A stretch of 64,000 nucleotides of DNA from Candidatus Latescibacterota bacterium (GTDB lineage: Bacteria; Latescibacterota; UBA2968; GCA-2709665). The notes beneath the pieces are model-generated. The model had not been told where the DNA came from, searched no databases, and was given only the letters and a program-made list of their open reading frames with translations. This document shows, piece by piece, positions 1-64,000 of this stretch. Both the position numbers and the translations under genes were made by a program. Numbering within the stretch: the first letter of the stretch is position 1; each line of letters starts with the position of its first letter. The DNA is taken from assembly GCA_965226795.1 (NCBI GenBank), contig CBDDDZ010000004.1, forward strand, positions 827,392-891,391, in the 5' to 3' direction.

Positions 1-15
1 GTTCGGCGTTTCTGA

Positions 16-120
16 GTGTTTTCTATGGGACCGCGCCAGACCTCGGACGGCATTTTGATATTGCCGTGGCAGGATTTCCTTGACCGGCTCTGGAGCGGCG
101 CGAATTTCCCGCTACCATAG
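16..120 (+). pseudogene. 3' end remnant of an AAA ATPase/DUF4143-like gene
   Basis: Frame 1 reads ...RQTSDGILILPWQDFLDRLWSGANFPLP*, resembling the C-terminus of DUF4143 ATP-binding proteins. There is an in-frame TGA at 13-15. A homologous copy lies at 16740-16826. Confidence 0.5.
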
Positions 121-243
121 TCTCCTTTCTGCCGACCTTGTACGCAGACCGCCTTCCCCCAGTCCTTCCCTCTCATCACCGCTTTTTCATTCTCCGATTG
201 ATCGGTCCCGCGTCTCTCCCCTCCCCCGCCGGTTGGATGTATT

Positions 244-716
244 CTATCCCACGATCGCATTGATGTTCTGCACAATAATGTCCGTCGCGCCCAGGGTTCG
301 GAGGCGGATCAGAAGCCCGGCCGTTTGCGATTTAGGCACGACGGTTTCGATCGCGCTGGCGCAATCCGAAAGAGCGCTGAGCGTCGGCGCGCGACGGGCG
401 GGCAGCGCATCCAGGACTGCATTTCTCTGAGAGTTGTCGACGTTCAATTTAATGAGTTGTTGATTCTCAGCCTCGAGCGCGCCGGCCATCAGGTCTCCCA
501 GGGCGATCAATTTGGATATTCGACTTCGCGCGATAACGACAATGGGAGATACCATGATTTCATCGAATATCTCGAGGCCGTTTTCGCGCAGACTGCTGCC
601 CGTTATCGTGACACCCGCGCCGTAGTCGAAAAGCTTCATCGCCACCTTGATTTCGGTGCTTCCGTGTGAGAAGTCGATATCCGCATCCGGGTACCGGTTG
701 CTGGTGATCGCCGGAT
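244..716 (-). repeat. Diverged duplicate of the hisG 3' half, fused in frame to the surface protein
   Basis: The translation RYPDADIDFSHGSTEIK...IIVQNINAIVG matches the HisG C-terminus at 17086-17558, with about 12 substitutions in about 150 aa by manual comparison. Confidence 0.95.
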
Positions 717-1377
717 TCTCGAAGTCGGGAACATCCACGAAGGAAAGCTCTCCCCGTCCGCCCCGGGTGGTGATCTCGAACAGCGCCCGATCGCGGCCTC
801 CGGTAAGCTCGTACCCGGTGATGTAGTCCCTGTCGTCCGGATCCGTCCCCACTATGGAAATGGTCCCGGTGAAGTTCTCATCCACGGTCCGGGAATTGTG
901 GAAGATGGACGGCGGGCTGTTGGCGGTGACCGTGGTCTCGGTGACGTTCACCGTCACGTCATCGGCGGTTACCCCCGTATAGCCGCCGCTGACGGTGTGG
1001 GTGAGGGTGACCTCATCGTCATCGGTGTCGGTGTCGGCGGTGGAGCTCACCGTCACGGTTTGCGGCGTATCCCAGTTCTGGTCGGTGAAGGTCAGCGGCG
1101 ACCGGTTCACCGTGACATCGGCGTCCGACGGCACGGTCACCGTCACCGTCACGTCGGCAGTGGGTTGCATGGTCAGCACCACCGTGTAGGTGTCGCTGTC
1201 GTCCTCCTCCATGGTCAGTTCCGTAGGATAGATCTCCACCCCGGATTCGGCGTCGATGACGACCAGCGGTAGGTCATCGGACCGCACCAGCTCGTACCCG
1301 TTATCGCTGGCCGGGAGGGAAGGCAGCGCCACGATATCGATGGTGACCGCCGCCGTGGTCCCGGCGGTGCGGGACAC
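244..1377 (-). CDS. Distal segment of giant surface protein B: Ig/Calx-beta-like and cadherin domains fused to the HisG C-terminal half
   Basis: Contains TYTVVLTMQP...LTFTDQNWDTPQTVTV and a cadherin-like DPDD...LFEI...PDFENP, then HisG sequence. It continues the upstream ORF across a frameshift at the G6 run near 1406-1411. Confidence 0.8.
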   Translation of the reverse strand: MSRTAGTTAAVTIDIVALPSLPASDNGYELVRSDDLPLVVIDAESGVEIYPTELTMEEDDSDTYTVVLTMQPTADVTVTVTVPSDADVTVNRSPLTFTDQNWDTPQTVTVSSTADTDTDDDEVTLTHTVSGGYTGVTADDVTVNVTETTVTANSPPSIFHNSRTVDENFTGTISIVGTDPDDRDYITGYELTGGRDRALFEITTRGGRGELSFVDVPDFENPAITSNRYPDADIDFSHGSTEIKVAMKLFDYGAGVTITGSSLRENGLEIFDEIMVSPIVVIARSRISKLIALGDLMAGALEAENQQLIKLNVDNSQRNAVLDALPARRAPTLSALSDCASAIETVVPKSQTAGLLIRLRTLGATDIIVQNINAIVG

Positions 1378-2912
1378 CGACAGGGGATTGCTCTCGACAC
1401 GCCCTGGGGGATGGTGATGCTCGTCTCGCCGCTTTCGATATCGCCGTTGGAAAGCCGCAGCGGCAGGACCATATCAAAGGGCGCGCCGGTATGGGCCCTG
1501 GCAACGAACTGGTCCGTTCCTGCCGAATCCAGTGACACGGTAATCGGCAAGGGGTCAACCGGGTTCCACTGAAGTTGGAGCGTGGAAAGCGCCGTCAGCC
1601 CCTCGAAAGCGCTGTCCGGCAGTGACGACAGGTCCCATTGTCTCAGGTCCAGCGATCTCAGTTCCGTCAGTGCGGAAAAGACGGTTGACGGTAATGTGGC
1701 AAGGGCGTTGTTGTAGCCCAAGTCGAGAAACTCGAGCGCGGTCAGCCCGGAGAAGAGGTTGGCGGGCACGGAGGTGAGATCCATGCTACCCAGGTCGAGA
1801 TGGGTCAGCGCCGTCAGGCCGGAGAACAGGTCGGCTTCGAGGCTGCCGCTGCCCATCTGGTTGCGGCTCATGTTGAGGTGTTCCAGCGACGACAACCCGG
1901 AGAACACGGTCGCCGGAAAGCTGGTGAGCCGCGCATACTCCAGGTCGAGGTGTTTTAGCCCGGGCAAGTTGGAGAAGACGTCCGCCGGAAAGCTGGTAAT
2001 TCGGGTATTGCCAAGGTCGAGGTGTTCGAGCGTCGACAACCCGGTGAACTCGTCGGCCGCCAAGTCGCCCAGGAGGCTGTATTGAAGGATGAGTTCGTCC
2101 AGTGCCGTCAGATCGGAGAAACCGTTCGCCGGCAGGCTGTTGATTGTGGCACTCAGCAAATCGAGATGGGTCAGCGCGGTCAACCCGGTAAACAGGCTGT
2201 CGTCGAAGCTGCCGAGACGGCTGAAGGACAGATCGAGAGATAACAGCGCGGTCAATCCGGAAAACGTGTTCGCCCCAAGGCTGGAGAGGTTGTTCTGCCT
2301 GAGACTGAGTTTTTCCAGCGCCGACAGGTCGGAGAAGATATCCGCCAGCAGGCTGCTGATATTGTTGTCTGACAGATAGAGTTCTTCCAGTGCCGACAGT
2401 CCGGAAAAGTCATCGGCTTTCAGCGTGGAGATGCTTTCGTCAGACAGGGAGAGGCGCGTGATCGCGGCAAGATGGTCAGCGGTTACATCGCCGCACGCGC
2501 TGACCCCTGCAGCATCCACGATTGCGTTGCGCACCTTCACGGTGCGGTTGCAGACGTTCCTGAGGTTCGTCACCGACAGGTTGCTAAGGGCGCCGGCGGG
2601 ATTGAGCGCCCGGTCACGGATCGGGTTGGTCCCCGGCGTGTACGCCAGCGCCACCGTCTCGCCCGTGTTCACGGCCGAGGCCAGGGTGAGCGTCACCACG
2701 GTGCTGCTCACCCCCACCGCCGTAACGTTTCGCGCCTCGCTGTCTACGGTGACGGTAAAGTCGCCGTTCGCAGGTCTCGAACCGCTGTCGAGCACCTCTT
2801 CGTAGGTCAGCGTCAGCCGGGTGCCATTGACGCCCGCTTCAGAGGGCGGGGGCTTTTCCATCGACCTTGTGGCTGGACTGGTTGGCGCGTGCAGCGTGCG
2901 CCAGGTCGGCAT
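1215..2912 (-). CDS. Middle segment of giant surface protein B: SwmB-like repeat and leucine-rich repeats
   Basis: Contains VNGTRLTLTYEEVLD...VTLTLASAV...YTPGTNPIRD, a CNRT...C cap, and about 12-13 24-aa LRRs (FSGLTALxxLxLxxNxLxxLP). It joins the upstream ORF by a frameshift near 2840. Confidence 0.85.
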   Translation of the reverse strand: MPTWRTLHAPTSPATRSMEKPPPSEAGVNGTRLTLTYEEVLDSGSRPANGDFTVTVDSEARNVTAVGVSSTVVTLTLASAVNTGETVALAYTPGTNPIRDRALNPAGALSNLSVTNLRNVCNRTVKVRNAIVDAAGVSACGDVTADHLAAITRLSLSDESISTLKADDFSGLSALEELYLSDNNISSLLADIFSDLSALEKLSLRQNNLSSLGANTFSGLTALLSLDLSFSRLGSFDDSLFTGLTALTHLDLLSATINSLPANGFSDLTALDELILQYSLLGDLAADEFTGLSTLEHLDLGNTRITSFPADVFSNLPGLKHLDLEYARLTSFPATVFSGLSSLEHLNMSRNQMGSGSLEADLFSGLTALTHLDLGSMDLTSVPANLFSGLTALEFLDLGYNNALATLPSTVFSALTELRSLDLRQWDLSSLPDSAFEGLTALSTLQLQWNPVDPLPITVSLDSAGTDQFVARAHTGAPFDMVLPLRLSNGDIESGETSITIPQGVSRAIPCRCPAPPGPRRRSPSISWRCLPSRPAITGTSWCGPMTYRWSSSTPNPGWRSILRN

Positions 2913-5900
2913 TTATTGTGGAATTGCTCCTGACGATGCGCCCGCTGTTGAGCTTGAGGCCGTTGGCATTGATGGTCGCGCCATTGGTGTCTTCGTCGGT
3001 GTCCGCCACCGTGTACTGGAACAGTAGCCGGGCCGTTGTCGTGCCGCTCTTGTAGTCCGCCTTCCGCTCGGTGGAACCGAAGGTCAGGTCCATCTGCGGC
3101 GTGCCGGTAACGGTCACCGCTTCGCTGAAGGTGACGTCGATGACGTCGTCTTTCTTGTAGGTATTGTTCTGTCCCGACGGCGGAGTGGAGGTAAAGGCAA
3201 CGCTGGAGACCGTGGGGGCGGTGTGCGTGGTCCCGCTGCCCGTATTGGACCAGGGTCCCTTGCCTTCATCGTTCTTCGCCTGCACCTGGAACTGGTACGT
3301 CCTGCCCGCGCGGAGGCTGCTGAGAACCCGGGTACGCGTCACGCTGCTGTCCGGAGAGGCGGTGTATGACCCGCTGTCGCGGTATTGCAGGAAGTAGTTC
3401 GTGATATCCGGACCGGTATTTGTCGGCGCGTCCCACCGCACCGTCAGGCTGCTCTCCGTCGTGTCGCTCACCACCGGAGGGTTGGGCTTGCCCGGTGGCT
3501 CGACGGCGTCCTCGATGGTGACGGTGATGGTCTGCGCCGCCGTCAGCGCCCGGGTGTCCGCCCCGCCCGTCACCTCCACCTGGACGGTGTATTCGTTGTC
3601 GCTGCCCGCATCCGCCGGCCGTTCGAAGTCAGGGTCATCCTTGAAGTGCAACTCCCTGGTATTCGCAATCTCGAAGTCGTCCCGGTCCGCACCGCCCGTG
3701 ACCGCGTATCCCGGATGCTGTCGTCCCTGTCCACGTCCTGCGCGGCCAGCCGCCCTGCCCTCAGGACGTTTTCCACAACCATGAACGTATCCACGCTGGT
3801 GAAGTGGGGGGGTTCGTTCTCGTCCGTGACATTGACGGTAACCGTCTGCTCGGCGGTGAGCGCCCTGCCTCCCGTACCCCCCGGTAGCCGTGACCTCCAC
3901 GACGTAGCTGTTGTTGCTGCCAGCATCCGTGGGACTCTCAAAGTCCGGGTCATCCTTGAACGTCAACACGCCCGAGTTGCTGATTTCGAGCCTGCCGCGG
4001 TCGCTGCCGCCGGTCAGGGTGTAGTCCGTGATGGCATCGCCCTGGTCCAGGTCGTCGGCACTGACACTGCCGGCGAAGGACTGGTTCTCCGCCGCCTCCA
4101 GCGTCTCCTCGCCGGTGAACACGGGCACCTCGTTCAGATCCGTCAGGTCGATGGACACCGGGATGGTGCTCTGTCCGTCGTGGCCGTCGGTGGCCTTCAC
4201 GTTCACCGAATAGCGGGAGAGGGCCTCGAAGTCGTAGGTCCTGCCCGATCGGGTCTTGAGCTGCCCGCTACGCGTGTCGATCGAGAAGGAGTCCGCGTGC
4301 GTGCCTTCCAGCGCGTAGGTCAACGTGGTCTTCTCGGCGTCGGTCGCACTGACTGGATCGCCGATGTCCTTCACGCCCGTCGTGTTCTCCGCCAGGGTGC
4401 GTGTCGCGCCGGACCCGTCAGTGAATGTTGGCAACTGATTGGGATCGGTGCTTCCCGTGCCCGATTCCGACCAGTCGCTCGCGCCTTCGTCGTTGCGCGC
4501 CAGCACCTGCACCTGGTGGGTGGTGTCCGGCGTCAGGCCCGTGATTGCGGTCGTACGTTCCGCGCTGTTGAACCGCCAGGATGTGAATCCGCCGGTGTCT
4601 CCTTCCCGGTACTGCACGTCGTAGTCGGTGATGTCGGGGCCTGTGTTTGTGGGCTCCTCCCACGTCACATCCAGGCTGGTGGACGAGGACGCCTGGACGC
4701 CGGGCGCGTCCGGGATACCGGGCTTTTCCTGCTGGTCCGTCAGGTTGATCGTGACCGCAATGGTGTTGCTGCCGCCCTGCCCGTCTTCGACGCGCACGAT
4801 GACGTTGTAGCGAGACTTTGCCTCAAAGTCGTAGCTCTGCCCGGACAGCGTCTGAAGCTGCGCGTCGTCCAGCGCGAAGGAAGCCCGGTCCGTGCCTTCG
4901 AGGTCGTAACTTAGCGTGCCGCCGTCGGTATCCCTCGCGGTGAGCGGGTTGCCGATATCGTTTGTGCCCGTGGTATTCTCTGCCAGAGAGCGCGTGGTGC
5001 TCGTACCCTCGTTGAAGGTGGGCGCCCGGTTGGCGACGGTCCTGGCGTCGGCGGACTCAGACCAGTCGCTTTCTCCTTCGGGAGAGCGCGCCAGCACCTG
5101 CACCCGGTAGGGCGTGTTGGCATTCAGGCCGGTGATCGTGGTGGTCGTCCCTGGCCCGGTGTGCGGCCAGTCGGTGAAGGCGCCGCCGTCCTCGCTATAC
5201 TGCACGTCGTAGTCGTTGATGGCCGGACCGGTGTTGGCAGGGGCCGTCCATCGAATGGACAGGCTGTTCAGCGTTTGTGCCGTGACCGTGGGCCTGCCGG
5301 ACGCCTCCGGTTCCTCGGTGTCGTCGTCGATCACGTTTATGGTCACGGTGATGCTGGCGGTTTCGCCCTGTTCGTCGTGCGCTTCCACCGTCACGGAATA
5401 GCGGTCTTTCGTCTCGAAGTCGTAGGTGACGCCCGTCGCGGTCTGCAGTTGACCGGTATTGGTGTCGACGTCAAAACTCTCCGTGTCGCCGCGGGAGAGG
5501 CTGTACGTCACCGTGGTGTTTTCCGGGTCGGATGCCCGTAGCGGGACGCCGAGGTCGGTTGTACCGGTCGTATTCTCTGCCACCTCGCGCGTGGCGCTGC
5601 CACCCTCGTCGAATACCGGCGGCAGATTGGAACTGGTGGTCCCGAAGCCGGAGCGGGAATATAGGGAGGTTCCTTCGTCGTTGGTTGCCCGCACCTGCAC
5701 CTCGTAGCGGGTGTTGACGTCGAGTTCGATGATCGTCGCGCTCGTACCCGGCCCATCGTGGGTATGGGGAATGAAGTTGCCGTTCTTCCGGTATTGCACG
5801 TCGTAGTCGGTGATATCCGGACCGGTATTGTCCGGCGCATCCCACGTGACCGTCAGGCTGGTGGTGGAGGCGGGCTGTACCAGAGGCGCGGCGGGAATCT

Positions 5901-7914
5901 CCGGCGGTTCGTTCACGTCGGCCACGTGGATGGTGACGCCGATCGTGGCCGATTCGCCGTAGGGGTCGTCGGCTTCCAGGTCAACGGAATACCGGTCGTT
6001 ATCCTCGAAGTCGTACGCGACCCCAGACAGGGTACGCAACTGCCCGCTGCCGGTGTCCACGGAAAAACTGGCGGAGTCCGGCCCCGAGAGTCTGTACGTC
6101 ATACGGTGTCCGTCCGGGTCCGTGGCGTTTACCGGATGCTGGATGGGACGGCGTGCGGGCGTGTTCTCCGCCACGGTGCGCACCGTGTTTGTCCCGTCGT
6201 CGAAGGTCGGCGGCCGGTTGTCTTGCGGCGGCGGGGGTGGCGGTGGCGGCGGCGGAGGGATGAACGGCCCGCCGGGACCACCTGTACCAGGCGGCGGGGA
6301 TGGGGGTGTCGTGACGACAACGGCGAAGGTCGTCTGTGCACTGTTTCCATACGCGTTGCTGGCCGTGGCGGTGATGGTCGCGCGCCCCGTGGCCACGCCG
6401 CGCACCGTCGCCAACGTATCCGCGACGGTGACCGTGGCAACCCCCTCGTGGGACGACGTGGCGCCATACGTCAGCGCCCCCAGCGCCGGACGCGTAAACA
6501 GGCTGGCGAGGTTCACCCGCAGGTCGCGGTCTACGTACACCGTCTGGTCGCCGATGACGCCCAGGGGTCGCGGATCCACCGTAGGCGCGCCAACAACGGG
6601 CTCCGACCAGGGACTCTCGCCCTCGTCGTTCAGTGTGCGCACGCGCACCTGATACGTTTGTTCGTTGGTCAGTCCGGAAATCGTGATGCTGGTATCCGTG
6701 CGGCTGTCCAGCAACAGCCCCTCCAGCCAATCCTCGCTGTCTGCCGCCCGATGCCCAACCTCGTATCCGCTTACTGGGGGCTTTCCCGCCTCGTCCGGCG
6801 CCTCGTTCCAGGTCATGGTCAATGCGGTGTCGTGCGGGGCCACCGCCACGCTGGCAGGCGGCGCGCCGGGGGGTTCGTCCACGTCCGTGACGGCGACGTC
6901 CACCACGACGGTGGCGCGGCCCCCCTGACCGTCACTGGCGCGCACGGTGACGGAATACGCGTCCCTGGCTTCGTAATCGTACGCTGCCCCCTCCCTTGTG
7001 AGAAGCTGACCCGTTCCCGATTCTATTGTAAAGCTGTCCGCGTGCACGCCACGCAGGCGGTACGTGAGAGAGTCGCCGTCGGCGTCCGTGGCCGACACGG
7101 GGTTCCCGATGGGCTCGCCGGCTGCCGTATTCTCTTCCACCGAGCGCGTCACCGGCGGTGTGGCGCCGAAAGCGGGTGCGCGGTTGGCCTCTTCGCCGAA
7201 GCTGCTGGCAAAGATCACGAAGTCGTCGAAGCCGATGCCGCCGTCGTTGTTGAGGTCGAACTCCGCCACGTACTTACTATCGCCCCGTTGCGCCCCGAAG
7301 ACGCCGGCAAAGGCCACAAAGTCGGAAAACCCTACAAGCCCGTTGCCGTCGAAGTCCGGAGAAGGCGGTGCGGCCACCTGCAGCGCCACGCCAATGGCAG
7401 AAGAGATCGTCTCGGTCTGCCCGCCACGGGCAAGTTCCGCGTCGACAAGCCAGATCTCTGTATCAGAGAATGCAGCCGTCGTACGCAATCGCACCGTGCC
7501 GACCAGGCCGGTGTTCACCGTTGCTGATCCACTCAACGACGAAACGCCAACGCTGAAGGAAGTGGAATCCTGCTGTAGGTTAGCATGGGCGTTCGGCAAC
7601 GCCTCGCCGGGATCGAAGCCATCGAACGCAATCTGGCCCGGATCGTATCCGAAGCGCGCGGAAATGCCCTGGGCGTTCTGAATATCCGAGGCGAAAATCT
7701 GGACGGAGACAGGCTGATCGGGCAGGAGGTCGATCGAGGACACGGACTGGTCGCCAGCGGCATCGTTCAGGTCCAGCGTAAGGGAAAACCCGCTTGGTTG
7801 CGTGGACGGCGACCGCGGGAGCGCGAACAACACCAGGCAAAGCACACCCGCGGCGCCGAGGGTGAAAGACCCAATGCTTATTCGCGAACGACAAAGTACA
7901 CCGAAAAAGGCCAC
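2839..7914 (-). CDS. Giant secreted surface protein B, N-terminal part: cohesin-like, dockerin/EF-hand, cadherin and fibronectin type III repeats
   Basis: GTG start placed at 7914 by alignment with paralog A. Has a hydrophobic N-terminus, a DFDGNGLVGFSDF...DLNNDGGIGFDDF pair, alternating cadherin (ENT...DPD...YDFE) and FN3 (WxxP...YDVQY...YQVQV.A.N.EG...WS) units and a poly-Pro linker. Compensating frameshifts occur near 3880 and 3712. Confidence 0.9.
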   Translation of the reverse strand: MAFFGVLCRSRISIGSFTLGAAGVLCLVLFALPRSPSTQPSGFSLTLDLNDAAGDQSVSSIDLLPDQPVSVQIFASDIQNAQGISARFGYDPGQIAFDGFDPGEALPNAHANLQQDSTSFSVGVSSLSGSATVNTGLVGTVRLRTTAAFSDTEIWLVDAELARGGQTETISSAIGVALQVAAPPSPDFDGNGLVGFSDFVAFAGVFGAQRGDSKYVAEFDLNNDGGIGFDDFVIFASSFGEEANRAPAFGATPPVTRSVEENTAAGEPIGNPVSATDADGDSLTYRLRGVHADSFTIESGTGQLLTREGAAYDYEARDAYSVTVRASDGQGGRATVVVDVAVTDVDEPPGAPPASVAVAPHDTALTMTWNEAPDEAGKPPVSGYEVGHRAADSEDWLEGLLLDSRTDTSITISGLTNEQTYQVRVRTLNDEGESPWSEPVVGAPTVDPRPLGVIGDQTVYVDRDLRVNLASLFTRPALGALTYGATSSHEGVATVTVADTLATVRGVATGRATITATASNAYGNSAQTTFAVVVTTPPSPPPGTGGPGGPFIPPPPPPPPPPPQDNRPPTFDDGTNTVRTVAENTPARRPIQHPVNATDPDGHRMTYRLSGPDSASFSVDTGSGQLRTLSGVAYDFEDNDRYSVDLEADDPYGESATIGVTIHVADVNEPPEIPAAPLVQPASTTSLTVTWDAPDNTGPDITDYDVQYRKNGNFIPHTHDGPGTSATIIELDVNTRYEVQVRATNDEGTSLYSRSGFGTTSSNLPPVFDEGGSATREVAENTTGTTDLGVPLRASDPENTTVTYSLSRGDTESFDVDTNTGQLQTATGVTYDFETKDRYSVTVEAHDEQGETASITVTINVIDDDTEEPEASGRPTVTAQTLNSLSIRWTAPANTGPAINDYDVQYSEDGGAFTDWPHTGPGTTTTITGLNANTPYRVQVLARSPEGESDWSESADARTVANRAPTFNEGTSTTRSLAENTTGTNDIGNPLTARDTDGGTLSYDLEGTDRASFALDDAQLQTLSGQSYDFEAKSRYNVIVRVEDGQGGSNTIAVTINLTDQQEKPGIPDAPGVQASSSTSLDVTWEEPTNTGPDITDYDVQYREGDTGGFTSWRFNSAERTTAITGLTPDTTHQVQVLARNDEGASDWSESGTGSTDPNQLPTFTDGSGATRTLAENTTGVKDIGDPVSATDAEKTTLTYALEGTHADSFSIDTRSGQLKTRSGRTYDFEALSRYSVNVKATDGHDGQSTIPVSIDLTDLNEVPVFTGEETLEAAENQSFAGSVSADDLDQGDAITDYTLTGGSDRGRLEISNSGVLTFKDDPDFESPTDAGSNNSYVVEVTATGGYGRQGAHRRADGYRQCHGRERTPPLHQRGYVHGCGKRPEGRAAGRAGRGQGRQHPGYAVTGGADRDDFEIANTRELHFKDDPDFERPADAGSDNEYTVQVEVTGGADTRALTAAQTITVTIEDAVEPPGKPNPPVVSDTTESSLTVRWDAPTNTGPDITNYFLQYRDSGSYTASPDSSVTRTRVLSSLRAGRTYQFQVQAKNDEGKGPWSNTGSGTTHTAPTVSSVAFTSTPPSGQNNTYKKDDVIDVTFSEAVTVTGTPQMDLTFGSTERKADYKSGTTTARLLFQYTVADTDEDTNGATINANGLKLNSGRIVRSNSTINADLAHAARANQSSHKVDGKAPAL

Positions 7915-7973
7915 GAAAACCTCGGAAAACTGCGAAATCCCGAAATTCGTGTGTTTCTGATAAATGCTCGCAG

Positions 7974-9401
7974 CATTGCTGTCCAAGAACCGTGGGATAA
8001 TGAGACATCAGGATCGTAAAGTGGCTTAAATCGGCGATTTTGTAGTGGTTTGACCCGAACAATGCGAACCAGGTTGCCAAAGCGTGAGTATCTGCTGTCC
8101 AAGAAATCAGAGACGTAATTTGAGTTGTACAGGGACAGGGTGTTGGGGCGGTGTATGAAACGGATTATTGATCCAGGTCCACAAATCACGATAGGTGAAG
8201 AGGTTCCATCTCAACAAGGCGACGAGATTGGACAGTGCCCAATTGAGGCGTGAGCGCAGTTGCAGGTATTTGAGCAATAGCATCGCGATCAATGCTGTCC
8301 AAATTTGAATCTTGAGGGCGTTGGCGGAAGTGCCCACGAAGGTCTTGACCTTGAGATTTTGTTTCAACGCTTTGAAGAAGAGTTCAATTTGCCACCGGTC
8401 TTTATAGATGCGTGCAATGGTGGTGGGTCCGAAGTGCAGATGGTTGGTCAGAAACGTGAGGGTCTTGTCGGATGCGCTGTCGTGATAAGTGATGCGTCTG
8501 AGGCGATGAGGACAGGCGCGTTTGGCTTGCGGTCCGGTGAATCGGATGATTTCGTCGGATAAGATGCCCCCCTTTTGTGGCGTCTTGCGCGTCTGTACGA
8601 CCTCATAAGCGGCATTGGACTTTTGCCGGGTCAAAAAATAGACGCCTTCTTCACTCCGGTGCGAGAAGAGGCTGTAATCGGTGAAGCCGCGGTCGACCAC
8701 GACGATGCTTCCTTGTGGAAAGCGCAACGTCTGTGCGACATTGACCTCGTGCACGTCTCCTGGCGTGATTTGAGCGAAAACGGGCAGGTAGCCGTCGTGG
8801 TCAAGCAACAGATGCAACTTCACCGCTCCTTTGGTCTGACGGAATTTTGCCCAGTCAAAAAGGCTGACACACAGGTCGATCACCGAAGCGTCCAGCGACA
8901 GCAGTTTGTTGCGAAATCGAAATTTCCGCCTGCCTCCTGCACGGGCAACCTGTGCGGAATGATCCAGACGGCATTTCTCCAACAACTGGTAGAACACACG
9001 CTCAAACAACTGCCAGGGCCGGTGCTTGTTGGCATACGATAGCGTGGACCGCTTCGGCGCCTCCCGAACCCCCACATGGATCAACTTGCCCAGACAACAC
9101 GAAAGCCCATCACAGATCTCACGTAACGAGTGCGCTTGCGCCAACTGGCAGAACAGCATCGCCACAAACTGTTCCCAGCAGGTGAACCCTTTACTGTACC
9201 GCTCTGCCTGATGCGCTTTCACCGCATGCTGAAACTGGTTGCGAGGGATTAAATCTAACAGTTGACTGAAAAAACTGGCTGTACGTACCATACACCTATC
9301 CTCCGGGATGCGCTTCATGGATTCTTGTTTTACTCTTCTACTTCCATGATCGCATACTCGGAGGAATTATTACTTTTCAAAACCGTTTTTGGACAGGTGT
9401 G
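7974..9401 (-). mobile_element. IS4-family insertion sequence
   Basis: Imperfect terminal IRs: CATTGCTGTCCAAGAA (7974-7989) and the reverse complement CACACCTGTCCAAAAA (9386-9401). 9-bp flanks TGCTCGCAG / TGCTGGCAG. An extra internal IR lies at 8092-8105. Confidence 0.85.
8107..9318 (-). CDS. IS4-family DDE transposase (DUF4372 + DDE_Tnp_1-like)
   Basis: Motifs FTCWEQFVAMLFCQL...SLREI, LDASVID, KLH, VVDRGF and YKDRWQIELFFKALKQNLKVKTFVGTSANA. Confidence 0.95.
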   Translation of the reverse strand: MKRIPEDRCMVRTASFFSQLLDLIPRNQFQHAVKAHQAERYSKGFTCWEQFVAMLFCQLAQAHSLREICDGLSCCLGKLIHVGVREAPKRSTLSYANKHRPWQLFERVFYQLLEKCRLDHSAQVARAGGRRKFRFRNKLLSLDASVIDLCVSLFDWAKFRQTKGAVKLHLLLDHDGYLPVFAQITPGDVHEVNVAQTLRFPQGSIVVVDRGFTDYSLFSHRSEEGVYFLTRQKSNAAYEVVQTRKTPQKGGILSDEIIRFTGPQAKRACPHRLRRITYHDSASDKTLTFLTNHLHFGPTTIARIYKDRWQIELFFKALKQNLKVKTFVGTSANALKIQIWTALIAMLLLKYLQLRSRLNWALSNLVALLRWNLFTYRDLWTWINNPFHTPPQHPVPVQLKLRL

Positions 9402-9539
9402 TGCTGGCAGGACATTGACATGCGCCAAGATACGTTCCCGGATACATTTGTGCCAATGTTTATCAGAATCCGAATGTGGGACACCTGGCGAAAAATCAGC
9501 CCATAGACCGTGTTGAATGGTCGTTGTCGACCACAGCGT

Positions 9540-9990
9540 CCCGGCGGCAATCGCCTTCGTGCCCGAAAAATAGGTACCCGGGGCGGGATCGATGGGGGTT
9601 TGGAATGGAGTGAGGGAGGGGTTCTTCAACAGGTCGAGATTTATCCATGGCGCGGATCCGCATCCCAGAGCGTGGCCCATCTCGCGCAGAAAGACGGCAT
9701 CAATCAAGCTGCCCGAGTACACGCTCAGGTAGCCCGGGTCAGATTCGATTATGCATGCATACGTCAGCGAGAAAGGGTCCTGGCTTCGTATGTGCGTCGT
9801 ACCTGCGATGCCGCCGAACTAGTCGCGCTGCCGGCTGAACCGGGATCCACAAGGATCTCAGTACCGATCACATGAAAGGAAGCGGCGGCCGTATTTCCGG
9901 ACAACGCCGTATACGTCAGCAGGTCCCTTTCTGGCTGCTGAACACGCCGCCTGCGGACACGATCTCGACGGCACCGTCCCACCGTCCTCG
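9540..9990 (-). pseudogene. Orphan remnant of an Ig-like domain plus a leishmanolysin (M8)-like zinc protease
   Basis: Fragments ERDLLTYTALSGNTAAASFHVIGTEILVDPGSAGSAT and IDAVFLREMGHALGCG...W...LLKNPS...TYFSGTKAIAA (degenerate HExxH). No start codon; internal stops. Confidence 0.6.
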
Positions 9991-9999
9991 AACACCTGA

Positions 10000-12900
10000 C
10001 TAAAGCTCGTTCACGACAATTTCATTGTCCGTGCCGCCAATAACCTCGTACTTCATCGGCGCATTCAATGCTCCACTTGCGTTCAGGGTGATCTTCCCCT
10101 GCCCCGAGGTTTGCACGCGGATTCCGATCCTGGCGGCCGTGATACTCCCGGTGTGGGTAATCGTGATATCCCCGCCCTGGCTCACCACGTCGATACCTAT
10201 GCTGGGAGCTTCGGTGGCGCCCTCAGGGGCGCCGATGTCGCCGCTGTTCCAGACCACGACGTCGCCTATACGGTAGACGTTCTTACAAACGATGTCCGGG
10301 TCCACCGGATCGCCTGCCGCCGTCTCACATCCCGGTCCAGGAACATCCCCACCCATCCCAGCAATTGATATTCCCGCCGAGTACGAAGATTCCGCATTCG
10401 TCGAGTACTTGTTCGTCGCCAAGATATTCCCGGTGTTGAATACCTTGATCTCGCCGCCGCGGTAATGCTCGGCGCGAATACCGTGGGCCGCCTCGCCGTC
10501 CGTGCTGATCGTACCGGTATTTTCCACATGAACGCCATCGTGCTCCGATGTGTCCGGGGAGTCTGGAATGTCGGGGTACGAAGTGTCATCGAGATCTCTG
10601 TCGTTATCGTATCCGTAAGCATATATGCCGTGGCTCCATTTTCCCTCCGTATCGATCGTCCCCTGGTTGATCGCGAAGACCCGGCCGGACATCGAACTCC
10701 TGGCGATGATTCCATATCCGTGGCGGTGTCTCCGTGTGTCGTCCGTGCGTGTCGTCGCCCTCGTGGTGATGGAGGCGTCACTGTAGTTCCTCGCGTAGAC
10801 ATCGCCCGGCACGTTGCTGGTCCGGTCGGGGACGATCTCATCCAGGTTCCCGTGGCAACCGTTGTTCTCGAACGGCCACGGCGCGCAGTTCCCCGTGTGC
10901 AGGCCTATCGCGTACAGACCGTTGATTTCGATTGAGCCGAAGTTGAGACCCTGTGACGCTCCCCAGAGACTCTGAGCCGAGATCCCGCGCGCGCCCTCTC
11001 CTTCAATCCGGATCTGGCCTTCCGCATAGTTGACCAGTCGTGTGAGATGTCCGCTTCCAGTCTCGCACTTAAGACCGTCAACTCGCTTGTTGTAGGGACC
11101 GGTAGCAATGAGTTGGCCGCCGGGCATGTTGAACAACTCGACCTTGTGGCTGTAGTTCGAGAAGTCATGGGGCTCCGCCGCCTTGTTGAGGCCCCCGACC
11201 ACAAGACGATGGTTGGATTGAGCCGAGTCCGGCGCGGTGGTGAGGCCGTTCAGTGTGATTTCTCCGTCGTTCACGAGGAGTATGTTGGCGGGGGAGGCCT
11301 TCATCACCGCGCGGATGCCGATGCCCGCGCTATCGAGAGTTACGGAGCCTTGGTTCAGGATCCAAAGGTTCCCGGTGTTGCCTTCCGTTGTGATGTTGGC
11401 CGCGACGCTTCCTCTTGCAGTTACCTCGGCGCTGTCGCCGATCGTGATCGCGTGGTACTCGGAACCCGCGTTCTTGTTGGTGATGTTGATCCCTGCAGTA
11501 CCGGTTGCCGGCTCGAGCGTTCCGTCGTCGTATTCGACGTGGGTGCGGTTATGATCGCCGGGATCGAGCGTACTGGTGTGGTCGCCACTATAGGCGTGAG
11601 TCACCGGTTGACCGAAGCGATGGTCCTCATCCGGAGCCGCCGTGAAGACCGGAGTCGAGGAAGGAACAATCGACGCGGGGAGGATCGTGCCGTAGACCTG
11701 ATCGGACCATGGGCCCTTCCCTTCGTCGTTCTCCGCCTGCACCTGAATCCGGCAGATCCTGCCCGAGCTCAAGCCGGTGATCGTGCGAGACCGGGTGGGA
11801 CCGGTCTCGTGCCAATTGCTGAAGGCGCCGCTGGCGCCTTCCCTGTACTGCACGTAATAGTTCGTGATGTCGGGACCTTGGTTTTCTGGCGCATCCCAGC
11901 TCACGGTCAGGCTGCTCTCCGTCTCGCCGCTCACCGTGGGCGGGTCGGGCTTGCCCGGCGGTTCGACGTCATCCTTCACGAGGACGACGACCGTCTTGGT
12001 GCCCGGCATTTCGCGGGTGCCGCTGCCGCCGGTCGCCTCCACCACCACGCTGTAGTCGTTGTTGCTCCCTGCATCCGCGGGAGTCTCAAAGTCGGGATCC
12101 TCCTTAAAACGCAGCTGGTTCGTGCTCGCGATCTCGAACAGGTCCCCGTCTGCGGCGCCGGTGACAGCGTATCCGGTAATGGCATCACCGGCATCGACGT
12201 CCTGGGCCACCATTAGTCCGGCGAACCGGGTGTTCTCGGTGACCTTGAAGGTGTCTTCAATGGTGAAAACCGGCGGCTCGTTCTCGTCCGTGACATTGAC
12301 GGTAACGGTCTGCGCGGCGGTTAGTGCGCGACCGCCGGAACCGCCGGTGGCGGTGACCTCCACGACGTAGCTGTTGTTGCTTCCCGCGTCCACGGGACGC
12401 TCGAAGTCGGGGTCATCCCTGAACGTCAGCGCGCCGGTGTTGCTGATTTCGAGCCTGCTGCGGTCGCTGCCGCCGGTCAGGGTGTAGTCTGTGATGGCAT
12501 CGCCCTGGTCCAGGTCGTCGGCACTGACCCTGCCGGCGAAGGACTGGTTCTCCGTCGCCTCGAGCGTCGGCTCGCCGGTGAACACGGGCGCCTCGTTCAG
12601 ATCGGTCAGATCGATGGACACGGGGATGTTGCCCTCGCCGCCGTGGCCGTCGGTGGCTTTGACATTGACCGAATAGCGCGACAAGGCCTCAAAGTCGTAG
12701 GTCCTGCCTGATCTGGTTTTAAGCTGACCGCTACGCGTGTCTATCGAGAAGGAGTCCGCGTGCGTGCCTTCAAGGGCGTACGTCAGCGGGGTCATCTCGG
12801 GGTCCGTGGCGCCCACCGGATCGCCTATGTCCTTCACGCCCGTGGTGTTCTCCGCCACGGTGCGTGTCGCGCCGAGCCCGTCAGTGAATGTTGGCAACTG

Positions 12901-15900
12901 ATTGGGATCGGTGCTTCCCGTGCCCGATTCCGACCAGTCGCTCGTGCCTTCTGGCGAGCGCGCCAGCACCTGCACCTGGTAGCTCGTACCCGGGGTGCGG
13001 CCCGTGATGGTTGCGGTGCGCTCCGCGCTGTTGTGCGTCCAGCCGCTGAAGCCGCCGCTGTCCCCTTCCCGGTACTGCACGTCGTAGTCGTTGATGTCGG
13101 GGCCGGTGTTTGCCGGCTCGTCCCACGTGACCTCCAGGCTGGTGGACGACGCCGCCGAGACGGAGGGCGCGTCGGGGGTGCCGGGTCTTTCCTGCTGGTC
13201 CGTCAGGTTGATCCTGACCGCAATCGTGTTGCTGCCGCCCTGCCCGTCTTCGACGCGTACGATGACGTCATAGCGGGGCTTTGCCTCAAAGTCATAGGTG
13301 ACTCCCGGTTGGGTCTCAAGCTGCGCGCCGTCCAGCGCGAACGCGGCCTGGTCCGTGCCTTCCAGGTCGTAGGTGAGGGTTCCCCCGTCGATATCCCTCG
13401 CGGTTAAGGGGTTGCCGATATCATTTGTGCCCGTGGTATTCTCCACCAGAGAGCGCGCGGTGCTCGTCCCCTCGTTGAACGTCGGCGCCCGGTTGGCCAC
13501 GGTTCTGGCATCGGCGGACTCGGACCAGTCGCTCTCCCCTTCGGGAGAGCGTGCCAGCACCTGCACCCGGTAGGGCGTGTCGGCCGTCAGGGAGGTGATG
13601 GTCGTGGTCGTCCCCGGCCCCGTGTGCGGCCAGTCGGTGAAGGCGCCGCCGTCCTCGCTGAACTGCACGTCGTAGTCGTTGATAGCAGGACCGGTGTTGG
13701 CAGGGGCCGTCCAGCGTATGGACAGGCTGTTCAGCGTCTGCGCCGTGACCGTGGGCTTGTCAGGCGCCTCCGGCGCTTCGCTGTCGTCGTCGGTCACGTC
13801 TATGGTCACGGCAATGGTCGCCCGCCCGCCCTGCTCGTCCTGCGCTTCCACCGTCACGGAGTAGCGGTCCTTCGTCTCGAAGTCGTAGGTGGCGTCCGCC
13901 GATGTTCGCAGTTGACCCGTATTCTCATCGACGTCAAAACTCTCCATGTCGCCGCGGGTGAGGCTGTACGTCAGTCGTCCGCTTCCACCGCGGTGTTCTC
14001 CGGGTCGTCCGCTCGCAGCGGGACGCCCAGGTTGTGCACACCGGTCGTATTCTCGGCCACCTCGCGCGTGGTACTCCGTCCCTCGTCGAACACCGGCGAA
14101 AGGTTGGAACTGGTCGTCCCGAAGCCTGATCCAGACCACCCGCCCTCGCCTTCGTCGTTGTGTGCGCGCACCTGCACCTCGTAGCGAGTGTTGACGTCAA
14201 GGTCGATGATGGTCGCACTCGTGCCCGGTCCGTCGTGTGTATGGGGGAGGAAGTTGCCGCTCTTCCGGATTTGCACGTCGTAGTCCGTGATATCGGGACC
14301 CGTGTTGTCCGGCGCGTCCCACGTGACCGTCAGGCTGGTGGTCGACGCCGGTTGTACCAGCGGCGCGGCGGGAATCTCCGGCGGCTCGTCCACGTCGGCC
14401 ACGTGGATGGTCACGCCGATCGTGGCCGATTCGCCGTAGGGGTCGCTGCCTACCAGGTCGACGGAATACCTGTCGTTATCCTCGAAGTCGTACGTGATGC
14501 CCGACAACGTGCGCAGTTGGCCACTCCCGGTGGCCACCGAAAAGCTGGCGGAGTCCGGCCCCGAGAGTCTGTACGTCACCCGGTGTCCGTCCGGGTCCGT
14601 GGCGTTGACCGGATGCTGAATGGGACGGTGCGCGGGCGTGTTCTCCGCCAGGGTGCGCGACGTGCTGCGCCCGTCGTCGAAGGTCGGCGGCCGGTTGTTC
14701 TGTGGCGGCGGAGGCGGTGGCAATACTGTCGTTACGTCGACGGCAAAGGTCGTCTGTGCGCTTTTGCCCTGTACATCGCTGGCAGTGGCGGTGATGGTCG
14801 CGCGCCCCGCGGCCACGCCGCGCACCGTCGCCATCGTATCCGCCACGGTCACCGTGGCAACCCCCTCGTCGGACGACGTCGCGTCATACGTCAACGCCCC
14901 AAGTGCCGGCCGCGTGAACAGGCTGGCCAGGTTCACGGGAAGGTCGCGGTCGACGACCACCGTCAGGTCGCCGATCACGCCCAGGGGCCGCGGACCCACC
15001 GTGGGCGCGCCGGCAACGGTCTCCGACCAGGGGCTCGCGCCCTCCTCGTTCACCGTGCGCACGCGCACCTGATACGCCCGCTCGTTGTCCAGACCCGCAA
15101 TCGTCACGCTGGTGTCCGTGCGGCCTACCACAAGCAGCCCCTCCCGCCATTCTTGGGCTTCTGCCGGGTTGTGCCCCACCTCGTACCCGCTCACGGGAGG
15201 CTTGCCAGCCTCGTCCATCGCCGCAAACCAAGTCACGGCGAGCGCCGTGTCGCGGGAGGCCACCCGAACGCTGTCAGGCGCCGCCGAAGGGGGCTCGTCC
15301 ACGTCCGTGACGGTGATGCCCACCACAACCGTGGCGCGGCCCCCCTGCCCGTCGCTGGCGCGTACCGTCACGGAATAGGTGTCCCTGGCCTCGTGGTCGT
15401 ACGCAGTTCCCTCTCTTGTGAGAAGCTGACCCGTGCCCGGTTCAATCGCAAAGCTGTCCGAGTGCACGCCCCGCAGGCCGTAGGACAGGGAATTGCCGTC
15501 GGCGTCCGTGGCCGTGACGGGGGCCCCGATGGGCTGTCCGGATGGCGTGTTTTCTTCCATGGTACGCGTCAACGGAGGTGTGGCGTCGAAAGCGGGAGCG
15601 CGATTGGGATTTTTGCCGAAGTTGCTGGCGAAGACCAGAAAATCGTCGAAGCCGATGCCGCCGTCCTGGGTCAGATCGTACGCCGCCACGTACTTCCCGT
15701 CTCCGCGCTGCGACCCGAAGACGCCGACGAACGCCACAAAGTCGGAGAAGCCCACCACGCCGTCGCCGTCGAAGTCCGGAGAAGGCGGCGCGGCAACCTG
15801 CAGCGCCACGCCGGCCGCGGGCGAGATCGTCTCGGTCTGCCCGCCCCGCGTAAGCTCGGCGTGCTCCAGCCACACCTCCGTGTCCGAAAACGATGGCGTG

Positions 15901-16334
15901 GTGCGCAATCGCAGCGTGCCCACAAGCCCGGTGTTCACCGATGCGGAGCCGCTCGACCACGACACACCGATACGGACCGACGTGGTATCCGGCTGTGCAA
16001 CGGCCTGCGCGTTCGGCAGCGCGTCGCCCGCATCGAAGCCCTCGAAGACAAGCTGCGTCTGATCATACGTCAGGCGCAACGAAACACCACTGGCATCCTG
16101 TATGTCCGTTGCGAAGATCTGTATCGCGAAAAGCTGATTAGGAAGGAGGTCGAGCGAGGACACGGACTGGTCGCCTGCGGCATCGTCCAGGTCCAGCGTG
16201 AGAGAAAACCCACTCGGCTGCGTGGACGGCGACCACGGGAGCGCGAACACAAACAGGCAGATCAGGCCGACGACGCCGAGGGTGATAGAGCTGATCTTAA
16301 TTCGTAAACCAGAAATTGCGCCGAAAAAGCCCAC
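10000..16334 (-). CDS. Giant secreted surface protein A (cohesin-like, dockerin/EF-hand, cadherin, FN3) with a beta-helix-like C-terminal tip; split by a 14-nt insertion
   Basis: ORFs 13971-16334 and 10000-14139 are colinear with protein B. The C-terminal ~560 aa contain repeated NxGxIxTxG..AHGIxA motifs. The frameshifting insertion is at 13974-13987. Confidence 0.9.
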
Positions 16335-16739
16335 GAAATCCTCAATTGAACTGCAAAAATCCGAAATTTGTGTGTCTTTTTTGTGAGTGGGTTCGACATC
16401 GATATTTTCCGGGATAAATATACAAAATGTAATAATAAATATTTAGAAGTAAATTTACCAATGCATTTTCCGATCCAAGTGTCGGGTACCCGCCGAATAC
16501 AACAGCCCATAGGACGTGTTTATCTGTGGTTCGTCAAAGCTCCCGAAAAGGAAAAACGCCACGAACATATCGTAGCGTTACAGATTGCGTTACCGTGGAG
16601 CACAGCGAAGCCGCTCTGGACACGGCATCAAATCTTCGTTCTGGCCTTAAAGATCCAAATGTCTGTTTTAGATATTCATGTATAATCGAATATCAGTTTT
16701 GGATTTGACCGGCAAAAATGAGTCGCCTATGTGCGACCG

Positions 16740-16826
16740 CGCCGGACCGCGGACGGGATTCTGATCCTGCCCTGGCGGGATTTCCTCGACCGGCTCTGGA
16801 GCGGCGCGATTCTCCCGCCCGCGTAG
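16740..16826 (+). repeat. Second copy of the AAA/DUF4143-like 3' end
   Basis: Reads RRTADGILILPWRDFLDRLWSGAILPPA*, homologous to 34-120. Confidence 0.7.
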
Positions 16827-16847
16827 TCTCTATTCTTACGACTCCCC

Positions 16848-17119
16848 ACGTGTCCCGTCCTTTCCTCTCCGCTTTTTCTGTCCACGCCTTCCTGTTGTCC
16901 CGCCCGCTCTTGCCGCGTCCCCCTGCCCAGCCCGTTCGACCGGCCGCCGCTATCCCACGATCGCATTGATGTTCTGCACAATACGTGTCCCGTCCTTTCC
17001 TCTCCGCTTTTTCTGTCCACGCCTTCCTGTTGTCCCGCCCGCTCTTGCCGCGTCCCCCTGCCCAGCCCGTTCGAACCGGCCGCCGCTATCCCACGATCGC
17101 ATTGATGTTCTGCACAATA
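16848..17119. repeat. Tandem duplication of about 135 bp including the last ~11 codons of hisG
   Basis: ACGTGTCCCGTCC...GTTCTGCACAAT starts at both 16848 and 16983; the copies differ by one 1-nt indel. Confidence 0.95.
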
Positions 17120-17946
17120 ATGTCCGTCGCGCCAAGCGTGCGCAGGCGGATCAGAAGCCCGGCCGTTTGTGATTTGGGCACGACGGTTTCAATCGCACTC
17201 GCGCAATCCGACAAAGGGCTGAGTGTCGGCGCGCGCCGGGCGGGCAGCGCATCCAGGACTGCATTTCTCTGACAGTTGTCGACGTTTAATTTGATGAGAT
17301 GCAGATTTTCGGCCTCGAGCGCGCCGGCCATCAGGCCTCCCAGGGCGACGAATTCGGAAATTCGGCTGCGTGCAATGACAACAATGGGAGATACCATGAT
17401 TTCATCGAATATTTCGAGGCCGTTTTCGCGCAAACTGATGCCCGTTATCGTGACGCCCACGCCATAGTCGAAAAGCTTCATTGCCACCTTTATTTCGGTG
17501 CTTCCGTGTGAGAAGTCGATATCCGCATTCGAATAGCGGTCGCGGGTGATCGCCGGATATTCGGAACTGATCGTCACTGTTGCATTTTGCGACAACGGCG
17601 GGCTGTCCGGCCGTCCGAACAGGATAACGCGGGCAGAGTCGCGGGTATCCCGGCTGATGTTCAGTTCCGCGAGGCGTTGAATTCGGGTGTCGATTGGGGA
17701 TTCTTGTGCGAGTTCGGTTTCGACCACGCAGTCCAATCCGCAGATACCGCAGTCGATCTGTCCTTTCAACAGGGCCAGCGGAATATCCTGCGGGCGCATA
17801 TAGACGGCCTGGCTGAAAAGGTCGAGACCGTCTATCGCAACCTGACCGTTGCGTCCGCTGGGGCGAATGTCCAGCCCAACTCGGGAGAGCAGGTCGCACA
17901 GCGGTTGTTGCATGCTGCCGTTGGGCAGACCGAGCGTGAAGTTCAT
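17086..17946 (-). CDS. hisG: ATP phosphoribosyltransferase, long form
   Basis: Motifs LPNGSM, RPQDIP, DCGICGLD, SEYP, SHGSTE, TITGISLRENGL and the C-terminal regulatory domain PARRAPT...GATDI. Lies downstream of hisI. Confidence 0.95.
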   Translation of the reverse strand: MNFTLGLPNGSMQQPLCDLLSRVGLDIRPSGRNGQVAIDGLDLFSQAVYMRPQDIPLALLKGQIDCGICGLDCVVETELAQESPIDTRIQRLAELNISRDTRDSARVILFGRPDSPPLSQNATVTISSEYPAITRDRYSNADIDFSHGSTEIKVAMKLFDYGVGVTITGISLRENGLEIFDEIMVSPIVVIARSRISEFVALGGLMAGALEAENLHLIKLNVDNCQRNAVLDALPARRAPTLSPLSDCASAIETVVPKSQTAGLLIRLRTLGATDIIVQNINAIVG

Positions 17947-17949
17947 GTG

Positions 17950-18379
17950 TCACTCCGGGATGGTTTTGGGATCCACGAATTTGAGTTTTCCGTTGGCTAT
18001 GCTGCGGTAAAAGCAGCCGTAGCGTGTTCGATCGTTCTCCTTTGTGTGGCACGTTCCATCGCCCTTCAGGCGCACCAGATATAGCAGTGAGTTCTGCTCG
18101 CAGTTGATGCGCACGTCGATCAGTTCGAGCATATCCCCTGACGTTGCCCCCTTGATCCAGAGTTCGTCGCGCGATGTACTCCAGAATGTCGCCACTCGAT
18201 GTTCAAGTGCGTGGTCCAGCGCCTGTTCTATTGGCGTAGCCGATCAGGAGTACCGCTTTGCTGTCCACGTCCTGTACGGCAACCGGGATGACGGAGTGGC
18301 CGGTTTTTGCAACCCTGGACAGCTTCTCGAAGTCGAGCTGGATCTCGGTGCCTTCTTCAATTGTGTGATTGGAGGCCAT
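17950..18379 (-). CDS. hisI: Phosphoribosyl-AMP cyclohydrolase with an apparent 1-nt frameshift near 18229
   Basis: MASNHTIEEG...LDFEKL...IPVAVQDVDSKAVLLIGYAN, then EQAL...ATFWSTSRDELWIKGATSGD...NCEQNSLL...CHTK...CFYR. Confidence 0.9.
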
Positions 18380-18413
18380 GGCGATTTCCTTCTTGCTTAG
18401 GATTGAGAGTCGG

Positions 18414-19136
18414 TCAGGCTTTATCGATGATCGCGACGTAAACGGTTCCCGTTTCAGGAACGAATTTCGAAATCCGCCATCCGGTGTCTTTGAGAATGAA
18501 TGCCATCTCTTTTCGAGACACCATCAGGTAATCGAACCAGGCGCCGATATGTCGTTCGTACCGAATCCGGATTCTGAGCTGGCACGAGAACTTACCACGC
18601 CTCCGGTTCGATTCGTGATAACCCAGATGCGCTCTACTCGTATTGGTATATGGGTCCCGGGACTCGGCGATAATCCTCCCGCTGGAAGACGTCATATTGC
18701 GCATTTTCCGCAACAGCCGCCTGGCGCGTTTCAAATTGCCGAAAAGACCGAAATTGGCGCCCATCATGAGCAGGGTGTCGAACTGACCGAGCCGGGAGGA
18801 AATCTGCGTGATATTCAGAACGCTGGCATTCGTGAGGCCGCGTTCCCGGGCCACTCTGATCGCCAGGGGCGAGGCGTCGATGCCCAGGACGTCAAACCCC
18901 TTCTGTTGAAGGTGGACGGCATGTCTTCCCGGACCGCAACCGATATCGAGTACGCGTCCTGAAACATAGTTCATCGACTCCTGATGAAGTGGCGGCCAGT
19001 CACAAAAGGACTTGAAATAATGGCTCGAATTGCCGGCCGATATGTGCCCATCTTCGCGTTCCACGATTTCCCGGGCGGCCACGCCTCGATGAAAGTCCCA
19101 CATCATGCGTCCATATGCATCGTCATTATGTGCCAT
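18414..19136 (-). CDS. Class I SAM-dependent methyltransferase
   Basis: VLDIGCGPGRH, GIDASPLAI and FDTLLMMG motifs. Confidence 0.9.
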   Translation of the reverse strand: MAHNDDAYGRMMWDFHRGVAAREIVEREDGHISAGNSSHYFKSFCDWPPLHQESMNYVSGRVLDIGCGPGRHAVHLQQKGFDVLGIDASPLAIRVARERGLTNASVLNITQISSRLGQFDTLLMMGANFGLFGNLKRARRLLRKMRNMTSSSGRIIAESRDPYTNTSRAHLGYHESNRRRGKFSCQLRIRIRYERHIGAWFDYLMVSRKEMAFILKDTGWRISKFVPETGTVYVAIIDKA

Positions 19137-19215
19137 ATCTCATTTCCCTGTCCAGGATAAGCCAAACCCGAGAGATTACCGTTATCGGCGAAACCGTACC
19201 ACGCCGCCACCCATC

Positions 19216-19249
19216 AAAAAAGCCCGCTGTCTCTCGACAGCGGGCTTTT
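19216..19249 (-). terminator. Attenuator terminator hairpin upstream of the his operon
   Basis: The minus strand reads AAAAGCCCGCTGTC-GAGA-GACAGCGGGCTTTTTT. Confidence 0.9.
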
Positions 19250-19273
19250 GTTTTCTACACTTGAAATTAAGGA

Positions 19274-19417
19274 CTATGCCACCGCCGAGCAAATTACGCG
19301 AAGGGTCGCGGAACCGATATGATGGGTATGGCGATGGGCTGTATGGGCGTACGGGATCCCCGTTGGAATGTCGTTGGATCTTTGGGAAATGGCCGCAATG
19401 TTATTCAGTGGTTTCAT
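19274..19417 (-). CDS. hisL: Histidine-rich leader peptide (47 aa)
   Basis: MKPLNN...PYAHTAHRHTHHIGSATLRVICSAVA* has 5 His in 9 codons and ends about 25 nt before the terminator. An antiterminator pairing is visible. Confidence 0.85.
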   Translation of the reverse strand: MKPLNNIAAISQRSNDIPTGIPYAHTAHRHTHHIGSATLRVICSAVA

Positions 19418-19832
19418 AACGCCACTAAAATAGAAAAGCCGCGTTCGCCCGTCAAGAAATTTCTTCCAATGTGCACCGTCGGGGCCACGTCCTTTTGCGT
19501 TGTCTCCTGGGGTTTGATTGCATATTATACGGCGATTTCGATTGTCGATGTCAACGCCGATTTTTAGCGGCGGGGACAAGATGCCCTCGATCCGGAAACC
19601 TCTCCCCCCGGCCCCCTCGGACAGAGCGATCAGCTTTCAGCCGTAAGCTGTCAGCTAAAAACGAAAGGCAAAAGGCATATCGCCGTACGGACTGGCGATG
19701 GCAATCCACGACGGGCGCGGGAACCTCTCCCCCCGTCCCCCTCTCCTAAAGGAAAGGGGGAGGATCTCTCGCCATGTCCGGCGACGCGACACAGAAGGCT
19801 CACACGGAGACACAAAGGGAAACAATCGAAAA

Positions 19833-19860
19833 ACGGGCAACCACAAGGGTTGCCCCTACG
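19833..19860. repeat. GTAG-type REP palindrome
   Basis: The reverse complement reads CGTAGGGGCAACCCTTGTGGTTGCCCGT. Confidence 0.7.
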
Positions 19861-19875
19861 AATACAATATGGACG

Positions 19876-20293
19876 CGGTGGGACGTGGATTGTTCGCGGC
19901 ATGAAGCGCACCGCTCACCATCAGCCTCGAACGCCAAAACCAGGCGTCCCCTGTTGTCCCGAAGAATCGCCGGTACAACAGGTCATCCGCTACGCGGGTG
20001 GAGGCAGATACCGCGCTTGAAGGTACAACATCACTATTGAACAGTACATCGAGCAGTCCTATCGAGCGAACGGTGGTGGAGCTGGGGGTTTTTCCGTGCT
20101 ATTCCGTCCGGCAAGATAGTTCGGGATGGGCTAGTCCGGTGAAAGGGCAACCCATTCCCATTTGGGCTCTCGAGGTGGTTCACGGAAAAACCGGCCCCGC
20201 GCCGAGCGGCGCCCTTCTTTTTCGCCCTTTTTCTTGGGCGAAGCAAGAAAAAGGGCAAGGGAATAGGGGACGTTTGGGGATGGAGGAAATTCC
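19876..20293 (+). repeat. Non-coding structured repeat element, left copy (MITE-like)
   Basis: Homologous in inverted orientation to 39535-39973, e.g. CCGCTCACCATCAGCCTCGAACGCC, CACGGAAAAACCGGCCC and AAAAGGGCAAGGGAATAGGGGACGTT. Confidence 0.85.
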
Positions 20294-20330
20294 ATGTCCC
20301 TGTAATCAGACGTTTTGTTGATCGAAAGGA

Positions 20331-22097
20331 ATGGCCATGTCCAAGGTAAATCCCAATGCACTGACCGTGTCGATTGAAACGCCCATGCCGCCGCCGGAAT
20401 GGGCGATGCTCGAAAGGGAATTGATCCGGGCGCAGACGCGGGCGTGCGAAGCGTTCTTCAACCGGTACTTTGACTCGAGGGGTTATCTCCAGTGCGTACC
20501 CCGATGGGGCGGTAACGACGGGCCCGACGACGCAATTGAAAATCTGACGGGTTGGCCCATTCTGCACGCGGTCGGTGCGCCGGATTGCATTCTGAAGATG
20601 TACAAGCTGGGGTGGGAGGGACACCTGTTACAGTATACGGAGGCGAAAACCGTGGAGGTGCCGCTGGCCCGGGATGGGATGATTTATAAAGAGTTTCCGG
20701 TGAGCCTGGACTGGTTCCACCACGGTGAGAGCCTGGCCGTCTTCAATTTACAGGGATTGTCGGATCCATACGATATCAGCTTTCAGCACCGGGCGCGCCG
20801 GTACGCGGGACTCTATATGGATGAGGACCCGCAGGCCAGGAATTACGATCCGGAGCACAAGATCATCCGCAGTCTGTTTACGGGAAGCGGAGGGCCCCTG
20901 CTCCGGAAGGCGACGGCGCTGGACTGGGCGGGAGACCCGATTGAGGTGGAGGGACGATTCGACCCGGGGCATGGCGAGCGCAATTTCGAGGAGATGCTGG
21001 CGCATTTCGAGGATTACACGGACGTGGTTGGCGACCATCCCATCAACCTGGCGGCCACTACGCTGGGTCTGAACGCGTTTATGGTGGCTGGAGAGCGGAA
21101 ATACCGGGAGTGGGTGGTGGACTACGTGGGTGCCTGGGCGGAACGGGCGGCCGCGAACAACGGGATTCTCCCCAGCAATATCGGGTTGGACGGCACGATC
21201 GGAGGCGAGAGCGATGGAAAATGGTACGGCGGGTGTTACGGCTGGGGGTTCACGGTGGTCGTGCCGCAAACAGGCGAGGTATCAAACCGGAACGCGACAT
21301 ACCGGGGTGTCGCGGGCTTCGGTAACGCGTTGTTGTTGACGGGCGAACGGAAATACGTGGACGTATGGCGCAGGATGCTCGCCGCGGTGAATGCGAATTC
21401 CCGGACGGTGGACGGAAAAACCATGTACCCGCAAATGTACGGCGACGACGGCTGGTACGCCTATCAGGACTCACCGTACAGCCAGGGTGCGCTGGACGTT
21501 TACTACTGGTCGATGGATCCTGAGGATCTGAAATACGTGCCCGAGAACGCATGGCTGAAGTTTCTGGATGGAAAAAACGAGGGATTTGCGGAGGCCGCCT
21601 TGCGCCGGGAATTTGCCTCAATCCGTGAAAAGGTGAACGGTATGCGCCGGGATACCAGCACGCCCGATACGCGGATGTCGGACGATACGCTGCGGTACAA
21701 CCCCGCCATCAATAGCTGTCTGACCCAGTTGATGCTGGGCGGATTGACCCCCCGCTATGGCGAGGCGCTGCATTGCCGCCTCCGATATTTCGACCCCGTG
21801 CGCCAGCGGGCGGGGATACCCGAGGACGTGGCGGCGCTCGTGGAGGGGATGACGGACGAAACGGTCACGGTGACTCTGGTGAACGTGAATCCGGTGGATC
21901 ATCGGACCGTAATCGTCCAGGCGGGGGCCTACGGCGAGCACCAGGTGACCGCGGTTCAGACCGACGACAGTACCCATTTCGTGGATTGTCCCTTCTTCAC
22001 GGTACGACTCGCGCCCGGAAGCGGCAGCCGGCTCGTTGTCACCTCGAAGCGGTACGTGAATCAACCGACATTCGCATTTCCCTGGGATAGGGAATGA
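20331..22097 (+). CDS. Conserved hypothetical protein (588 aa), possibly an alpha/alpha-barrel glycan-active enzyme
   Basis: Long intact ORF with RBS GAAAGGA. It is aromatic-rich (RWGGNDGPDDAIEN, DWFHHGE). Function not assignable. Confidence 0.75.
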   Translation: MAMSKVNPNALTVSIETPMPPPEWAMLERELIRAQTRACEAFFNRYFDSRGYLQCVPRWGGNDGPDDAIENLTGWPILHAVGAPDCILKMYKLGWEGHLLQYTEAKTVEVPLARDGMIYKEFPVSLDWFHHGESLAVFNLQGLSDPYDISFQHRARRYAGLYMDEDPQARNYDPEHKIIRSLFTGSGGPLLRKATALDWAGDPIEVEGRFDPGHGERNFEEMLAHFEDYTDVVGDHPINLAATTLGLNAFMVAGERKYREWVVDYVGAWAERAAANNGILPSNIGLDGTIGGESDGKWYGGCYGWGFTVVVPQTGEVSNRNATYRGVAGFGNALLLTGERKYVDVWRRMLAAVNANSRTVDGKTMYPQMYGDDGWYAYQDSPYSQGALDVYYWSMDPEDLKYVPENAWLKFLDGKNEGFAEAALRREFASIREKVNGMRRDTSTPDTRMSDDTLRYNPAINSCLTQLMLGGLTPRYGEALHCRLRYFDPVRQRAGIPEDVAALVEGMTDETVTVTLVNVNPVDHRTVIVQAGAYGEHQVTAVQTDDSTHFVDCPFFTVRLAPGSGSRLVVTSKRYVNQPTFAFPWDRE

Positions 22098-22159
22098 TTA
22101 GCTGTCAGCGTTCAGTTCTCAGCTGTCAGCTCTCCACCCAACCCATTCCGAAGGCACAA

Positions 22160-22629
22160 GACGCACCGATGACGGCCGAGACGTTTTAGCAGTAGCTGAC
22201 GAATCTCGACATCCTGGCCAGCTACAGCAGGCCCCGCGTATCTGATTACAACCCCTATTCGGAAAGCCAATTCAAGACGCTCAAATACGCGCTATCATAC
22301 CCCAGGCGCTTCACCGGTCCGCAGGACGCACGCACCTATTCCCAGGCGTTTCTTTCCCCGGTACAACACCCAACACCGGCACAGCGGCTTGGAACTGCTC
22401 ACACCCGATACCGTGCACTACGCCCTAAAGCAGCAGATTCAAGCCGCCGGTCAACAGGTGCTCGACCAGGCTAATAACAAACACCCTGAACGATTTGTTA
22501 TTGGAAAACCTCGACCTCCACACGTTCCCGACGCAGTCTGGAATAATCCACCCAGGAACACCATCGAATGCCATCAGTTGCTTCAGTAAATTCCTACGAG
22601 AGCCGTCTCATTTTTATTCACACGTTTCG
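22160..22629 (+). mobile_element. IS3-like transposase OrfB remnant with right end
   Basis: Fragments SYSRPRVSDYNPYSESQFKTLKY, YNTQHRHSGLELLTPDTVHY and HPERFV...PP...AVWNNPP, with frameshifts. The end reads GTCTCATTTTTATTCACACGTTTCG. Confidence 0.85.
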
Positions 22630-22640
22630 AACATCACCAA

Positions 22641-22668
22641 TTGTCTCACTCTATATTGGCACGTAGGG
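22641..22668 (-). repeat. Isolated IS3-like terminal repeat (28 bp)
   Basis: TTGTCTCACTCTATATTGGCACGTAGGG is identical to 55759-55786, which precedes an IS3-like orfA. Confidence 0.85.
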
Positions 22669-22808
22669 TTCTTAAGAGATAATAGGACCTCAATCTTTCG
22701 GTTGGAAATGTAAATAGGTTTTGTTATTTTGCCTACGTCAACAACCATCTCGAATTTCGCTATTTTGGGTATCCGCTCGCACTACATCCAGCCAGGAGGA
22801 GAAACATT

Positions 22809-23294
22809 GTGATGAACAAAGGAATACAATATTGGCTTCTGATAACCCTGCTGTTTGCTTTTGCTTTTACGAGTTGTGGCGCACTCCTCAAGGGTTCTAC
22901 TCAAAGCGTTGGCATTAAATCCTTCCAACAAGGAAGCACTATTGAAGTTGACGGGCAAACCCACGTCAGCCCTGCTCTGATAGAACTGCCACGAAATCAG
23001 AATTATGTTGTTGCCATCTCAAAAGAAGGATACGAGACACAACAGTTAAGAATTACCCAAAAAATCAGTGGCGGTATCGTTGCCCTTGACATTCTCTGTG
23101 GAATTTTGCCCGTCATTGTAGATGCTGTCATGGGCACATGGTACAACCTCTCACCCAAAGAAATCAATGTCAACCTCGTCAGCAAACAAACCGGTGCCCT
23201 CGACATACCCGTCAAAATGGTTCTGATCGACAACGCATCGCTCAAGGTTGTCTCACCTCAACGTGTCCACATCAGAATAGAACAATCCGAATGA
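22809..23294 (+). CDS. PEGA-domain lipoprotein
   Basis: Lipobox FTSC, then VDG...SPALIELPR...ISKEGY and a hydrophobic ILPVIVDAVMGTWY segment. Confidence 0.8.
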   Translation: MMNKGIQYWLLITLLFAFAFTSCGALLKGSTQSVGIKSFQQGSTIEVDGQTHVSPALIELPRNQNYVVAISKEGYETQQLRITQKISGGIVALDILCGILPVIVDAVMGTWYNLSPKEINVNLVSKQTGALDIPVKMVLIDNASLKVVSPQRVHIRIEQSE

Positions 23295-23325
23295 GATAAC
23301 CCCTTGATTTCAAAACCTTTCAACC

Positions 23326-23358
23326 AGACCCCACTAACTCTGTTGGTAGGGTCTTTTT
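23326..23358 (+). terminator. Probable rho-independent terminator
   Basis: AGACCCCACTAAC-TCT-GTTGGTAGGGTCT followed by TTTT. Confidence 0.6.
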
Positions 23359-23436
23359 ACCGTTTTGTCACTTTGGTGTATTATTCCCAAAAAAGCCCCG
23401 TGTCGGGGGAGTGTTCAAACTTACGGAGGATGTGAA

Positions 23437-24279
23437 ATGAGTCTGGATATCGAAAGATGGCTCCGCCGGCCCAAGATCGACGTGCACTGCCACGTCTGGA
23501 ACCTGGGGAACGAGGCGGACGAGGCGACCTCCGCCGAGCAGTTGATCTCGGCGGGAGAGATGCTGGGTATAACCGAATACTGGTGTTCTTCGCCCATTAC
23601 GGGTGGCCGGCTTGCAAGTATTGAAGAAGTGCGCGCGGAGAACGACGCGGTGTTGCGGGCCATGCAGCGCTTTCCCGAACATATCAGGGGCATGTGTTTT
23701 GTGATTCCCGGGCACTACCGGCAGGCGGTGGACGAGGTGGACCGGTGTCTCGACGCAGGGATGATCGGCGTCAAACTCTACAACCAGTACCGGATCAACG
23801 ACCCGGCGGTGTTTCCGGTTATCGAACGGGTGATCGAGCGCAAGGTGCCTCTCCTGGAGCACGCGGGTTTCGTGTGCGGCAGGGAATTCCTGGATCAACA
23901 GCCGCTGATTTCCGATGGACGTCATTTCGCGGAAATGAACCGGTTGTATCCGGAGGCGATGGCCATCCACGCCCACATCGGCGGCGGAGGCGACTGGGAA
24001 AACACGATTCGCGCGATGCGAAACACGTCGCCCAACCTGGTCTGCGACGTGAGCGGCAGCAATCTGGACGATGGACAGGTCGAACTCGCCGTGGCCGAAA
24101 TGGGGCCCCACCGGGTGTTGTTCGGCACGGACGGAACCATGACCGGCAGCGTGGGGAAGGTCATCGACGCAACACTGACGGACGAGGAAAAGGACCTGAT
24201 TTTCTGGGGCAACGCGGAGCGGATTCTGGCCGCTCAAGGCGCGGCGCCGATCTTGACGAAGAAGGAGGCCGTGGCATGA
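23437..24279 (+). CDS. Amidohydrolase_2 family metal-dependent hydrolase
   Basis: IDVHCH, GVKLY, LEHAG, HAHIGGGG and VLFGTD motifs; RBS GGAGGA. Confidence 0.9.
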   Translation: MSLDIERWLRRPKIDVHCHVWNLGNEADEATSAEQLISAGEMLGITEYWCSSPITGGRLASIEEVRAENDAVLRAMQRFPEHIRGMCFVIPGHYRQAVDEVDRCLDAGMIGVKLYNQYRINDPAVFPVIERVIERKVPLLEHAGFVCGREFLDQQPLISDGRHFAEMNRLYPEAMAIHAHIGGGGDWENTIRAMRNTSPNLVCDVSGSNLDDGQVELAVAEMGPHRVLFGTDGTMTGSVGKVIDATLTDEEKDLIFWGNAERILAAQGAAPILTKKEAVA

Positions 24280-25073
24280 GGTACGTCGATATCAATGCGT
24301 GGTTGGGTTCCTGGCCTTTTCGGGGTTTGCGGGACAATACACCTGAAACACTCATCCGTCGGCTGGACCGGGCCGGTATCGGGACGGCCGCCGTATCCCG
24401 GATCGAGGCGATATTGCACCGGAGCGTACAACCGGCTAACGAACGCCTGTCGGAGGACCTGGAGGGGTTTACCGACCGATTGATTGCCATGGCGACAATC
24501 AATGCGGCCGATCCGAACTGGGAGGGCGACCTGCGCCGGTGTCACGAAGACCTGGGAATGCGAGGCGCGCGGCTGTTCCCGCAATATCACGATTTCGCCG
24601 TGGACGGACCCGAGGCCCGCAAGGTCGTTGCGGCATGCACCGAGCGGGGGCTTCCGGTGTTCATCCCGCATCGGATCGAGGACGTCCGGCAGAGGCACTG
24701 GATGGACCCCGGGCGGATGGTGGACCTCAATGGCGTGGCGAATCTGATTGCCGCGGCCTCCGGGGCGACAATCGTGATACCGAATGCGCGAGGGATTTCA
24801 AGTTCCGCCGTGTGGCAGCGAAAAGAGATTCGAGACCGGGAATGGTATTTCGACCTGTCCCTGGCGGAAGTACACTACTCCTTGAGTCGAAACGTTAATC
24901 AGATGGGCGATCTGTCGGACTTTATCGAACAGGGCGGCGCGGACCACCTGGTGTTTGGCACGCACGCTCCGTTCTCCTATCCCTCGGCCGCGAGGGTCAA
25001 GTGCGCGGTGTTGCCCGTGAACGAGGAAACGCTGGAGGAAATCTGTTACAGACGAGCGGAACGGATGTTGTAA
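24276..25073 (+). CDS. Amidohydrolase_2-like protein with degenerate metal ligands
   Basis: ATGA overlap with the upstream gene. VDINAWLGSWPFR replaces HxH; also GARLFPQYH and LVFGTHAPF. Confidence 0.85.
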   Translation: MRYVDINAWLGSWPFRGLRDNTPETLIRRLDRAGIGTAAVSRIEAILHRSVQPANERLSEDLEGFTDRLIAMATINAADPNWEGDLRRCHEDLGMRGARLFPQYHDFAVDGPEARKVVAACTERGLPVFIPHRIEDVRQRHWMDPGRMVDLNGVANLIAAASGATIVIPNARGISSSAVWQRKEIRDREWYFDLSLAEVHYSLSRNVNQMGDLSDFIEQGGADHLVFGTHAPFSYPSAARVKCAVLPVNEETLEEICYRRAERML

Positions 25074-25103
25074 ACCATTTTATATTGTAGAGGGCGATGA
25101 AGC

Positions 25104-27518
25104 ATGGTCACTGTCGATATGATAACCAGGCTGGAGGGTGCGTGCATACCCGCCGTGGAGACGCCAATGAGCCGGCGTTATCTGAGGATGGCGCAGAAGT
25201 GGCTTCCAACCGCGCTGAGCTATTTTGAGGATTGGGGAGAACGCCCGCGTTGCGGGCATTTTTTCGGTGGGGTCCATTGGTACGGTATAGAGACGGCGGT
25301 CCCGCTGCACGCCCTGGCCGCGGTGAGCACCTCGCCGGAGTACGATGAAAACACCACGGGATTGTCAATTGACAACCTCCGGGAGGTCGTCATCAAGGCG
25401 ATCAGGTACCTGTGTTTCACGCACGATACGGGCCCCGAGGAATGCCTGCGTCCGTCCACGGGGCTGGGAATGCCGAGGTCCTGGGGCACCAAGTGGGGGG
25501 AAAGGGGCCGGGGGTTTTTTCCGGAAAGCCAGTGCGGCGGGACCATTGCGAATATGACCGCAGCGGCGCTGATGTTGCAGCCGTACGTGGACCACGAAAC
25601 CCGGATGATGCTGGCGGAAATCTGCTTTGACTATCTCGAACGGTTTGGAGAAATGGCCCCAAAGAGCGGCGTCTACGCGGATACGCAAATGGAGGAGAAC
25701 GCGTGGACGGCGCACGGCCTGGCGGCATGCTATCTGTTTCTGTCAGGACACGAGAAAGCGGAAGCGTGGGAAGCATGCGCCCGACGGTGGATGTTCTCGG
25801 CCTGCGCCGCCCCGCAGGACCGGTTCAACGAAGGGGCGCTGGAAACGGGGATGACGGCCGCAGCGCTGACCGGGAAGACGTTCACCACGCTACCGGACTA
25901 CATGGCCGAGAACCACGGGATGGTCCACCCCGGTTACACCGCCTCCGGCGTGCAGTCGGTGGCCGGTCTTGGGTTGCTCTACCGCATGTACGGGCGGACC
26001 GAACCGCAGGAGGCCTACTGGAACCGTCAGCGGGTCTACGACGCGATCAAGCTGCTGACGGATGAGACGGGATCGGCGATGCCGACACAGGGGATGGACC
26101 GCCTTTATCTCGGGGAACAACACGCGTTGCACGCATCGGCCTATCTGTTTCTGAAGGATCCGGATGCCGGGTACTTCGAGGAGGTATCGCTGGCGCTCAG
26201 AGAGAAAAAGCAGGAAGGAAACGGAGGGCGGTTGATCGATCCCGAGGTTGCGGCCACGTGCCACGAGGTGGAAGATCCCATGTTGATCAAGGAGTCTGAG
26301 ATGATCGGAGGGATCGTGAAACCCTACCTTCTGCACCGGTTGATGGATGGAGAGGCGCCGGCCCCGACACCCGAAGCGGAAATTGCAACCAAGTTCAACG
26401 GAGTCCGGCTTTTCCCGCATTCGGGATTCGTACATCATCGACACCAGAAGGGGCAGACGTCCTTTTCCTGGAGAAATTACATGATGGCGCTGCCGTTTAC
26501 GCGCGACGGCGTACACACAGTGGGACCCAGCCGATGGAGTCTGCTGGCCAACGTCACGGTAAAGGAACGGCCGGGAAGCCACAATTTGCGCGTCATGTGG
26601 ATCAATCGTAAAGACGACGGGTTTGCGGCGCTGATGGTGAACGACCGGGCCCAGGATACGATTCGCCAGCGCGTGCTGTGCTGCTCGCTTCCGGATGGAC
26701 GCATGGTGTGCAGTGAACGACTCGAGGCGTTGCTGGATTGTGCGGTGGAGAGACTGGATCAGGGATTCATCAGAGTCGTCAATGAAAACTTCCCGCTGGT
26801 TGGCGGGGTGTGCGATGGAAAGCGTATTCTCTATCATCCGGACGGATCGGAGACGTTTCCCGGGTTTCCAAGCAATGACCCCGACGACGACGTCGTGTTT
26901 GATATGCAGGACCCGGGCTGGTTGAACGTGGACGATCAGCTGGGAATTGTGTTCCAGGGGACGGGCGGAACCCGCTATCTGAACCGTCACTATTTCCCGC
27001 CCTTCGCATTCAGGGCGGTCGCCGACGATCTGTTCCTGAGCCTGGACGACACGGCGAAGGCATACCGCGCGGGCGAGCGGGTGGGCGCGCTCGCCTTGCT
27101 GATTTGTCCCGAGCAGTCGCACGAGGAAACGCCGGCCCAGTTCCTGACAATAGCCGAATCCTCGGAAGATACAGTCTGTCTGATTGTGGACGGATATCTG
27201 TGCGCCGGCAATTTCGGATCGAAGCGGAAGGTATGCGCGTTTGAGACCGGAGTCGGGAATCCGGTACCGGTTTTTGGAAGCACAACGCGCGTTACAGGAC
27301 AGCGCGTCGAGTATGCCATGCCCATCGAGGGCGGAGAGGCCGTCTACGCGAGGGAAGTGATGAAGGTCCGGACCGATGGGGATATTCGGATCGAAGCGGT
27401 CCCTGCCGGCGGCGCGTATATCACCAATGAAGCGGGACGAAGCGTGGAGGCGAGTGTTCTGAAAGACGGGAGAGTACGGATCTTGCAGATCGAAGCGGAA
27501 CAGGTGGTGCGCATTTGA
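25104..27518 (+). CDS. Hypothetical protein with a polysaccharide lyase (PL8-like) architecture; paralog of 33208-35622
   Basis: Helical N-half with DTQMEENAW and ENHGMVHPGY, beta-rich C-half with WLNVDDQLG. The fold assignment is inference. Confidence 0.6.
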   Translation: MVTVDMITRLEGACIPAVETPMSRRYLRMAQKWLPTALSYFEDWGERPRCGHFFGGVHWYGIETAVPLHALAAVSTSPEYDENTTGLSIDNLREVVIKAIRYLCFTHDTGPEECLRPSTGLGMPRSWGTKWGERGRGFFPESQCGGTIANMTAAALMLQPYVDHETRMMLAEICFDYLERFGEMAPKSGVYADTQMEENAWTAHGLAACYLFLSGHEKAEAWEACARRWMFSACAAPQDRFNEGALETGMTAAALTGKTFTTLPDYMAENHGMVHPGYTASGVQSVAGLGLLYRMYGRTEPQEAYWNRQRVYDAIKLLTDETGSAMPTQGMDRLYLGEQHALHASAYLFLKDPDAGYFEEVSLALREKKQEGNGGRLIDPEVAATCHEVEDPMLIKESEMIGGIVKPYLLHRLMDGEAPAPTPEAEIATKFNGVRLFPHSGFVHHRHQKGQTSFSWRNYMMALPFTRDGVHTVGPSRWSLLANVTVKERPGSHNLRVMWINRKDDGFAALMVNDRAQDTIRQRVLCCSLPDGRMVCSERLEALLDCAVERLDQGFIRVVNENFPLVGGVCDGKRILYHPDGSETFPGFPSNDPDDDVVFDMQDPGWLNVDDQLGIVFQGTGGTRYLNRHYFPPFAFRAVADDLFLSLDDTAKAYRAGERVGALALLICPEQSHEETPAQFLTIAESSEDTVCLIVDGYLCAGNFGSKRKVCAFETGVGNPVPVFGSTTRVTGQRVEYAMPIEGGEAVYAREVMKVRTDGDIRIEAVPAGGAYITNEAGRSVEASVLKDGRVRILQIEAEQVVRI

Positions 27519-27589
27519 CGTCAGGGATGGAATACCGGCAAGATGGTCGATGGTCCGTACCCACGGGTAAATGAATGGGAAATTGTAAA

Positions 27590-28978
27590 ATGCGGCTGGC
27601 GATCTGCGGAATCAGGCATGAAACGAACACATTCTCGGCATTACGGGCTGGAATCGAGGATTTTCACGTCTTGCGCGGGAACGAGATTCTGGCTGATGGA
27701 CCCTGGCAGGCGTTTGACAACGTTGAATGGGCGCCGACGCTGGTTGCCAGGGCGCAGCCCCATGGGCTCGTTCTCCGGGACACGTACGAGTCGATGGCGG
27801 CCGAGTTGGTGGATCGTTTGCGTCGGGCATTGCCGGTGGACGGCGTGTACCTGGATTTGCACGGCGCAATGGAGGTGGAAGGCCTGGGCGACGGGGAACG
27901 CGACCTGGTTTGTCGGGTCCGTGGGACGGTCGGTGACGAAATTCCGATTGTCGCCAGTCTGGACCTGCACGCCAATCTTGCGCCTGAGGTCCTGGAAAAG
28001 ACCAATGTGCTGACGGCGCTGAGGACCGCGCCCCACGTGGACCGGACCGAGACGCAAAGGCGGGCAATTGGACATCTCATCCGCTGTGTGAAAGAAAATA
28101 TCCGGCCGGTGAATGCCATTGTAAGGCTGCCCATGCTGCTGCCTGGGGAACACGCGGCCACGGGGGTGGAGCCGGCGCGGTCCCTGTACACAGGACTTCA
28201 GGAGGTGGAATCGCGTCCCGACGTTATCGACGCGTCGATTATGATCGGGTGCGCATGGACGGATTCGCCTTTTACGTCCGTCGCCACGATTGTGGTCTCG
28301 GAAAATCGTACGGCAGCCGGGGAACACGCGGAACGCATGGCCGAGGAAATCTGGCGACAGCGTGAGCGATTTGCGCCGGATGCGCCGACGATGCCGGTCG
28401 AGGAAGCCGTGAGGAGTGCCGTCCGAGAGACCCGGCACCCCGTGTTTGTTTCCGACTCGGGAGATAACGTCACGGCCGGGGCGGCTGGTGACATTCCCCT
28501 GGTATTGAAAACATTGATTGAAGCAGGCGCCAGAGATGCGGTAGTCGCCGGAATTGCCGATCACGAGGCCGTGGCGCGATGTCTTGAAGCAGGTATCGGC
28601 GCTGAGTTGGCACTGGCCGTGGGTGGCAAACTCGACAGGGTCAACGGATTTCCTCTGGAGGTAACCGGCCGGGTGGTCTCGATGAATCCGCCGCGGATTG
28701 TCGTGTTCCAGGTGGGAGGCGTAAGGGTGGTTCTAACGGCCGACCGCATGCCGTTTTTGGATCTCCGGGCCTTTGAAATGGCGAACGTGAATCCCTCGGA
28801 ACACGAGATCGTGGTTGTGAAACATGGATATCTCGCGCCGGAACTGCGGGATATAGCCGGGACGGCGCTGATGGCGATCAGCCCGGGGTGTACGGCCCTG
28901 GCGCTGGAGACGTTGCCCTATGAACGGATCCGGCGGCCTGTGTTTCCACTGGACGAGGACGTCGTATTCCGGACGTGA
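27590..28978 (+). CDS. MlrC-like M81 metallopeptidase/deacylase
   Basis: HETNTFS, LDLHGAM, SLDLHAN, RTAPHVD and SDSGDNVTAG motifs. Confidence 0.92.
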   Translation: MRLAICGIRHETNTFSALRAGIEDFHVLRGNEILADGPWQAFDNVEWAPTLVARAQPHGLVLRDTYESMAAELVDRLRRALPVDGVYLDLHGAMEVEGLGDGERDLVCRVRGTVGDEIPIVASLDLHANLAPEVLEKTNVLTALRTAPHVDRTETQRRAIGHLIRCVKENIRPVNAIVRLPMLLPGEHAATGVEPARSLYTGLQEVESRPDVIDASIMIGCAWTDSPFTSVATIVVSENRTAAGEHAERMAEEIWRQRERFAPDAPTMPVEEAVRSAVRETRHPVFVSDSGDNVTAGAAGDIPLVLKTLIEAGARDAVVAGIADHEAVARCLEAGIGAELALAVGGKLDRVNGFPLEVTGRVVSMNPPRIVVFQVGGVRVVLTADRMPFLDLRAFEMANVNPSEHEIVVVKHGYLAPELRDIAGTALMAISPGCTALALETLPYERIRRPVFPLDEDVVFRT

Positions 28979-31695
28979 TGGAGCGGACGATCATGTTGAT
29001 TTGTATGGTGGTAACCCTGTTTCTTCTGCTGTTTCTGATGCCGGACCGGCTTAACGCGGAACCGGTGTTTCGGCCTCAGGTCGACCAGGGTCACGTTGCG
29101 GGCCTTGAGGAAAACCTGGCGTCCGTAATAGCGCTGTCCGAAGAAGAACTGGTACGACTGATTCCGAACCGGTCCGGTTTTCGGTTTGTGGACTGTCCGA
29201 ATTGCGAGGGAGGAGCGGAGGAGAATCAACTGTCGTGGTCGATCGAGGAACCCCACCGGGTTTTCTGCCAGTTCTGCAACATGCGGTTTCCAAACGAGAT
29301 ATACCCGGAAAACGGGGTACTTCGGGTGGCCAATCCGCGTGGCGAGGTCCAGGAGTATCCGTACTGGGAGGCGCCGTTCCCGCCGCCGGCGCAGTTGCCG
29401 GGACCGCTTTCTCATATCGAGCCCGACAAGAAGTACCGGCACTATTTCCGGGCAAAGGGATGGTACGTCGCCCGGATGTATTTTTCGGACGCGGCTTATC
29501 AACTCGGGAAGCTCTATTATCTCACGGGAAGACCGACATTCGCCCGCAGAGCGGCGCTGATTCTGGATCGCTTTGCTCAGGTTTATCCGGGGTATTGCGC
29601 CCGGTTCGACGCGCCCTTCCGGACCAAGGTGGTATTCGAGGGAGACCACACGTTTCCCTATCCGGTGTCTCCGTATCTGGCGGCAAAGTGGGATTACTGG
29701 GCGTATGGGGATATACCGTCGAACTTGATCCTCGCCTACGACCTGATTCGGGAAAGTGGCCAGATAGACGACGAGATGCAACGGCGGATTGAGGATGATC
29801 TGATTCGCGGTAGTGTCGGGTTCGTACGGTCGTATCCGATTACACTCAGCAATATGGACCCGGCGATCCTTCGGGGACTGATTTCGGCGGGGCGGGTCCT
29901 TGCCGAGCCGGCGTACGTGCACGAATCGGTACAATGGATTGGCGATCTGATCCGGAAGCAGTTTTTCGTGGATGGAATGTGGCGGGAAGGGGCCGTCTCC
30001 TATCATAATCAGACGGTGGAAGGCCTGGTGTCCGTCATGGACCTGTTGAAGGGATACAGTGATCCAAAGGGTTACTCAAATCCTGAAAGCGGCGCGCGTT
30101 ACGACAACCTGGATCTCCTGGACAGCTTCCCGTTTTTTGAAAGGGCCAGACGGATTCCGGATCTCTTGCGATATCCGAACGGGCGCCTTGTCGCGGTGCA
30201 CGATACGTGGGCCTGGCAGGAAAGGGCGCCAACGACGGAGACCGCTCCACATCTGCTGGCCGGCGTCGGACATGCCTGGCTGGGGCGGGGCAACGGCGCG
30301 TATCAGATGCAGGCGCACCTGCATTTTTCGGGCGCTTACGGACACGCCCATGCCGATTTGTTGAGCATTTCCCTGTTTTCACACGGGCAGGAGCGTCTGT
30401 CAGATATCGGCTATACCTGGACCCACCAGCGGCAGTGGGCGTCGAGTACGCTATCGCACAGCACCGTGGTCGTGAATGGCGAGGATCAGGCGCGGGGCAA
30501 TGAAAACGACCCTTCCGATGGCAACTTGCTGCTGTTTGTGCCGGGAAACAGTTGGTTTCAGGCGGTGGCTGCACAGGGCGATCGGGCGTATCCCGGGGTC
30601 GTAAGGGATTACAGACGACTGCTGGTGATGATCGGCGTCTCGGCGCAGGATGCGTACGTGGTGGATGTGTTTCGTGTTGACGGGGGAGCGCGGCACGACT
30701 ACGTGCTGGTGGGAGATGCGAATAACGATGGGTCTATCGAGACGGATCTGGATCGGTCGACCTATGGTGAGACACTGCTGCCGCCCGACGTGGAGGTCGT
30801 GTTTCCCAGCGGCGAGACCGTGCCGGGTTACGCGGAGGGACACAATTTCGTCTACGGTTACGTGCGGGACGTGAGCCGGGCTGAAGTCTCCGCGCCGTGG
30901 AACGTGGTCTTCACCAGCGAGGGCGAGCCGAAGGGTCGTATCCGTACCCACGGGGTCTCAGAGCCGGATGGGGAACTGCTCTTCGGGAGCATGCCGTCCG
31001 TTCGGCGTGCGGAAGAGAGCGAAGGCAGACTTGATGATTGCACCATGCCGGCATTGATCCATCGGCGGGAGGGGAAGGATCTCTCCAGTGTATTCGTGAA
31101 TGTGCTGGAACCGTATGGCGAAGCGCCTTTTATCCGCTCGGTGACGCGGCTGGGCAAAGATTCCGACGGCCTGGCGCTGAAAATTACAGGAGAGGATTAT
31201 ACGGACTATCTGTTCTGTAACCCGGACGGTAAACGGATGGTTGTGGGAGACATGGCGCTGGATGGCCGGATCGGGTTTGTGCGTGAGCGCGACGGTGCCG
31301 TGGAGAGGATGACCCTGGTGGGCGGGAGGCTGCTGCAAAAGGGAAACGTACACCTGTCGGGAGCGGGTATCATCAGGGGTACTGTCCTTGGCGTGTTGCG
31401 GAAGGAAAGTGGCGCCGATATGGACGGTCTGGTGGTGGACGGCAGCGTTCCCGAAGGCGATAGAATGAAGGGATTGACGGTTGTGGTTAAAGACGGTGCA
31501 GGGTTTACGCTGGGGCTCCGGTTGTCGGATGTCGTAAGACGGGACGGACGGACGGTGCTGGTGCTGGCGGACGATCCTGGATTCGAAATGGATCCGGATG
31601 GGACGAGCCGGCAAGTTTATTTCCCCCGGCGGTCCTGGGACGGAGAGAATCGATTTGAGATTATGGATGTGAGACACAGAATCGGATCGAAGTGA
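28975..31695 (+). CDS. Secreted heparinase II/III-family lyase with an N-terminal CxxC-CxxC motif
   Basis: Signal peptide; CPNC...CQFC; DGMWREGAVSYH; GHAHADLLSISLF; DIGYT; STLSHSTVVVNG. Confidence 0.85.
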   Translation: MMERTIMLICMVVTLFLLLFLMPDRLNAEPVFRPQVDQGHVAGLEENLASVIALSEEELVRLIPNRSGFRFVDCPNCEGGAEENQLSWSIEEPHRVFCQFCNMRFPNEIYPENGVLRVANPRGEVQEYPYWEAPFPPPAQLPGPLSHIEPDKKYRHYFRAKGWYVARMYFSDAAYQLGKLYYLTGRPTFARRAALILDRFAQVYPGYCARFDAPFRTKVVFEGDHTFPYPVSPYLAAKWDYWAYGDIPSNLILAYDLIRESGQIDDEMQRRIEDDLIRGSVGFVRSYPITLSNMDPAILRGLISAGRVLAEPAYVHESVQWIGDLIRKQFFVDGMWREGAVSYHNQTVEGLVSVMDLLKGYSDPKGYSNPESGARYDNLDLLDSFPFFERARRIPDLLRYPNGRLVAVHDTWAWQERAPTTETAPHLLAGVGHAWLGRGNGAYQMQAHLHFSGAYGHAHADLLSISLFSHGQERLSDIGYTWTHQRQWASSTLSHSTVVVNGEDQARGNENDPSDGNLLLFVPGNSWFQAVAAQGDRAYPGVVRDYRRLLVMIGVSAQDAYVVDVFRVDGGARHDYVLVGDANNDGSIETDLDRSTYGETLLPPDVEVVFPSGETVPGYAEGHNFVYGYVRDVSRAEVSAPWNVVFTSEGEPKGRIRTHGVSEPDGELLFGSMPSVRRAEESEGRLDDCTMPALIHRREGKDLSSVFVNVLEPYGEAPFIRSVTRLGKDSDGLALKITGEDYTDYLFCNPDGKRMVVGDMALDGRIGFVRERDGAVERMTLVGGRLLQKGNVHLSGAGIIRGTVLGVLRKESGADMDGLVVDGSVPEGDRMKGLTVVVKDGAGFTLGLRLSDVVRRDGRTVLVLADDPGFEMDPDGTSRQVYFPRRSWDGENRFEIMDVRHRIGSK

Positions 31696-31843
31696 AAAAA
31701 AAAATCGACCTGAACCGAACCTGGATTCGTCAAAGGTTGTCGAATGGACTTCGACCCGGGCAGGACGTTTTTTCAGTTAGAAACGCGATGGTGGACGAAT
31801 TCATCTCAGGGAGTTCCTACCGGAGGTTTTAAAGGTCTTTGTA

Positions 31844-33118
31844 ATGGGCGCATTCGAAATAGACGTGACTCGGAACATCCATATTTCCGCACCCACGGGT
31901 GCCGCAGTGTACGCGACGCCGACGTACGCGCGGGCATTCGGTGTGAAAATGATCGAGGACGTGCAGTATGCGGCAATGCACGTCAAACCCGATGGGGCGC
32001 CGCATTATTATGCAAAGCGGATTTACAGGAGACGTTCCCCGGATAACGGACAGACGTGGACCGACGCCGAGGAACTGCATCGGGCCGATCCTGATGACGT
32101 TTCGGAGGTACAGCGTCACGACCTGGCGACAATTCTGAATCCGGCTGATGATATCCTGATTTATCTGTATATGACTCACGAAGTGGACCTCAACGAGGGT
32201 CCGTTTACGAGGGGAAACCGGATCCAGCGGACACAGCGGACCTATTACCGGTTGTCGCACGATGGCGGTTGCACGTGGACGGGCGCACGGCAGGTAATAG
32301 ACGGACGGGAGCCGTATGACGAAACGAACTGGGCGCCCGGTGTGGTATACGGAGTGCAGGGGGCCCGCTCGAGCGGACAGTGGGTGTTTTTGCCGGATGG
32401 GACTCCGGTCATCGGGTTCGACGTCATGCAACCCGAGCAACCACCCGGTTTTCCGCCGGGGATATCGAGTTACTACATCAACACAATCTACGCACAGGCC
32501 CGTCTGGCCGCGGACAGACAGACGCTCAACTGGCGGTTCGGGGACACGATTGAGGTGGTGTACCCCAAATCGATGGTCGGATGTTGCGAAGCGGCGCTGG
32601 CCTGGTTGGGCGGCGAACGGCTGTTCAATACGATGCGGTGCCAGGGAAACGCGGCGCACGGCATTCATTCCATTCGATATACGACGATTTCTGAAGATGG
32701 AGGGATAAACTGGACGGATCCTGCACCGCTGGTCTACGAGGACGGCGGAACGGTCTGGACGCCGGCGTCACCCCATCGGTTCTTCCTGTCGTCGAAGACC
32801 GGAAGAACATACGTTCTGGCCAATATCCTCCCGGGTCCGGTTCACGGGCAGACCCCGAGGTATCCGTTGTCGATCGCCGAATTTGATACGGATCGCCTGT
32901 GCGTGTTGAGGGATACGGTACAGGTAATTCAAGATCTGCCCGAAGGCGCGCCAGAGTCCAGGCGATACACGAATTTCTCAATGTATGAAGAGCGGGGTTC
33001 CGGCGACCTGATCTTGCAGATGCCGGAGCAACCGAAAGACGTGGAATTTGAAGCGATGACCAAACCCGAGGATTTTACAGCGGACTGTATTCGGTTTCGC
33101 ATTGAAATCAGCGGATAA
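31844..33118 (+). CDS. BNR/Asp-box sialidase-like beta-propeller protein
   Basis: Asp-boxes SPDNGQTW, SHDGGCTW and SEDGGINW; RYPL motif. Confidence 0.8.
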   Translation: MGAFEIDVTRNIHISAPTGAAVYATPTYARAFGVKMIEDVQYAAMHVKPDGAPHYYAKRIYRRRSPDNGQTWTDAEELHRADPDDVSEVQRHDLATILNPADDILIYLYMTHEVDLNEGPFTRGNRIQRTQRTYYRLSHDGGCTWTGARQVIDGREPYDETNWAPGVVYGVQGARSSGQWVFLPDGTPVIGFDVMQPEQPPGFPPGISSYYINTIYAQARLAADRQTLNWRFGDTIEVVYPKSMVGCCEAALAWLGGERLFNTMRCQGNAAHGIHSIRYTTISEDGGINWTDPAPLVYEDGGTVWTPASPHRFFLSSKTGRTYVLANILPGPVHGQTPRYPLSIAEFDTDRLCVLRDTVQVIQDLPEGAPESRRYTNFSMYEERGSGDLILQMPEQPKDVEFEAMTKPEDFTADCIRFRIEISG

Positions 33119-33207
33119 CGCAGACCCTTGGGAGCAACCCCGAGGTGTCGACCGCCCACCAACGTGCGGCGCACCGCGGGTTCCGTGCAGTGACGGGGGA
33201 ATACACA

Positions 33208-35622
33208 ATGACGCGGATGGCAGACACAACGGAATTGAAGGCGCCGTTCTTGCCGGCGGAGGAGAATGAATTGAGCCGCCGGTACCTGAGGATGATCGAA
33301 AAGTGGATTCCGGTGGGCATCGAGTATTTCCGGGAATGGCCGGACCGGCCGAACTGCGGGCATTTTTTCGGCGGGTGTCACTGGTATGGAAACGAGACGG
33401 CGCCGCCCGTGGAGACATTCGCCCTGGCCAGCGTCTCGCCGGAGTACGATGAGAAAGGGGTTGGCGTATCCCGGGACGACCTTCAGCGCATGGCAATTAT
33501 GGGATTGCGCTATCTTTGTTTCACACACGACTCCGGGCCGGCGGATTGCGTGCGGCCCAGCGTGGGAATGGGCCGGCCGGAGATCTGCGGAACCAAGTGG
33601 GGGGAACGAGGATTGGGGTTCTTCAAGGAAAGCCAGTGCGGCCATGGGATCTCGGCCCTGGGGCGCGTCTGCCTGTTGCTGCGGGACCGGGTGGACGATG
33701 AAACCTGGATGATGATGGCTCGTGTCCACGCGGACTATGCCGGCAGGTTCGGGGATATGGCGCCGAAGAGCGGGATCTACGTCGACACGCAGATGGAAGA
33801 GAATGCCTGGACGTCCAACGGATTGACGTCGTGCTTCCTGTTTCTGGAACGCCACGAAAGTGCGGCTCAGTGGGAGGCCACCTGCAGACGATGGATGTAT
33901 TCCACCTGCGCGGCGCCCCAGGATGCGAAGGACCGCGGCGAGTTGAACGGCGCCACGGCGGGGGCGCTTGCAGGAAAGACGTTTACGGCGCTGCCGGATT
34001 ACTGGGCGGAAAACCACGGGATGGTGCATCCGAACTACACCGCGTCGGGCGTTCGGCCGCTCACTTCGGCGGGAGCACAATTGAAGCTGTGGGGACGGGA
34101 ACTGCCGCCGGAGGTGTTCTGGAACCGCCGCAGGGTGTATGAGAACCTTAAGGCGATGACCGACGGGTCCGGATATGCCCAGGCCGTGCAGGGGATGGAC
34201 TGGCACTATCTGCCGTCCACGGGAAGCGAGACCCCGCATTCCGCGGCGGCTGTGTTTTTTGACGACCCGGACGCCGCCGCGCTGCTGCGCAGAGGACTCC
34301 GGAACGCGGAACTGCGGCAGGATGGAAACGGGGGTCGGATGTACGACAGGGAATTCTCCATGAGGGCGCACGACCAGCAGGATCCGATGATCATGCGGGA
34401 AGTCACCATTGGCGCCATCGCGCACCAGTATCTTTTTCACCGCTTGTTCGGTCCCGGCGCGAAACCCACCCCGGAAGATGAACTGGAACGGCGATTGGCA
34501 GGCGTGCGGGAATACCCGCACGCGGGTTTCGTCCATCACCGGCATCCCAAAGGGCAGACTTCCTTTTCCTGGCGGAATTCCGTGATGGCGATGCCGCTCA
34601 CGAGAGAGGGAATCTATACGATAGCGCCCTGTTCGGATAGCTGGCTGGGCAGGCCGGTGGTGAAGGGACGGCCGGACAGCCATCGACTGAAGCAGGTGAG
34701 GGTGACCGACTATGACGACGGATTCGCCGCTGCGATGGTTATGGACCGGTGCCAGGAGTCACTGCGGCAGCAGGTGTTGTTCGCCAGTCTGCCGGATGGA
34801 CGCGCGCTTTCATTCGAACGGTTCACCGCCATGGAAGATCTGACGGTGGAATCGCTCGACCAGGGGTTCCTGCGGATCACCAATGAATATTTTCCGTTGC
34901 TCGAGCCGAACTGCAGGGGCGTTCGCGCACTGTATCGCCCCGACGGGTCAACCGACTACAGAGGCTGGCTCGGCGATCGCGAGGAGGACGATATCCAGGA
35001 TCGCCTCGGCAAGCCCGAATGGTTGAATATTGACGACCGGCTGGGCATTGTATTTTCGGGAACGGGCGACGCGACTTATCTCAATCGGCACTATTACAAA
35101 CCGTATCGCGCCATCGCGGATGATCTCACACTTTCTCGCCTGGATCAAGAAAGGGCGCTGCGGGCGGGTGAGGAAGGCGGATCCCTGGCGGCGTTGCTGA
35201 TTCCCGAGCAGGCCCACGAAGACACGGCTTCAAGTCGCCTCGACGTCCTGACCGGGCCGGACCAGAGCGCCTGCCTGGTTGCGGACGGCTTTCTCGCGGC
35301 GGCCAATTTCGACACGGAACGCAGGGTGTGTGGGTTTACCCAGGCCCGGCGGGAGGAAGTCCACGTTTATGCCGGCACTTCAGTGGACGTGAGCGAAGAT
35401 TCAGTTCGGTATGGCGTCCCGCTCAACAGCGAGAGCGCCTGTTTGCTGGCCAAGACACATTCGCTGCGTGTGAATGGAGATATACGGGTGGATACGGCGC
35501 CGGATGGCGCGATCTATGTGACAAACACCGATACGGATCATCTGGTCGTCGAGATTGCAGACGGGGAAGATGCGGGAGAGGAGCGGGCGATCGGCGCCGG
35601 GCAGACCATACGTATCGTATAG
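33208..35622 (+). CDS. Hypothetical PL8-like protein; paralog of 25104-27518
   Basis: Shares CGHFFGG.HWYG, RYLCFTHD, KWGERG.GFF.ESQCG, DTQMEENAW, ENHGMVHP.Y and GQTSFSWRN with the paralog. Confidence 0.65.
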   Translation: MTRMADTTELKAPFLPAEENELSRRYLRMIEKWIPVGIEYFREWPDRPNCGHFFGGCHWYGNETAPPVETFALASVSPEYDEKGVGVSRDDLQRMAIMGLRYLCFTHDSGPADCVRPSVGMGRPEICGTKWGERGLGFFKESQCGHGISALGRVCLLLRDRVDDETWMMMARVHADYAGRFGDMAPKSGIYVDTQMEENAWTSNGLTSCFLFLERHESAAQWEATCRRWMYSTCAAPQDAKDRGELNGATAGALAGKTFTALPDYWAENHGMVHPNYTASGVRPLTSAGAQLKLWGRELPPEVFWNRRRVYENLKAMTDGSGYAQAVQGMDWHYLPSTGSETPHSAAAVFFDDPDAAALLRRGLRNAELRQDGNGGRMYDREFSMRAHDQQDPMIMREVTIGAIAHQYLFHRLFGPGAKPTPEDELERRLAGVREYPHAGFVHHRHPKGQTSFSWRNSVMAMPLTREGIYTIAPCSDSWLGRPVVKGRPDSHRLKQVRVTDYDDGFAAAMVMDRCQESLRQQVLFASLPDGRALSFERFTAMEDLTVESLDQGFLRITNEYFPLLEPNCRGVRALYRPDGSTDYRGWLGDREEDDIQDRLGKPEWLNIDDRLGIVFSGTGDATYLNRHYYKPYRAIADDLTLSRLDQERALRAGEEGGSLAALLIPEQAHEDTASSRLDVLTGPDQSACLVADGFLAAANFDTERRVCGFTQARREEVHVYAGTSVDVSEDSVRYGVPLNSESACLLAKTHSLRVNGDIRVDTAPDGAIYVTNTDTDHLVVEIADGEDAGEERAIGAGQTIRIV

Positions 35623-35639
35623 GCAACGACCGGAAACGT

Positions 35640-35915
35640 TCGTTGCCCTTAGAAAGTCCTTCGCCGACCCTTCGACCCTTCGACACCCTTCGACAGGCTC
35701 AGGGCGAGCGCTCAGGGAGCGGCTCACGGGACGGTATAGGTGCCACAGTTCAGGATGCGGGCTCAATGACGTTCGTTACACTTGTCGAAACGAGCGGTCG
35801 AAATGTGGACGCTGCCTGTGCTGAGTTTGTCGAAGCAAGCTTGTCGAAGCGCGTTCATTGAGCTTGTCGAAATGCGCGTTTCGCTACCCGTTCGGTGCCC
35901 TTCGACAGGCCCAAT
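35640..35915. repeat. REP-like cluster (CTTCGACAGGCTCAG / CTGAGCTTGTCGAAG)
   Basis: Multiple direct and inverted copies; a related cluster lies at 39432-39526. Confidence 0.8.
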
Positions 35916-35959
35916 TTCGGCAATCTATTTCCGGGACAGAACACCAAGGAGGCATTTCC

Positions 35960-38494
35960 TTGACCGATCAATGCATGCTACAAAACAACGCCCTTTGTCT
36001 GAAATGGGAGGGTGGGGATCTGCAGGTGGAGAATCGGCTTTCGGGCACGCGCCGCTCGTTTGACTTTCCGGCATTCATGATCCGTCTGGGAGACGTGGAG
36101 ATTCCGGCCGACTGCTTTGTCCGGACCGGTATGCAGTCCGGTACGGATGAGGTGGCGTTCGACTATCGGCACGAATCGACCGGCATTCGGGTCCGGGTGC
36201 GGTACTGGATCGATGGAGACAATCCCTGGTTCAGGAAGCAATTGACGCTTCAGGCGCCGGACATTCCGAGCGCACCGACCCCGGACCGGCTCTGGGTGGA
36301 CATACAGGAACAACCTCCGCGGCCGATTCGGCGGGTCGGATACGGCGTCCGCGGCGGGCCCGACGTAGAAGAACAGATCGGGCTCGACTCCTACGCTCCC
36401 CCTGTACCGGGGTGCGGGTATCCGGTCTGGGCCGGTGACTGGTTCGCCGGTCTGGAGCATCCGGTGGGGTTTGCCGTTCCCGGAGAAAGGCTGGAACTCT
36501 TCCACCACCCTGTATGGGACAATGAGCGACGCATCGAGAGCTACACGGCGGTCTACGGCGCGGCAGAAAGCCACGAGACCGTGCGAGACGCGTTTATGGA
36601 CTATCTGTGGCAGATCCGCCTGCCCCGGCTTTCAAAACCGATTTTCCATCTTTCCGTGGGATGGTCGGTCCGTTATCTCGGAAACCGGGAGTATATCGAC
36701 TCGTTCGAGATGAATCAGGCCTATGCCGAGGCGGTGTCGGACCTGGGTCTGAAGCCGGATTCCCTGGCGTTTGACGCGGGGTGGTTCGACCGGAAGTCCA
36801 TCTACCGGCATAAGGGAGACGACGAGAATGACTCACGGCTTATCGCGTTTTCCGAAGACCTGAAACAGAAGGGGTTCTCGCTGGCATTGTGGGTGACCCA
36901 TAACGGCCCCGTGGGTTTTGACACCGATTGGATCCAGGAACAAGGATGGCGCGTGGGTGAAGGTCCCGGCTCCTATGGAAGCGGGACGTTCGTGGTGATG
37001 GCGCAGCCGTCCTTCGAAGAGGCCCTGGCGCAACGCTGGGAGCGGCTGGTGAGAGACGTGGGAACCGTGCACTTGAAAATCGATTGGGACAACGAGTGCG
37101 CCACCCATCCTGAATTCCGGGACCGTTTCCCGACATCCGATCACATGCGTGAGGCTTCGGTAAACGCGTTCAATCGGATCGATCGCCGGCTGCGGGCAAT
37201 TAATCCGGACCTGGTGACACGGAACGGGTGGTGGCCCAGCCCGTGGTGGTTATGCCTGGCGAACCACACGTGGCTGGTGCATTCGGGAGATTGTGAGTAT
37301 GCGTCGTGGCCGTCTCGCACCCAGCGCGACCGGGCCCTGACGCATCGGGACGCGGTTTACTATCAGATCATGCGCCGGGCGGAAACGCCCATCTTTTTCG
37401 ACGCGTACGACAATCACGAATTCGTGCAGGCATTGACCAACGCGTTTGCAGACCCGGACCATACGTGGCTGGACAACCTCGTGCTGGCGGCCTGCCGTGG
37501 CACCACCTATATGCCGATGCCGATAAATCCTGAAAGTTTGAGAGCGGAACGGGCTGAACAGCTTCAGGCGATGATGGACTGGATGCGGTTCAACGCGGAC
37601 CAACTTGGCACGAAGGGAACGCAAATGGTGCTGGGGAGTCCCGCCTTTGGCGAAGTCTACGGTTTCCTGCATCCGTCGGACGGAAGTGCGTGGCTCATGC
37701 TGCGAAATCCGTCCGTCGAGCCGCAGGCTGTGGACCTTCGCGTGGATTACGGGTTGGGATATGTGCCGGGCGCCATCCGACAGGTTTATCCTTTCTGGCA
37801 GGACCTGGAAGGGTCGGTGACGATGTTGGGTCACGAAGTACGGCTGCTGAAGATCTTCGCTGACAGGCAGGAGGACGTCTCTCCGATACCCGGCGCGCCG
37901 TTCATGGCGCGGCTATGCGATGGCGGGTGTGAATACCGTTTTCCAGGGGACCGGCGACTCACGGACGACGTGGGGCCGGTGGTGCATCCGGATATGCAGA
38001 TTCCCGGTCTCTCCGCCGAGGCAACGTGCGACGACCTGAACGACGGGATGCACAGGATGCAATGGTACGTCGCGGTTCCCCACCGGTTCGAGCGTCCGGA
38101 ACTGCAGGTTGTCCTGACCGGGCCGGAGAAGGTGCTGGACAGCGTGGACGTCCGCGCCGGCGGATCGCGGTACCGGGGTGTGCCCGCTCGTTACTCGTAC
38201 GTGACCCAGCGCGTCCACCGGCAGGATCGCAGCGGCCACGGCACGTCCAGGTTTCTGCCTCCCGTGGGTCCCAGAGAAAGAGATGACTATCTCTTCGCCA
38301 TTCACGACAGCGGATGGTCGTCCGTAACGGTGGATATTACGGGCGACGACCTGGAAGAACTGACAGTAAAAGCCTGGATCACGGGATACGAGGCGCCCGC
38401 CAGGCAGACGATTGTCCAGGATAGACCGCCGATGCCGGGTGCGCTGTTACCGATGCATCCGTATGGGTTTTCGAGATGTCTTGAAATCAGGTGA
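35960..38494 (+). CDS. Putative glycoside hydrolase (GH27/GH36-like TIM barrel)
   Basis: RBS AGGAGG before TTG. Motifs AFDAGW, LALW and HLKIDWDN (clan GH-D-like KxD nucleophile), plus WPSPWWL. Confidence 0.65.
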   Translation: MTDQCMLQNNALCLKWEGGDLQVENRLSGTRRSFDFPAFMIRLGDVEIPADCFVRTGMQSGTDEVAFDYRHESTGIRVRVRYWIDGDNPWFRKQLTLQAPDIPSAPTPDRLWVDIQEQPPRPIRRVGYGVRGGPDVEEQIGLDSYAPPVPGCGYPVWAGDWFAGLEHPVGFAVPGERLELFHHPVWDNERRIESYTAVYGAAESHETVRDAFMDYLWQIRLPRLSKPIFHLSVGWSVRYLGNREYIDSFEMNQAYAEAVSDLGLKPDSLAFDAGWFDRKSIYRHKGDDENDSRLIAFSEDLKQKGFSLALWVTHNGPVGFDTDWIQEQGWRVGEGPGSYGSGTFVVMAQPSFEEALAQRWERLVRDVGTVHLKIDWDNECATHPEFRDRFPTSDHMREASVNAFNRIDRRLRAINPDLVTRNGWWPSPWWLCLANHTWLVHSGDCEYASWPSRTQRDRALTHRDAVYYQIMRRAETPIFFDAYDNHEFVQALTNAFADPDHTWLDNLVLAACRGTTYMPMPINPESLRAERAEQLQAMMDWMRFNADQLGTKGTQMVLGSPAFGEVYGFLHPSDGSAWLMLRNPSVEPQAVDLRVDYGLGYVPGAIRQVYPFWQDLEGSVTMLGHEVRLLKIFADRQEDVSPIPGAPFMARLCDGGCEYRFPGDRRLTDDVGPVVHPDMQIPGLSAEATCDDLNDGMHRMQWYVAVPHRFERPELQVVLTGPEKVLDSVDVRAGGSRYRGVPARYSYVTQRVHRQDRSGHGTSRFLPPVGPRERDDYLFAIHDSGWSSVTVDITGDDLEELTVKAWITGYEAPARQTIVQDRPPMPGALLPMHPYGFSRCLEIR

Positions 38495-38546
38495 GACGGC
38501 GGACGAAAGAAGATTGCGATTGCCTATCCAAACAGGAGACTGAGAG

Positions 38547-39425
38547 ATGGCGTTGAGACACGATGCCGAACAGGACGTGTGGCACTTTGAGACGGAGCAG
38601 ATGACGGGACACATACAGCCGGACGGGGACCGGCATGGGATCAAGGCGTTGACCCATAAGCCCACCGGGGAGCAGGTGGTGCATCCGAAGTACGACCTCC
38701 TGAATCTGTTTTTCATGTTTTCACAGAATCACTGTATGGGGCAGGCCCGCGAGAACGAGCGCAGTATTACAGCCGAGGGCAATGCGATCGACGTACACTG
38801 GGCGCCGACGGACGATCACAAGGCGGAGATGACGGCCAGGTACGAAGTTGTGGAACCCAACGCGGTGGATTTGTCGATAACCGTGGCGTCCAACTGGCCG
38901 TACCCGGCTTATGAAGTGTTCCTGTCGAACTATTTCGATCTGTCGCTGAAACCGTACGTGTACGTTCAGGGCAGTCCGTTCGATATCCCGGCAGACCAGG
39001 CGCGATGGATAGCGCCGGAAGTAAACGACGTATTTGTGGGAACGGGACTGGTATTCTCGAGGGATCAACACGCGGCCAGGCGGTCTACCGACGGGCGATG
39101 GGACCGAATCTGGGGCCTCTACCAGTGGAATCCCCAGCGCTATTTCGAATTTCCGGTGATCATGAGCGCGAACCTGGAAAAGGGCATTGCGGGCGTACTG
39201 ATGTCCAGGCCCCGGGATTGTTACGCGGTGATCAGCGGGTACGAGAGTGAGAACATGAAAGATCCGTTCAGGGATCAGAACCCGCTCTACCTCTCGCTGT
39301 TCGGGGACGATTTCCGCGTTGGCGATGAACGGACCGTGGAGGTAAGGTTCGCCGTCACCGAGATCGATGAATCGATGGCCCAGCCCTTGGCGTTGTACGA
39401 GGCGTTTTTGGAAGAGAAGGGGTAG
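38547..39425 (+). CDS. Hypothetical protein, beta-rich (possibly mutarotase-like fold)
   Basis: Intact ORF with RBS, last gene of the cluster; YEVFLSNYF and YLSLFGDD. Confidence 0.7.
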   Translation: MALRHDAEQDVWHFETEQMTGHIQPDGDRHGIKALTHKPTGEQVVHPKYDLLNLFFMFSQNHCMGQARENERSITAEGNAIDVHWAPTDDHKAEMTARYEVVEPNAVDLSITVASNWPYPAYEVFLSNYFDLSLKPYVYVQGSPFDIPADQARWIAPEVNDVFVGTGLVFSRDQHAARRSTDGRWDRIWGLYQWNPQRYFEFPVIMSANLEKGIAGVLMSRPRDCYAVISGYESENMKDPFRDQNPLYLSLFGDDFRVGDERTVEVRFAVTEIDESMAQPLALYEAFLEEKG

Positions 39426-39431
39426 GTAAGT

Positions 39432-39526
39432 CGCGCTTGTCGAAACGTGGTCATTGCGTGCGTTGCCTGCGCTGAGCTTGTCGAAGCAAGCCTGTGAGCT
39501 TGTCGAAATGCGCGTTTCGTTACCCG
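39432..39526. repeat. REP-like cluster
   Basis: GCTGAGCTTGTCGAAGCAAGC...GAGCTTGTCGAAATGCGCGTTTCG matches 35815-35890. Confidence 0.8.
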
Positions 39527-39534
39527 TGAAGTTG

Positions 39535-39973
39535 AGGTTCCACCACCCCCCAACGTCCCCTATTCCCTTGCCCTTTTCGCGAGGCGGGGAGACGGAAGAG
39601 GTTAGAGGACCTTGCCACCTGATGTGGCGCCAAGCCTTGCCCTTTTTCTTGCATCGCCCAAGATTGAAAAGGGCGAAAAAGAAGGGCGCCTGCCTGCCGA
39701 GCACGGCTCGGCGCAGGCAGGCCGCTCGGCGCGGGCCGGTTTTTCCGTGAATCACGCCAGGGGAACAAATGGGAATCGGGTGCCCTACGCCTCTCAGCTG
39801 AACCAATACAGCGGTGCTGGACGGAATAGCACGGAGAATCCGCCTCCGCCCGCGCAGCGGGTGACCTGTTGTTCCGGTGATTCTGCGGGACAACAGGGGA
39901 CGTCTGTTTCTGGCGTTCGAGGCTGATGGTGAGCGGCGCGTTTCTTGCCGCGAACAAACCCCCCACGCCACCG
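39535..39973 (-). repeat. Non-coding structured repeat element, right copy (inverted)
   Basis: The reverse complement aligns with 19876-20293 and has extra internal hairpins. Confidence 0.85.
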
Positions 39974-40233
39974 GGCGGGAAGAGGATAGACCCGAAAGGA
40001 CCGCCGCGGGATTGGCGCAGTACCGCCTTAGGCTGATTGCTGAAAGATGACCGCTGTTTTTGCTGCTTCTTGATGGCACCTACATACCCACTTACCCATC
40101 AAAAAGACACGGGTAGATGATTATGGAGTTTCCCCGGTTTAGGGGACTTTCGAGGGGAAAATGGGAATAAATCGGCCCAGAGAGATGAGTGTTTTCCCAG
40201 GGCGCTGTATTTTCCGAAAAAATGATCAGTAGG

Positions 40234-41567
40234 TTAATAATAATGATTTTGCCGCACATCCTTAAGTTCTTTAGCAACAAATTCAATACTTAATGGGCAA
40301 AAGTTAAATTGTTCATAAAGTCGTTTTAGAATCGCATGTACTACCTCGATAAGATTATTTTCTATTTCTTCTGATTTAACTGTCAACCCGACCGAATATT
40401 TTTCAATCTTACTTACATAAATATCTCTGCGGAGACCTGGTACTTCGCATTGGCAATGTGACGTCCTTTGAGGCCCGTAAAATGAAATTGAAGTATAACC
40501 TGCTCTATTTTATCAAGAGTTTTCATATATCGATTAACAAATAATATTCCTTCACCTAAACGCCAGATCAGTGAAGAGTCATAAAGTACCTTACCAGGTG
40601 GTTCCTGACTATCTTCACGATAACCACAAATAGTGTACAACTTGCCATCAAGAGAAGCCCGCCAAAAATTACAGTGATGCGTCTCTTCAATTGATCGTTT
40701 ATCATTAATTGGTATTCCAATATGCGCATTGATGAAATCATCATACGGGAATGGCGCCCAATCAGAATTTTGTAAGATGGGGAATACAGGCCACCCCGTA
40801 TGGTTAATTTGTCCAGCTTCATAAAGATGTGATTGAAGTTCGCTAACATTTTTAAAAGGAGTTGGGTTTAGTAAGGAAATAGACATTTCATAGTAGCCAT
40901 GCGGAAATCGAATAGGAGAATTAGTGGGTTGGTCTGCTACGGCTTTCTTCCAATAAGCACGAGCGTCACGGACAAATCTACGTAGTTTATCTATCTCATC
41001 TGGTTCTTTAGTTTCTGTTTCTTCAATATCTCCTGCTAAAGCTGTTCTAATTGCACTAAGTAGCTCTTCCTTATTGGCGATCACGCACCGCCTTAACAAC
41101 TTTCGCCATTCTTCTGATGTCTTTGGCTCTTCACTTTTAGGACCTGGTTTACGGATATAACAACGGTGTTGTCGGATGATACCTTCACAAAGTCGTTTAC
41201 TCATTATAGGTGTGGTTAATTCGGCTGGTACAATAATAACGGGATGCATTACCTCTGTATCGGGATGAGGTATATTATGGACATTACACTGCAATTCTGG
41301 TTCAGCAAATCTATTAATCGCTTGATTTACTAAATCTTGAGTCACTTGTGGCATTCTATCTGGTTTTGGAACTGATTTGAGAAATTGATCAACTTCACCA
41401 AAACCCATAACTATGTAACTCCCACCATGGTTAGCGAGAGCAATAGCAGCCTTTGCGAGTTTTGCTTTATCCTCAGTAATTGATAAATCAAGCCAATCTT
41501 TATATTCAACAGAGAGATCTTCCCGTGGTTGTGTAACAAGCGATTTAAGTTCTTCAATAGGAGGCAT
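40234..41567 (-). CDS. AlbA_2/Schlafen-like domain protein, AT-rich, with a frameshift near 40415
   Basis: REDLSVEYK...KAAIALANHGGSYIVMG. A second frame continues ...ENNLIEVVHAILKRLYEQFNF...ELKDVRQNHYY* to 40234. Confidence 0.8.
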
Positions 41568-41736
41568 AAGACCAATCCTTAATTTTGAATTTGTCTACAT
41601 CTGTGGGACGCCAATTCTTATCTCCTAAAAAGGAGGTGCCTTTTTGATGACCGGAGATCTCGGGAGATGTGGCTATTGAAGAGAATTAGATCTGTTATCG
41701 TGTTGCTGTACCGCCATCCCTCGACACTCATCAACT

Positions 41737-42504
41737 TCACGGCATCCAGATATTCCACTTGCCGTATTTTTCCCAGATGCGGCAGGTGTCGCAGGCGCAC
41801 ATCCACCGGAGGGCGAAACGCGGTTTATTGCTTGTGTTGAGAGATCCGGCGTGCACCAAAAGATAATGAAAAAACAGTACGTCTCCCGGGAAGGCGTCAG
41901 CTCAACAGGCTCTCCCAGATCGAACTTCTGCTGCGGGTTCTTTAAATCCGGCAGCATTCGATACCTGTCAGGGTCCTGCGCCGCCGTCTCGCGTAGCCTC
42001 CGGTGCGATCCGGGCCAGACAGCGGTACCGCCACCCTGAGCAACACCGGTATCGAGATACGTCAGCGACGAGACGCGAAATGATCCGGGAAAGACCGCGA
42101 AAGGTCGATGGACGCCGTCGGCATGCCCACCGAGATGATTCCAGATTCCCGATACCGGAAATACACTCTGCGTCCACACTGCCTCGGGCTGTGGTTTCCG
42201 ACAATGAAACGCCTCTGGATTTCTCCGGGCAAGTTGGCTTTGCACATCGTAAAACGCTGGTGTGCAACAGGCCAGCAACGCGGACTGAAGCCCGAAATGT
42301 TCAATCACACCCTGGCTTACGGCTGTCATCATCCCTTCCGGTTCGTCCGGCAACGGAGACCAAGACGCCGGATCGTTCCGATCCATACCAAGGACAGACT
42401 TCATCGCGGTTTCGGCACTGGCAATTGTCTCTTCCGGAATTAATCCCGGAGACCAGCACGTACCCGTCCCGGTCGTATTGTGCCAATTTCTCTTGTGAAA
42501 GCAT
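41737..42504 (-). pseudogene. Phytanoyl-CoA dioxygenase (PhyH)-like, frameshifted
   Basis: MLSQEKLAQYDRDGYVLVSG, HADG, YLDT...GGTAVWPGSH; several frameshifts. Confidence 0.8.
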
Positions 42505-42545
42505 AAATATCTCCTGGATCGATTGAATTTTCTCTAAAATTGGAC

Positions 42546-42604
42546 ACCGATATCCGTAATATGCAATTCGCTGAAAGTGTACGCAAGGAGCCAGAAGGGC
42601 CCCT
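42546..42604 (-). promoter_or_regulatory. Repeated promoter-like element, copy 1
   Basis: Minus strand TTGCGT-17 nt-CATATT, upstream of the PhyH gene. Homologous to 49001-49097 and 51676-51772. Confidence 0.55.
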
Positions 42605-42830
42605 AAAGGATGAACTTTCATCGTGCGGTAACGCTCGGTAGTTTCATCGGAGAGCACACAGGTGACTGCTGTTCCCGTCAGTCCCTGGCGAATTGAGGAA
42701 TTGGCCGAGAGACGCACATTGCGACGCGGTAAAGTCATTGGACGGTGCCGTTCCTTGTGCGGAGCATTCAGGCCATCCGTCCTGAGGCTCCGGTGATGAT
42801 GAAATACAATGATGGTGTGTCCCCAGCGCA

Positions 42831-45800
42831 ATGGCCGCTGAAATATGGAAACCAATGATCGAAAGAACATTCCAGAATATCTCTGAGGGCAAACTCAGCG
42901 AGGCAGATCAGCAGTCGTTCTTGGTCAGTTTAGATTGGTCGAGAGGGACGACATGGAAAAACCTTCTGCGCTCGAAGCGTGTGCTGATGATCTCAGAGGC
43001 GGGCGCGGGCAAGACGTATGAATGCCGAAAACAAGCGCGGCGTCTTTGGGATGCCGGAGAACCTGCATTCTTCATTGAGATGGCATCACTGGCGACGGGT
43101 GATCTACGCAGCCAGTTAGATGATAAAGAGGAAACGCGCCTGGACGATTGGCAATCCTCGCAATCCGACATCGCGACATTTTTCTTGGACTCTATCGATG
43201 AGCTCAAACTGACCCTCGGTTCATTTGAGCAGGCCCTAAAGCGCTTGAATAAAGGCATCGGTAGCCGGCTCGGCCGAGCCCGGATCGTCATTACGACGCG
43301 GCCGACCCCATTTGACGAACAGCTCTTGCGTAGCGTTCTGCCCGTACCTCCCGTGCCTTCGGCGGTGCCGAGTGAAGAATCGTTCGCGACGATCGCAATG
43401 CGTGATCATCAAACCCAACAAGCCGGGAACAATGACGATCACGCCCCTCCCAATTGGCGAACTGTTGCGCTGATGCCGCTATCCGAAGAGCAGATTATCG
43501 AATTCTGTAGCGATCAACTTGTGGAGAACCCTGCCGCGCTCCTGGAGGACTTGAAGAGACGGAACGCAGAGGAATTCGCGCGCCGCCCGCAGGACCCTAA
43601 TCGAATTATGCGCGGATTGGCGAGAACACAACCACATCCGCACTCATCGCACTCAAGTGGCGGCAAATGTGCACATAAAGCTGCTGCCCCGAGACGACAG
43701 GCACGAGCCCGCCCAACTGTCTGTTGAAAAAGCCGTTGAGGGGGCGAGCCGATTGGCCCTCGCCATGATGTTCATGCGCCGAATGACAATCCGGCACAGC
43801 GCAGCGTCAGATATCATCGATGATGAAGCCGCCCTTGATCCGGAAATCCTACTGTCGGATTGGAACCCGAATGAGCGGAAAGCTCTACTTGAACGGCCGC
43901 TCTTCGGATTTGCCTCGTACGGGCGCGTGCGTTTTCACCATCGTTCCGTCGTTGAATACTTAGCTACAGAACGCCTTAGGGCGCTCCGTGCCATGGGCAT
44001 GTCGTTCCGGGCTCTTAGGCGTTTGATCTTCGCGCAGACAAAAGGCAAGACGATTGTCCGACCATCAAAACGACCGATCGCAGGTTGGTTGGCTCTCACA
44101 GAAAATAGAATATTCAAGATGCTTCGGGACAACGAACCTGCTGTGCTTCTTGATGAAGGTGACCCAGAGGCTCTATCCCAAGACCGCAACGCAGCCAAGC
44201 ACTAAGTGCCTATGTGGAACGCTATGGTCAAGGCGGACGGCGTGAACTGATCGTTCCATACATCCAGGTTCATCGTTTCGCGTCTCGGCCGAACTGGCGG
44301 ACGACATCATTCAGAACTTTGGGGAATAGGATATCGAAAACCCTGATGTGCGTCTGATTCTTCTCCATCTCATTGAGGCGGGCCGCATCGGTGATTGCGC
44401 TGACATTGCGCACGGTGTAGCCGCTCGACGCTCTGGCGTGCCAGTTGTAGAGCGGCTGATTGCTGTCGATGCGATGGTTGCGATGCGGGATTCAAGACTC
44501 AAGGACATCGCGTGCGAGTTGGCGGCTGCTGATAGTCAATGGTCACACGAACTCGCACTGGGAGTCTTGTCGCAGCTGTTTCCGAGAGATCTTTCGATCG
44601 ACCAGTTTCTACAGACCCTGAGTTGGTTGAAAAATGGAAAGCGGAATATCCGCCAACTGAGTTGTCAACTACCCCGTCTAATCGCCAACACTGAGCTTGA
44701 CCCGCAAGACCTTAAGGCGCTTCGCGACGGGCTGGTCAAATTACTCTCTACAGGCCTCCGCTGGCGACCGGAATGGCCACACATCGTATGTGATCGGTCG
44801 TATCTAAGCGGCGCATTGGCCGTGGTCTGCGTGCGCGGACTCGGCCGGAGGAAAACCGATGGCTGGCTGCATGCGAGCGTTCTAGCGCTTCGTCTGAAAG
44901 ATGATCGCGAATACAGCAATGACGGAGGGTTCGTTGAGCTTCGCGACCGACTGAAGAACTTAGCAGCTGAAGAGAACGCGCGCCTTTTTTTTGCGGAAGA
45001 CGCCTTGGTTCAATCACTCCGCGCCGTCGCCGATCCCTGGCAGCGCTTCGCGGAAATCACGTTACACGACGGACCCGTCGAGCTTCGCTCAGATCGGGAT
45101 CTGGACTGGATCAAGGAAGCTCTCGCCGACGCGGCCCGTTCCGAAAACGACCGAGCTATGCTATTGGAGGCGGCGATCCGCCTACCGCCAAACCGAAAAC
45201 AGTGGCGGGATCATGTGTCGGGCCTGAAGGCGCTGGTTGCCGATCGGCCAAGTCTCCTTGCAGTAATCGATGAGCGCCTGAAGCCATCGAAGCACAACAA
45301 GGAGCGAGAGTACTGGGAGAAAAAGAAGGCGGAGTGGAAAAAGAAACGAGAGCGGCGAGCTGCCAAGAACCGTGCTAGTTGGATTCAGTTTTGGCGGAAA
45401 GTTGCGGAGCACCCAGACGACGCTTTCTCTTCCGAACATAGCCAGAACACAGCGTGGAAACTTTGGCAGGTAGTGAGCCACGACGGCGAAGATAGCCGTA
45501 CATCTGGGTGGAATCGGCGCTTTATTGAAGAGCACTTTGGAAAAGACACAGCGGACCGGTTGCGACGCACACTGATGGATATCTGGCGCAAAGACCATCC
45601 CACCCTCCCAAGCGAAAGACCGGAAGACCAGCGCGGAACCTATCTCGTCTGGTGGCAATTAGGGCTCGCCGCACTCTATGCGGAGGCCGAAGATCCTTCA
45701 TGGGCCGAGAAACTGACCGACGAAGAAGCCAAGCTTGCCGCACGTTACGCACCCATCGAACTCAATGGGTTGCCCAATTGGATGGAAAGTCTCGTCGATG

Positions 45801-47308
45801 TCCATCCAAGCGCGGTGGACGCAATACTTGGTAAAGAGTTGAGCTGGGAACTGAAGAGGGATCCTTCCGAAAATGGACATTCAATACTATTGCAAGACAT
45901 TAGTCTCGCGCCTGAACCGGTCGCAAGATTGTTTTTTTCTCGACTTCGCAAATGGTTGGACAGGGGCGGAGATGTTGTCGATGATGCGAGCGACCTCGCT
46001 GGTTCCACGGAACGACTTCGGCAGGTAATCGGCATTATGCTAAAACATGGCGACAAAGAAACGCGTGCGTACGTGCTCGCCATGGCGCATCGGCGTCTCC
46101 AGAAAGACCATCCAGAAGAGTCTGTTTTTATTTGGCTGCCGACGCTTATGCGACTGGATCCCGCTCTCGGTGTATCCACGTTTGAGGATCGTATCCGTAC
46201 GATCAAGCCGGGAGCTAATAGCGATGCGGTCAAATGGTTCAGCGTTCTATTCGGTGATCGTCATGATGCGATTAATCTGAAGACACCCGCATTCACGCCG
46301 CAACTGCTCCTTCGACTGCTCCGCCTCTCGTATGAGCATGTCAGGCCGACTGACGATGTCGAGCACGAGGGACCCTATTCGCCCGACACCCGCGACCACG
46401 CCGAACGCGCACGAAACGAGATTGTGAGCGCGTTGTTGGAGGCGAAAGGCGAAAAGGGCTGGAAAGCGAAACTGGAAATGGCTAGTGATCCGCACTGCGC
46501 ACATTTCAGCGACCGCATTATCGCGGTCGCTGAGGAGCATCGGGCACTTGAGATAGATTCTGTCCCGTTCGACGAGGAGCAAGCCATTGCGCTCGACAGG
46601 ACACACGAAGCACCTCCTGCAACAAACGAAGCAATGTTTGCCCTAATGAACGATCGGCTGGATGAAATTGATGACCTTTTGCAACACGACGCATCGCCAC
46701 GGGAAGTTTGGGCAGCGATCACTGACGAAAGGGTTCTGCGGCGCGAAATTGCACACGAGCTTGGAAATATTGCGAATGGTCTATACAAAGTGGACCAGGA
46801 AGCTGTTACGGCGGACGAAAACAGAACGGATATTCGTCTGCGTTCGGTAGTGTCAGAGCACGAAGCGGTGATCGAACTCAAACTCGCCGATAAACGGACG
46901 GCCCGCGACTTGCGAGACACGATCTATGGTCAACTGGTCACGAAATATATGGCGGCCGAGAACAGAAAGTCAGGGTGCCTGTTAGTAACTCTGGCACGAG
47001 ATCTGAATCGGAAGTGGAAACACCCGGATAGCGGAACCGATATCGACCTACCTGAGTTGGAGACGCTCCTCCGTGACGAAGCTACACGAGTGGAGATGAC
47101 GATTGGGCGGCGCACTAGCACTGAGCGTTCGCGTTCTAGACCTGCGTCCCTGATTGGCTTCCCAGAAACTGCGAAAGAACATTTGGATGCTTCAGGCCGG
47201 TTGGGCAAGAAAACTCTGTTTTCAATCGGGTACGGCGAAACCGTCAGCCATCCCCGCACCTGTTTCCCGATCTCCAACTCAGCAAGTTCAAAACTCTTAA
47301 CGACGTGA
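42831..47308 (+). pseudogene. Avs2-like STAND NTPase with a C-terminal PD-(D/E)xK nuclease, several frameshifts
   Basis: Walker A ISEAGAGKT, Walker B FFLDSIDE, ITTRP, RFHHRSVVEYL, a long helical region, and C-terminal EAVTADENRTDIRL...VIELK. Breaks near 43598, 44190-44330 and 47110. Confidence 0.75.
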
Positions 47309-47334
47309 AGACGGCATCCGCGGCAAACTCGCGA

Positions 47335-48105
47335 TCGAGGATCGCAGACTGTTCTGTTCGGCTAAATCAAACTGGACTCGATCCGCATGTACGCATATCT
47401 GACAATGCCGAGTTTATCAATGATAAAGCGTGTAGCCGCTGGCGGGAATATGGGGCTGTTGTTTAGACCGATGTATCCGAAAAACAAGCCGCCGACAGGA
47501 TTTTGGATTGATTTCCTGGCAGACCCTTGTGTATTTGAAAGTTGCTACCGAGATTGCCGATTATGGACGTCGGGGGGCGGACGATATAGTAAGCGATGTT
47601 GTGCATTGCCATCGCCCTCAGATTCCCAGTAAACGATGTCGGTATAGCCTCCGTCACGATTCCGGTGAATTTCCCACTTTTTGAAACCTGACTGTTTGCT
47701 CATCCAATTCTTCAGAACATCACCAGCAAGCGGATTCAGTAGATGTTCCTCCGAGATATTCTCTGCCAACTCGTAACTGATGATGTCTTTGCTACATCTT
47801 CGTTACCCCTTAAATTGACGAGTTGCATACAAGTCGTGGGTGCGGGACAGACAAACGAGGCTTTCCGTCGCGACGACGGTCATTGGCGCAAGCGTCCAGA
47901 TGTTCCGAGGATTTGTACAGTCGCCAACTGACGACGGCTTCGCCGTCACCAGGTCCCCCGAAAAAACGTCAGAACGACGTTCAATCTTTTTCCCGATGTG
48001 ATGCCAGGCGACACGTTTTGTTGAACTGATGCGAGGGGAGGGTAAATATCCAAGGGGCGAGCATCACCGACGTTGAGGACCTTGCTTTTCGAACGCGATG
48101 CATAA
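47335..48105 (-). pseudogene. Decayed, interrupted copy of the AhpC/TSA selenoprotein gene
   Basis: KVLNVGD...VLTFFRGTW-TGA-RRSRRQLA (47905-48081) and FIIDKLGIVRYAYM...QFDLAEQ (47350-47430), homologous to 54983-55560. Confidence 0.8.
47600..47830 (-). pseudogene. Fragment of a small ABM-like/hypothetical gene inserted in the peroxiredoxin remnant
   Basis: ELAENISEEHLL...NWMSKQSGFKKWEIHRNRDGGYTDIVYWES. Confidence 0.45.
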
Positions 48106-48183
48106 TCTGTGTTCTTTCTCGGGTAGCTCAATCTGCGTTCCGCGTAACAACAATACCGTTAGCTTGACTCAGGATCATCCGCT

Positions 48184-48942
48184 ATGGACAACGAATTGTT
48201 GCAACGGGGGTTCGTCCCCCAGCCGCTGACGCCCGCGCAATACAGCGCGCTGGACACCAACGGCTTCGTCATTCTGGAAGACGTCATCGCGCCCGACTGG
48301 CTGGCCGGGTTGCGCCATGCCTTTGACGCGATCTTTGCCCGCGAGGACGACAAAGCCGGTGCTGAGGTCGCCCAGATGGAGGGCGTGCGCCGCCTCGCCG
48401 ATCTGGTCAACAAGGGGACGGTCTTCGACGCTGTGTACCTGCAGCCGGCGCTGCTGACGGCGGTCTTTCACGTCTTGCAGCGGCCGTTTAAGCTGCACTC
48501 GCTCAACGGGCACGATCCACTACCCGGCAGCGGGTTACAGGGCCTGCACGCGGATTGGGGGCAGCCCACCGTGCCCGGCGGTCCGTACCACGTCGTCAAC
48601 TCGATGTGGATGCTCGACGATTTCACCCGGGTCAACGGCGCGACCCGCTGCGTCCCCGGCAGCCACCGCAAACCCGGCAGAATCGCCGACCACGTAGCCG
48701 ATCCCCTGGCCGATCATCCGGATCAAGTACAACTAACTGGACGCGCCGGCTCGGTCGCCGTATTCAACGGCAGCCTCTTGCACAGCTCATATCGCAACCT
48801 CAGCGACGCCCCCCGCCGCACCCTGCACTGCGCCTTTATCGCCCGCGAGCACCCGCAGCAGACGAACCAGCGCGGGTACCTGCAGCCCGAAACGGCCCAA
48901 CGCCTCTCGCCCCTGGCGCGCTACATCCTCGACGTGGCGTGA
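48184..48942 (+). CDS. Phytanoyl-CoA dioxygenase (PhyH) family protein
   Basis: QGLHADW (HxD), WMLDDFTRVNGATRCVPGSH, LLHSS and PRR. Confidence 0.9.
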   Translation: MDNELLQRGFVPQPLTPAQYSALDTNGFVILEDVIAPDWLAGLRHAFDAIFAREDDKAGAEVAQMEGVRRLADLVNKGTVFDAVYLQPALLTAVFHVLQRPFKLHSLNGHDPLPGSGLQGLHADWGQPTVPGGPYHVVNSMWMLDDFTRVNGATRCVPGSHRKPGRIADHVADPLADHPDQVQLTGRAGSVAVFNGSLLHSSYRNLSDAPRRTLHCAFIAREHPQQTNQRGYLQPETAQRLSPLARYILDVA

Positions 48943-49000
48943 ACCTGGAGGGTTTTCTCATACTGCTTTTCTTTGAGATGATCCACCGCGTACCAATATA

Positions 49001-49097
49001 GGAAAAATAAGGCACCGATATCAATACTATGCGATTCGCAGAAAACGTACGCAAGGGTCCGGCAGCGCCCCTGTTGAATCGCCTGTCGCCGCACAGA
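49001..49097 (-). promoter_or_regulatory. Repeated promoter-like element, copy 2
   Basis: AAATAAGGCACCGATATC...GAAAACGTACGCAAGG...GAATCGCCTGTCGCCGCACAGA aligns with 51676-51772. Confidence 0.5.
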
Positions 49098-49475
49098 CTC
49101 GCTTCGCCATCATGTTCGACGATCGCGTCCCTTTTCATTGATCCACGAACGCCACTTACACGATATTCTTGACACCCCCGGCCAGAGACCGTTCTTGAAA
49201 CTGCCTCAGCTTGGCCGCCGACGCCTTAATGAACCGCTTGGAAACGACATCCACCGCCCGCACCCGCCGACTGAACGGAATAACGCCCCGATATCGGCAC
49301 AAAGCAGTTCCCAGCAGGGGGGTCCCCTGATGAATCGCTTTTTGAGGACGATAAGCCAAACGCCTCCGGTACCGCCTCGGCCAATGCTTGCGCGAACCCG
49401 CGCCCGATACCTCAACGCCATCCGGTGACCAGCGCCGTTTGGCCGTCGAGCTTAAAAAAATCCAAAATCCCCATG

Positions 49476-49850
49476 CTATTCCCCTTGGTTCTGTCCTTGA
49501 AGAACGGTCAGTGCATCCCACGTCGCCGGAAATCCGCCGAAAGCGCTCATCTGCAACATGACCTCCTCAATCTCCTGCCTTGTGGATCCGCAACCAAGGG
49601 CTCGGTCGATGTGAACAGCAAGTTGTTCCGGCCTGCCGAGAACCGTCAAGGCCGCGATCGTGCACAGCAGACGGGTCTTGATGTCCAGCCCGTCCCGTCC
49701 GTACAGGTCATGCATCACGTGCTCCATCACGAGTCGCTCGAACTCGGGATGAAGTGTGCGCATCTTCTTGGCAGAGGCTTCTGCAGCGGCCTCTCCGAGC
49801 ATCGTCGAGAGAACTCTGCGCCCTGCTTCGTAGCGTTCACTTTCAGTCAT
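49476..49850 (-). CDS. Carboxymuconolactone decarboxylase family protein
   Basis: YGRDGLDIKTRLLCTIAALTVLG...HIDRAL...EIEEVMLQ...GGFPA. Confidence 0.9.
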   Translation of the reverse strand: MTESERYEAGRRVLSTMLGEAAAEASAKKMRTLHPEFERLVMEHVMHDLYGRDGLDIKTRLLCTIAALTVLGRPEQLAVHIDRALGCGSTRQEIEEVMLQMSAFGGFPATWDALTVLQGQNQGE

Positions 49851-50108
49851 ACATCCTCCGCCCTTGGGTGTCGATTAAAATTTTGACCGTGCTGTCGCCG
49901 CAGTAGCAGGCCGCCTTCATCGCAGGTGCCAGTCTGCGTCTTCAAGCGCCTCGTAGACCACGCCGCCCCCCACCTGCTCGGGCATGGGGATGCCGAGCAA
50001 GTAGCACAACGCCGGCGCGACATCCACCGCCCGCACCTGCCGACCGAGCGCCAGCAGCCCCTCAGCTCGATTCAGCCACGGGTTCCACTTGGATGTACCC
50101 CGGATCGT

Positions 50109-51525
50109 TCATACAAACAGCTCTTGTACCAGCGTCCGAGCCCGCTCGACCACGGTTTCAAGGCAGCCGGGGGCGAGCTTTGCCCAGTAGGTAACGTCTT
50201 CGTTGGCCTCGTGTCCGCCACGGGTGTAGGCCGCCCTCGTCGGCAGGTAGCCGACATAGTGCGTCGTGAGGTGCGCTGGAAAGAGAAACGGTGCCGCTGA
50301 GTTCGTTTTGAGTGCGAGTTGTCCTTCGACAAAAGGCTCTCCAGGCAGGCCGATAACGCCGAGGTCGCCGATGCGGAAACCCTGGATTTCATAGGGGAAC
50401 TCGGCGTCCCGCTGCCGGCATAGTTCGACGCTGCGGGTCGATGCGGCCCGAAACCAGTGCCGATCCACTTCGCTGTTTGCCTGGCGCGGCGGATGTGGAT
50501 TCTCAGTGAGAATCGCATTGACCTCGCGCAAGCGCTCGGCCGGAATCTCGCGGAAGGGCAGGCCGACCTTGTCGACTCTACAAGCCAACGCAGCGTTGTT
50601 GGCAAACGCCATATTGTGAACAATTCGTTCGCTCATCTGCGCCAATTCGCGCCCCATTCGCTGGTGATCCGGTCGGCAATCCGGGTCGAAAGGATGCCAG
50701 GGGTTGATGTTGCCGCAACAGCCGTTGACGACCAACGGCACTGCGTCGGAGCCGAATAGCTGTTGCATCTCCCGCGTCCAGGCACCAGGCCAATCCGCCG
50801 ACACCGCCCGGTAGGACTTGGGATTTCCGAACACATTGACCGGATGACAGGTGTAGTGCAGGAGAAAGGCCAGCGGCCGCATATCCATGTCCTGGACGCA
50901 GCACACGCCAACTTCCGGGTCCATCGGCCCTTCGAGATAGCAGATGTCCGCGATCCCGAACGGCTGTTGTTCCCGACCCAGCGGCTTGGGCATGGCGATG
51001 GTGCCGTCCCGGCGTATGCCGCGGCGATTGAAAGCCAGGTCCCCCAACACGCCACGCCCCAAACCGATGCGCACGGGTTGCAGCTTGCCCACCGCTTCGA
51101 CCGCGGCCTCCACTGCGGCGGCAGCAACCCGGTCCCCGTAGGCGCGCTCGCCTCCGCGCAGATACTCCGTCTCCTCTTTGGTCTCCAGAGGGAAAATCCG
51201 CATCCAGCATAAAGTAGCCGAGGCTCGGGGCGGAGTGCGTCTGGGTCGCCTGGACCATGATCGCCTCCGGTGCGATGCCCGTATGCTCGCCTATAACGGT
51301 GCGGATCTGGTCCGTGTAGTCCCAGGTGACAATGGTGAGATCCAGGATCACCATGCAGACGCGCCGCTGGCCGACTTCAAAGACGATGGCCTTGGCAAAA
51401 AGCGGATCCATCACGGTTTGGGCCGGGCGGTGCTCGCCAGCCCCGCTTCCCGCCAGATGCGTCCCCGGCGGTGGCGTGATGTCAATCATCGCTGCTCCGG
51501 CTCTCAGTAGGTTGGTCTCGTGCAT
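50109..51525 (-). CDS. Neutral/alkaline ceramidase-like amidohydrolase with a frameshift near 51190
   Basis: DITPP, DPLFAKA, ATQTHSAP, NRR, GPMDPEV, YTCHP, SADWPG, GCCGNINP, LPGEPF and GYLPT...GGHE. Confidence 0.85.
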
Positions 51526-51675
51526 GGTTTTTCCTTTCGGCGCCAAGGGCGTTGAAGCGCAAAAGAGGCTCGGCGTCGGTCAGCGCCCCTGATGCATATG
51601 GCAGGATAAACGGAATTTTGGCTGATTTGGAAAGGATCCAGGTCGTCACGCGAACGTGTGCGTTGTTCGGCCTGA

Positions 51676-51772
51676 GGAGAAATAAGGTACCGATATCGGT
51701 AATATGCAATTCGCCGAAAACGTACGCAAGGATCCAGCAGGGTCCCTCATGAATCGCTTGTCGTCCCACAGA
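51676..51772 (-). promoter_or_regulatory. Repeated promoter-like element, copy 3, with palindrome TACCGATATCGGTA
   Basis: Minus strand TTGCGT-17 nt-CATATT followed by a perfect 14-bp palindrome; upstream of the ceramidase-like gene. Confidence 0.55.
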
Positions 51773-52188
51773 ATCGTCCGGGAATGCTCAGAGTACCGCG
51801 GTAAAGGATTTTGTCGCGTTTCAGGGATCGGCCTGGCACTTGAGGGCGCACTCCTCCGTACGGCTCACGCAGGGAGCGAATCGCGTAGGAGGTCAGGCGG
51901 CGAACTCGAACTGCGGCGGAGGGGGTAGGAGACGATGCAATATTGGCAAAACGGAGGGACCAACTCGTTCTTCCTGAACCATACTTCCAACGGGGCTATG
52001 GGTTGCTATACACCCAGCACATTGAGCAGGCGCACATGGGCTTTGATTTTGATTTCCTTTAGTTATACCTTTACTGTCGAATTATTGAAGGAGAAATGCA
52101 GATGCGAACAGGCGGATATCGAGCGTACGTTGGCGGCCGTCTTGGAGGAGTGGGTGGAGGCAGAGGAAGCCATGGATAATGGAGACCC

Positions 52189-52575
52189 ATGAAACGCAAA
52201 AACATAGCTACCAGCAGCCCGTTTGGCGCGGAGTTTGGTTATTCGCGCGCCGTGCGCGTGGACCGGCACGTCCACGTCGCTGGCACGTGCGCCCAGCCGC
52301 CTGACGACCAGGGCGATGCCTACGAGCAGGCCATGGGCGCATTGCAGATCATCGACAAGGCGCTCGTCAAAACCGGTGCCAACCTCGGCGACGTGGTGCG
52401 AACGGTCGTGTACATCACGGATACGGCTCATGCCGCTGGCGTCACCTGCGCTCACCACGAGGTGTTTGGCGAGATTTTGCCGGCTTCGACCTTGGTCGTC
52501 ATAGCCGCGCTGCTAAAGCCGCATCTGGTCGTCGAGATCGAAGCCTACGCCATTTTGCCCACCGAAAGTGCGTGA
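52189..52575 (+). CDS. RidA/YjgF family protein
   Basis: GYSRAVR, VAGT, DVVRTVVY, PASTLV and VEIEAYA. Confidence 0.9.
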   Translation: MKRKNIATSSPFGAEFGYSRAVRVDRHVHVAGTCAQPPDDQGDAYEQAMGALQIIDKALVKTGANLGDVVRTVVYITDTAHAAGVTCAHHEVFGEILPASTLVVIAALLKPHLVVEIEAYAILPTESA

Positions 52576-53036
52576 ACAAAGACCGCCAAGTCCTGTCTAT
52601 TGGCGTGTTGGGCTGCGGCCCCATCGCCCAATTCGCCCACTTTGAGTCGTGCATCAAGGCCCGCAATATGCGGCTGTACGCGCTGTGCGACCAAGCGCCG
52701 GACTTGGCCGTGCGCATGGACTACCACGAGGGCTTTCACATCTACGGCGAGCACGGCAGCGTCGTCGGCAAAACCTACCTGCCGTGGTTTTTGAAATCCA
52801 GCGATGTCGAGTGCTTCTCCACGCGAGACGGTCAGTACCACCGGCCTTTAGGAGCCGACGCGCATTTCTACCGACTCCAGCTCGAAGGTTTTGCCGATGC
52901 AGTCCTCCACGGCGCGCCCCAAATGGGGGCCGATGTGGAGGATGGAACTCTAGCTATGCGGGCGATGGCCGCCATTGTCCGCTCGGTCGCAAGCGGCGAT
53001 TGGGTCCGCTTCGAGACCGTCACCGGCGGCGTCTAA
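52572..53036 (+). pseudogene. Gfo/Idh/MocA oxidoreductase with a large in-frame internal deletion
   Basis: The Rossmann start IGVLGCGPIAQFAH...ALCD is joined directly to the C-terminal ...QLEGFADAV...DG...AMAAI..S. Only 154 aa. Confidence 0.75.
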
Positions 53037-53048
53037 CACAGGGGATCA

Positions 53049-54593
53049 ATGCCCATGTCCTCGGCTCGCCCTCGCTTATGGCCTCTCCATCTGCTCGGAG
53101 GAGGCGTCGTCCTGGCGCTCCTGTTGATCTGGGTGCCCGAAGCCCCCCATCGCCAGCAACAGGTCATGCGCACCATGGCCACCTTCATTCTCGCGATTTT
53201 CTTTGCTTTGCTCTGGTTGCTCTTCGCGTCGCGGCTGGCCTGGGGATCGCGCCTGCGCTATTTCGGCGGTATCGTCCTCGTCATTGCGCTTGGTATCGGA
53301 TTTTTTCGCGTTAAGGGTATGAGCGGCGACTTCGCACCGATCCTCGAATGGCGTTGGAGTACCAAAGACGAAGCAGGCGCTGTCGAAGGAGGGGACGCCA
53401 CCGCGCTCGACGCCCGCGATTGGCCGCAATTTCTCGGCCCCGAGCGCAACAACCGCCTCCGCGGCGTTCACCTCGAACGCGACTGGGCCAAGCATCCGCC
53501 GCGCGAAATCTGGCGTCGCCCCGTCGGCGCAGCCTGGTCTTCCTTTGCCATTGTCGGCGGCCGGGCCGTAACCCAGGAGCAACACGGCCCCGAGGAGCAG
53601 GTCGTCTGCTACGACTTGGCAACGGGCCGCAAGCTCTGGCAACACGCCGACTCGACTCGCTACGAGACCGCCATTGCCGGCATCGGCCCGCGCGCTACGC
53701 CCACCATCGCTGGAGACCGGGTTTTCACGCTGGGCGCTACTGGCATCCTCAACTGCCTGGATCTGGCCAGCGGGGCGCTGATTTGGTCGCGGGACATTCT
53801 CGCCGACAATCAGGCTAAGGCCCATATATGGGGCATTAGCTGTTCGCCGTTGGTCCTCGACACCTTGGTCGTGGTCAGTGCCGGAGGCCCGGATGAGCGC
53901 TCGCTAGTGGCCTATCACCGCCAAAACGGCGCATTTGTCTGGGGCGGGGGCACAGACAAGGCCGGCTTCAGCTCGCCGCGTCTGGTCACGTTGGCGGGAC
54001 GCGAGCAGATCCTGATCTTCAACAACCACAGCGTTGTCGCGCACGATCCGCAGAGCGGAGCTCCCCTCTGGCGTCAGCCTTGGGATCGGGCCGAATGCAT
54101 TGCCAATCCCCTGCCCTTGCCCGGGGACCGGGTTCTGGTCTCCACCGGCTACGGCATTGGAGCCAGGCTGTATCAAGTGAATGCCGCGCCCAACGGCGAG
54201 TTGACGACCGATATCGTCTGGAAAAGCCCCCGGATCAAGGCCAAATTTTCCAACATGGTCTATCGCGATGGTTTTGTCTATGGCCTCGACGACGGGGTGC
54301 TGGTCTGCCTCGACCCGCAAGACGGCAAGCGTCGCTGGAAGCGCGGGCGTTACGGCCACGGCCAGCTCATCCTGATAGACGATATCCTTCTGATAATGAG
54401 CGAATCGGGTGACGTGTTACTGGTCGAGGCTCGCCCCGACCGCCACGTAGAACTAGCGCGCATGACGGCCTTCGACGGCAAAACCTGGAATCCCCCGGCC
54501 TTTGCCACACCCTATCTGTTAGTGCGCACGGAAAGCGAGGCCGCCTGCTACGAGCTGGCGCTTGCAAACGGTGCTCAGGCGCAGCGCTTCTAA
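53049..54593 (+). CDS. Membrane-anchored PQQ-like beta-propeller (BamB-like) protein
   Basis: Three N-terminal TM segments, WPQFLGPERN, GPRATP, SPLV and TWNPP. Confidence 0.85.
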   Translation: MPMSSARPRLWPLHLLGGGVVLALLLIWVPEAPHRQQQVMRTMATFILAIFFALLWLLFASRLAWGSRLRYFGGIVLVIALGIGFFRVKGMSGDFAPILEWRWSTKDEAGAVEGGDATALDARDWPQFLGPERNNRLRGVHLERDWAKHPPREIWRRPVGAAWSSFAIVGGRAVTQEQHGPEEQVVCYDLATGRKLWQHADSTRYETAIAGIGPRATPTIAGDRVFTLGATGILNCLDLASGALIWSRDILADNQAKAHIWGISCSPLVLDTLVVVSAGGPDERSLVAYHRQNGAFVWGGGTDKAGFSSPRLVTLAGREQILIFNNHSVVAHDPQSGAPLWRQPWDRAECIANPLPLPGDRVLVSTGYGIGARLYQVNAAPNGELTTDIVWKSPRIKAKFSNMVYRDGFVYGLDDGVLVCLDPQDGKRRWKRGRYGHGQLILIDDILLIMSESGDVLLVEARPDRHVELARMTAFDGKTWNPPAFATPYLLVRTESEAACYELALANGAQAQRF

Positions 54594-54665
54594 CAGGGCC
54601 ATGGATTTTCCCGCTACCCCGCCAATCGCGACTCTAATAATCGGGCACTTGTAAGGAGGAAAGTC

Positions 54666-54960
54666 ATGGAAGACTATTCGCACATTCAGAAGCCGGATTT
54701 GGGCTACCGCCATGAGTCCGGCCCGGGTGCTTGGGAGGTGCTCGACTACGAGCCCTTCATGGATATTAACCGGCACCTGATTGCCACCGACGAGTTGACG
54801 ATCCACCGCTCGGCTGCCATCATCCGCCGGACCGGCTCGGCTCCCGTAGGGTGGCACACCGATTGGCGCGGCTATTCGACCGAAATCAAGCACTCGGGCG
54901 ACGTCCTCAATCGTGGACTGTGGCCGTCGGACAAGTGGTTCTACCTGACCGGATCGCGGC
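54666..54960 (+). pseudogene. PhyH-like fragment
   Basis: VGWHTDW...WFYLTGS, truncated. Confidence 0.5.
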
Positions 54961-54982
54961 GACGAAATTACTCATTCGGACC

Positions 54983-55708
54983 TCACTGCGTCAGCGAATT
55001 CAAGTGTTCGAGAATTTCTTCCTGTTCGGCCAAATCAAACTGATTCGAGCCGATGTACATACATCTGATAATGCCGCGTCTATCGATGATGAACGTCGCC
55101 GGACGGGCAATGCTGTTGCTGAGGTTGTGATCCGCGAAACCGATCCACCTGTGCAAAGCAAAGCCGAGTTTGTCGACGATCAACGTCGCGGGGCGGACGA
55201 TGGTGTAAGCGAAGTTGTGCAACGCCAGGCCGAACCAGTGATGTACCCCGTAACTCTTGATGATGCTACAGTCTTCGTCCGCCAAAAGAGGATAGGTGAT
55301 GCCACTGCGTTCGGCGTATTCGCGCAGTTCGCAAAGCTGCTGCCCTGCGGCGATAGCAATAGATGTCGCGTTACGTTCGGCGTAAGCGTCCAGATATTCT
55401 TGCACAATCGCCAACTGGCGACGGCTTCTTCTTCACCAGGTCCCCCGAAAAAACGTCAGAACGACGTGTTCTTTTTCCCGATGCGATGCCAGCGACACGT
55501 ATTGTTTCTGATGCGAGGGGAGGGTAAATAAGGGGGCCGTATCGCCGACGTTGAGGACCCGAAGCTTGTACCGCGCAGTGAACCGCCGGCGCTTCGCCTT
55601 CTCTGACACTTCCGGGTCAGGGCGGGGCGCCTCGGTAGCAGCCCCTTCGCTCCGCTCCGGAACTGCTACCGACACCTGCTCCTGTCGGGCGTTGTCCATA
55701 CTCATCAT
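54983..55708 (-). CDS. AhpC/TSA peroxiredoxin-like putative selenoprotein with an IS3 orfA-derived N-terminus
   Basis: ORFs 55433-55708 and 54983-55414 are in the same frame across TGA: VGDTAPLFTL...VVLTFFRGTW-U-RRSRRQL...YPLLAD...RPATFIIDRRGIIR. Confidence 0.8.
55407..55422 (-). promoter_or_regulatory. Putative bacterial SECIS hairpin
   Basis: GUCGCC-AGUU-GGCGAU starts at the 11th nt after UGA. The copy at 47920-47935 keeps the pairing (GUCGUC-AGUU-GGCGAC). Confidence 0.65.
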
Positions 55709-55786
55709 CTCTTGCTCTCCTCTCCGCCCTCAAGACTACACTAAACTCGGATGGGGAGTTGTCTCACTCTATATTGGCACGTAGGG
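55560..55786 (-). mobile_element. IS3-like left end with truncated orfA
   Basis: Terminal repeat at 55759-55786 and PDPEVSEKAKRRRFTARYKLRVL. Confidence 0.8.
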
Positions 55787-55865
55787 ATATAATATTTACA
55801 TTTGACAAACGATCTCCAAAAGGCTATATCATAAGTAGGAAGTTAGCCAACAAAAGGGATCGGAA

Positions 55866-56486
55866 ATGGAACAGAAAAAGACGACATACAAGCCGATTAA
55901 GGATATGAGTATTTTCCAATTTAGCAAGCGGTTTCCGAATGAAGCTGTTGCCATATCTTATGTCGAAAACCTGCGATGGAAAGATGGGATTTACTGTCCG
56001 CATTGTGGGGTTATCGGCAATGTTCAGAAAACGAAAAACGGCAAGCCGCAACCTTATCGCTGTCGAGAATGCCGCAAGCATTTTTCAGTAAGGACCGGAA
56101 CGATCATGGCGCAGTCCAACCTGCGATTGACAACGTTTCTCAATGCTATCTATCTTATCATCACACATCGCAAGGGTGTGCCGAGCACTATGCTTGCCAG
56201 GGAGTTGGGTGTTACGCAAAAGACAGCATGGCATCTGGCCCACAGAATTCGTAAAGCGTTGGAGATGAAGGGCGGTTTGTTCTCCGGACCGGTAGAGGTT
56301 GACGAAACCTATATTGGCGGCAAGGAACGGAACAAACATTCTTCCAAGAAGTTGCATGCTGGCCGTGGTACTGTTGGCAAGACTGCGGTTGTGGCAGTGC
56401 GAGATCGTGAAGATGGTAAGGTTAAAGCCAGGCTGGTACAGGGAACGGATAAAAGGAAGTGGACCCAATCGTCAAGACCAATTTGA
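55866..56486 (+). pseudogene. IS1595-family transposase, C-terminally truncated
   Basis: Zn ribbon CPHC...CREC, FSVRTGT, HTH LARELGVTQKTAW and VEVDETYIGG; the later catalytic region is missing. Confidence 0.9.
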
Positions 56487-56639
56487 GGCGAATTTAAGGT
56501 GGATATGTTTTTGGTTTTCGATAGGGTTCTTCTTTGCGGCCCGTGCAACCGGCTGAAGAGCAATGTGTATACGCTTTCAGGGTTAAGGCGGGAGAACAAG
56601 AAGCGGAGATATTTGTACAACGGATAAAGGGGGTACAAG

Positions 56640-56846
56640 ATGGGTGCTGTTACCGTTGTGATGGGTTTGATTAATCGAGTAGTAAAAGGGGAGCGTCCTG
56701 AGGTTGTCGTTCGAGAGGCGGAGGAAGATCCCTTTCTGGCCCGATCTCTTCAGATTGATGAGGATATTCGTACCGGGCGGAACCGTCCGTTATCACCGGA
56801 GGAACAGCGCCGGTTTATTGAACGAGTAAGAAGGGGCGGGAAGTGA
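56640..56846 (+). CDS. Small putative antitoxin
   Basis: 68 aa, charged; GTGA overlap with the RelE-like gene. Confidence 0.5.
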   Translation: MGAVTVVMGLINRVVKGERPEVVVREAEEDPFLARSLQIDEDIRTGRNRPLSPEEQRRFIERVRRGGK

Positions 56847-57205
56847 ATGAGGGGCGCGAGAGGCAACGGACCAGAAAAGCAGAGACGCCCGTTGAACAAC
56901 CCAAACCGGAAGCACCACCGGTAGAGCAAGAGGTTATCATCTATCGGCGTGTTTCACGGTTTATAGAGAGGAAATTGCAACCAAAAGTACAGACACGTGC
57001 GCTTGCGGCGATTGATTCTCTCAAAGTCCCCACAAATATACGGGGGTCGGTAAAGATAGAGGGACGACCTGCCAACGATCCCATGTTCAGGATTGATAAA
57101 GATGCTTATAGGATCTTCTGCAAGCGTCTTGAGGGCAAGGTTCATGTGGTAGACATGGAGAATCGGCAAGGTGCTTATGACAAGGGTCGCACGAGGAAAC
57201 GCTGA
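56843..57205 (+). CDS. RelE/ParE-like toxin
   Basis: RALAAIDSL...GSVKIEG...FRIDKDAYRIF...VVDMENRQGAY. Confidence 0.65.
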   Translation: MNEGRERQRTRKAETPVEQPKPEAPPVEQEVIIYRRVSRFIERKLQPKVQTRALAAIDSLKVPTNIRGSVKIEGRPANDPMFRIDKDAYRIFCKRLEGKVHVVDMENRQGAYDKGRTRKR

Positions 57206-57260
57206 TCTCCACAAGATGGGGACAGTGATATTAGATTCCATAGACGTTGCGGGGAAGGCA

Positions 57261-57455
57261 ATGAAAAAGACAGGCAAGCGCAGGGCGGCAACCAAAGGAA
57301 GAATTAAGGTTGCAAAGTCTTCGTACAGTCCCACGAAGGCGGAGACGGAAGAGTTGGTAAAGATTCCAAAGAAGTTGGAAGGTGCGTCTTTTGACGCTTT
57401 TGTGAGTGTTGCGATAAGGCCAGTTGAAGTTGAGGAGTCGGACAAGCCGAAATAA
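57261..57455 (+). CDS. Small hypothetical passenger protein
   Basis: MKKTG...SYSPTKAETEELVKIP...; intact short ORF inside the element. Confidence 0.5.
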   Translation: MKKTGKRRAATKGRIKVAKSSYSPTKAETEELVKIPKKLEGASFDAFVSVAIRPVEVEESDKPK

Positions 57456-57749
57456 TTAGATTTTTCTCGTGTGCAAACTTCACTTCCCGTCGGCTAACAT
57501 TGTATATAGTTCCCATTGTAAAAGGATTTCGGCGCGTTTCAGGCGTCAACCCGATACTCCCGCCACCCGTCTCCCCGGCAGTCCCGCTCCTGCGGAGCGC
57601 AGACGCCCGAACCTGTCCCATTTCCCGCCAGATTCCCCTTGCCTGTGAACGAGAGAACGTCGTATTTTCTTCCTATACGCCAACAATACACCAGGCTTGC
57701 AACGGTTCCGTAGGGTTGCGCCATATCCAGAACATCTAACGGGAGGTAA

Positions 57750-59885
<2,136 letters not shown>

Positions 59886-60046
59886 TCTCAGCGGGTGCTC
59901 GCAACGGCGGCCTTCGAGCATCCGAGATCGGCGCAGATTGAAGGGCGTCAGTCGACAACGTGCCATTGACGTAGAGCAATTCGTCCCGAAGCCGCACTTC
60001 GGCCTGCAGTGCATATTCGATGAAGGTAGTAGAAGAAAGGACCACG

Positions 60047-60520
60047 ATGGCAATCACGCTGGGGGCAGGCGATGTTGCCCCGGATTTCGCGCTCGCCGAC
60101 CAGGACGGCAATATCCATTCGCTGGCCGAATACAGGGGCCGGACGGTCGTCCTCTACTTCTATCCGCGCGACGAGACCCCGGGTTGTACGACTCAGGCCT
60201 GCTCTTTTCGGGATAGTCACGCCGAAATCCTGGCCGAGGGTGCAATCGTGCTCGGTGTTTCGAGAGACGATGCCGATTCGCATCGGGCTTTCCGCGAACG
60301 CCACCGGCTGCCGTTTCCCCTGCTGGTAGATGCCGAAGCCACCATCGCCGAGCGCTATGGCGCCTGGGGCGAGAAAGTCCTCTATGGTCGTCGGTTCCAG
60401 GGAATGACGCGGTCGACTTTCATCATTGGCCCCAATGGAATACTGACCAGGGTTTGGAAACGGGCCAGGCCCGCCGAGCACGGCGCGGCAGTATTAAAAG
60501 CGCTGCGCGAGTCCGGTTAA
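60047..60520 (+). CDS. bcp: Thioredoxin-dependent thiol peroxidase (BCP/PrxQ)
   Basis: YFYPRDETPGCTTQACSFRD and RSTFII. Confidence 0.95.
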   Translation: MAITLGAGDVAPDFALADQDGNIHSLAEYRGRTVVLYFYPRDETPGCTTQACSFRDSHAEILAEGAIVLGVSRDDADSHRAFRERHRLPFPLLVDAEATIAERYGAWGEKVLYGRRFQGMTRSTFIIGPNGILTRVWKRARPAEHGAAVLKALRESG

Positions 60521-60693
60521 ACGGGACAGATATTTCTCCTTGGTCGGCGCCGCGCCGTGCGAGCGCAGATTAACTTGGAAAATGGTCGAAATGAGACTCT
60601 TCATTCTATCGATAATTCGCCAAAATCGAATACCCCTAACCATATACGTCTTCAGTCCGACAAGCTAACTGGCACCGACTTGACACCAGCGAA

Positions 60694-61839
60694 ATGATCG
60701 ACAAAGACTGGGGCAGCGACACTCTAACAAGATTTCGCTATCAGGCAGAAGCGACGCTTCCTTACTGCCTAGCGGTTATGTCCTCCCAGAATGATATTCT
60801 CTCAGTAATTCCGGAATATCTCGAAGACATAGCCCTTAGAACGAACGATGGCTGGCGATTTCTGCAAGTAAAGACGCGAAACCCAGAACGAGGTTTGTGG
60901 ACAGCGTCTGAGCTTTTCACCAAAAACGGAGGCGCTTTACGCTCCCTATATCGCACTTACCTACTCACCATCGGGAAGGACCATCCACTTGAGCTTCTCC
61001 TTGAAGGCGCCGTAAAGCCTAGCGATCCAATATGCATGCTTTACCCTGGGAAAGACCGCTCCCAACTCGAGGACATAGTAGTTGATAAGCTAGGCCCATC
61101 CCGATCATCGGCGAAGGACTTCCTCCGACGCGTAACTCTCAACGAAAGTATGCCCCGTCGATCAGATATGCATGCAACAAATGCCCGGTTGCTGCATGAA
61201 CTCAAACCCTCCCTGACTTATACGGAGCTAGAAGCCGTACATAATTCGATTCTTTTTGAAATCGAACAGGCAATGCGTTGTGATCGACTCAGTGCACTAT
61301 GGCCACGCAGCATTGTTCATCCAAAGGCACGGTCCACAACAACTGAGGATAGACTCCGAGCCAAGACGCTCGACGCCGACCGCCTATCCGCGATAGTCGC
61401 CCCGGTCACGCGTGCGGAACGTCCCCTATTAAAGCGATTCGTGGAATCAGGTAGCCGGTCCGTTACGCCTCTGACTCAGAAGCTCGTCTTGGGTGGAGCT
61501 ACCCCCGCTATTGTTGAGCTGGCACGCAATCTCCAGGCGAACGCACGCCACCAACGTTACGTACGAGCATCTAAGAGCCTTGCAAACGAGGATGCTATCC
61601 TCTCCGACCTGCGCGAGCGACTTCTCACATATGCACTGACGGCGACCGCGTCACAAGACCCAACAAACCGCCCTGCGGTCCGAATCTGGCAGGAATTACT
61701 TGACAAATTCGACAAACATTCGAGACAAATCGATCGAAGTAATCTGGTATGTGCGGATCCGATGCTATTGATGGGCGAAACATGTATCCTTTCTGATGAA
61801 TGCGCGTTTGGTTGGGGGGAGGCGTCCGATGCGGGTTGA
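60694..61839 (+). CDS. Lamassu/ABC-3C effector with a Cap4/DUF4297-like nuclease
   Basis: GSDTLTRFRYQ...EYLEDI...LQVKT, and C-terminal LMGETCILSDECAFGW. Confidence 0.8.
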   Translation: MIDKDWGSDTLTRFRYQAEATLPYCLAVMSSQNDILSVIPEYLEDIALRTNDGWRFLQVKTRNPERGLWTASELFTKNGGALRSLYRTYLLTIGKDHPLELLLEGAVKPSDPICMLYPGKDRSQLEDIVVDKLGPSRSSAKDFLRRVTLNESMPRRSDMHATNARLLHELKPSLTYTELEAVHNSILFEIEQAMRCDRLSALWPRSIVHPKARSTTTEDRLRAKTLDADRLSAIVAPVTRAERPLLKRFVESGSRSVTPLTQKLVLGGATPAIVELARNLQANARHQRYVRASKSLANEDAILSDLRERLLTYALTATASQDPTNRPAVRIWQELLDKFDKHSRQIDRSNLVCADPMLLMGETCILSDECAFGWGEASDAG

Positions 61840-62344
61840 TAGTTTTCAACCATCTCTCGACGGCGAGGCACGGTTATTACTCCTCATTGAGGCGTTCAGC
61901 CGCCGCGAAAACATACTTGAAGGGCGTACCAAGCTAGCGAAGCTCGACTTTTTTCTTCGTTATCCAATTTACTTCGAGCGAGCACTACAGATTAGGCGAC
62001 CAAAACTGGCTATCGTGCAAGAGGTGCATAAGCCTGACGTGGAGTCACGTATGGTACGCTACCGTTATGGTCCTTGGGACCCCTCGTACTTTGCACTACT
62101 AGGCCGATTGATCGGAAAAGGGCTTGTACTGCCTGCCCCTTTTGCACGTGGAATTGGATACCGCACTACAGAAAAAGGCCGCATGATTGCAACGTCTCTG
62201 CAAGAGGAGCCAGCATGGGTCGACGTCGCACAAAGGGTCGAAATTCTTCGTAAGCATTTCAATCTCAGTGGAACGAACCTTAAGAAATTCATCTATGATT
62301 ATTTTCCTGAAATTACGCGCGCGACCTGGGGGCGACCGCTCTGA
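61829..62344 (+). CDS. ABC-3C middle component (winged-helix-like, LmuC position)
   Basis: RLLLLI...GRTKLAKLDFFLRYP...MVRYRYGPWD...LIGKGLV; overlaps both neighbours. Confidence 0.75.
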   Translation: MRVDSFQPSLDGEARLLLLIEAFSRRENILEGRTKLAKLDFFLRYPIYFERALQIRRPKLAIVQEVHKPDVESRMVRYRYGPWDPSYFALLGRLIGKGLVLPAPFARGIGYRTTEKGRMIATSLQEEPAWVDVAQRVEILRKHFNLSGTNLKKFIYDYFPEITRATWGRPL

Positions 62345-64000
62345 AAACACAAGTACAGGAAATCACACTTGAAGGTGCTGGGCGAGAGGTTCTCCTTACA
62401 CCAGGCCTGAATATAATTACCGGACCAATCGCTTCTGGAAAGACTACTCTGGTACGTTTCCTTCGTTTTCTGCTAGGAAGCTCTTTAGGACACCTACCTA
62501 TAGAAGCTCGCTCTAACGTTACGGCCGTTTCTGGGTCAGTAGACTTAAAGGGCAAGTCATATTCAATTGTCAGGCCCGCAGTTACTACGACGACTGCACG
62601 TGTAGAAATCGCCGGTCCAGACGAAACTTGGAGGCTTCCAGCGCGCGAGGCGCCGGACGGCGGTACTTATACAAACTGGCTTCTTAAACAACTAGATCTT
62701 CCGAGAATCGAAGTGCCATCCGCCCCTACAAAACCGGATTCAAATCCCACTCCTGTCAGTATAAACGACTATTTTATGTATTCGTATTTGGCCCAAGATG
62801 AGTTGGGCTTCTCTGTCTTTGGCCATCGAGATCAGTACAAAAACATAAAGAGGAAGTATGTTTTCGACATTACGTACGGATTCTACGACCTTGAGGTCGC
62901 CCAACTTCAGGAACGCCTGCGAATTGTTCACAGTCGCCTTAGGGAACTACGGGCACGCAAAGATCTTTTTGAGACATTTTTCGACGACACGCCACTTGAA
63001 AACAGAGCAAGCATTGAACACGAGCTTCGCGAGGTAGATGGTCAACTGAAAGGAATCGAGACAGCATCGAGAGATCTCGCCTCGGTGCATCAGGAGGTTT
63101 CTGGTACGGCAAAGTTGCAATCTGAGATTCTGAAGCTCCAAAGCCACACAGCTGAATTACAGGCCGGTATTGATGCGGAGCATAAGTCCTTGAATAACCT
63201 ACGAGAACTCACGAATCAATTGGAGTCACAATCGAGCAAGCTAACGCGATCGATTGTTTCACACAAACATCTGACAGACCTTGAGTTCGTCGTTTGCCCC
63301 CGCTGCGGTACCGAACTTACGTCAGACAGAGCGGAGGAGGGTATTTGTCACCTATGCCTACAAGAACCTTCACTTGAGTTTTCTAGGAAAACACTGATTG
63401 ACGAACAGGGGGCAGTGGAACAGCAACTCACCGAGATTCAAGACCTAGTCAGAGAGAGAGAGACACGATCGACTGACCTTCAGAAACAGCTTTCACAGGC
63501 ACAGTCCGATCTCACCAAGAAGCGCTTAGAACTCGAGTTTCAGACTGAGAGCTACGTTTCGGAGCATGCGACCCAAATCGCATCGCTCGCGGCTCAGCGG
63601 GCACGGCTTACCTCGCGGTTGGAGCAGCTACAAGGGTACTTGGATATTCTGTCAAAAACAGATGATTCTCAGAGAATCGCCGCAAAGTTGACAGTAGAGA
63701 AGGACAGCCTGGACCAAAAACTCGAACTTGCTACAGCTAAGTCCAATGAGGGGCAACGCCGGGTAGACCACCTTAAGAATCGGTTTAACGACATCCTAGA
63801 GCAACTTCGTCCCCCCAGATTCGGTGAACTAGAATCATCGGGTATCGATCCGAACACCTACTTGCCTGATTACTATGGGCGAGCGTTTGCTGCGCTCAGT
63901 TCTCCTGGGCTTGCGACGCTCGTAAACTTGGCACATGCACTCGCCCACCACCTTACGGCTATCGAGTTAGATCTGAAGCTGCCACAGATTCTGATAATTG
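62341..64000 (+). CDS. SMC/Rad50-like ABC ATPase (LmuB-like), partial, apparent CTG start
   Basis: Manually translated as open from 62341 to the window end. Contains GLNIITGPIASGKTT, coiled coil, CPRC...CHLC, coiled coil, LSSPG and PQILII. Absent from the ORF track. Confidence 0.88.
   Translation, partial: MKTQVQEITLEGAGREVLLTPGLNIITGPIASGKTTLVRFLRFLLGSSLGHLPIEARSNVTAVSGSVDLKGKSYSIVRPAVTTTTARVEIAGPDETWRLPAREAPDGGTYTNWLLKQLDLPRIEVPSAPTKPDSNPTPVSINDYFMYSYLAQDELGFSVFGHRDQYKNIKRKYVFDITYGFYDLEVAQLQERLRIVHSRLRELRARKDLFETFFDDTPLENRASIEHELREVDGQLKGIETASRDLASVHQEVSGTAKLQSEILKLQSHTAELQAGIDAEHKSLNNLRELTNQLESQSSKLTRSIVSHKHLTDLEFVVCPRCGTELTSDRAEEGICHLCLQEPSLEFSRKTLIDEQGAVEQQLTEIQDLVRERETRSTDLQKQLSQAQSDLTKKRLELEFQTESYVSEHATQIASLAAQRARLTSRLEQLQGYLDILSKTDDSQRIAAKLTVEKDSLDQKLELATAKSNEGQRRVDHLKNRFNDILEQLRPPRFGELESSGIDPNTYLPDYYGRAFAALSSPGLATLVNLAHALAHHLTAIELDLKLPQILII

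Follow-up and report, generated by a model that had tools for sequence, protein, structure and literature searches.

A diverged direct repeat around a surface-protein block in a Latescibacterota genome, likely a recombination scar

Results

Organization of the locus

The window analysed here is the 64,000-nt stretch C4:827392-891391 of a 5.41-Mb genome (G000; five contigs, 95.9% complete); positions are counted from its first nucleotide and negative positions lie to its left. Near its left end, two genes for giant surface proteins, adhA and a truncated adhB, are bracketed by two diverged copies of a segment comprising a promoter-like stretch, the remnant of an AAA gene, and hisG (Table 1). Between adhB and adhA sits an insertion element with DUF4372 and DDE_Tnp_1, which we take as the mark of IS4-type elements. 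The names adhA, adhB, “adhesin” and “lipoprotein” were assigned from domain content and signal-like N-termini, and a function in adhesion is putative. The locus was compared with that of 14 congeners, with G008 as the closest species. Of 12 records of close relatives, 8 bear the label Candidatus Latescibacterota, 3 Gemmatimonadota, and 1 uncultured. The stretch occurs in 11 runs, of which four carry a sponge metagenome label and the rest have coded names. Eukaryote-like proteins with FN3 and LRR domains are known from sponge Latescibacterota, according to the available part of PMC12993501.

Table 1. Features of the locus, with positions relative to the window
Feature	Position	Strand	Remarks
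Dispersed repeat element, ~190 bp	about -340 to -150		left of the promoter-like stretch
Left promoter-like stretch, AT-rich	from about -79		precedes left AAA remnant
Left AAA_14/DUF4143 remnant	1..120	+	begins 28 bp before window; deletion join near 30-40
Left spacer	121..243		G008/G013 identity 73-75% (right spacer 60-62%)
Left hisG 3´ half	244..716	-	~codons 129-286; foreign-type allele, 90% identical to right copy
Imperfect 27-nt microhomology, hisG vs adhB cadherin-type repeat	695..721		in-frame fusion point
adhB remnant	717..7986	-	FN3, cadherin, LRR surface protein without last ~615 residues
IS4-type element	7979..9396	-	CTGTCCAA ends; transposase 8107-9318 (DUF4372 + DDE_Tnp_1)
Orphan decayed adhB-type C-terminus	9426..9975	-	protease-like domain, HExxH -> RExxH
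adhA	10000..16334	-	single ORF in G008 and G013
Right promoter-like stretch and deleted AAA remnant	16621..16826	+	ATG 16678, stop 16824-16826
137-bp tandem duplication	16848..17119		probable assembly error
Intact hisG paralogue	17086..17946	-	286 aa
PRA-CH (hisI-type) ORF	17950-18195		upstream of right hisG

Two hisG copies of separate lineages

A first-pass annotation had described 30-716 and 16736-17558 as homologous with a diverged spacer. This holds, and the homology reaches further, beginning at about -79 (~80 bp outside the window) in the left copy and at about 16621 in the right. It thereby includes the promoter-like, AT-rich stretch together with ~20 codons from the start of the AAA gene. 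The hisG parts (244-716 and 17086-17558) align without gaps with 426/473 nt identical (90%), the longest run without a mismatch being the 48 bp at 244-291. The spacer has diverged more, 26-277 and 16732-16983 being 70% identical with 38 gap columns. As annotated, hisG is truncated on the left and full on the right, both pieces are free of stop codons, and many of their differences are silent (32 synonymous and 15 non-synonymous changes); 14 of 156 residues differ, not about 12. These changes correspond to a dS of 0.338, a dN of 0.044, and a dN/dS of 0.13. For comparison, hisG of G008 and G013, two species of the genus, gives a dS of 0.341 and a dN/dS of 0.125. With a dS of 0.34 and a dN/dS of 0.13, like those between two congeneric species, the hisG halves diverged as working genes in separate lineages, and the earlier proposal that the partial copy stems from a related lineage's working gene is supported. 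The annotation had proposed a tree of the copies alongside the dN/dS; the tree does not settle the branching of its four closest sequences, the left and right copies, G008, and G013 (G017 was omitted as too distant).

Other assemblies contain near-identical relatives of the right copy, and none was found for the left. Its closest relative is G008 (95% at the amino acid level). It is 93.4% identical to G008 and 89.0% to G013, with values of 89.4% and 86.6% for the left copy; identity to G003 is 84.3% for the left and 86.4% for the right. In a HisG protein cluster with 15 of 41 members listed, 12 of them other full-length proteins, 7 of these 12 differ from the right HisG by 1-3 residues in the 3´ half, and all 12 differ from the left piece by 14-18. 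No full-length left-type hisG was found in the 14 congeners, in one JGI scan, or among the cluster members listed. The JGI metagenome scan gave 278 pattern matches that came down to two loci, one G003-like with a whole AAA gene and one distant, and a GTDB scan for the donor allele gave 12 loci, all with full-length hisG (81-95%). Codons unique to the left hisG comprise 13 synonymous and 6 non-synonymous changes. There is no signal of relaxed selection on this piece, with unique replacements at otherwise invariant positions in 3 of 6 cases on the left, 2 of 4 on the right, and 2 of 7 in G013.

The right hisG ORF clears the hisG equivalog cut-off (83 vs 76 bits) and is a divergent paralogue. Most relatives carry another hisG at about 33% identity, which sits in a his operon in the three relatives inspected. 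A role of hisG as an essential anchor is unsupported, given this divergence and the second hisG in the his operon of relatives.

A shared deletion in the AAA gene

An intact AAA gene of 386-388 aa faces hisG in 11 of the 14 congeners, and the orthologue in G003 consists of AAA_14 and DUF4143 (Pfam). The gene is lost in G012. In G008, G013, and both copies of G000, what is left is the first ~20 codons fused to the last ~27, with about 1,010 bp deleted (ΔAAA); the left copy in G000, like the right, is thus not a whole AAA gene. No intact orthologue was found in the assembly, including the sequence left of the window. Since the same deleted form occurs in both copies and in two other species, the deletion was not produced by the duplication. 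It likely arose by microhomology at PRQT/PRRT codons, which are the top self-match in two of seven intact alleles (G009 and G005) and fall outside the top four in the other five. The promoter and AAA 5´ end of the left copy are nearly identical to G008 and its spacer is of the G008/G013 type; the tail and spacer of the right copy are G003-like (89-92%).

A variable slot across the genus

In the 14 congeners, the site is bounded by three lipoprotein-like repeats on one side and by the AAA promoter on the other, and its cargo differs by species. G003 has adhB alone, G013 has other genes together with adhA, and G008 has a whole adhB (3,020 aa) followed by adhA, ΔAAA, and hisG, with no duplicate. 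G001, G010, and G012 have no cargo and G007 has almost none, and in the remaining congeners the slot is occupied by other large secreted-type proteins. Judged by gene content, this is a variable site for predicted surface proteins across the genus. The empty sites that the first-pass annotation hoped to find do exist (3 of 14 relatives), but in the most distant species, where the AAA gene is whole or absent and never of the deleted type. The two relatives with ΔAAA, G008 and G013, are both filled, as is G003.

The two surface-protein genes are related, with 80% identity over the N-terminal 4.7 kb and different C-terminal modules. The tract 9426-16267 with adhA is 98.1% identical to G013, against about 91.5% immediately to the right and a median background of 85.6% (65 one-kb pieces elsewhere). 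Identity of adhA to G008 is 95.4%, against a median of 89.3% (54 pieces). The orphan piece is common to G000 and G013 at about 99%. The near-identical tracts shared with G013 and G008 stop in the adhA 5´ end or in the promoter, before hisG is reached, and lend no support to the idea that hisG serves as the anchor for adhesin exchange.

A duplicate of the flank is found in one of the 14 relatives (G002) and a microhomology join in one more (G008). G002 has a second promoter-AAA piece that is 95-98% like its own AAA gene, is built of three AAA segments, and meets an adhesin fragment at an imperfect match of 14 nt. In G008, a 5-nt match marks the join between the 5´ end of adhB and the orphan piece.

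The junction between hisG and adhB

In both G008 and G003, collinearity with G000 ends at -338 and resumes at 694. In between, 1,031 bp in G000 occupy the place of 1,918 bp in G008 and 1,921 bp in G003. The 1,031-bp piece consists of the dispersed repeat element, the promoter, ΔAAA, and half of hisG. What is missing is the part of adhB that encodes the last ~615 of 2,972 residues, with FN3 and a Peptidase_M8-like domain containing HExxH. On the left, the first 110 bp after the lipoprotein genes are as in the adhB-filled G008 and G003 and in G007, and this stretch is absent from all three empty-site genomes. On the right, the hisG piece and a cadherin-type repeat of adhB form one in-frame fusion (ORF 244-1377), and G000 crosses from hisG to adhB inside the 27-nt stretch that corresponds to hisG codons ~128-136. 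Neither the fusion ORF nor the short left ORF has an exact match in the protein collection. A working HisG-adhesin fusion can be dismissed, as the adhB frame upstream is broken near 1400 and 2840 and the first ~128 residues of HisG are absent. These two frameshifts fall within gap-free contigs of run X6 and look real; a compensating pair lies at 3713/3875.

Between G008 hisG and adhB of G003, the closest adhB near the junction, 21 of the 27 nt match, which is tied best among 9,913 diagonals. Over nine proxy pairs, the stretch ranks 1-1,250 of about 9,100-9,900 diagonals with +1/-1 scoring, the pairs other than the one above running from 3rd to 1,250th, and lower with the stricter +1/-2 scoring. 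As the rank varies with proxy alleles and scoring, the enrichment is suggestive only.

Integrity of the assembly

The left junction recurs in contigs of two runs. Run X1 (2019, study P1) has a 436-bp contig over 417-852, and run X6 (study P3), which may be the source sample, has one of 1,979 bp over 657-2635; each crosses the junction with 0 differences. As contigs of two studies bridge it without a difference, the junction is not an assembly chimera. The depth of X6 contigs is 10.5-12.6 over the left copy, junction, adhB, IS element, adhA, and right flank; none of the short-read contigs spans the whole block. In runs X5, X8, and X9, hisG contigs cease matching at 716, and X2 has an exact left-type piece (157-305); among the pieces listed, these four runs have no bridge of the junction. 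Two local anomalies were noted. Fourteen extra bases near 13972 are missing from contigs of X6, X7, and X8, and the break in adhA at this position is an assembly error; adhA is therefore one gene, as in G008 and G013. The 137-bp tandem is probably an error too, since an X6 contig runs unbroken from 15177 to 16979 through the first unit and no relative has the tandem.

Discussion

The repeat is likely to have been left by recombination of a known kind, and not by the insertion of an island. The explanation that we favour, at a probability of about one half, is homology-facilitated illegitimate recombination (HFIR). A resident gene for a giant surface protein would have lost its last 1.9 kb in exchange for ~1 kb of sister-lineage DNA, with a single homologous crossover on the left and a single microhomology join on the right. 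The ancestor would have had the order lipoproteins-adhB-adhA-promoter-ΔAAA-hisG, as suggested by G008, and a donor with an empty allele (lipoproteins-repeat element-promoter-ΔAAA-hisG) would have contributed linear DNA. Pairing would have taken place in or beside the lipoprotein genes, at a position that was not located. The other join lies inside the imperfect hisG/adhB microhomology, and the exchange is seen as 1,031 bp where relatives hold 1,918-1,921 bp. The observed frameshifts of adhB would have arrived after the event. The adhesin block would thereby be resident and the left piece incoming, and the bracketing repeat would be a by-product in which the right flank of the donor ends up left of the block. 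Three histories with one illegitimate join yield the same gene order and differ in the position of the homologous crossover.

Several observations favour HFIR of the left piece. The left-type allele has no near relative among the sequences compared and the right hisG is nearer to G008 and G013, which points to the left piece as the foreign one. G008 displays the pre-event state, with the block present and no repeat. According to the accessible text of PMC3240628, HFIR on average brings in about 1 kb and removes about 1 kb, with microhomology of 3-10 bp, and the sizes found here fit this description. The joins in G002 and G008 are two further cases of microhomology at the same slot. On the other side, no donor allele was found in the 14 congeners, the JGI scan, or the cluster members listed. 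The vertical-looking left promoter and spacer and the G003-like right tail and spacer would also fit a reciprocal mosaic. Local identity to G008 varies between about 84 and 99% in flanking 500-bp windows, so that 89% alone is no proof of foreign origin. No foreign tract was found left of -338, and between -750 and -500 one site in 250 is different in G008. The ComEC and DprA frames are open in G000, but both are present in 10-11 of 14 control genomes as well, E. coli included, and so do not establish competence.

The first-pass annotation had the 16-kb block enter by Campbell-like integration. In an amended version, a circle of adhB´-IS-adhA-promoter-ΔAAA-hisG´ would have closed at the hisG/adhB microhomology in the donor. 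One crossover within the shared 800 bp, for instance in the 48 identical bp that begin at 244 and are unmatched in length elsewhere between the copies, would then have placed it in an empty ΔAAA site. The same gene order is predicted, and the mixed affinities of both copies are accommodated: a vertical-looking promoter and spacer with a foreign-looking hisG on the left, and a foreign-looking spacer with a native-looking hisG on the right. Such a recipient was not seen, however; G008, G013, and G003 are all filled. G008 has the block with a whole adhB and no repeat, the left copy takes the place of the last 1.9 kb of adhB, and as G008 has the same adhB-orphan-adhA order, the block looks resident. 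A donor with a G003-like spacer might be expected to leave a G003-like hisG on the left, and the left copy is no closer to G003 than the right (84.3 vs 86.4%). Run X5 has a contig 95% like the left spacer (depth 38) beside a more right-type hisG contig (depth 40), the linkage being one of depth alone, but its right-type promoter, spacer, and hisG pieces are all found at depth 58-78. Conjugation in E. coli gave more single-crossover duplications than HFIR, as far as PMC3240628 is available. On balance, we consider Campbell entry unlikely. The annotation was right that the window has no integrase, and there is no tRNA nearby either, although the block does hold the IS4-type transposase. Tyrosine recombinases are absent near the block, all four matches being on another contig of this 95.9% complete genome; a genome search gave no match to serine resolvases, and no tRNA occurs from -15 kb to 18.5 kb.

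Quite unlikely, in our judgement, is a tandem duplication within the genome at the microhomology, followed by deletion of the first adhB-adhA copy beside the repeat element and later replacement of one hisG from another species. The G002 duplicate is of this self-derived sort, the left boundary at about -340 is a natural end of the dispersed repeat, and tandem duplications without flanking repeats are known (PMC3784515, in its accessible part). Three events are required, however, and a dead copy should drift neutrally, against which stands the 13:6 ratio of synonymous to non-synonymous changes in left-unique codons. More doubtful still is HFIR in the reverse direction, with the left copy as an old resident empty-site allele and adhB´-adhA-ΔAAA-hisG incoming, anchored in or beyond the hisG 5´ half like stacked effectors in Vibrio. 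The stacked look of G002 and G008 agrees with the model in the available text of PMC5361080, and adhA has recently passed between species; but it is the right hisG that has close matches elsewhere and is nearer to G008 and G013, and an import of 17 kb far exceeds the ~1 kb average of HFIR. Two illegitimate joins, at the end of the repeat element and at the hisG/adhB microhomology, would need no homologous anchor and would account for the sharp left boundary at the element's end and for the lack of a donor tract further left. We regard them as very improbable, because the piece lies where an empty allele would and in the same order, as anchoring would account for but not chance. Finally, a chimera of two strains, an outcome that the annotation had itself raised, is hardly credible: the 14-bp insertion, the probable tandem error, and the lack of a contig over the whole block would be in keeping with it, but the junction is bridged in X1 and X6 and the depth of X6 contigs stays within 10.5-12.6.

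HFIR of the left piece has counterparts in Streptococcus pneumoniae (S. pneumoniae), Acinetobacter baylyi, and Pseudomonas stutzeri, which according to the accessible part of PMC3240628 similarly combine a ~1 kb insertion and a deletion of similar size with microhomology at one join and no integrase. An illegitimate join at one end, a coupled deletion of similar size, and DNA from a separate lineage are all found at the present locus. Unlike the cases described in that part, the present one has an imperfect microhomology of greater length (21/27), and the DNA that came in would be another allele of this very locus, such that a diverged direct repeat remains; the homologous end was not located, and competence is putative. 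The locus also resembles replacement flexible genomic islands, where cargo of a similar kind varies at one position between conserved flanks, with mosaic borders and no integrase (PMC10872708, available part). Unlike these, the slot is sometimes additive through microhomology joins, is without tRNA borders, and is cargo-free in some species. The resemblance to products of Campbell integration and to transformation merodiploids consists of a block between direct repeats with one truncated and one whole gene copy (PMC3784515, as far as accessible). Here, however, identity between the repeats is no more than 70-90%, the end that is cut off by comparison with relatives is that of the block itself, and in the closest relative the block is free of repeats. 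Of the traits of a Campbell-type island, flanking direct repeats are present; an empty target in close relatives and an integrase, tRNA, or att site are not.

The locus is a new example of known processes, an HFIR-like event at a replacement-type flexible island. The repeat can be read as what a known type of recombination left behind, at the cost of a dead adhB. The locus is thus a candidate, natural and resolved in sequence, for HFIR from one species of an uncultured symbiont to another. Movement of host-facing FN3/cadherin/LRR proteins from species to species is indicated here (adhA 98% to G013, flanks about 91%), and the spread of eukaryote-like proteins among sponge symbionts becomes testable at one site. 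A more general caution is that a diverged direct repeat around a block need not imply insertion of the block. A literature search, with most subscription papers and all supplements outside its reach, found nothing on the locus.

One intriguing possibility, which we put forward tentatively, is that the site beside the divergent hisG paralogue of sponge-dwelling Latescibacterota is an integrase-free slot in which alleles and C-terminal modules of giant eukaryote-like surface proteins are traded and stacked across species by homologous and microhomology recombination. G000, G002, and G008 would then represent separate natural HFIR junctions, and the slot would resemble polymorphic toxin loci with host-facing adhesin-proteases as cargo. 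In its observed structure, the locus has parallels in the sequential displacement of T6SS effector-immunity modules in Vibrio cholerae and in the orphan 3´ ends of Rhs/CDI loci: the position is fixed, alleles are stacked, remnants are truncated, a C-terminal piece is orphaned, and HFIR has been proposed (PMC5361080, in the part available). Unlike those loci, the cargo consists of FN3/cadherin/LRR surface proteins, no toxin-immunity families being among the Pfam matches of window proteins, and the remnant is a piece of the conserved flank (ΔAAA-hisG). The Rhs/CDI-type architecture itself is present: a constant 5´ part (the 4.7 kb with 80% identity between adhA and adhB), a variable 3´ part, and an orphan 3´ piece downstream.

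Transfer of adhA between species

The giant surface-protein gene adhA (window 9426–16267) is 98.1% identical to its counterpart in the congeneric relative G013 and mostly 97–100% identical, per 500-bp window, to that in G008, the closest species. Both values lie far above background and point to recent transfer across species of this gene, which encodes a surface protein of 2,100 residues. The decayed adhB-type C-terminus that follows adhA is reminiscent of the orphan tips of Rhs/CDI loci.

In the sequencing run X8, the 5´ region of adhB and the 5´ end of adhA are linked on a single contig (window 7686 and 16129), so that another population apparently has an adhesin allele of chimeric make-up. 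A third adhB-like gene is found on contig C3 of G000, the genome that holds the window (G000:C3:595184–603975), with ~76% identity to adhB over 5.6 kb.

Organization of the slot and its surroundings

Three tandem genes for lipoprotein-like proteins of ~180 aa (L001:12690–14551; window -2310 to -449, negative positions lying left of the window), about 89% alike and with no Pfam family, are present in two or three copies in relatives and form the fixed left border of the variable surface-protein site. In the relative G002 (locus L040), a second promoter-AAA piece is located about 12 kb past the hisG stop; it consists of three AAA segments, 95–98% like the resident gene, and short, imperfectly matching stretches mark its joining to a 5´ fragment of an adhesin gene.

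Across the whole G000 assembly, neither the relatives' canonical hisG-hisD-hisC-hisB operon (L081–L083) nor the 9 kb around it finds a match, and no hisD was found; an assembly gap would be likelier than loss.

Two families of dispersed repeats (120–400 bp) have many genome copies, and the left edge of the ~1-kb segment standing for the lost adhB 3´ end falls where the repeat of the first family ends. Further direct repeats within the window have diverged to 67–83%.

Positions of adhesin modules and repeats (window coordinates)
Feature	Position	Second copy
adhA C-terminal module, unlike that of adhB	10000–11700	
Orphan adhB-type protease C-terminus, decayed, after adhA	9426–9975	
Dispersed repeat, first family	about -340 to -150	
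Dispersed repeat, second family	19887–20298	
Diverged direct repeat	25168–25951	33272–34052
Diverged direct repeat	47885–48081	55379–55559
Diverged direct repeat	49000–49101	51675–51776
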